Positions 1 to 33,110 of a DNA stretch of 33,110 nt are shown here, one piece after another. A model generated the notes under the pieces. That model was not told the origin of the DNA, did not search any database, and worked only from the letters and a program-made list of their open reading frames with translations. A program made the position numbers and the translations under genes. Positions within the stretch are counted from its first letter, which is position 1, and every line of letters starts with the position of its first letter. The DNA lies in NCBI GenBank assembly GCA_043809585.1, contig JBDROZ010000051.1:1-33110 (forward strand). Direction: 5' to 3'. This DNA comes from Candidatus Eiseniibacteriota bacterium. GTDB lineage: Bacteria > Orphanbacterota > Orphanbacteria > Orphanbacterales > Orphanbacteraceae.

Positions 1-185
1 CGGTCGGACTTCCGCCACCGGAGGTGTAGTCATGAGAGCCTCCCCCCGGGCGCTACCACTTATCGCTCCTAGCCGTCGCGATAAGTCCAAGCGCCCGACG
101 GGCCCCATCGAGGAGGCGGCGAAGGAAAGGAGGCTTCGCAGTCGGCGATCCGAGATCGCAGTAGGAGATTTGTGCATAATCCAGG
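1..185 (-). mobile_element. MITE family A copy E1, truncated by the window start
   Basis: Reverse complement of 106-185 matches 22662-22741 at 79/80 nt and begins CCTGGATTATGCACAAATCTCC. The flank 186-189 (TTAG on the minus strand) contains the TAG stop of the upstream CDS. Confidence 0.85.
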
Positions 186-3152
186 CTAAGCGAGCACCTC
201 CTCGATGATGGCGTCGAGGCTGCGGGCGACACGGGTGATGTGCTTCTCGAAATCCCGGGCGAGCAGTTCCCCCCCCGAAACGGAGTCGGTGGACCGGTAC
301 CCGAGGAGGGCGGCGGGGCGGTCGAAGTGCTCCGGGTTCACCGTGTTCACGGGCGCCACGGAGAGACGGTAGACATCGCGCAGGCGGTTCAGGAACTGGA
401 AGCTCTCCTTCATCTCCATGAACTCCCATCGCTGCCCCGGGATCTGTTCCGCCAGCATGTCCCAGAAGCGCCCGCCGATCGGCTCCCGGATCCGGTGGAT
501 CGCCTTCAGGAGGAGCATTCCCATCTCCAGGTCCCGGAGGCCGCCGGGGCACTCCTTGATGTCGAGGCAGCTGCCCGCGTTCTTCTCGTTCATGTATTCG
601 TGGCGCGACCGGATCTCGCCCGCCACCGCTTCGACGTAGCTGTCCTTCTGGGAGTAGATGCATCCCTCGATGATGCGACGGTGGAACTCCTCCTTCAGGC
701 GGCCGCTTCCGACGATCTGCCTCGCGCCGAGGAGTTGGGACATGTCGACGTAGGACTCCTTCCCCTCCGTCTTGAGCCATCGCTCGAGCTCCGAGAATCG
801 GGTGACGAATCCGCCGAAGCGGTCCGCCAGATGGTACTGGGGCATGATTCCCCGCCGGCTAATCTCCCGGTTCAGCCTTCCCAGGATCTTGTTCGAGTAC
901 TGGTAGATCTCCTCGTCGTCCGAGTTGAGAAGCACCACGAGATCGTAGTCGTCCTGGTGGGCCCGCTCCCGGGCGTGGCCGCCGGCGACGAAGAGCGCCA
1001 GCTTGTCGTGGGTCATGATACGCCGCTCCCCCTCCTCGTCCACCTCCGCCTTGCAGATGTCGAACAGGGTCTCGAGGAAGTGGTCGGCGAACTCCGTGAA
1101 CTCGGCGTCGAGCTGGGCGAGGGGCATGCCCTGAAGCGTCGCGAGCCCGATCCTGAGAAACTGGAGATCGTAGTACGCGCCGAGGAGCTTCTTCTGGTCC
1201 TCGTACGAGGGGGCTCGGATCAGATCGGCGAACATCCCCTGGGTGATCCGGTTCAGTTTCTTGAGGTCGCCGAAGGAGACCATGTATTCCGGGTGGTCTT
1301 CGCATACCCGCTCGATGGCGCGCCGGAAGAACCGGCTCGATTTACGGACGATGTCGCACAGGCGATAGAGCGCCTCGCGCCACTCGGCCACCTGGGAGTC
1401 CCACACCTTGCCCGTCAGCTTCTCGTGAAACGCCGCCTGTTTCTCGTCGTCCAGGAGGACCAGGTACCGGTAAACGAGATTCGGGTTGTACACGAAGACC
1501 GTGGAGAGGCGCCTGATCTCGTCGGGCGTGGATTGGATCGTCTCGAGAAACGCCTCGTTCAGTTCCTCGAAAACCTCGCGCGCCCCCGGCTTCCGCCGAT
1601 TCTTCCCGATGATCACGAGGAGGCGGAGCATCGTGTAGAACGTCTGGTATCCCCAGTGGGCGTAGTACTTGACGATCTGTTCCCGGTGGGCCTCGTCGAG
1701 AGCCATGAGGTCGAGGAGGAACCGGTCGAGGAGGTCGTTCTCCGGGTCCTCGAGAGCCATGAGAAGGTCGTTCCAGTACTTGATTCCCTGGAAGTAGCGG
1801 ACCCTTCGGAGGAAATCGATGGCGAGATTCGTCCGCCGCACGCCCGTGGGGGCGTGCCCCCCCGGCGTCACCCATTCGGCGAAGACCGTGATCTTCCGGA
1901 TGTGCTCCTCCACGTCGGGCAGGAGACTCTGCACCGCCTCCCGGCCGTACCGAACGTGCTGGAAGTAACGCACGAGCAGCTGCTCCCACGCCCGGATCAC
2001 GCCCACGTCCCGGTAACCCATGGCGTTCGCCACCTGCTGCAGGCACTCCTGCTCGGTCGGGTCCGAGAGGTCGATCTCCTCTTCCTGGGCGGAGAACTGC
2101 TGGTACAGGTGGCGGAAGGTCTCGACGAACGTGTGGCTCCTCTGCAGGGAGGAGAAGTCGACGCGGTGGTGCTTCAGCCGGCGGGAAAGCTGCTCGAAGG
2201 CCCCCCACGTGTCGGCCTCCTGAATCCTGTGAATGCACCGGTAGGCGCTCATGATCCCGATCACCATGCGGAGGAGGTCCTCTTTCGGGTTCACCCGTTC
2301 CGGGTCGTGGGGCCAAAGGAGGAGCGACTCGATCTCGCCGACGAGACCCCGCAGGTACCCCTCATGCTCCCGGATCGTCTTTCTGCGGCGGTAGTAGTAG
2401 CGGTTGTGGATCTTCCTCTTGAATTGCTCGAACAGCTCCACGCTGCCGGCGATCGGATAGACCGAGAGGATTTCGGTGACGCTGACGAAGTCGAGGATGC
2501 GCATGTCGAGGCGCCGCCGGTACTCGTCGATGGAGACCGTGTAACCCTCGGCGCCGACGTGCTCGGAAAGGTAGAAGTCCGGGTTGCTCGCCCACCGGAG
2601 CATCTCCCGGGCCATCTTGCCGATCGCCTTGTTCAGGCCGTGGCGGGCGGGGCTCCCGTCGTCGATGATGCCGAGGTCCACGTCGTCCTGGTGGAGCCTG
2701 GTGCCGACGGAACAGATGACGAACTCCGGCCGCGGCCCCTCGCCGAGGAGCAGATCGAGCACCCGGGTGAGGTAGGCGCCGACGAGCCGCACGAAGTCCT
2801 CGCCGACCCGGCGCACGAAATCCCGGTAGACGGCGGCGGGGTCGAGCGTGCCGCTCGCGTTCAACCGGAGATGGTCGATGGAGCGGATGTTCATCTGGAG
2901 GTACTGGATGGCGTAGTAACAGCCGAGAAGGGTGAGCATCTCCGCGGGGTCCCGCCCCGCGGACAGGACCGCATCCATCTCGGCGCCCGGGTCCTTCGCG
3001 GGCTGCCGGAGGTGCACTTGGTCGAACCGCCCCGATTCCTCGAGGCGGTCGATGAGAAGCCGTCCGTGTTTGTCGATGGCGTGGGAGTACTTCCGGCGGT
3101 AGTTGCCGAGCTCCTGGCAACGCTCCTCGAGCCGGCGGAAGTAACGCAACAT
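186..3152 (-). CDS. GlnE-like protein with two tandem Pol-beta-type nucleotidyltransferase domains
   Basis: 988-aa ORF with GGAG RBS. Two NTase motifs (SVGTRLHQDDVDLGII and AGGHARERAHQDDYDLVVL) and a GlnE/GlnD-type DIKECPGGLRDLE motif. No HD or ACT domain recognised. Confidence 0.75.
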   Translation of the reverse strand: MLRYFRRLEERCQELGNYRRKYSHAIDKHGRLLIDRLEESGRFDQVHLRQPAKDPGAEMDAVLSAGRDPAEMLTLLGCYYAIQYLQMNIRSIDHLRLNASGTLDPAAVYRDFVRRVGEDFVRLVGAYLTRVLDLLLGEGPRPEFVICSVGTRLHQDDVDLGIIDDGSPARHGLNKAIGKMAREMLRWASNPDFYLSEHVGAEGYTVSIDEYRRRLDMRILDFVSVTEILSVYPIAGSVELFEQFKRKIHNRYYYRRRKTIREHEGYLRGLVGEIESLLLWPHDPERVNPKEDLLRMVIGIMSAYRCIHRIQEADTWGAFEQLSRRLKHHRVDFSSLQRSHTFVETFRHLYQQFSAQEEEIDLSDPTEQECLQQVANAMGYRDVGVIRAWEQLLVRYFQHVRYGREAVQSLLPDVEEHIRKITVFAEWVTPGGHAPTGVRRTNLAIDFLRRVRYFQGIKYWNDLLMALEDPENDLLDRFLLDLMALDEAHREQIVKYYAHWGYQTFYTMLRLLVIIGKNRRKPGAREVFEELNEAFLETIQSTPDEIRRLSTVFVYNPNLVYRYLVLLDDEKQAAFHEKLTGKVWDSQVAEWREALYRLCDIVRKSSRFFRRAIERVCEDHPEYMVSFGDLKKLNRITQGMFADLIRAPSYEDQKKLLGAYYDLQFLRIGLATLQGMPLAQLDAEFTEFADHFLETLFDICKAEVDEEGERRIMTHDKLALFVAGGHARERAHQDDYDLVVLLNSDDEEIYQYSNKILGRLNREISRRGIMPQYHLADRFGGFVTRFSELERWLKTEGKESYVDMSQLLGARQIVGSGRLKEEFHRRIIEGCIYSQKDSYVEAVAGEIRSRHEYMNEKNAGSCLDIKECPGGLRDLEMGMLLLKAIHRIREPIGGRFWDMLAEQIPGQRWEFMEMKESFQFLNRLRDVYRLSVAPVNTVNPEHFDRPAALLGYRSTDSVSGGELLARDFEKHITRVARSLDAIIEEVLA

Positions 3153-3247
3153 GCTGAGGCTCCCGGTCGTCGGCGCCGGGCGGTCCCGGCACTCGTGTTG
3201 GGTCCCGATGGCCGGTGCGAACGCCGAGGACCCGCCGGGACACGGCG

Positions 3248-3802
3248 CTACCCCTGGGCGAGAATCTCGTCGGCCATGGAGAGGCCGAAATCGAAGGCCT
3301 TCAGGTTGATCTCCTCGGTCCCCTTCGGGACGCGTGTCAGGATCGCCTCCCGGACCGAATCCTCGGAGACCACGTTCGCCACCCGGGTGATGATCCCGAG
3401 GGAGACGATGTTGGCCACGATCTCCCGCCCCACTTTTTCCCGGGCCGTGCGGATCACAGGCGCCCGGAAGACCCGATAGTCCCCCTCGGGGACATGGGAG
3501 ACGGCGTCGTCGTCCACGAGCAGGATGCCCGACGGCTTCAGATCACCCGTGTACCGGTCGCACGCCTCCTGGGTCAGCGCGAGAAGAAGATCGAGCTGCA
3601 CGGCCTTCGGAAAGTCGATGTCCTCGTCCGAGAGGATCACCTCGGAACGGCTCGCGCCCCCCCGGGCTTCCGGGCCGTACGATTGGCTCTGGGTGGCGTT
3701 GATCCCCTCGTAGATCGCGCCGGCCTCCGCGAGAATCTTGCCGGCAAGAACCAGCCCCTGGCCCCCCTCGCCGCTCAGCCTGATCTCGTACCGGAAGCTC
3801 AT
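3248..3802 (-). CDS. korC: 2-oxoacid:ferredoxin oxidoreductase gamma subunit
   Basis: MSFRYEIRLSGEGGQG and SYGPEARGGASRSEV motifs. ATG at 3802 overlaps the beta-subunit stop (ATGA). Confidence 0.92.
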   Translation of the reverse strand: MSFRYEIRLSGEGGQGLVLAGKILAEAGAIYEGINATQSQSYGPEARGGASRSEVILSDEDIDFPKAVQLDLLLALTQEACDRYTGDLKPSGILLVDDDAVSHVPEGDYRVFRAPVIRTAREKVGREIVANIVSLGIITRVANVVSEDSVREAILTRVPKGTEEINLKAFDFGLSMADEILAQG

Positions 3803-4680
3803 AGCCCTTCTCCTTCTCTGATCGCGTCGCTCGCGAGAACGACCTCCCGCTCGGGCAGGTCGACCCCGCCGCGGGCGCCGAGGTCCTCGATCAACCCTTG
3901 GTACAGGGCCGTGTACTCCGGTTTCTCCACGTCCGTCAGGACGCCGGTGACGAGCATGCCGTCGAGCTCTTCGGCGGTCATCTTCTCCGCCTTCCGGATG
4001 TCCACCGTGTTCTCTTTGATCCACATCATGTTGTCCAACGGCTTCCCCATCCTGTTCTGGCGTCCGAAGGCGGTCGGGCAGGGGGTGAACGCCTCGATCA
4101 GGGAGAAGCCCTTCCTCTGGATGCCTTTCTCGATGTACTTGCTCATCTTGATCGGGTTCGTCACGTCCGCCCGGGCGACGAAGGACGCCCCCGCCGCGAT
4201 GGCCAGGTTCGAGATGTCGAAGGAGCCTTCGATGTTGCCTTGGCGCGCCGTGGTGGCGCGCTTCCCGTGGGGCGTCGTGGGCGAGAGCTGGCCGCCGGTC
4301 ATGCCGTAGATCCAGTTGTTGTAGAGCACCACGGTGATGTCGATGTTGCGCCGGGCGGCGTGGATGAAGTGATTCCCACCGATCGCCGTGGCGTCGCCGT
4401 CGCCGGTCACCACGATCACGGTGAGCTCCGGTTTCGCGAGCTTCACTCCCGTGGCGAACGCGATCGCCCGCCCGTGGGTGGTGTGAAGCGTGTTGAAGTC
4501 GACGTACCCCGTGGCGCGGCTCGAGCAGCCGATCCCGGAGACCATGGTGACGTCGTCTTTGTCGAGCTTCATCCGGTCGATGGCGCCGAGCATCGCCTTC
4601 AGCACGATGCCGTGGCCGCACCCGGGGCACCAGATGAGCGGAAGCTTGTCGATTCGGAGGTACTGTTCGAAGTCGATCAT
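3799..4680 (-). CDS. korB: 2-oxoacid:ferredoxin oxidoreductase beta subunit (TPP-binding)
   Basis: WCPGCGHG, SGIGCSSR, GDGD...NNWIYGMTGGQ and PCPT motifs. ATG at 4680 overlaps the alpha-subunit stop. Confidence 0.93.
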   Translation of the reverse strand: MIDFEQYLRIDKLPLIWCPGCGHGIVLKAMLGAIDRMKLDKDDVTMVSGIGCSSRATGYVDFNTLHTTHGRAIAFATGVKLAKPELTVIVVTGDGDATAIGGNHFIHAARRNIDITVVLYNNWIYGMTGGQLSPTTPHGKRATTARQGNIEGSFDISNLAIAAGASFVARADVTNPIKMSKYIEKGIQRKGFSLIEAFTPCPTAFGRQNRMGKPLDNMMWIKENTVDIRKAEKMTAEELDGMLVTGVLTDVEKPEYTALYQGLIEDLGARGGVDLPEREVVLASDAIREGEGL

Positions 4681-5849
4681 GATCCCTTCACCGCCTTCCG
4701 GACCGCCTCCACGATCTCCTGTGGCCGGATCGGTTCGCCGTCGATGCGTGAAAGCCGGTGGATCCGGGCTTCGCCGAAGACCGCCCATTCCACCTCGTGG
4801 GCGACCTGGCCGAGATTCATCTCCGGCACCACGATGTGGTCCACCGAGGCGCCGAACCGCCGGATCGCCTCCGCCGGGAAGGGCCAGATCGTGAGAGGGG
4901 CGAGAAAGGAGACGGCCAGTCCCTCTTCCCGGAGGAGGCGAACCCCGCGGAGGGCGCTCCGCGCCGTGGAGCCGTAGGCGATGACTCCCACCTTCGCCCC
5001 CTCCTGCAGGTCCTCGTCCACCCGGATGATCTTCGACGCGTGCCGATCGATCTTCCCGTTCAGGCGGCGGAGCACATGGTCGATCTTCTTCGGGTTGTTC
5101 GTGGGAAAGCCGGTCTCGTCGTGGGCGAGACCCGTGACGTGGAACCGGTATCCTTCACCGAAGCTCGCCATGGGAGGGACGCCGCTCTCGGTGTCGGCGT
5201 AGGGGAGGAAGTCGGTGCGCCCCTTCTCCGCCTTCACCCTCTCCACGATCTTCACTTTCGCGGGCAGCTCCACCTTCTCGTTCACGTGACCGATGATCTC
5301 GTCGAGCAGGATGATGACCGGCGACCGGTAGATCTCGGCCAGATTGAACGCCCGGATCGTCATGTCGTACGTCTCGCGCACGCTTCGGGGGCAGAGTACG
5401 ATGATCGGGTGGTCGCCGTGGGTGCCCCACCGCGCCTGCATCACGTCGCCTTGGGCGGGGAGCGTCGGGAGCCCGGTGCTCGGCCCGCCGCGCATCACGT
5501 TGACGATCACGCACGGGATCTCCGCCATGCAGGCGTAGCCGATGTTCTCCTGCTTCAGGGAGAACCCGGGACCGCTCGTGGCGGTCAGCGCCTTCGACCC
5601 GGCCAGGGAGGCGCCGATCACGGACCCCATGGCGCCGATCTCGTCTTCCATCTGGATGAACTTGCCGCCCGTCCGGGGGAGGAGGTCCGAGAGGATCTCG
5701 GCGATCTCCGACGACGGCGTGATCGGGTAGCCGCCGAAGAAACGGCAGCCCGCGGCGACGGCGGCTTCGGCGCACGCCTCGTTCCCCGTCATCACGCGGA
5801 TCCGGCTCTTGGCGGTGTCCGGCCTTGCCTGTTGCTCTTCTGTTTTCAT
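4677..5849 (-). CDS. korA: 2-oxoacid:ferredoxin oxidoreductase alpha subunit
   Basis: GNEA, GYPITPSSEI, QMEDEI, TATSGPGFSL and RGGPSTGLPT motifs. Confidence 0.93.
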   Translation of the reverse strand: MKTEEQQARPDTAKSRIRVMTGNEACAEAAVAAGCRFFGGYPITPSSEIAEILSDLLPRTGGKFIQMEDEIGAMGSVIGASLAGSKALTATSGPGFSLKQENIGYACMAEIPCVIVNVMRGGPSTGLPTLPAQGDVMQARWGTHGDHPIIVLCPRSVRETYDMTIRAFNLAEIYRSPVIILLDEIIGHVNEKVELPAKVKIVERVKAEKGRTDFLPYADTESGVPPMASFGEGYRFHVTGLAHDETGFPTNNPKKIDHVLRRLNGKIDRHASKIIRVDEDLQEGAKVGVIAYGSTARSALRGVRLLREEGLAVSFLAPLTIWPFPAEAIRRFGASVDHIVVPEMNLGQVAHEVEWAVFGEARIHRLSRIDGEPIRPQEIVEAVRKAVKGS

Positions 5850-5862
5850 GAATCCCGCGCTC

Positions 5863-6081
5863 CTACTCCACTTTCATCGCGAAGTCCGGGCAAACCCAGA
5901 CGCAAAGCTGGCACTTCGTACACTCCTCCGGGCGCACCGCGACCGGATAGACTCCCTGCATCTGCAGCACGTCCTTGGGACAGAACGAGACACAGAACTC
6001 GCACCCTTTGCACCAATCTTCCCGGATCGTAATGGAGGCGGGAGTTTTCTTCGGGGCATCGGGCTCGGCCGACTTCTCCAT
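5863..6081 (-). CDS. korD: 2-oxoacid:ferredoxin oxidoreductase delta subunit (2x[4Fe-4S] ferredoxin)
   Basis: CKGCEFCVSFCP and CTKCQLCVWVCP motifs. AGGAG RBS precedes the ATG at 6081. First gene of the operon. Confidence 0.9.
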   Translation of the reverse strand: MEKSAEPDAPKKTPASITIREDWCKGCEFCVSFCPKDVLQMQGVYPVAVRPEECTKCQLCVWVCPDFAMKVE

Positions 6082-6123
6082 GTCTACTCCTAAAAAGTGC
6101 TTGTTCGACCTCGCCGTCCGGAG

Positions 6124-6154
6124 ATGGTACCACCAATCGCGCCGATTGGGGCAA
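6124..6154 (-). promoter_or_regulatory. Putative sigma70 promoter of the kor operon with an internal palindrome
   Basis: Minus strand TTGCCC-N19-TACCAT with extended -10 TG. CCAATCG-cgc-CGATTGG dyad at 6133-6149. Confidence 0.45.
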
Positions 6155-6430
6155 CCGGGGAAGGAAAAAAACCGCCCCCAACGGTTTCCGCCGGTCAACG
6201 AACTCCGGCCAAAGCCGGTCGCGAGTCTCTAAGCCGTTACCTCATAGTACGTTTCAAACGGCTTTCCCGCAAGGGATCCGGCGGGGCCCCGCCCCCTTTC
6301 CCTCCCCTCCGCGGATGCCCTCCCTCCCTCTATCGGCCGGACCCTCGAAAGGCCTGCCCGGCCCCCCCCCCGTTGTGCTCCTCCCGGGGAGCGGGGTGGG
6401 ACGGTCCCCGGGGGGGATGTCCGGTTTCTT

Positions 6431-6459
6431 TTGCCTCCCGGAGGCCGTTCCCGTAAAAT
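6431..6459 (+). promoter_or_regulatory. Putative sigma70 promoter of pckA
   Basis: TTGCCT-N17-TAAAAT about 80 nt upstream of the ATG. Confidence 0.55.
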
Positions 6460-6539
6460 CGAAAGATGCACCCGGCATGTCGTCGTGATCTCTGCATTAC
6501 GGCCTCGCCAGGAAGGGCCGGCGGGAGGAGACAAGGGAC

Positions 6540-8183
6540 ATGGATTTTCGGAAGACACTGGACAAGGCGATCGCGAAGCACAAGAGGGTTCACGGGAACC
6601 TGAAACGGAGCGACGTGATCGGTCACGTCGTGAAGAACAAGGAAGCGATCGTCTCCGCGAACGGCGCCCTCGCGACCTGGACGCCGCCCGAGTCGACCGG
6701 CCGCGCGCCGAAAGACACGGTGATCGTGAAGAGGCCGGAGAGCGCGGCGAACATCGACTGGGATTCGCCGAACTGCATCCCTCTCGCGCCGGACACCTTC
6801 GAGATGCTCTGGCAGGACGGGATGAAGGTGCTCGCGAAGAAGCCCCGGATCTACTACTCGGACCGCTGCGTCGGCGCCGATCCGGCCTACTCCCTTCCGA
6901 TCCGGACCGTCTCCTACTTCGCGTCGACCATTCTCTTCTGCGACAACATGTTCCTTCCCCTTCACAGGGACATGAGCAAGAGCATCTACAACGACCGGCC
7001 GTTCACGCTCTTCGTCCTGCCTTACGACAAGATCGACACGGCGAAGTACCAGGACCGGCTCCGCAAGCTCCCGACCGGCGGCGTGTCGAACATGATCGTG
7101 GCGATGGACTTCGACAGGCGCGCCGGGCTCGTGTACGGCAGCGCCTACGGTGGAAGCTGCAAGAAGCTGGTCTTCACGGTGATGAACTACCTGCTCCCCG
7201 GCGACGGCATCCTGCCCCTCCACTGCAGCGCGAATGAGGACAAGAAGGGGAACTCGGCGCTCCTGCTCGGCCTCTCCGGCACGGGGAAGACGACCCTCTC
7301 CGCCGACCCGACGCGGGCGCTGCTCGGGGACGACGAGCACGGCTGGAGCGACACGGGTGTCGCCAACTTCGAGAACGGATGCTACGCGAAGCTGATTGAC
7401 CTCAGGATCGACAAGGAGCCCGAGATCTGGCACGCCGCGTTCGACAAGAAGCCGGTGGCGAGACACGGCGCCCTCATCGAGAACTGCATGATGTACCCGA
7501 ACGGCACATTCGACGTCGACGACGACCGTCTCACGCCGAACTCCCGGGTCTCCTACCCCCGGACGTTCCTCAGCAACATCAAGAAGAACCCGGTCGGCAA
7601 GCATCCGAAGACGATCCTCTTCCTGACCGCCGACGCGAACGGCGTGCTTCCCCCCGTAGCGAAGCTGACCCCGGAACAGGCGATGCTCTGGTTCCTCATG
7701 GGCTACACGAGCAAGCTCGCCGGAACGGAGACGGGAATCGTCGAGCCCGTGTCGACCTTCTCCCGCTTCTTCGGCGCCCCCTTCATGCCCCGCCTGCCCG
7801 ACGTGTACGCCCGGATGCTCGGCGACCAGATGGCGAAGCATGGAACCCAGGTCTACTTGGTCAACACGGGTTGGAACGGCGGGCCGTACGGTCAAGGCTC
7901 GCGGATGGATATCCTCCTGACCCGGAAGCTCGTCGACGCGGCCCTCTCCGGCAAGCTGAACAAGGTCGAGTACGCCGAGGACAGGCTCTTCCACATCATG
8001 GTGCCGAAGAGCGTGGCGGGCGTGCCCACCGACCTGCTCCAGGCGAAGAATACCTGGAAGGACAAGAAGGCCTTCGACGAGCGGGCGGAGAAGCTCGCCA
8101 AGGACTTCAGCAACGCCTTCGACAAGAACTACGGGAACAAGGGGATCAACAAGGCCGTCTCGGCCCAGTGCCCCGGCAAGTAG
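6540..8183 (+). CDS. pckA: Phosphoenolpyruvate carboxykinase (ATP)
   Basis: TGRAPKD, LHCSAN, GLSGTGKTTLS, GDDEHGW, NFENGCYAK and YLVNTGW motifs. Confidence 0.96.
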   Translation: MDFRKTLDKAIAKHKRVHGNLKRSDVIGHVVKNKEAIVSANGALATWTPPESTGRAPKDTVIVKRPESAANIDWDSPNCIPLAPDTFEMLWQDGMKVLAKKPRIYYSDRCVGADPAYSLPIRTVSYFASTILFCDNMFLPLHRDMSKSIYNDRPFTLFVLPYDKIDTAKYQDRLRKLPTGGVSNMIVAMDFDRRAGLVYGSAYGGSCKKLVFTVMNYLLPGDGILPLHCSANEDKKGNSALLLGLSGTGKTTLSADPTRALLGDDEHGWSDTGVANFENGCYAKLIDLRIDKEPEIWHAAFDKKPVARHGALIENCMMYPNGTFDVDDDRLTPNSRVSYPRTFLSNIKKNPVGKHPKTILFLTADANGVLPPVAKLTPEQAMLWFLMGYTSKLAGTETGIVEPVSTFSRFFGAPFMPRLPDVYARMLGDQMAKHGTQVYLVNTGWNGGPYGQGSRMDILLTRKLVDAALSGKLNKVEYAEDRLFHIMVPKSVAGVPTDLLQAKNTWKDKKAFDERAEKLAKDFSNAFDKNYGNKGINKAVSAQCPGK

Positions 8184-8210
8184 GGACGGCGATCGTCCAT
8201 GGCGCGCAAG

Positions 8211-8238
8211 AGGGCCCCGGGGGAGACCCCGGGGCCTT
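8211..8238 (+). terminator. Stem-loop after pckA (probable terminator)
   Basis: GGCCCCGGGG-gaga-CCCCGGGGCC followed by a pyrimidine-rich tract. Confidence 0.6.
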
Positions 8239-8430
8239 CCTCGTCTTCCTTCGCCTCCTCCTCTGCACCCTGGAATGGGCGAGGTCGCCCGCCGGGTTGA
8301 AGAATCGCATTCGTTGGACACACACCGCTGAGATCAAGGATGGTGTCTTCCGAGCCGGAGGCTCGGGCGGTGTATGTCCCCCGCCCACTCCGAAGCTATA
8401 TGCTCGCTGAGACTGATGAGGAGCGCGCAG

Positions 8431-8468
8431 AAAAAAAGGCGCCCGGCCGGGTTTTCCCGGCCGGGCGC
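8431..8468 (-). terminator. Rho-independent terminator of the S8 protease gene
   Basis: 13-bp stem GCGCCCGGCCGGG/CCCGGCCGGGCGC followed by T7 on the minus strand. Confidence 0.85.
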
Positions 8469-8493
8469 GTGATCGCGTTCGGTGGTTCAGACC

Positions 8494-11412
8494 TTACCGG
8501 AGCAGGGTAAGGCGTCGGCTCTCGACCTTGTCCCCCATCTTCAGACGGTAGAAGTAGACGCCGGAGGTCACCTCGCGGCCCGAATCGTCCCGGCCGTCCC
8601 AGGCGAGATGGTGTTCGCCCGCCGGGAAGCGGCCCTCGGCGACGGTGCGGACCACCCGGCCCGCCACGTCGAAGATGCGGACCTCCGCCTGCGAAGCCTC
8701 GGGCAGGGCGAAGCGGATCGCGATCTCCCCCCCGTTCGGGCGGTACGGGTTCGGCCGGCTCCGCATCAGGCGGAGCGCCGGGATCATGTTCTCCGCGGCC
8801 GCCACGTCCGTGTCGATGCCGCCGTAGGACTCGATGGCGAAGTCGTCGATCGCCCCCTCCACGAGACCCTGCGTATTCAGGTCGCATGCCACGAAGCGGA
8901 AGACCACCTGGTCCGTGAGGTCCACGATCGCGTCGATGTTCACCACGACCTCGGTCCATACGTTCGCGGCGTCGGGGACGATCTCGACGGTGCTCCAGCT
9001 CGAGCCGCCGTCGTCGGAGATTTCGACCACGAACTCGTCGTCGATCGACGATCCCGCCTCGCCGTACCACCGCCAGTAGCGGGCGGAGGCGAAGCCCACG
9101 CCGGTCAAGTCGAAGACCGGGCTCATCAGGGTCGTGCACCCGTTGTCCACGTCGTTGTCGCCGGCACCGCCGCCGACGGGACCGTTGCCGGTGACGAAGC
9201 ACTTCACGCCGGGATCGGCGGTGTGGTCGTCCTCGGGCTGCACGTTGATGGTGCCGTAGTAGGTCCCGTTCGGGTCGAGCCGTTCCCAGACGCCGGTGGT
9301 GGCGTCGTCGCCGGCCACCCCGAGCTGCCAATCCGGATCGTTCGGGTCCTCCGCGGCGTAGGCGTACAACAATTGGGTGATGTAAAGCGAGTAGAAGGAG
9401 GCCGGCGCGTTCGCCGGATTCGTGGAGGCGATGCCCACGCCGTCCACGGCCCTGACGTAGTAGTCGATCCGGGAGTTCGACGGGGCCCCGGGGAGGTCTC
9501 CGCTGTAGACGTCACCGCCGCCCGACGCCATGGCCGTGTTCATCCACGGGCCGTCGTTGATCCGGTAGTACAGGGTCGCGGAGACGACGGTGCTGTAGTC
9601 CTGGATCGTGGCGTCGATCGGGTACGGCCCGGCGGGGTCGGTCGCCGTCAGCGGCTCCGACACGTTCGTGATCGCCGGTCCGGCGATATCCCGGAGCGAG
9701 AAGTTCTCGATCACCGTCTCGCCGCTGATGACGTCGACCGACCGGTTGATGGTGGTGAAGCCGGCCAGGGAGGCCCGGATCGTATAGGTGCTCTCCCGGG
9801 CGGCGCCGGAGTAGTTGCCCGCGCCGTCGGTGGTCCAGCCCCACTGGGTGCCGACGAGCTCGACCGTCGCCCCGGGCAGGGGCGCATCACCCCAGTCGCC
9901 GTTCGTCACGGTCCCCTCGACGAAGCCGAAGCCCTGCACCGCCGAAAGCACCGCCTCGTAGGCGTCGATGAATCCGTGGCCGTACGTGTTGTCCTCGCCC
10001 GCGGATCCCTCGTCCCTGGCCGTGTCCATCAGGATCTCCTTGATGGTGTCCACGTCGAGATCCGGGTTCGCCTGTCGCATGAGGGCCACCGTTCCGGCCA
10101 CGTGGGGGCCGGACATGGAGGTGCCGTCCCATCCCCCTTGATATCCGCCTCCGGGCACGGAGGAGTAGACGTCCACGCCGGGGGCGCACACCTCGGGCTT
10201 GATCTTGTTCTCCGCGGGCGCGACGCAGCCCGAGGGGCCCCTGCTCGAGAAGTAGGCGATCGGGTAGGGCCAGCCGTAGTTCGTGGCGTCCACGGCGCCG
10301 ATGGAGAAGGCGTTCGTGAGCGTCGTCGCCCGATCGGCCGGCGAGCCGATGGTCTGCGCGCCCGACCCGCCTTCGTTCCCCGCGGAGAAGCAGAGCACGA
10401 CGCCGGAAGCCTCGCAGTTATCCATGGCCGCCCACCAACGGGAGTCGCAGTCGGTGTAGCCGCCGCCGAAGCCCTCGTTGATCCGCCACGAGTTCTGCAC
10501 CACATCGGGCACGTCGTCGTTGGTAAACGGATCCCCGTCGGGATCGGCGAACCACTGGAAGCAGTTGATGACGTCGTTGTCGAACTCGGCGCCCACGCCC
10601 TGATCGATGGGGTTGCAGGCGATCCACTCCGCGCCCGGCGCGACGCCGATCGTGTCGTCCGGCGCGAGGCCCGTCATGGTTCCGGTGGTGTGGGTGCCGT
10701 GGCCGTAGTTATCGGTCGGGAAGGTGGTCCCGTTGCCGAGAACGTCGAGCCAGCACTCCTGCCACGGGGCGTGCAGGCCGCGCCACCGCGAGGCGAGGGC
10801 GGGGTGGGAGCCGTCGACGCCGGTGTCGAAGCTGCCGATCAGCGTGCCCGCGCCGTCGTAGCCGAGGGTGTTCCACACCTCGGGCGCCCGAATGGCCGTG
10901 AGACCCGGGGTGATGCCGATGCCCCGGATCAGGGGGGCTTCTTCGCCCATGTCGGCGTTCCCGAGGGGCCGCCGGACCGGCTCGATCAGGCTGACCGTGA
11001 AGTTCGGCTCCACGTAGTCGACGTCCGCCCGCGCGGCGATCTCGAAGATCTCCTCCTTCGGGGCGTAAACCACCAGCATGTTGGAGATCCAGTAGCTCGT
11101 ATAGCCCAGGACCCGGCCGTCGGTCCTCGCCTGGTCCAAGTACTCCCTCAGGAGATCCTGGCTGCGGCTGGCGGCGTGGAGCGCCTCGATCACGATCTGG
11201 TGGCGGTCACGGAGCGAAGAGCGCTCAGCCTTCAATTGCATGTTGAGCTGCTCGATCGGAGCCTGCTCTGTCATGTGGACGATGGCGCTGATCGGCTCCC
11301 CTTCGCGGAGGACCTCCATGCGGGCCTCGAGACCCGGATGGATGGTTCCCGCGAAGGCGGGGATTGCCGTAAGCGCCACCAAGGCCGCGGTCAGGATCGT
11401 CACGATTCGCAC
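8494..11412 (-). CDS. Secreted S8 serine peptidase (bacillopeptidase F-like) with accessory beta domains and a C-terminal FlgD-Ig/T9SS-type sorting domain
   Basis: Catalytic triad motifs DTGVD, HGTHTTG and GTSMSGP. GTG start after an AAGGAG RBS gives a signal peptide. C-terminus PNPY...IFDVAGRVV...WDGRD...SGVYFYRL. Confidence 0.92.
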   Translation of the reverse strand: MRIVTILTAALVALTAIPAFAGTIHPGLEARMEVLREGEPISAIVHMTEQAPIEQLNMQLKAERSSLRDRHQIVIEALHAASRSQDLLREYLDQARTDGRVLGYTSYWISNMLVVYAPKEEIFEIAARADVDYVEPNFTVSLIEPVRRPLGNADMGEEAPLIRGIGITPGLTAIRAPEVWNTLGYDGAGTLIGSFDTGVDGSHPALASRWRGLHAPWQECWLDVLGNGTTFPTDNYGHGTHTTGTMTGLAPDDTIGVAPGAEWIACNPIDQGVGAEFDNDVINCFQWFADPDGDPFTNDDVPDVVQNSWRINEGFGGGYTDCDSRWWAAMDNCEASGVVLCFSAGNEGGSGAQTIGSPADRATTLTNAFSIGAVDATNYGWPYPIAYFSSRGPSGCVAPAENKIKPEVCAPGVDVYSSVPGGGYQGGWDGTSMSGPHVAGTVALMRQANPDLDVDTIKEILMDTARDEGSAGEDNTYGHGFIDAYEAVLSAVQGFGFVEGTVTNGDWGDAPLPGATVELVGTQWGWTTDGAGNYSGAARESTYTIRASLAGFTTINRSVDVISGETVIENFSLRDIAGPAITNVSEPLTATDPAGPYPIDATIQDYSTVVSATLYYRINDGPWMNTAMASGGGDVYSGDLPGAPSNSRIDYYVRAVDGVGIASTNPANAPASFYSLYITQLLYAYAAEDPNDPDWQLGVAGDDATTGVWERLDPNGTYYGTINVQPEDDHTADPGVKCFVTGNGPVGGGAGDNDVDNGCTTLMSPVFDLTGVGFASARYWRWYGEAGSSIDDEFVVEISDDGGSSWSTVEIVPDAANVWTEVVVNIDAIVDLTDQVVFRFVACDLNTQGLVEGAIDDFAIESYGGIDTDVAAAENMIPALRLMRSRPNPYRPNGGEIAIRFALPEASQAEVRIFDVAGRVVRTVAEGRFPAGEHHLAWDGRDDSGREVTSGVYFYRLKMGDKVESRRLTLLR

Positions 11413-11501
11413 GTAGATCTCCTTCCCGCCCTCGGAGGGCATCGATTGTGGCACGGGCTTAACGGTGCTGTAAAGGTGGGGGGAGCCATACCGTCACGAT
11501 C

Positions 11502-11531
11502 ATTGTACCGCAAGGACCCGGAAATGCACAA
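11502..11531 (-). promoter_or_regulatory. Putative sigma70 promoter of the S8 protease gene
   Basis: Minus strand TTGTGC-N18-TACAAT. Confidence 0.45.
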
Positions 11532-11979
11532 GTTCCATGTTCTGGGGACCTGGGAGCCTCGGACGGCAAGAAGAGAGGGGGGGCGGCCGCCCCCCCATGA
11601 GAATCCTACCCGCAGAAGCCTCCCGGGGGGCATCGGGTTGACGGGACTGGGGCGGGACCGTCTGATGGCCCGGGGGGATGCTCCCCCGGGGCCCGCGGGG
11701 GACGAGCGTGTGGAAAGACCATCCGTGGTCTCGCGGGGAGGGACGAAGGATGCGGACTCCGGTGACGCGCGGCGAATCTCCCCATTCGTCCGGTCATTCT
11801 GCCAGAATCGTTAACCCAGGTCAGGTGTTTTGAGCGGCCGACGCCGCGCCTCCGTTTTGCCCCGGGGAATAGGGCCTGGCGCGCTCTCCCGTCTTTCCCT
11901 TATGCTCGGAGGACTATCGACGGCCTTTCGGCCGCCCCGGACCGCGGCTTCGTGAATCATCCAACAGGGAGAAAGTCTG

Positions 11980-13083
11980 ATGAAAGACGTGAGAGTGGAG
12001 CGTCTGGCCCGGCTGATCTGCCGGTATTCGATCGGCGTGAAGAAGGGGGACGCCATCGTGATCTCCGGCGAGCCCGTCGCCGACCCGCTCGCCGAGGAGC
12101 TGTACCGTGAGGTCCTCCGGTGCGGCGGCCATCCGATCTTGGAGGTCACGCCCGGTTGGATGCAGGAGATCTACTTTCGGGAGGCGAAGCCCCACCAGCT
12201 CGATTACCTCTCCCCCTACGGGAAGTTCGAGGCGGAGAACGCTCGGGCGCGCATCCTGATCAAGGCGACGAGCAACACCCGGCGGAACAGCAACGTGGAC
12301 GCGAAGAAGATGGCCAAGAGCCAGGTGGCGCGGCGGCCCATACTGGAGACCTTCTTCGGGAGGATGGCGAAGAACGAGTGGACCTTCATGATCGCCCCCT
12401 ATCCGACCGAGGCGGACGCCCAGGAAGCCGACATGTCCCTCGCCGACTACGAGGACTTCGTCTTCGGGGCGCTTCTCGTGAACAAGCGGGACCCGATCGA
12501 GGAGTGGAAGAAGGTTTCGAAGAAGCAGGCCCTGCTCGCGACGAAGTTCAACCGCTTCAAGGATCTCCGGATCGTCGGCGAGGACACGGATCTTCGCATG
12601 TCCGTGAAAGGGCGGAAGTGGGTGAACTGCGACGGCCACCACAACCTCCCGGACGGCGAGATCTTCAGCGGCCCCGTCGAGGATTCGGTGGAGGGGACGA
12701 TCCGCTACACCTACCCGGCCATCTACCAGGGGCGGGAGGTCACGGACGTCCGCCTCACCTTCAAGAAAGGCGTGGTCGTGAAGGCGACGGCGGCGAAGGG
12801 GGAGGATCTCCTCGTGAAGCTCCTCGCCATGGACGAGGGGGCGCGCCGGGTCGGCGAGGTCGCCGTGGGCACCAACTACGGCATCTCCGAGTTCACCCGG
12901 AGCATCCTCTTCGACGAGAAGATCGGCGGATCCGTGCATCTCGCCGTCGGCCGCTCCATTCCCGAGTCGGGGGGCCTGAACCAGTCCGGCCTCCACTGGG
13001 ACATGATCAAGGACATGCGCAAGGGGGGCGAGATCTACGGGAACGGGAAGCTGGTCTACAAGAACGGGAAGTTCCTCATTTGA
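11980..13083 (+). CDS. Aminopeptidase, M29 family (AmpS/AmpT/PepS-like)
   Basis: NLPDGEIF, VGEVAVG, ILFDEKIGGSVHLAVG and NQSGLHWDMI motifs. Confidence 0.93.
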   Translation: MKDVRVERLARLICRYSIGVKKGDAIVISGEPVADPLAEELYREVLRCGGHPILEVTPGWMQEIYFREAKPHQLDYLSPYGKFEAENARARILIKATSNTRRNSNVDAKKMAKSQVARRPILETFFGRMAKNEWTFMIAPYPTEADAQEADMSLADYEDFVFGALLVNKRDPIEEWKKVSKKQALLATKFNRFKDLRIVGEDTDLRMSVKGRKWVNCDGHHNLPDGEIFSGPVEDSVEGTIRYTYPAIYQGREVTDVRLTFKKGVVVKATAAKGEDLLVKLLAMDEGARRVGEVAVGTNYGISEFTRSILFDEKIGGSVHLAVGRSIPESGGLNQSGLHWDMIKDMRKGGEIYGNGKLVYKNGKFLI

Positions 13084-13142
13084 CCCGCGGTTCCTCGCCG
13101 GTTGCTGCTCCGGGTCCGGATGCCGGGCTGCGAGCGCAGCGA

Positions 13143-13282
13143 GGGGGACACAATACTCAATTGCCGGCGAGGGGGACACAATACATAATTCGCAGCGAGG
13201 GGGACACAATACCTAATTCGTATTCGGTATTGCGCAGCGAGGGGGACACAATACCTAATTCGTATTCGGTATTGTGTCCCCC
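13143..13282. repeat. Cluster of four REP-like GGGGGACACAATAC units; the last is a full palindrome
   Basis: Units start at 13143, 13171, 13199 and 13241, each preceded by GCGA. 13241-13282 is GGGGGACACAATACC...GGTATTGTGTCCCCC. Confidence 0.85.
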
Positions 13283-13456
13283 GAATCACGCTGGCCCTTC
13301 CCGGCGGAGGGCCTGGTGGGCAACGCCCCCTTCTGGGACGACGTGGTCCTCCTCGACCTCCGCATGATTCCACGGTTCGGGATTGTTCGGTACAGATGTC
13401 CCCGGTCGCCTCCCTCGCGGATTCCCCCTTGCCGAAGAACGGGCTTTGGTCGATAA

Positions 13457-13496
13457 TGACCAATACAGATGGTCATGTGACCATAATATGTGGTCA
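13457..13496. promoter_or_regulatory. Tandem palindromic operator (TGACCA-N7-TGGTCA) x2 upstream of the wHTH gene
   Basis: Sites at 13457-13475 and 13478-13496, overlapping a -10-like CATAAT at 13482-13487. Confidence 0.65.
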
Positions 13497-13537
13497 CGCG
13501 GTTTCGGGCATGAGTTCGTAATCTTTTGGAGTAAAAC

Positions 13538-13867
13538 GTGTTAGAACCCATAATCGGTTCCAAGAACCGCGAGCGTGTGCTCCTTTTCCTTTTCGCCCGG
13601 GGGGAGGGATACGCGCGAGAAATCGCCGGATTCTTCGGCGTCGACCTGTACGGGATCCAGACGCAGCTCGATCGCCTCGAAACGGGTGGAGTCGTCTCCG
13701 GCCGGCAGGCGGGGCGGACCCGTCTCTACACCTTCCGGCCGACCTACCCTTTCTTGAAGGAACTCCGGGCGCTGCTCGAGAAGACCACTGCCTTCTTGAA
13801 AGAGGATGAACGGGAGGCGCTACTCATGAACCGTAGGAGGCCCCGTGGGAAAGGCAAGCCGCTTTGA
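13538..13867 (+). CDS. Winged-helix (ArsR-like) DNA-binding protein, possible antitoxin
   Basis: 109 aa, GGAG RBS and GTG start. GYAREIA...IQTQLDRLE.GGVV...GRTRLY wHTH pattern. Confidence 0.8.
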   Translation: MLEPIIGSKNRERVLLFLFARGEGYAREIAGFFGVDLYGIQTQLDRLETGGVVSGRQAGRTRLYTFRPTYPFLKELRALLEKTTAFLKEDEREALLMNRRRPRGKGKPL

Positions 13868-14400
13868 CACCGATTCGGGACATGAAAGAAGCGGAACTTG
13901 CCGCCCATGTGCAGGCTTTCATGAGCGAAGAGGGAATCGAGGTCGTTCTCTCCGGAGGGGCGTGCGTCTGCATCTACAGCGCGGGGAAGTACGTCTCCTC
14001 GGACATCGATCTCGTGGACATCGGACACACGGCGTTCCGGCGGCTCATGGCCATCATGGGGAAGAACGGTTTCCAGGCCGAAGGCCGGCATTTCACTCAT
14101 CCCGATTCGGAGTACCTCGTCGAGTTTCCACCGGGGCCTCTCGCCGTCGGGTCGGAACCGGTCGGGCGCGTCGACGAAATCGAGACCGCCGCCGGGGGGC
14201 TCCGCATCATCTCTCCGACCGACTGCGTCAAAGACCGGCTCGCCGCCTACTACCACTGGAACGACCTTCAATGCCTCGAGCAGGCCCTCCTCGTCACCGC
14301 GTCCCGGGAGATCGACTTCGCCGAAGTCGAGCGCTGGTCGGGAGCGGAGGGCATGGGCGCGAAGTTCGAGCGGATCCGGAAGGGGCTCACGGGCCGATGA
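13864..14400 (+). CDS. Predicted nucleotidyltransferase (AbiEii/DUF6036-like), possible toxin
   Basis: VVLSGGACVCIY...SSDIDLV NTase-like motif. TTG start overlaps the upstream stop; alternative ATG at 13882. Confidence 0.7.
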   Translation: MTPIRDMKEAELAAHVQAFMSEEGIEVVLSGGACVCIYSAGKYVSSDIDLVDIGHTAFRRLMAIMGKNGFQAEGRHFTHPDSEYLVEFPPGPLAVGSEPVGRVDEIETAAGGLRIISPTDCVKDRLAAYYHWNDLQCLEQALLVTASREIDFAEVERWSGAEGMGAKFERIRKGLTGR

Positions 14401-14584
14401 GAAGGAAACTCCGCCATCGACGGCGCCCCCTTGTCGACGATCCGAAGCGAAGATATGGTTCAAGCGGGCGCGTCAGGGAAGCCGGGGACCCGAATACGCT
14501 TCGGCGCCCCATCGGAGCGACCGTTCCCCCAGCCCACGGATCCGGCGTCGTCTCTCCGGCTTCCCGCATCCGGGGAGATCTGCC

Positions 14585-15187
14585 ATGAAGATGGTCATGA
14601 TTCGGTTCTTCGGCATCATCGGAGTCGTTTTGTTATCCACACCGGCCGGTAGCCATCCGAGCGGGAATCCCGTCCCCTCGACCCCCGACCTCGGTCCAAA
14701 CCTCGGACTGCGGTCGTGGGGCGCCCTCCGCCCGGGTCCGGTGGTCGACACCTTGATTGTCGTCGGGGTGGTCGACAATCTCGGCGGAGAGCGGGTGTCG
14801 TTGTGCGGGAAGTTCGAACTGAGCGGCGGGTACTCGCCGTCGGCCGAGAGTGAGAAGCGGTATCGTGCGCGGAAGGACTCGCTTGCCTCACAATGGGCCC
14901 TGCGGGATTCCCTGCGGCCGCCGGACGGACCCAGACTGCCGACCTTCTTTCTGATCGGCGGCGATGTTCACTTCGATTTCGAGTTCGAGTGTCGTCCCTA
15001 CGAGTTGAACTCGGGGGAGTCGGTCGCGGACACCACGCTGATCCCCGTTTACCGGGGCGACTTCGAGGAGTTTCCCGGATCCATCGACGTCACGGTGAGT
15101 TTCTGGAGCGGGTCCGAGGGCGCGACCTATCGGGAAGCGCGTTGCTTGGTGACGTCGCCCGCTCCGTTCCGTATCGCCGTTCCCTGA
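14585..15187 (+). CDS. Hypothetical exported protein
   Basis: 200-aa ORF with GGAG RBS and a hydrophobic N-terminal signal-like segment. No family recognised. Confidence 0.55.
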   Translation: MKMVMIRFFGIIGVVLLSTPAGSHPSGNPVPSTPDLGPNLGLRSWGALRPGPVVDTLIVVGVVDNLGGERVSLCGKFELSGGYSPSAESEKRYRARKDSLASQWALRDSLRPPDGPRLPTFFLIGGDVHFDFEFECRPYELNSGESVADTTLIPVYRGDFEEFPGSIDVTVSFWSGSEGATYREARCLVTSPAPFRIAVP

Positions 15188-15193
15188 AAGTAA

Positions 15194-15240
15194 GGGGGAC
15201 ACGATACCGAACTCTTTATTGCGGGGACACGATGCTGAAC
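15194..15240 (+). repeat. Two degenerate REP-like half units (GGGGACACGAT)
   Basis: GGGGGACACGATACCGAAC at 15194 and GGGGACACGATGCTGAAC at 15223 resemble the 13143-13282 units. Confidence 0.7.
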
Positions 15241-15296
15241 GCGTGCAGATCGGGGTAGTCGACTTGTCCTCAGTATTCTTCCCGCGCTCGCTCTAG

Positions 15297-15374
15297 CCTT
15301 GATCCGGCAAAAAATCGCGAGTGAAAACGCGCGAGCGTCAGCGATTTGCACCGGGATTTTTTGTCGGATTAAGG
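15297..15374. mobile_element. 78-bp MITE E2 with CTAG flanks
   Basis: TIRs CCTTGATCCGGCAAAAAATC / GATTTTTTGTCGGATTAAGG (18/20). CTAG at 15293-15296 and 15375-15378; the latter contains the transposase stop. Confidence 0.75.
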
Positions 15375-16034
15375 CTAGACCAGCGGCTTTGGCCCGGACC
15401 TTTGCGGCGAAAGCGAGCGATCCAGGGTCTCTTCGAGTTGTTGGAGGAAAAGGGTGTCCCCGAGCGGTCGGCCGGTCCGCGTGCGTGCTCGAATCTCATC
15501 GTCGGGAGGGTGCTCCGAGTAGCAAGACAAGAACCCCCGCCAATTGGGGACGATCTCGAGCAGGGGGGCGACTCTGACAAGCTCGTCGTCCTTCTTTCGG
15601 AGATGGGCGTGGGCGCTGCTCCAAGCATAGTCTCCGGGCTCGGGAACGATACCGGCCCGAACGGGATTCATCTCGACATAGCGGGCGCAGGCAAGCAGAT
15701 AGGCCTCGTCCATCGGGGTCGAGGCGAACCGCCCTTGCCAGAGGCATCCCACCCACTCATGTCTTTGATTGATTCTTAATGTGTATCTTCGATGTGCCTC
15801 TCCGACGGCTCGTGCCAGGGCTTCTTCATCGGGAGGGACGGCAAGAAGATGAGTGTGATTCGGCATGAGGCAATAGGCCCAGACCTGGACACCCCAGCGG
15901 TGGCACCATTCCGCCATCAGTCGGCGGTATAAGCGGTAATCCTCTTCCTGGAAGAATGTGGTCTGTCTTCGGTTTCCCCTTTGCACAACGTGATGGGGGA
16001 TGTGGGGGGCGACTATCCTCGCGATTCTCGGCAT
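15375..16034 (-). CDS. Y1 (HUH) transposase, IS200-like / REP-associated tyrosine transposase (RAYT)
   Basis: MPRIAR...HHVVQRGNRRQ, YCLMPNHTHLL (HUH), LWQGRF, RYVEMNPVRAG and WSS motifs. GAGGAG RBS. Flanked by REP-like repeats. Confidence 0.9.
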   Translation of the reverse strand: MPRIARIVAPHIPHHVVQRGNRRQTTFFQEEDYRLYRRLMAEWCHRWGVQVWAYCLMPNHTHLLAVPPDEEALARAVGEAHRRYTLRINQRHEWVGCLWQGRFASTPMDEAYLLACARYVEMNPVRAGIVPEPGDYAWSSAHAHLRKKDDELVRVAPLLEIVPNWRGFLSCYSEHPPDDEIRARTRTGRPLGDTLFLQQLEETLDRSLSPQRSGPKPLV

Positions 16035-16224
16035 TCGACGACTCCTCGCATGCAGGTCTCATCCGTCTCTGCCTTGTGACGCAAGCGGCGTTCTCAAATT
16101 CGAAAGAAACGCCCTCACATAAATAGCACAAAGACAAGGAGAAGCGAGGAAGGGGGAAGTCGGTTTCGGCGATGAGCGACCACGTTCTGGTCAGTTCCCG
16201 CCCACTTCGTGGGGGGATAGACAT

Positions 16225-16332
16225 GGGGGGACACAATACCGAATTGTGTATTGGGTATTGTGTCCCTCGAATCGAGCATTGGGTATTGTGTCCCCCGAAA
16301 AACGGTCCCCGAAAAACGGTCCCCGAAAAACG
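16225..16332. repeat. REP-like palindrome, extra right half-unit and 14-bp tandem repeat
   Basis: GGGACACAATACC...GGTATTGTGTCCC within 16225-16266, a second GGTATTGTGTCCCCC ending at 16296, then TCCCCGAAAAACGG about three times. Confidence 0.85.
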
Positions 16333-16362
16333 AAAAGGGCCGGCGGTCGCCCGCCGGCCCTT
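16333..16362 (-). terminator. Terminator of asnA
   Basis: AAGGGCCGGCGG-tcgc-CCGCCGGCCCTT stem, followed by a T-rich tract on the minus strand. Confidence 0.75.
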
Positions 16363-16386
16363 GCGCGTTCGTATCGTTCTTCCGCG

Positions 16387-17511
16387 CTACTCGAGAACGA
16401 AGATGTTCTTCTTCGCGCAGATCTCCTTCAGCTGCTTCGGCCAGATGGTGACGCTCACCTCGCCGAGGTGGGCGGTGCGGAGGAGGTACATGTAGGTCCG
16501 GGACTGGCCGATGCCGCCGCCGATGCTGAGCGGGATCCTGTCGTTCAGGATCATCTGGTGATACGGCAGCTTGAGGAAATCTTCCTGGCCCGTCATCTTC
16601 AGCTGCATCTTGAGGGTCTCTTTGGTGACCCGGATACCCATGGACGTCAGCTCGTGACGGCGCTTCGTCACCGGGTTCCAGACGAGGATGTCGCCGTTCA
16701 GGCCGTGCATCGTCTCGCCGTCCTTGGTGACCGTCTCCGTTACCCAGTCGTCGTAGTCCGCGGCGCGCATCTCGTGCGGGTAGCCGTCCTTCAGCGTCCA
16801 GCCGATCCCGATGATGAAGACCGCCGGGTACTTTTGGAGGATCGCCGTCTCCCGCTGCTTCCGCGGAAGGTCCGGGTACATCGCGAGGATCTCCTCGGCG
16901 TGGAGGAACTTCAGCTCCTCGGGGAAGTCCGGGTACTTGCCCTTCAGCTGGGGGTACAGCTTCTGCGCGTGCAGGCCGGCACCGCGAATCACCTTCCAGA
17001 TCTTGCGGACCGTATCTTTCAGATAGTCCAGGTTCCGATCCTCGGCGGTGATGACCTTCTCCCAGTCCCACTGGTCCACGTACGAGCTGTGATCATGATC
17101 GAGGAAGTAGTCCTTCCGGACCGCCTTCATGTCCGTATTGATGCCCTCGCCCGCTTCGCAGTCGAACTGGGTCAGCGCCCACCGCTTCCACTTCGTCGCC
17201 GCCTGGACCACCTGCGCCTCGATCCGCTTCGGAAGGCCGAGCCCGGCCGGAAAATCGATCGGTGTCCGGGAGCCGTCACGGTCGAGGTAGTCGTTCATCC
17301 CGCTCTCTTTGTCGACGATGAGCGGGACCTGGACCATGTGCAGGTTCAGCTCCTTGCACAGGTTGTCCTCGATGTAGCGCTTGATCTCGAAGAGGGCGAT
17401 CATCCGCTCCTTCGGAGGAAGGAGGGTTTCGTATCCGTCGGGAAGAATCTTCTCGACCTCGGGGTAAGTGCTGATGCCGGGACCGGCAAGATCTGCGGTT
17501 TTGTCTGCCAT
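16387..17511 (-). CDS. asnA: Aspartate--ammonia ligase (asparagine synthetase A)
   Basis: VVQAATKWKR, HSSYVDQWDWEKVI, RAADYDDW, GLNGDIL, ELTSMGIRV and SIGGGIGQSR motifs. Start at MADKTA after GGAG. Confidence 0.95.
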   Translation of the reverse strand: MADKTADLAGPGISTYPEVEKILPDGYETLLPPKERMIALFEIKRYIEDNLCKELNLHMVQVPLIVDKESGMNDYLDRDGSRTPIDFPAGLGLPKRIEAQVVQAATKWKRWALTQFDCEAGEGINTDMKAVRKDYFLDHDHSSYVDQWDWEKVITAEDRNLDYLKDTVRKIWKVIRGAGLHAQKLYPQLKGKYPDFPEELKFLHAEEILAMYPDLPRKQRETAILQKYPAVFIIGIGWTLKDGYPHEMRAADYDDWVTETVTKDGETMHGLNGDILVWNPVTKRRHELTSMGIRVTKETLKMQLKMTGQEDFLKLPYHQMILNDRIPLSIGGGIGQSRTYMYLLRTAHLGEVSVTIWPKQLKEICAKKNIFVLE

Positions 17512-17573
17512 GCCTTTGACTCCGTTTCGACTGAAGCGAATCAGGTTTGGGAAAGGGCCTCGCCAGAAAACGA

Positions 17574-17602
17574 AGCGTACCACCGGGTTCGAGAAAAGGC
17601 AA
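17574..17602 (-). promoter_or_regulatory. Putative sigma70 promoter of asnA
   Basis: Minus strand TTGCCT-N17-TACGCT with extended -10 TG. Confidence 0.45.
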
Positions 17603-17791
17603 CCACCGATTCGGCGGAGCCGGCGGCTTTAACCGGTTTCTTGCCAACGACTTGAGTCGGTCGTCCCGCAAGGCCTCGAACAAGTCTGCCCGGGGGGGAG
17701 GGGGCGGAACGGATCTGGCGGGTCCCGGGGCGGGCGTGTATCATCGGGGTCCCCGGGGTGCGAGGATCCGCGGGATGGGAGAAATCGAACC

Positions 17792-18532
17792 TTGGAACTC
17801 TGGCACGTTCCCCTTCTCGCGGCGGGCGGGTTCGCCTGCGGGATCTTGAACGCCCTCGCGGGGGGCGGCTCGTTCGTCACCCTCCCGCTCCTCCTCCTCA
17901 TCGGTCTTCCCCCCCAGGTGGCGAACGCGACGAACCGGGTCGCCATAGTCCTGCAGACCGCCGCCGGCGCCGGTACCTATCACCACCACGGCGTGCTCCC
18001 GTGGCGCTTCGTGCCCCGTCTCGCGGTCCCCCTCATTCTCGGGGCGATCCCCGGCGCCCTCCTCGCGGCCTACCTCGACGAGTCGGTTTTCCGGAAGGCG
18101 GCGGCCGTCCTCTTCGGCCTCATGGCGCTGACCGTGTTCGTAAACCCTAAGAAGTGGGTGCGGGGGGAAGGGGAGGTGCGGATCCGGCCGATCCTCTACC
18201 CGATTCTCTTCGTCCTCGGCCTCTACGGCGGGTTCCTCCAGGCGGGCGTCGGCGTCCTCCTGATCAGCTCCTTCGTGCTCGTGGGGAACTTCGACGCGGT
18301 GCGGGGGAACGCGCTCAAGTTCAGCCTCGCCTTCCTCTTCACCCTGACTTCCCTCATCCTCTTCACCGGCGCCGGCCAGGTCCGCTGGCTCCCCGGCCTC
18401 GCCCTCGGCATCGGCACGATCGCGGGGGGAATCGTCGGCGCCCGTCTCGTCATCGCCAAGGGGGGGCGCTGGGTCCGGATCTTCGTCATCCTGGCGGCCG
18501 TCGGCGCGATCGTCAAGTTGCTGCAATCATAA
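17792..18532 (+). CDS. Sulfite exporter TauE/SafE (TSUP) family membrane protein
   Basis: GILNALAGGGS..TLP, ANATN and GLYGGFLQAGVG motifs; multiple hydrophobic helices. Confidence 0.9.
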   Translation: MELWHVPLLAAGGFACGILNALAGGGSFVTLPLLLLIGLPPQVANATNRVAIVLQTAAGAGTYHHHGVLPWRFVPRLAVPLILGAIPGALLAAYLDESVFRKAAAVLFGLMALTVFVNPKKWVRGEGEVRIRPILYPILFVLGLYGGFLQAGVGVLLISSFVLVGNFDAVRGNALKFSLAFLFTLTSLILFTGAGQVRWLPGLALGIGTIAGGIVGARLVIAKGGRWVRIFVILAAVGAIVKLLQS

Positions 18533-18658
18533 CGGATTAAAGTGGTTTGTCGACTCAAGCCCGGCGCCGCATTCGCCGATCCTCGGTGTGTGCGCCCCCC
18601 GGTCCGGACCGCGAATCCTCGCGCCGGTTCCTTCCCGGAGGGCGGTGGGGAGGACGTC

Positions 18659-19795
18659 ATGTCGAATCACGATCGTGAACGCGGATGCCGGAGTGCGCCC
18701 TTTCGGCGATCCCACGGTCTCACCGGCCTCCTTCTTCTCCTCCTGATCGCCCCGATCCAGGAGGCCGGCGCGGACCCGGAAGGCCGTTATCCGTCGACCC
18801 GGATCTACGGGTACTTCGATCTCGAAGCGGAGGTGAACGACAAGGACGCCAAGGGGGAGCGCTGGACCTTCGACCAGCACCACCTGACGGCGATCACCTA
18901 CGTCGAGCTCTCCGCCCGGTATCGGGTTCTGTTCGAGACATCGTGGGAACACGGCCCCGTCCATGAGGCGACGGACGGCACCGGCAAGATCTATCTCCCG
19001 AAAGCGTACCTCGAGTATTTCCGGTCCGACGCCCTAAGGCTCCGGGCGGGGAAGTTCCTCCCCCCCTTCGGTATCTACAACGAGAGGCACGACGCGACCC
19101 CGACGGTGATCCCGACGGTGCTCCCCCCGTCGGTATACGGCAGCCACCCGAACCTCACCGGGGCGATGGCCGACTCCCTGGGGCGGAGCGAACGGGCCTA
19201 TCCGCGCTTCGCGAGCGGCGTCTGGCTTCTCGGGAATCTGTTCGCCGGCGGCTGGGGTGTGGAGTACAACGGCTACCTCGTCAACGGCCGGGGGAGCGAC
19301 CCGGACGAGAAGGACGACAACACGAACAAGGGGCTCGGGACCCGGATCGTCCTCACGCCCCCGGGAGACGCGGTTCGATTCGGCGTCTCCTGGTACGGCG
19401 ACAGGAACGGCGAACTAAGCGACGCGCGGCAGGACGCGTTCGGCGCCGACATCGAGGCGTCTCTGGGGAACGGGATTCTCGAGGGGGGGGTCATTCTCCC
19501 CCGTTACGAGGAGCTCACCGAGGACGGGGCGCCGGACGGACACCGCAGGGAGGCCGCCGGCGCCTACCTCTTCGCCGGGTACTGTTTCTTCGACCGGCTG
19601 ACCCCGTTCGTCTACCACGACGTCTACGATCCGGACCGGGACGCGAAGGATGACCGGGAGACGGACACCACGGTGGGCGCGAACTTCGCCCTCGATTTCA
19701 CGGTCTTCCTGAAAGGCGAAGTCCACTTCCTCGGATTCGAGGACGACCGGGACGGCTACCGGAAGTACATCACTTCCGTGGCCGTCGCGTTCTAG
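18659..19795 (+). CDS. Outer-membrane beta-barrel porin-like protein
   Basis: Signal peptide, [17 protein letters not shown] motif, alternating beta-strand pattern, C-terminal Phe (SVAVAF). GGAGG RBS before the ATG at 18659. Confidence 0.75.
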
Positions 19796-19806
19796 GGGGG
19801 CGCGCG

Positions 19807-20301
19807 ATGAAAGGCACATGGACAGCGCGGGCCTTGATCGCGGGACTCCTCCTCACGGCGGGCGTCGCGGCCGCCGATTGGATCGTCGTCGTCGTCCATC
19901 CGGGCAACCCCGTCACGGACCTCTCCAAGGACGAGCTCCGGCGCTTCTACCAGGGGAAGGTCAGCGCCTTCCCGGATGGACGGCGCGTCCTCCTCGGCGT
20001 GCATTCGAAACTGAGCGAACGGTTCTACGACGCCGTTCTGGGGATGTCGGCGAACCAGTTCCGCAAGCACTGGATCAAGGAAGTCTTCTCCGGGTCGGCG
20101 GCCGCGCCGCCCGAGCCCCTTCGCTCGGACGAAACGCTGCTCGAGTTCGTGGCCGGGAACCCGGGGGCCATCGCGTTCGTGAATGCCTCGGCGGTCAACG
20201 GCCGGGTCAAGGTGATCACCGTCGGCGGGGCCGCCCCCGGCGATCGCGGGTACCCGCGGGCGATGGACGACGGGGAGAAGTCGGAGGAGCCAGTGCAATG
20301 A
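19807..20301 (+). CDS. Small periplasmic-binding-protein-like protein (often annotated as phosphate ABC substrate-binding)
   Basis: Signal peptide; [20 protein letters not shown]...[11 protein letters not shown] pattern. Confidence 0.75.
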
Positions 20302-22661
20302 TCGGCCGATTGGCGTCCCTTCCGATCCGGGCGAAGCTCGCGATCAGTTCTCTCCTCGCCCTGCTGGCGATTTCGATGTTCGTTCTGATCTACTATCCCC
20401 ACGAGCAGAGGCGATCCGCGGTGGAAACCGCGGAGGAGCGCGATCACGGACTCGCCGTCATGATCGCATTGAGTGTCGGGGTCGCGCTGGAGCTGGAGGA
20501 CTATGAAGCCCTCACCGCCTCCCTCGAATGGACGCGGAACCGGTTCGGAGTCGACTACATCGCCGTGATCGACGAGGAAGGCGAGGTTCTGGCCCACTAT
20601 GATCCGGAGGGCCACGCATTCGAGCCGATCGGAGCCGCCTCGCGGCGGCACAGGCTCGACAGGGGCGCGTGCCCCTACCACATCTCGGAGACGCCGATTG
20701 TCTACGGGGGCCGATACCTCGGGACCATCGTCCTCGGGACCTGCCTGCACGACATCGAAGAGTCGGTCCGATCGGGAGTCCACGCGACCCTCAGCTTCGC
20801 CGCGATCGCCGTTCTGATCGGCATCCTTCTCTCCTTCTTGGCCGCGGGCCGGATCACCCGTCCCATCCTCGCCCTCCGCGCCGCCGCGATCCGCGTCTCC
20901 CGGGGGGACCTCGACGGCGAGGTCCCCCGGAACTCGCGGGACGAGATCGGCACCCTGGAGCAGGCGTTCGACATCATGATCCGGCGGATCCGGGAGTCGG
21001 TGGAGAAGCTGGAGGAGGCGAACCGGGAGGCGGACCGGATGGCCGAGAAGGCCCGGCGGGCGAGCCTCGCCAAGAGCGAGTTTCTCGCCAACATGAGCCA
21101 CGAGATCCGGACCCCCTTGAACGCGATCATCGGCATGACCGAGCTCGCCCTCGACACGGACCTGGACGCGGACCAGCGGGAATACCTGTCCACCGTTCTC
21201 GGCTCCTCGGAGTCGCTTCTCACGCTGATCAACGATATCCTCGATTTCTCCAAGATCGAAGCGGGCCAGATGGTTCTCGAAGAGACGCCCTACTCCCTGC
21301 GGAAGGTTGTGGAGTCGGCGGTGGAAACCCTCGCGATCCGCGCCCACGAGAAATCTCTCGAGCTGGTGGCCTTCATCGAACCGTCGGTGCCGGACCGGGT
21401 GGTGGGGGATCCGACGCGACTCCGCCAGGTTATCGTGAACCTCGTCGGGAACGCGGTGAAATTCACCCACGAGGGGGAGGTCGTGGTGCGATGCTCCTAC
21501 TTGCCGGAGAGGACGCCATCGACGCCCTTCCACTTCTCCGTGGCGGACACGGGCATCGGCATCCCCGAAGACCGGCAGGAGAAGATTTTCGAGAGCTTCA
21601 CCCAGGCGGACGGATCCACCACGCGCAAGTACGGGGGCACCGGCCTCGGCACGACGATCTCGAGGAAGCTCATCGGGCTGATGGGGGGATCGATCCGGGT
21701 GGAGAGCCCGAGCAGCCCGGATCCGAAAACCGGCGGCCCCGGGACCACGTTCCGCTTCGAGATCGGCATGGAGGTCGCCGACCCCGCGTCAGGTCCCTCG
21801 ACGGCCGTCCAAGGCCCGGTGCCGGACGCCCGGGTTCTCGTGGTCGACGACAACGGGACGAACCGCCTTCTCCTGGAGATCCTGCTCCGCCGGTGGGGAT
21901 TCGACTGCGCCTCGGCCGTCGACGGCCCCTCGGCGCGGGACGCCCTCGCCGAGGCCCATCGCAAGGGGTGTCCCTTCGATCTGATGCTTCTCGACGTGCA
22001 GATGCCGGGCGAAGACGGCCTCAAGACGGCGGAGATCGTGCGGGCCGATCCCGCGTTCCGGGGCCTGAAGGTGATCGTTCTCACGTCGGCCGGGATGCGC
22101 AGGGAGAAGGAACGGCAGAAGGCGCTGGGCCTCGAGGGGTATCTCACGAAGCCGATCAAGCAGGAGATTCTGAGGGACGCGATCCTCGCGGCTCTCGGCG
22201 GGGTAAGCGGGTTTCCTTCGAAGCGGGGCTCCGCGGTCCGGGCCGAGGGAAAGCCGGCGATCGAAAGCCTCCGCGTTCTCGTCGCGGAGGACAACCGGGT
22301 GAACCAGCGGGTCGCGGAGAAGCTCCTCCTAAAGTGGGGCCACACGGTGACCCTCGTCGACGACGGGGAGGACGCCGTGGCCGCTTTTTCGAAGGGGGGG
22401 TTCGACGTGATCCTGATGGACGTCCAGATGCCACGGATGGACGGACTGGAAGCGACTGCCGCGATCCGAGAAGTGGAGAAGGGATCGGGCCGGAGAATCC
22501 CGATCATCGCTCTCACCGCCCACGCCTTAAAAGGGGACCGGGACCGGGTGATCGCCGCCGGCATGGACGGGTACGTCACCAAGCCGATCCGCCGGGACGA
22601 ACTGCAGAGGGCCCTCGCCGAGGCGGCGTCCCGCGCCCTCCCCGCTTCTTCGCGCACCTAG
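20298..22661 (+). CDS. Hybrid sensor histidine kinase (2TM sensor-HAMP-HisKA-HATPase-REC-REC)
   Basis: [37 protein letters not shown] and two receiver domains. ATG overlaps the upstream stop (ATGA). Confidence 0.93.
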
Positions 22662-22836
22662 CCTGGATTATGCACAAATCTCCTACTGCGATCTCGGATC
22701 GCCGACTGCGAAGCCTCCTTTCCGTCGCCGCCTCCTCGATGTAGTGCATGACTACACTTCCGGTGGCGGCTCGTCCAAGTCAGCTTCTCGTCTGGCGATC
22801 CGAGCCCTCGTGACGGAGATTCATGCATAATCCAGG
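22662..22836 (+). mobile_element. MITE family A copy E3 (complete, 175 bp, CTAG flanks)
   Basis: 22-bp TIRs (20/22) CCTGGATTATGCACAAATCTCC. CTAG at 22658-22661 and 22837-22840. The whole element is an imperfect hairpin. Confidence 0.9.
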
Positions 22837-22866
22837 CTAGGGACGCAATCGTGCGGAACGACAATA

Positions 22867-22890
22867 GGCCCGGAGGCGTTCCCCCGGGCC
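22867..22890. terminator. Short hairpin between convergent genes
   Basis: GGCCCGG...CCGGGCC stem; U-tract is weak. Confidence 0.4.
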
Positions 22891-22915
22891 GCCGTCGTTT
22901 CTTCGCCCGTCCGGG

Positions 22916-23209
22916 TTAGACGGAAATCACCGAGTCTTCGGAACCGAACTTGTTTGGCACGTACCCGTCGGCCGCCCAGTCGTTCTCCCACTTCTTGCCG
23001 TCCACCAGGTAGCGGAACCGGTACTCCGTCCCCGGCTTCAAGGAGACGGTCACCGAGAAGCTACCGTCTTTCCGTTTCTTCATCGGGGTCTTCATCGGAT
23101 CCCAGCCGTTGAAGTCGCCGCACACGGCGGCCTTCTTCGCGCGGATATCCGCCGGAAGGTCGAATGTGACCTTGCAGGTGCGCCCTTTCGGGGAGTACGT
23201 CTTTTCCAT
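22916..23209 (-). CDS. Isoamylase early-set / CBM48 glycogen-binding domain protein
   Basis: VTF...VCGDFNGW...YRFRYLVDG..WEND pattern. GGAG RBS; 97 aa. Confidence 0.88.
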   Translation of the reverse strand: MEKTYSPKGRTCKVTFDLPADIRAKKAAVCGDFNGWDPMKTPMKKRKDGSFSVTVSLKPGTEYRFRYLVDGKKWENDWAADGYVPNKFGSEDSVISV

Positions 23210-23579
23210 CACTCTTCTCCTCTGAACCTCGGCCGTCTCACGAACGGCCGCATGTTTCTCGACTCGCCGGCCGCTGGGAGGGGCGCCCCGGAGCGGTTCG
23301 CCCCTTCGCGACCGCTGGCAACAAAGCATGATAGTACAAATGGCACCGATCGTGGGGGAGTATCCGAGCAAGGAGACAAAAAGAGGACCCATCCCCTCCG
23401 CATTTGAAACCGATTGTCCCGGAAGGAGTTGCGCGAGCGGCCGGGCGGAAGGTCGATCGTCCGGGCCTTCGGGGCAGGGGGAAGCGGTCCTCCGAGAGGT
23501 TCGGCCGCTCCAGGGGGTTGGACTATGGTAAAATAGATTATCGTTTCCTGTTCAAATCCCGCTCCCCGGGAGAAACGAC

Positions 23580-24809
23580 ATGGCCCGACTCCGGCCCGCG
23601 TGGATCGCGCTTCTCTTCATCGCCACCCTCGCGGGGGCGGAGGAAATCACTCTCGTCACTTACAACCTGCTCAATTTCCCCGGCAGCACCGGCGCGGCAC
23701 GGGCGCCCTACTTCCGCACCGTCATGGACGGCCTCGGCCCCGATCTGATCGTGGCGCAGGAGATCCTCGGGCAGACCGGCGTGAACTACTTCGAGCAGAA
23801 CGTCCTCGATGTGTGGGAGCCTGGATCGTGGTCCGTCGGGCCCTATCACGACGGTTACGACACGGACAATGCCCTCTTCTACCGGACGGGCATGATCGAA
23901 GTGCTCGGTTCCGGGTGGCTCGACACGGCGCTCCGGGACATCGACTGGTGGCATCTCCGATGGGCGGCGACGGGCGATGAGTTCCGGGTCTACTCGCTCC
24001 ACCTGAAGGCCAGCCAGGGGGTCGACAACGAGGCGAAGCGGCTGGCCGAATGCGAGATTCTCCGAACCTCCCTGGATGCCCTCCCCGCCGGCCTCCCCTT
24101 CCTCGTGGTCGGCGACTTCAACATTTACACGGCGGCCGAGTCGGCGTACCAGCACCTCACCGGACCGGGCGCGGGGGAACTGTTCGACCCGATCGACCAG
24201 GAGGGGAACTGGCACGACACCGCCATCTACGCGCCGATTCACACGCAGAGCACGCGTACCACGTCCTTTGGAGGCGGGGCGACGGGAGGAATGGACGACC
24301 GCTTCGATCTGATTCTCGCGGGCGAGGATCTTCTCGACGGGGGGGGGCTCGAGATCGACCCGGCGACCTATCTCGCCTACGGGAACGACGGAAACCACTT
24401 CAACCTCTCCATCGTGACCGGGGTGAACACGGCCGTGCCCGCGGATGTCGCCAACGCCCTTCACGAGGCGAGCGACCACCTGCCCGTGAGGGCGACCCTC
24501 CTCTCCGACGTCTCCACGTCTGTCGCCTCGGCGGTCCCCGCGGAGCGGCTCCGGATCGTGGCGGCGCCGAACCCGTTCAATCCGGCGACCACGATCCGCT
24601 TCTCGTTGCCCGGCGCGGGAGCCGGAGCCCTCGTCGTCTACGATCTTCGAGGCCGGGAAGTGCGGCGGCTCCTCTCGGGGATTCCGGCCGGTGCCCCCGA
24701 CGAGGCGGTCTGGGACGGCCGGGGGCGCGAGGTCCCATCCGGCGTCTATTTCGCCCGGGTCTCCTCCGGCGGCGCCGCGGAGTCTGTCCGGCTCGTACTC
24801 GTTCGCTGA
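23580..24809 (+). CDS. Secreted endonuclease/exonuclease/phosphatase (EEP) family protein with C-terminal FlgD-Ig/T9SS-type domain
   Basis: TYN, QEI, HLKA, GDFN, RFD and SDHLPV motifs; signal peptide; PNPFNP...SGVYFAR tail. Confidence 0.9.
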   Translation: MARLRPAWIALLFIATLAGAEEITLVTYNLLNFPGSTGAARAPYFRTVMDGLGPDLIVAQEILGQTGVNYFEQNVLDVWEPGSWSVGPYHDGYDTDNALFYRTGMIEVLGSGWLDTALRDIDWWHLRWAATGDEFRVYSLHLKASQGVDNEAKRLAECEILRTSLDALPAGLPFLVVGDFNIYTAAESAYQHLTGPGAGELFDPIDQEGNWHDTAIYAPIHTQSTRTTSFGGGATGGMDDRFDLILAGEDLLDGGGLEIDPATYLAYGNDGNHFNLSIVTGVNTAVPADVANALHEASDHLPVRATLLSDVSTSVASAVPAERLRIVAAPNPFNPATTIRFSLPGAGAGALVVYDLRGREVRRLLSGIPAGAPDEAVWDGRGREVPSGVYFARVSSGGAAESVRLVLVR

Positions 24810-24954
24810 TCGATGGGGGCCGAAGGCCGGATTCGGTCGCGGGGGGATCGCCGCCTCACTTGCCGGAGAGCCTCGGGACAAGCGGGGAGCGGTCGATCCC
24901 TGTCATCTTCGGATTCCCGACGCCACTGATTCACGGTGCATCGAGGGAGGGATC

Positions 24955-25437
24955 ATGATCGGGAAGGCACTGCAATCGCTCTGTCAGTTCGGGCCGTTCA
25001 CGGTACGGAAGAACATCGAAGGGATCACGCAGGAAGAAAGCCTCCGCGCCCCCGAAGGGGGGGGAAATCACATGAACTGGGTCATGGGGCACATCGTGGC
25101 CACACGGAGCCACCTGCACCGGCTTCTCGGGAAGGAACCGCTCTGGTCGGAGGAGGAGATCGCCTTGTACGACCGGGGCGCTCCGGGGGGCATCGGCAGG
25201 GGCGAGGCGATCGACATGGGGAAGATGATCGATGACTTCGAGAAGTCCCAGGAGACTTTCGTGGCGGTTCTCGAGGGGATGAGCGACGAGGAGTTCGCGG
25301 GGAAAGGGGCGCCGAAGGGGATCGGTGGGGAGTCGATGGGGGAGCAGCTGGCGGCGTTCATGTTTCACGAGGCGTATCACGCGGGGCAGCTCGGGATCTT
25401 GCGAAGGGGATTGGGGAAGCCGGGCGGCATAACGTAA
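24955..25437 (+). CDS. DinB family protein
   Basis: NHMNWVMGHI and FHEAYHAGQLGILRR motifs. GGAGG RBS. Confidence 0.88.
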   Translation: MIGKALQSLCQFGPFTVRKNIEGITQEESLRAPEGGGNHMNWVMGHIVATRSHLHRLLGKEPLWSEEEIALYDRGAPGGIGRGEAIDMGKMIDDFEKSQETFVAVLEGMSDEEFAGKGAPKGIGGESMGEQLAAFMFHEAYHAGQLGILRRGLGKPGGIT

Positions 25438-25471
25438 GAGACGTAGTCCGGATGACGCTCCCCATATGATT

Positions 25472-25595
25472 GTCGCCGGATGCTCGGATCCGGCTTCGGG
25501 GCTCGCCCGCCCCGTCGCTCGCTAGGGAAGCCCGCTTCCGCTGGGCAAACGCTCGCGAGGGACAGGCGTCGCCCCGGCCACCAAGCACCGGCGAC
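25472..25595. repeat. Long imperfect palindrome (REP/MITE-like)
   Basis: Nested arms GTCGCCGG/CCGGCGAC, TGCT/AGCA, GGGGC/GCCCC and TCGC/GCGA. Confidence 0.55.
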
Positions 25596-25740
25596 GGAAT
25601 CTCGGAAGCACCGCCCCTACGCTTCCGCGCCGGGCTACGAAACCTGGCTCTCATTGAAACAGGCCGCCCGGATGAGGAAGAAGAGAGACGTCCGCCCACC
25701 TGGGTGATTCGGGCTCCTCACCAGTCCTACCGCGCCTGGT

Positions 25741-26157
25741 GCCTTGGAATGAGTGAGGGATTGGTTCCGCCCGAGCCCTTCGATACGGACCTTCGGTCCT
25801 ACTAAGAAGAGGCCTCCGGCCGGCCACGTTCATCGGCGGGGCGTGGGGGCCGGCTGAGGGAGGGATAGAGGGGCAGACTTGAACGCTCGTCGTGCTGCGG
25901 GAGTCAACCTTGATCTTTCATAAAATCTCGGCTCAAAGCGCTCTCGCTCGCGTGCCAGCACGCCATCCGGAACCGTACTCGCCCTCACCAAGGCTCACGT
26001 ATTGTGAAATACGCTCCCCATGGTTCGGGCTACGTGCGGCCCCGTTTGGCGCACTCTCACGCGTTGGATCTCGAGATTTTGTGAAAGATCAAGGTCAACC
26101 CTCCCATTCTCCGGGCTCGTAGAGGTGGCGCCCAGGAAGACGGCAACAACTCTCCCG
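25741..26157 (+). repeat. Repeat R copy A (about 225 bp plus an inserted MITE)
   Basis: Collinear with the reverse complement of 27472-27695 once the 25908-26094 insertion and one TCAA are removed. Confidence 0.85.
25908..26094. mobile_element. 187-bp MITE E4 inserted in repeat R copy A
   Basis: 23-bp TIRs (22/23) CCTTGATCTTTCA(T/C)AAAATCTCG. TCAA direct repeats at 25904-25907 and 26095-26098. Copy B shows the empty site. Confidence 0.9.
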
Positions 26158-26171
26158 AGGATGGAGGCGGG

Positions 26172-27341
26172 ATGTTGCGTGGTCGTTCGAGGACAATCGG
26201 CCCGGCGGGGGGGAGCCGGCTCGCGGCGGCGGTTTTTCTCCTCTGCCTCGCCGGCCCGGCGACCCCGTCCCCGGAGGCTCCCGACAGCGCCGCCGCGCCG
26301 AAATCCGTGCATGGATCCCGCCTCTTCCCCCCCCGTCTCGCCGCCCGGAGTGTCGTCTTCCTCCCCAAAGTCTACTACTCGACGGAGAACAGATTCGGCG
26401 TCGGCGGCCACGTGGTCGCTCCCTTCTGGTTTCAAGGCGACTGCGAAGCGGATGGGCGCCGGTCGGACGTGCGGGTCAAGGGACGGCTGACCACGGATCT
26501 TCACGGCAAGGCGGAAATCGAGTTCAATCTCCGATGCGCCGACCCCTGGTCGCTCGAGGGGAAGTTCGCCTACGACAACCTCGCCCTCCGGTTTTGGGGG
26601 ATCGGCTCCGACACGCCCTCGGAGAACGAGGAGGTCTACCGTCCTCAGAGCGTGCTCGTCTGCGTCGAGCTCTTCCGGCGGGTCGCGGACGGCTTCCGGA
26701 TGGGCGTCCGCTGGGAGCGGGAGCAGTACAAGTTCATCGAGGTCGAGCCGGGAGGGCTCCTCGATACGATGGAATACGTCGGCCTCCGGGGACGCCGGAT
26801 CAGCGGCGCCGGGCTCCTCCTCGACTGGGACACCCGGGATCACGTCTATTCCCCGAGCCGGGGCCGTTACTACCACGGCTACACGCTCTTCTTCGAAGAC
26901 TTCCTCGGGAGCGCCCACACGTTCAATAACCACTTCGTCGATCTCCGCCATTACCTCCCCCTCGGGGGCGAGAACGTCTTCGCGACCCAGCTCGTCGGCT
27001 ACTCCGTGCGCGGTGCGCCCCCCATCTACCGCTACGCCGCCCTCGGGGGCCGGGAGCACACCCGGGGCTACCGCACGGCCCGCTACCTCGATCGGGTTCT
27101 CCTCGCCTTCCAGGGAGAGTATCGCTTTCCCCTGGTCTGGCGGTTCGGGGGCGTCGCCTTCGGCGGCCTCGCCGGCGTCTCCCGGAACATCGAGTCCTTC
27201 CGGCTCGACCGGATGAGGCCGACCGTCGGCGCCGGCCTCCGGCTCCTCGTCGGCGACGACGATCGCATCCGCCTCCGTTTCGACGCCGCCTTCGGCGAGG
27301 AATCCGCTCGTTTCTACGCCAGCATCGGAGAGGCGTTCTAG
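26172..27341 (+). CDS. Omp85/BamA-TamA family outer-membrane protein, barrel only
   Basis: WDTRD...PSRG, LGG...RGY...RY.D, GAGLR, LRFD and C-terminal GEAF motifs; signal peptide; too short to carry POTRA domains. Confidence 0.88.
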   Translation: MLRGRSRTIGPAGGSRLAAAVFLLCLAGPATPSPEAPDSAAAPKSVHGSRLFPPRLAARSVVFLPKVYYSTENRFGVGGHVVAPFWFQGDCEADGRRSDVRVKGRLTTDLHGKAEIEFNLRCADPWSLEGKFAYDNLALRFWGIGSDTPSENEEVYRPQSVLVCVELFRRVADGFRMGVRWEREQYKFIEVEPGGLLDTMEYVGLRGRRISGAGLLLDWDTRDHVYSPSRGRYYHGYTLFFEDFLGSAHTFNNHFVDLRHYLPLGGENVFATQLVGYSVRGAPPIYRYAALGGREHTRGYRTARYLDRVLLAFQGEYRFPLVWRFGGVAFGGLAGVSRNIESFRLDRMRPTVGAGLRLLVGDDDRIRLRFDAAFGEESARFYASIGEAF

Positions 27342-27471
27342 GGCGATGCCGAGGGGGATGTTCTCCTCGGACCCTTCATCTGCACCCTGAGACTGGTCGT
27401 GCTCGTGGGCGCTATCCGTCCGGAGGATGGCGGGACGGGGGGGACGGTTCCGGGAGGGGTCGGGTCATAAC

Positions 27472-27695
27472 CGGGGAGTTGTTGCCGTCCTCCGCAACGC
27501 CACCTCTACGAGGCCGGAGAAAGGGAGGGTTTGCTCCCGCAGCACGACGAGCGTCCTAGTCTAACCCGCCCCCCTCCCGGAGCCGGCCCCCCCGCCCCGC
27601 CGATGAGCGTGGCCGGCCGGAGGCCTCTCCTTGGTAGGACCGAAGGTCCGTATCGAAGGGCTCGGGCGGAACCAGTCCCCCGCTCATTCCAAAGC
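27472..27695 (-). repeat. Repeat R copy B (uninterrupted, inverted relative to copy A)
   Basis: Shares long exact blocks with copy A, e.g. TGGTTCCGCCCGAGCCCTTCGATACGGACCTTCGGTCCTAC and ACGCTCGTCGTGCTGCGGGAG. Confidence 0.85.
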
Positions 27696-27787
27696 CCGAG
27701 ATTCTCGTCCCTTCTCCCCGCTTTTTGTTATGATCGGCTCGATGACGTACTCGTGCCTGCCCGCCCCTTCGCCCGGAGGACCGGACC

Positions 27788-28732
27788 ATGAATCGACCCA
27801 CCCGAAGAGAGTTCCTGAGGACGGCCGCCGCCCTCGGCGGGGGAGTGGCCCTCGCCCCGTACGCTTCCTGGGCGGCGGAGGACGGAGCCGCGGCGAACCC
27901 CGGCATGAGCATCATTCGATGGGGGGGCGACCCCGTGGAAGACCCGGGCGTCGACGCCATGGCCGAACGCCTCACCCGCCGCGCCTTGGGCGATCTCGGC
28001 GGTATGGGGCGCTTCGTCGGCCGGGGCGACGTCGTCTGGATCAAGCCGAACATCGGATGGAACCGTGCCCCCGAGCTCGGGGCCACCACCAATCCGGGCG
28101 TCGTCGCCGCCCTTGTCAAGATGTGCCTCGATGCCGGCGCGAAGAAAGTCAAAGTCGGCGACCACACCTGCCACGACGCCCGCCAGTCGTACCGCTCCAG
28201 CGGCATCGAGGCGGCGGCCAAGGAGGCGGGCGCCGACGTCGTCCAGCTCGACGACAACCGCTACCGGGAGATGAAGATCGGCGGGGAGCGCCTCGACAAG
28301 TGGCCCCTCTATCCCGAGATCGTCGAGACCGACCTCGTCATCAGCGTCCCCATCGTCAAGCATCACGGACTCTCCAAGGCGACGCTCTGCATGAAGAACT
28401 ACATGGGGGTCATCGGCGGGAACCGCGGCTCCTGGCACCAAGACCTGCCGGCCTGTCTCGTCGACATCACCGCCTTCATGAAGCCCCGGCTCACCGTTCT
28501 CGACGCCGTGCGCGTGCTGACCGCCCACGGCCCGCAGGGGGGGAACCCGGCGGATGTGGAGAGGCGGAACACGGTCGCCGCGGGCACCGACATCGTCGCC
28601 CTCGACGCCTTCGGCGCCGAACTGCTCGGTTTCGGTCCCTCCGCGATCACGACGATTCGCGCCGCCGAGGAGGCGGGGCTCGGAACCGCCGACTACCGCT
28701 CTCTCGCCCCGAGTGAATCGGCCGAGTCGTGA
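27788..28732 (+). CDS. DUF362 domain protein with Tat signal
   Basis: TRREFL twin-arginine motif; VWIKPNIGW, TTNP, P.VKHH and TLCMKN.MG motifs. GGAGG RBS. Confidence 0.88.
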   Translation: MNRPTRREFLRTAAALGGGVALAPYASWAAEDGAAANPGMSIIRWGGDPVEDPGVDAMAERLTRRALGDLGGMGRFVGRGDVVWIKPNIGWNRAPELGATTNPGVVAALVKMCLDAGAKKVKVGDHTCHDARQSYRSSGIEAAAKEAGADVVQLDDNRYREMKIGGERLDKWPLYPEIVETDLVISVPIVKHHGLSKATLCMKNYMGVIGGNRGSWHQDLPACLVDITAFMKPRLTVLDAVRVLTAHGPQGGNPADVERRNTVAAGTDIVALDAFGAELLGFGPSAITTIRAAEEAGLGTADYRSLAPSESAES

Positions 28733-30426
28733 GCGCCTACCGGCGAGCGAAGACGATCATCGCCCTCCGGCGCGTCGTCCAGGGCCTCGTCCTCGTCCTT
28801 TTTCTCGCGCTCGTTCTCTGGACCCGGGGGCCCGAGGAAGGGGAGCCGAGCGGTCTCCTCTCGGTCTTCTTCGATCTCGATCCGCTCGTGCTGCTCGGCG
28901 CCTGGATCTCGGCCCGGGGCGTCGCCGGTCTTTCCCTGCTCGCCCTCGTCACCGTGGCGGTCACGTTCCTCCTCGGCCGCGTCTTCTGCGGTTGGTTCTG
29001 CCCCTTCGGCACCCTCCACAACATGGTCTCGTGGATGCGGGCCCGGAAGGACCGCCGCCGACTCGGGTCGGACGCCTTTTCCCGCTGGCAGCGGGGGAAG
29101 TACTACATCCTCTTCGGCCTGATCGCCCTCTCCCTCCTCGGCGGCCACTGGATCGGCGTCTTCGATCCCTTCGCGCTCTTCTACCGGAGCGTGGCGACCG
29201 GCCTCCTTCCGGCGGCGCAGTACGCGGTGGAGGGGAGCTCGACCGCGGTCTACGAGGCCGATCCCCACATCGGCGCCTTTCATTTCACCTCGATCACCGA
29301 GCCGGTCTACCGGTTTTTCCGGGACACGGTCTTCGTGGTGAAGCGGACGGTCTTCACCGGGAACACCCTTCTCTTCCTGATCTTCCTCGCCGCGGTGCTC
29401 TTGAACCTCCGGCGCACCCGCTTTTGGTGCCGCTACGTCTGTCCCCTCGGCGCCTTTCTCGGGCTCGTCGCCCGGCGCTCCCCTCTCCGGCTCCAAGCGG
29501 GAGAAGGGGAGTGCGGCGGTTGCGGCCTCTGCTCCCTCTCCTGCCCGGCGGCCGCCCAGCCGGACAAGCCGGGGGAGTGGCTCCCCACCGAGTGCTACGG
29601 CTGCTGGAACTGCGTCGCCGCCTGCCGTCAGGACGCGATCGATTTCGGTTTCGAGTCCCCCTTCAAGAGGCCCGAAGCGGGGACCATCGACCTCGGCCGG
29701 CGGGCGGCCCTCGCTTCCGTGGCGGTCGGGGCGGGGGCGCTTCTCACCTTCCGGCTCGCCCCCGAGGCGCAGGGCAAGACCTACAACCCCCTCCTCATCC
29801 GCCCCCCCGGATCCCGGCCGGAGCCGGAGTTCCTCGACCGGTGCGTCCGGTGCGGCATGTGTATGAAGGTGTGCCCGACGAACGCGCTCCACCCGACCGG
29901 CCTCCAGGCCGGGCTCGAGGGGATCTGGACCCCCGTGCTCGTTCCCCGGGTCGGCTACTGCGAGTTCGAGTGCAACCTGTGCGGCCTCGTCTGTCCGACC
30001 TCCGCCATCGAGCCGCTCCCGCTGGCCGAGAAGAAGAAGGTGAAGATGGGGCTCGCGACGTTCGACATCACTCGCTGCCTCCCCTACGCCCACGAGAAAG
30101 ATTGTATCGTTTGCGAGGAGCACTGCCCGATTCCCACGAAGGCGATCTACTTCATGGAGACCGAGGTGCGGCTCCGGGAAGGCGGGACGAGGGTGTTCAA
30201 GCAGCCCCGGGTGGATGCGGAGCTCTGCACGGGTTGCGGCATCTGCGAGAACGTCTGCCCCTTCGAAGACTGGCCGGCGGTGCGTATGACGAGCGCCGGC
30301 GAAACCAGGCACCCGGGCAACCAGCCGCTCCTCCCGACCGCCGGCGCCGGCGGCACCGTGCCCGATTGGGCCTTCGAGAAGCCCGCCGCGGTCGACAGCG
30401 CGACCGCGGATCCGTACGGCTATTGA
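28729..30426 (+). CDS. Membrane-bound polyferredoxin (NapH/MauN-like plus NapG/MauM-like fusion)
   Basis: GRVFCGWFCPFG, RFWCRYVCPLGA, multiple CxxCxxCxxxCP motifs and IRPPG. GTG overlaps the upstream stop. Confidence 0.9.
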   Translation: MSAYRRAKTIIALRRVVQGLVLVLFLALVLWTRGPEEGEPSGLLSVFFDLDPLVLLGAWISARGVAGLSLLALVTVAVTFLLGRVFCGWFCPFGTLHNMVSWMRARKDRRRLGSDAFSRWQRGKYYILFGLIALSLLGGHWIGVFDPFALFYRSVATGLLPAAQYAVEGSSTAVYEADPHIGAFHFTSITEPVYRFFRDTVFVVKRTVFTGNTLLFLIFLAAVLLNLRRTRFWCRYVCPLGAFLGLVARRSPLRLQAGEGECGGCGLCSLSCPAAAQPDKPGEWLPTECYGCWNCVAACRQDAIDFGFESPFKRPEAGTIDLGRRAALASVAVGAGALLTFRLAPEAQGKTYNPLLIRPPGSRPEPEFLDRCVRCGMCMKVCPTNALHPTGLQAGLEGIWTPVLVPRVGYCEFECNLCGLVCPTSAIEPLPLAEKKKVKMGLATFDITRCLPYAHEKDCIVCEEHCPIPTKAIYFMETEVRLREGGTRVFKQPRVDAELCTGCGICENVCPFEDWPAVRMTSAGETRHPGNQPLLPTAGAGGTVPDWAFEKPAAVDSATADPYGY

Positions 30427-30429
30427 TCG

Positions 30430-30753
30430 CCTGAATCGTGCCTGAACTTCCTGCTGCGGTAACGGCTCGCGGTCTGCAAGGCCTCCTTTCCTTCGCCGCT
30501 TCCTCAACGGGGCCCGTCGGGCGCTTAAACTTATCGCGACGGCTAGGAGCGATAAGCGTTAGCGCCCGGGGGGAGAATCTAATGGGGCCCCGCCTCCGGT
30601 TGCGGAAGTCCGACTGCGCCGGGGTACCCGCCGGAGCGAAGCGACGGCGGGTCGGCGCCGGGAGTACCCGGAGCGCGGCAGCGCGAAGGGTGCAAGTCGA
30701 CCTTTCGCCTCGCGATCCGTAACCTCGCTACAAAAGTTCATGCACCATCCAGG
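30430..30753 (+). mobile_element. MITE family A copy E5 (long divergent form, 324 bp)
   Basis: TIRs 17/20 (CCTGAATCGTGCCTGAACTT / AAGTTCATGCACCATCCAGG). Shares the internal CTTATCGCGACGGCTAGGAGCGATAAG block with E1. No clean 4-bp duplication. Confidence 0.8.
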
Positions 30754-30764
30754 CGAACGAGGAT

Positions 30765-30792
30765 TTGAAAAACCACAGAAAGCCGCTATGAT
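30765..30792 (+). promoter_or_regulatory. Putative sigma70 promoter of the second DUF362 gene
   Basis: TTGAAA-N16-TATGAT immediately after MITE E5. Confidence 0.5.
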
Positions 30793-30813
30793 GAAAGAAA
30801 GGGGGGATCCGCC

Positions 30814-32025
30814 ATGAACGAGAACCGCTACCGCTCCATGTCCGCTCGGTTCCATGTGAACCGCCGGTCGTTCCTGAAGGTCGGGGGCGCCGTCGGCGCC
30901 GGCCTCGCCCTCGGAACGCCCCCCGTCTTCGGCCAGGACGCCAAGGAGGAGGCACCGGCGAAGCCGTGGACGAACGTCGGCTCCGTTCTCGGCGCCCCGA
31001 AAACGGAGCACTCCCTGCCCGGTCCGTTTCCGGGGCGGGTGGTGGAGGTCCACGACCCGGCGTCGATGACCGACGACGGGGCCGTGGCGCCCGTGGTGGC
31101 CGCCATGTTCCGGCGGGGGGTGAAGACCCTCACCGGCGAGGGGATGGGGGGGAGCTTCGCCCGGTTCTTCACGAAAGAGGACGTGGTCGGCATCAAGGTG
31201 AATCCCGTGGGGGCCGGCCTCATCAGCACCCGCCTCGAGCTGGTCGACGCCATCGTGGCGTGGCTCGAGGAGGGGGGGATTCCGCGGCGGAACATCGTCA
31301 TATGGGACCGCTTCGAGGGGATGCTCCGGGAAGCGGGCTTCACGGAGGAGCGCTATCCGGGCGTTCGCATCGAAGGGCTCCAGATGATGGACGAGTCGGC
31401 GGCCTCCGGCGAGAGCGAGGACGACTCGGGATGGCGGGACGAGAACGGCGTCCACCGGAGCGCGGGCCGCTTCGACATGGAGGTCTTCTACCGGGCCGAC
31501 GTGGAGGCCCCCGAGGACGACGGCTACCTCAACCAGCACGTGGTGAACGGCAGGGACTCGTATTTCGGAAAGATCGTCACCAAGGACCTCACCAAGATCA
31601 TCAACGTGCCGGTCTTCAAGAACACGGGGAACGGCGTCTCCATGGCGACGAAGAACCTCGGCTACGGCGCCATCTGCAACACAGGCCGCCTCCACCGTCC
31701 CCTTTTCTTCGATGTTTGCACCGAGGTCCTCGCCTTCCCGGCGATCCGGGACAAACTGGTTCTGAACGTCACCGACGGCCTCCGAGCCCAGTACGACGGC
31801 GGGCCGATGCCGAACGCCCAGGCCACATGGCTCTACCATCGGATCTTCTTCGCCACCGACCCCTTCGCCCTCGACATGGTCTGCCACGATCTGATGGTGG
31901 CCAAGCGAAAGGAGATGGGGATCGAGGTGAACGAGCACCCCCGCTATTCCGAGTACCTTCGTTACGCCGAGAAGCTCGGGCTCGGCGTCGCCGATCCGGG
32001 CAAGACCGAATTCGTGAGGGTCTGA
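30814..32025 (+). CDS. DUF362 domain protein with Tat signal (second, divergent paralog)
   Basis: NRRSFLK twin-arginine motif; VGIKVNP, IINVPVFKN, SMATKNL and ATDPFALD motifs. Confidence 0.85.
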   Translation: MNENRYRSMSARFHVNRRSFLKVGGAVGAGLALGTPPVFGQDAKEEAPAKPWTNVGSVLGAPKTEHSLPGPFPGRVVEVHDPASMTDDGAVAPVVAAMFRRGVKTLTGEGMGGSFARFFTKEDVVGIKVNPVGAGLISTRLELVDAIVAWLEEGGIPRRNIVIWDRFEGMLREAGFTEERYPGVRIEGLQMMDESAASGESEDDSGWRDENGVHRSAGRFDMEVFYRADVEAPEDDGYLNQHVVNGRDSYFGKIVTKDLTKIINVPVFKNTGNGVSMATKNLGYGAICNTGRLHRPLFFDVCTEVLAFPAIRDKLVLNVTDGLRAQYDGGPMPNAQATWLYHRIFFATDPFALDMVCHDLMVAKRKEMGIEVNEHPRYSEYLRYAEKLGLGVADPGKTEFVRV

Positions 32026-32921
32026 TGTCGAGATTCACGGTCTCTGCCGCCGCCCTGCTCGGAGCGTTCATTTCCCTCCCCGCCCTCGCCGCCGATCCGC
32101 CGGCGCGGCCGATACCGAATCCGGAGTCCCCGAGGAGGGCGATTCCCAACCCGGCCGCCATCACGGAAAAGATGTTCGTCGGCCGGGAACTCGACGGCCA
32201 CATCGACGGCGGTGCCGAGCTCTTCTACGAGTTCGGTTTCCGGGACCTTCTCCTGCGGACCGTGCCGTACGGGGAGAACGAGATCTCCGTCGAGGTGTAC
32301 CGGATGAAATCGCCCGAAGGGGCTTACGGCGTCTACCTCATGAAGATGGGCGCCGAGACGCCCCACGCCGCCATTGACGGGAGGAACACCGTGGGCCGCT
32401 GGCAGGCGACCGCAGTCCAGGGGAACCTCTTCGTGCAGGTGAACAACTTCAGCGGGAACGAGGCGTACCGGACGAACATGGTGGGCGAGATCCGCAAAGC
32501 CTTCCTGGACGCCGGCGACCGGGGGCCGGCGCCGATCATGAACTACATGCCCCTCCAGGACCGGATGCCCGGTTCGGAGCGGTTCGTCTGCGGGCCTCTC
32601 TCGCTCCAGTCGATCGCCACCCTCGGCGACGGCGACATTCTCCTTCTCGGGGGCGACGTCTACGGCGCGGCCGCGCGCTACAAGAAGGGGGTCGGCCCGG
32701 CGCATACGCTCGTCCGCATCCCCTACCCCGGGCCGGGGCGGGCGACGGAGGCCTTCGCGAATCTCGCGGAGAACCTCGACCCTTATCTCACGGTCGTGGA
32801 TCAAGAGGAGAAGAAGCTCGTCTTCCGCGAGCACGACGGGCGGTACGGTGTCGCCCGCCGCTTCGGTCGCCGGATCGACGTGAAGCTCCATCTCGATTCG
32901 CCGGAGAACGCCTTCCGGTGA
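32025..32921 (+). CDS. Exported protein, DUF6599-like
   Basis: Signal peptide; LDGHIDGGAELFYEFGF...VEVYRM...GAYGVY pattern. ATG overlaps the upstream stop (TGATG). Confidence 0.7.
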   Translation: MSRFTVSAAALLGAFISLPALAADPPARPIPNPESPRRAIPNPAAITEKMFVGRELDGHIDGGAELFYEFGFRDLLLRTVPYGENEISVEVYRMKSPEGAYGVYLMKMGAETPHAAIDGRNTVGRWQATAVQGNLFVQVNNFSGNEAYRTNMVGEIRKAFLDAGDRGPAPIMNYMPLQDRMPGSERFVCGPLSLQSIATLGDGDILLLGGDVYGAAARYKKGVGPAHTLVRIPYPGPGRATEAFANLAENLDPYLTVVDQEEKKLVFREHDGRYGVARRFGRRIDVKLHLDSPENAFR

Positions 32922-32973
32922 TCGCCTCCGGTTTTGGGGCTTTCTCTCCCGGCCGGATCGGAGTAGGTTCTAG

Positions 32974-33110
32974 CCTGGATTATGCACAAATCTCCTACTG
33001 CGATCTCGGATCGCCGCCTGCGAAGCCTCCTTTCCGTCGCCGCCTCCTCGACGGGGCCCGTGGCGCACTTTCATCTTCTCGCGACCGCTCGGAGCGAGAA
33101 GTGTTAGTGC
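32974..33110 (+). mobile_element. MITE family A copy E6, truncated by the window end
   Basis: First 80 nt match E3 at 78/80. Preceded by CTAG at 32970-32973. Confidence 0.85.

Follow-up and report, generated by a model that had tools for sequence, protein, structure and literature searches.

A family of CTAG-inserting hairpin MITEs whose diverged copies lie mostly in one orientation behind genes

Several short bacterial repeats that form hairpins have been tied to mobile DNA or to the handling of mRNA. In Yersinia, ERIC elements are described as having an orientation-dependent effect on the upstream mRNA, with a ribosome-exposed RNase E cleavage (PMC2229807). The same account describes transcripts of Correia elements as forming hairpins, the Correia RNA being handled by RNase III (PMC2229807), while the pneumococcal RUP is thought to be mobilised by IS630-Spn1 at TA sites (PMC2229807; PMC2649163). 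IS630 itself prefers TA within CTAG, according to a paper title (Tenzen and Ohtsubo, 1991) cited in PMC2170065, and in that citing paper ISY100 is described as duplicating TA on insertion (PMC2170065).

Here we describe hairpin-shaped mobile elements of about 183 bases that land on CTAG and that constitute a real, unnamed family in an uncultivated bacterial phylum. Our analysis centres on one complete copy, E3, and its relatives. The survival of old copies in one orientation, together with the fold that they have kept, suggests that the cell now uses them.

The repeat in the window and its family

The window, by which we mean the whole 33,110-nt stretch of DNA analysed, contains four copies of the repeat (E1, E3, E5 and E6), all of them at the positions given in a preliminary description made from the letters of this stretch. 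The copies and the features around E3 are as follows.

1-188, minus strand: E1, the left (L) part of a long young copy of the 330-nt type, cut by the contig start
20298-22661, plus strand: gene for a hybrid sensor histidine kinase with a receiver domain, upstream of E3
22658-22840, plus strand: E3, a complete 183-nt young copy, L end first, scoring 204.6 bits against model R1
22662-22674, plus strand: left terminal inverted repeat (L) of E3, CCTGGATTATGCA, with CTAG at 22658-22661 directly before it
22824-22836, minus strand: right terminal inverted repeat (R) of E3, TGCATAATCCAGG on the plus strand, followed by CTAG at 22837-22840
22661-22837: E3 proper (G...C) if TA is duplicated, with TA flanks at 22659-22660 and 22838-22839
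22916-23392, minus strand: convergent gene with a CBM48-like domain, downstream of E3
about 30426-30757, plus strand: E5, a diverged copy of the 330-nt type with modules A and B
32970-33110, plus strand: E6, the L part of a young copy of the 301-nt type with a variant module, A', cut by the contig end

E3 is flanked by the 3' ends of two convergent genes. The TAG stop codon of the histidine kinase gene (22659-22661) lies inside the left CTAG of E3, and the CBM48-like gene is accompanied by a hairpin resembling a terminator (22867-22890, minus strand). E1 adjoins the minus-strand gene at 186-3152 (GlnD-like domain), whose TAG stop is read as CTA at 186-188, and E5 begins just past the TGA (30424-30426) of an Fe-S protein gene at 28729-30426; the stop-codon contacts first reported for E1, E3 and E5 are thereby confirmed. 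E6 starts 49 nt past the TGA (32919-32921) of a gene at 32025-32921 (DUF6599). The L end comes first in all four copies. The outermost pair of E5 now reads TCG/CGA in place of TAG/CTA, and this copy matches model R1 weakly (34.7 bits). The genes upstream of the copies in the window (histidine kinase, GlnD-like, Fe-S protein and DUF6599) share no functional theme.

That these copies belong to a homologous family of MITE-like hairpins, as first proposed from four examples, was borne out by a genome-wide nhmmer search, which found about 196 copies of the E3-type repeat. The 196 matches total 23.5 kb, or 0.55% of the 4.24-Mb genome. The basic form is a single rod-like hairpin of 183 nt, and in longer variants (249, 301 and 330 nt) hairpin modules have been added (E1, E5, E6); the lengths of diverged copies, 180-185 nt, are not multiples of three, and no ORF of at least 80 aa is confined to E3. 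G+C content across the family is 62-72%. Young copies, with a mean pairwise identity of 94%, are dispersed over unrelated loci on many contigs, and CCTGGATTATGCA stands at both ends of the element. By their small size, absence of coding capacity, inverted repeats and dispersal, members of the E3 family are non-coding, non-autonomous transposons (MITEs). Many contigs of the assembly break within copies of the family. The window is itself a whole contig, and E1 and E6 are cut by its two ends.

Related copies are present in five of eight other genomes of the same bacterial family, and none was detected in 32 genomes outside it; the collection searched held only 10 genomes of the phylum. Searched against Rfam, the whole window gave no match at the gathering score or E-value threshold, and the sole match around E3 was at chance level (E = 2.3). 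A literature search found no description of such a family, in line with the apparent distinctness noted at the outset. A scan of a species collection with a 24-nt end pattern and a 24-nt core pattern returned no match to either, which says little because both patterns were strict and the collection may lack near relatives.

Ends, target site and candidate transposases

At most one mismatch separates 110 ends in the genome from the 13-mer CCTGGATTATGCA, a terminus common to three genera (g4 and g5 besides that of the present genome). In a recently amplified subfamily, conserved terminal inverted repeats of 13-17 nt sit at CTAG: the flank was CTAG at 97 of the 110 ends and TAG at 103, and TA stood at that place in 106. 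The variants of the flank are asymmetric, xTAG on the left and CTAy on the right, with two complete copies showing GTAG/CTAG. Such asymmetry is expected for TA duplication combined with G...C termini, and we infer from it that the central TA would be duplicated on insertion. Three comparisons of filled and empty sites yielded no clean empty site, so the duplication keeps this indirect basis: in the C82/C23 pair of contigs the empty site has no TA but the filled copy is truncated at one end, C76/C99 proved to be a deletion derivative, and among the genomes G004, G007 and G008 either the spacers were too diverged or the element was in both genomes.

CTAG is under-represented 13-fold in the genome, with 1,011 sites (885 free and 126 at elements) against 13,177 expected. 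The free sites comprise 278 stop codons, 436 intergenic sites and 171 within coding sequence, and about 39% of those outside coding sequence are TAG stop codons. Elements occupy about a fifth of the stop-codon CTAG sites. Because this rare palindrome concentrates at TAG stops, structured repeats come to be glued to stop codons, and because the G...C termini of an element restore the TAG, many copies can adjoin a stop without damage to the gene. Thus the fusion to stop codons mostly reflects the choice of CTAG as a target and is no functional evidence in itself.

The target habit would be that of the IS630/Tc1-mariner type, and insertion may be catalysed in trans by a DDE transposase encoded outside these assemblies. 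In five genomes we found no autonomous element with ends CCTGGATTATGCA. Nor does any of the candidate partner loci, of the DDE_3/IS630, IS1182, IS1380 and IS1634 groups, in the present genome (G000) and in G003, G004, G005, G007 and G008 carry CCTGGATTATGCA; all assemblies are fragmented, so a partner may have been missed. The IS630-family copies of this genome and G008 have unrelated ends, TAG-TGAGCAACGCATAAATA and TAG-AGAGTCTCGCACAAATA, and the ends of IS1634- and IS1380-family elements agree with ours only in their first bases. An IS1634-family element on contig C55 has flanks CTAG...CTAA and starts with CCCG, as the old copies do, which is only suggestive. Among the long repeats of G000, none resembles a multicopy insertion sequence and none has ends CCTGGATTATGCA; matches to the ends alone are truncated remnants. 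Assignment of the family as an IS630-derived MITE is therefore putative: the TA target and the preference for CTAG fit it, and the host IS630 ends (G000, G008) are unlike those of the element.

Fold, divergence and orientation

E3 does fold end to end, as first noted, with a free energy of -100.7 kcal/mol (z = -12.0) that none of 200 shuffled sequences equalled. The compensatory pairs first pointed out, CTTATCGC/GCGATAAG versus CTTCTCGC/GCGAGAAG and GCGCT/AGCGC versus GCACT/AGTGC, are present in the sequence but represent few events, since what they distinguish is two forms of an inserted hairpin module. Covariation across the genome was far stronger than could be seen from the window. In 21 copies, with 92.5% of cells paired, 44 of 60 pairs had changed on both sides, and the covariation score of 0.461 compared with 0.183 in shuffles (0/500 reached it) and 0.056-0.105 with slid partners. 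An alignment from relatives (33 copies taken from the genomes of four of them, and a single one from G005) gave a similar picture, with 48 of 60 pairs changed on both sides and again 0/500 shuffles reaching the score. The claim that internal structure, and not the ends alone, is conserved by compensatory change thus holds.

The copies can be divided, at an arbitrary similarity threshold, into young and diverged (old) ones, and the two classes differ in orientation. Young copies, which are about 94% identical, end in CTAG-CCTGGATTATGCA and include E3, showed no bias: with genes called by a crude codon-usage caller written for the analysis, their L end formed 30 junctions at gene 3' ends and 13 at 5' ends, and their R end 27 and 16 (Fisher p = 0.65). 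In contrast, the L end of diverged copies faced the 3' end of the upstream gene in 57 of 63 cases and a 5' end in three, and a more sensitive nhmmer search gave the same contrast (88 versus 9). Between tandem genes, 37 old copies were sense and four antisense. The fixed orientation noticed in the window therefore does not extend to the young subfamily, to which E3, E1 and E6 belong, and is nearly a rule among diverged copies.

Old copies begin exactly on the stop codons or terminator T-runs of their upstream genes, and 44 of 63 start between -7 and +6 nt from the stop. Their mean pairwise identity is 0.61, with a nearest-neighbour median of 0.72, and all 57 that were measured are 180-185 nt long with 82% of cells in Watson-Crick pairs. 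They keep the fold and an asymmetric conserved core without transposase-type ends; their outer helix has a semi-conserved consensus of its own, CCCGCG-ATTCGG...GGTTTC, which speaks against its being a copy of the tail of the adjacent gene. They often end in GTAG...CTAC, and between young and diverged copies the end sequences form a continuum.

In G003, G004 and G005, four of eight old-type copies sit behind a homologue of a G000 gene that itself has an old copy, whereas none of 11 end-bearing copies occupies such a shared site. The copies at shared sites are not mutually closest (core identity 0.61-0.68, ranks 44-64 of 81), so the similarity ranks lend no support to shared ancestry, and independent insertions on one hot spot could account for these sites. 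In G008, a deletion has removed the core of one orthologous copy.

Competing readings and relation to known systems

We favour, at a probability of about 0.55 and on comparison of sequences, a MITE targeting CTAG/TA whose sense copies are retained; they would probably serve as a 3'-UTR hairpin transcribed together with the gene. A filter acting after insertion would let diverged copies lose their ends while they keep length, pairing and the asymmetric core, and the survivors would be those with the L end directly behind the stop codon or terminator of the upstream gene. Co-transcribed with that gene, the element would form a very stable 3'-UTR hairpin with the stop codon in its base, which a host factor may read in a strand-specific way, so that it would govern how stable the 3' end of the mRNA is or how it is processed, a role that experiments have shown for ERIC and Correia elements. 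A stronger version, wholesale domestication, is tentative: at least 60 loci per genome, some common to genera, would then hold a fossil MITE serving as a 3'-UTR RNA module with an embedded stop, its conserved asymmetric loops read by a host protein or RNase.

It is somewhat doubtful, though a serious rival, that the family is purely selfish, without host function, its fold kept for transposition by many long-lived source lineages that hit CTAG stops repeatedly. The orientation bias would then arise from the purging of harmful antisense insertions, which might bring in the ribosome-binding-like motif GGAAAGGAGG or an unfavourable mRNA structure, and no benefit of sense copies would be needed. 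Young copies do behave as ordinary MITEs, occupancy of about a fifth of stop-codon CTAG sites makes repeated insertion behind one gene plausible, and copies at shared sites resemble one another no more than random pairs do; the core deletion in G008 and the continuum of end sequences fit as well. However, old copies without the ends that an active lineage keeps in three genera should be immobile, yet all 57 retain their length, pairing and loops at 61% mean identity. As they have no close relatives, the selfish reading would call for at least 50 separate lineages as sources, and purging alone leaves the conservation of the core in surviving copies unexplained.

The strand on which selection acts bears on two further alternatives. 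Of the two strands, the one complementary to the gene's sense strand has the better fold in all 71 copies of 71, with an advantage of about 13 kcal/mol, and helices P1, P2, P4 and P5 contain 128 A.C mismatches against 36 G.U pairs, which is not what selection on a sense RNA predicts; P3 alone has conserved sense-strand G.U pairs (107 versus 4). The helices thus conflict, and of the original proposal of a mobile structured 3'-UTR RNA or single-stranded DNA, mobility and structure are upheld by the 94% identity and the covariation, while the counts point both ways between RNA and DNA strand. The better-folding complement would suit a strand-specific DNA hairpin recognised by shape by a recombinase or transposase (as with REP/REPIN-RAYT, IS200/IS605 ends or integron attC), in which structure is kept while sequence drifts and polarity follows the strand exposed in replication or recombination. 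So would the mismatches kept at fixed places, the strand-specificity of model R1 (130-190 bits on the true strand, 55-72 on the reverse), the GTAG...CTAC ends of old copies and a gene for a REP-type tyrosine transposase at 15375-16034 in the window (Y1_Tnp, 56 bits; NCBIfam REP_Tyr_transpos, 67.7 bits, below the 80-bit cut-off). We nevertheless consider it improbable. The repeats beside that RAYT-like gene are GGGGGACACAATAC and not the E3 family; classical terminal inverted repeats, a palindromic TA target and both orientations in young copies fit a double-strand DDE mechanism and not single-strand transposition; and a 95% bias relative to the upstream gene would exceed an effect of replication direction. 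Copies stand singly behind large ordinary genes and form no cassette arrays, and identity with integron attC sites is ruled out by this dispersal. Least credible of all is that diverged copies are independent genes for small RNAs or cis-antisense RNAs, each with a promoter of its own that directs transcription towards the upstream gene, and that the mobile subfamily is a derivative which gained transposon ends. The better fold of the antisense strand and the conserved length of about 183 nt and rod shape agree with this, but no promoter-like site was found around E3, Rfam gave no match, the ends grade continuously from young to old, and starts placed exactly at upstream stops or terminator T-runs fit read-through better.

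This one genome holds an age series that runs from orientation-neutral young insertions to orientation-fixed, structure-preserving old ones and amounts to direct comparative evidence of selection on MITE copies after insertion. If the cell uses the old copies, more than 60 genes per genome would have one common 3'-end module, and this mass exaptation of selfish DNA would be open to test; if domestication is true, insertion at CTAG stops would repeatedly have supplied ready-made post-transcriptional control elements. In practical terms, the family breaks assemblies of these genomes, and a covariance model is now usable for its annotation.

Among known systems, Correia (CREE/NEMIS, Neisseria) and RUP (Streptococcus pneumoniae) are, like the E3 family, MITEs of small size that bear terminal inverted repeats and have TA at their ends. 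Both are AT-rich, unlike the E3 family (62-72% G+C), which also differs in having an asymmetric core that is conserved between genera; for RUP a matching insertion sequence exists, and none was found for the E3 family in the genomes searched. IS630/Tc1-mariner elements, as portrayed in the sources cited above, likewise insert at TA and prefer CTAG, whereas the ends of the IS630-family copies in this genome and G008 are unrelated.

E. coli REP sequences resemble the E3 family in placing a stable hairpin a few nucleotides from a stop codon, and Liang, Rudd and Deutscher (2015) reportedly found that a REP close to the stop lowers expression through ribosome stalling. REPs are 35-40 nt long and moved by RAYT, whereas E3 elements have 183 nt and DDE-type ends. 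The likeness to ERIC and Correia drawn in the preliminary description is functional only. ERIC/IRU elements (Enterobacteria, Yersinia), at 127 nt, are of similar order to the 183-nt E3 repeat; both are imperfect palindromes without coding capacity that form a long hairpin and are dispersed between genes, in regions that are transcribed for ERIC and probably so here. The E3 family lies in another phylum, with no known sequence relation, and is distinguished by its clear active ends, its CTAG target and the stop codon in the base of the helix. Whereas that account describes the effect of ERIC as shown by experiment, a function for the E3 family is argued from evolution.

The E3 family and its structure

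Four homologous hairpin copies lie in the window, as the preliminary description had reported, and one of them (E3) folds from end to end at -100.7 kcal/mol (z = -12). The window corresponds to contig C51 in full, and the assembly (4.24 Mb, 123 contigs, 66% G+C) is broken inside family copies at both ends of this contig, in E1 and E6, and in many other contigs.

Family copies in the window and the stop codon at E3
22658-22840: E3; CTAG + CCTGGATTATGCA + about 150 nt + TGCATAATCCAGG + CTAG
22659-22661: TAG stop of a hybrid histidine-kinase gene, inside the left CTAG of E3
1-188, minus strand: E1; homologous to E3, cut by the contig end
about 30426-30757: E5; homologous to E3
32970-33110: E6; homologous to E3, cut by the contig end

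The genome has 110 matches to the 13-nt end motif (at most one mismatch), and BLAST with the two arms gave 197 end loci, which combine into 71 elements; 45 of these lie whole within one contig. The majority measure 183 nt; the other size classes (249, about 265-275, 301 and 330 nt) are 183-nt elements with extra hairpin modules, termed A, A', B and C, in the apical loop or the 3' arm, A and C being nearly confined to family copies. R1, a covariance model made from 21 copies, gave at least 107 matches in the genome, with 150 of about 6,000 candidates scored; nhmmer returned 196 non-overlapping matches that together make up 0.55% of the genome (23.5 kb). Within the collection searched, which holds 10 genomes of the phylum in total, R1 was positive in five of eight other genomes of the same bacterial family. 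Its matches run to dozens in G003 from genus g4 and in the g5 genomes G004, G007 and G008, and G005, of genus g6, gave two that are weaker; none of the 32 genomes outside the family gave a match.

The consensus is a single rod of helices P1 to P8 with conserved internal loops. Among 21 copies from this genome, 92.5% of cells are paired and 44 of 60 pairs have changed on both sides, with a covariation score of 0.461 versus 0.183 after shuffling (reached by 0/500 shuffles; slid partners, 0.056-0.105). The 33 copies from relatives, whose alignment was fitted to R1 and is biased towards its structure, gave 93.0% paired cells, both-side changes at 48/60 pairs and a score of 0.489 versus 0.161 (again 0/500; slid partners, 0.066-0.103). 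Despite that bias, it is clear that the structure is kept outside the terminal repeats as well, which upholds the earlier proposal that the interior, and not the inverted repeats alone, is conserved. The stems and compensatory changes first quoted for it were all found in the sequence; the CTTATCGC/CTTCTCGC and GCGCT/GCACT examples are the difference between modules A and A'.

The CTAG target and candidate transposases

Flanking sequences of 110 ends read CTAG in 97 cases, TAG in 103 and TA at that place in 106, and the 22 complete copies carry the pairs CTAG/CTAG (18), GTAG/CTAG (2), TTAA/TTAA (1) and one irregular pair. Because the variants are asymmetric, the left-hand ones being xTAG and the right-hand ones CTAy, duplication of TA by an element with termini G...C would fit better than a 4-bp duplication; filled/empty comparisons yielded no clean empty site. 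We put the probability that the family is a MITE with a CTAG target at roughly 0.85.

Such a target bears directly on the contact with stop codons. CTAG is 13-fold under-represented in this genome, with 1,011 sites (885 free and 126 at elements) versus 13,177 expected. Coding sequence takes up about 87% of the genome, and the free sites comprise 278 stop codons, 436 intergenic sites and 171 inside coding sequence, so that 39% of the harmless sites are stop codons. By our own crude codon-usage caller, from which the gene calls come, TAG makes up 40% of stops (1,255/3,154), a high share at 66% G+C. In the young copies, the recently amplified, near-identical subfamily that includes E1, E3 and E6, the gene's stop lies inside the flanking CTAG at 29 of 98 junctions (17 L ends and 12 R ends, L being the end that comes first behind the upstream gene in all four window copies). 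Contact with the stop, singled out in the preliminary description, is real, at 11 of the 18 complete young copies, but does not significantly exceed the 39% background (binomial p = 0.09) and thus needs no special explanation.

IS630 reportedly prefers TA within CTAG, as the title of a published study has it. The three IS630-type (DDE_3) loci of this genome and those of G004 and G008 lack the element's ends, in fragmented assemblies that often lose insertion sequences. ISY100 is described as duplicating TA on insertion (PMC2170065). In G008 (contig C116, locus L070) the MITE's L end survives as a 22-nt remnant directly beside an IS630-family element, and the two share a CTAG; the insertion sequence may have entered the MITE's flanking target site. 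An intact IS1634-family element on contig C55 (L085:588-2597; 591-aa transposase; 307 bits, cut-off 100) has CTAG...CTAA flanks and begins CCCGACTTCGCGGATTCG, a junction pattern and first bases in common with old copies that are suggestive only. The element's ends are also lacking from two other candidates, namely IS1182-like fragments and the intact IS1380-family element on C96 (L088:1257-2867; 454 aa), which has ends CCCAGATCCACGG, perfect 23-nt inverted repeats and CTTAG on both sides.

The window holds further repeats. A gene resembling REP-associated tyrosine transposases (RAYT-like; 15375-16034, minus strand; Pfam Y1_Tnp, 56 bits; NCBIfam REP_Tyr_transpos, 67.7 bits, under the 80-bit cut-off) is flanked by inverted GGGGGACAC(A/G)ATAC repeats (13130-13290, 15181-15222, 16226-16301), and forms with them a second repeat system, unrelated to the E3 family. 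At about 15294-15378 lies a different palindromic element, bounded by CTAG and some 85 nt long (CTAGCCTTGATCCGGCAAAAAATC...GGATTAAGGCTAG), whose right CTAG includes the TAG that ends the RAYT-like gene and whose motif recurs beside other loci. This suggests several MITE families with common TAGCC-type ends and a CTAG target. A 129-nt inverted repeat (25736-25864 and 27572-27700, 91% complementary), which encloses a gene at 26172-27341 and with it further nested inverted repeats (I5, I9, I11 and I14), may be another mobile or cassette-like unit.

Orientation of young and old copies

Young copies, set apart from diverged old ones by an arbitrary similarity threshold, are about 94% identical to each other and show no orientation preference: of the L-end junctions, 30 face a gene's 3' end and 13 a 5' end, and of the R-end junctions 27 and 16 (Fisher p = 0.65). 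The fixed orientation claimed earlier therefore fails for young copies, whereas in old ones orientation is nearly fixed. Among 63 full-length model matches of the old type, 57 have the L side towards the 3' end of the upstream gene and 3 have it towards a 5' end (25 to 1 between tandem genes), and the start of 44 lies between -7 and +6 nt from the stop. With partial nhmmer matches counted, the ratio is 88 to 9, and 37 to 4 between tandem genes (p about 1e-7).

Stops at old copies are TAG in 29 cases, TGA in 9 and TAA in 5, with an excess of TAG over its 40% share genome-wide (p = 0.0003). Pairing of the stop with the R end is complete in 20 of 43 copies and at least two-thirds complete in 35, TGA/TCA and TAA/TTA included. 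Five old copies start at a T-run instead of a stop, three of them directly behind a strong terminator-like hairpin, and both settings recur in G003.

The 57 old copies of basic size have a mean pairwise identity of 0.61 and none has a close relative, given a nearest-neighbour median of 0.72; all 57 nevertheless measure 180-185 nt, and 82% of their stem cells are Watson-Crick, with 5% more G.U. Their ends grade through intermediates from those of young copies and have drifted from CCTGGATTATGCA, which active lineages keep unchanged in three genera, so that old copies should be immobile. Copies can decay, since at a site orthologous to L063 in G004 the G008 copy (L077) has lost its core by internal deletion and retains about 85 nt of the two arms. 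In this genome a 91-nt mini-derivative (C61:18633-18723) joins an L arm to an R arm, and two palindromes, each about 22 nt long (C23:88711-88732 and C111:93425-93446), hold little beyond two terminal repeats with CTAG-like flanks; these may be excision footprints or deletion products.

For a set of copies from relatives we asked whether the homologous gene of this genome has one at its stop as well, with the ambiguous case L069 excluded. Old-type copies share the site in 4 of 8 cases, and copies with recognisable CCTGG-type ends in 0 of 11 (hypergeometric probability 70/3876 = 0.018).

Old-type sites shared with this genome
L028 (G003): contig C35; gene-tail amino-acid identity 51%
L054 (G003): contig C82; 79%
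L056 (G003): contig C3; 74%
L067 (G004): contig C70; 52%

The homologous genes lack a copy at the stop for L029, L052, L060 and L066; L060 (G003) and L066 (G004) both lie behind homologues of one same gene. The shared-site pairs have core identities of 0.61-0.68 (ranks 44-64 of 81), no closer than random pairs, which counts against common descent. With roughly one stop-codon CTAG site in five occupied, the same site may have been hit repeatedly and independently.

Proposed selective retention, its alternatives and known systems

We propose that a DDE transposase supplied in trans would mobilise the MITE and insert it at TA in CTAG in either orientation, that insertions would survive outside coding sequence, and that long-term retention would be limited to copies whose L end follows a gene. 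Such selective retention of sense copies is probable in our judgement. Retained copies would most likely be co-transcribed with the gene, and each would then form a 3'-UTR hairpin, recognised strand-specifically and acting on mRNA 3'-end stability or processing; this specific RNA role is a tentative suggestion, held at less than even odds. Its precedents are ERIC, for an orientation-dependent effect, and Correia, for handling by RNase III (PMC2229807).

A purely selfish element subject to asymmetric purging would account for the unbiased insertion of young copies and the bias of old ones, but the kept fold, length and loop sequences of old copies are hard to explain by transposition alone. Two further rivals are a DNA hairpin system with strand specificity and a small RNA that is independent or antisense. 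The complement of the gene-sense strand folds more stably in 71/71 copies, with a mean gain of about 13 kcal/mol (E3, -113.3 versus -100.7 kcal/mol), and in P1, P2, P4 and P5 of old copies A.C mismatches number 128 versus 36 G.U pairs. P3 holds conserved sense-strand G.U pairs (107 versus 4), which are kept in relatives with one-sided variation only. Both sets of counts are driven mostly by a few fixed columns, which look like an inheritance from a master element and not like independent events; selection may therefore act on the sense RNA, on an antisense RNA or on one DNA strand. Selective retention of sense copies is the reading that we prefer.

Like ERIC, Correia and RUP, the members of the E3 family are MITEs that form hairpins and lie at TA sites close to the ends of genes, a kind of element that is already known. 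The family itself appears undescribed, since no Rfam family matches it and the literature searched, on MITEs at CTAG or stop codons and on Eisenbacteria repeats, held nothing relevant to it; the text of a 2024 MITE review mentions neither 'CTAG' nor 'stop codon'. What is new here is an age-dependent orientation filter combined with preserved structure.
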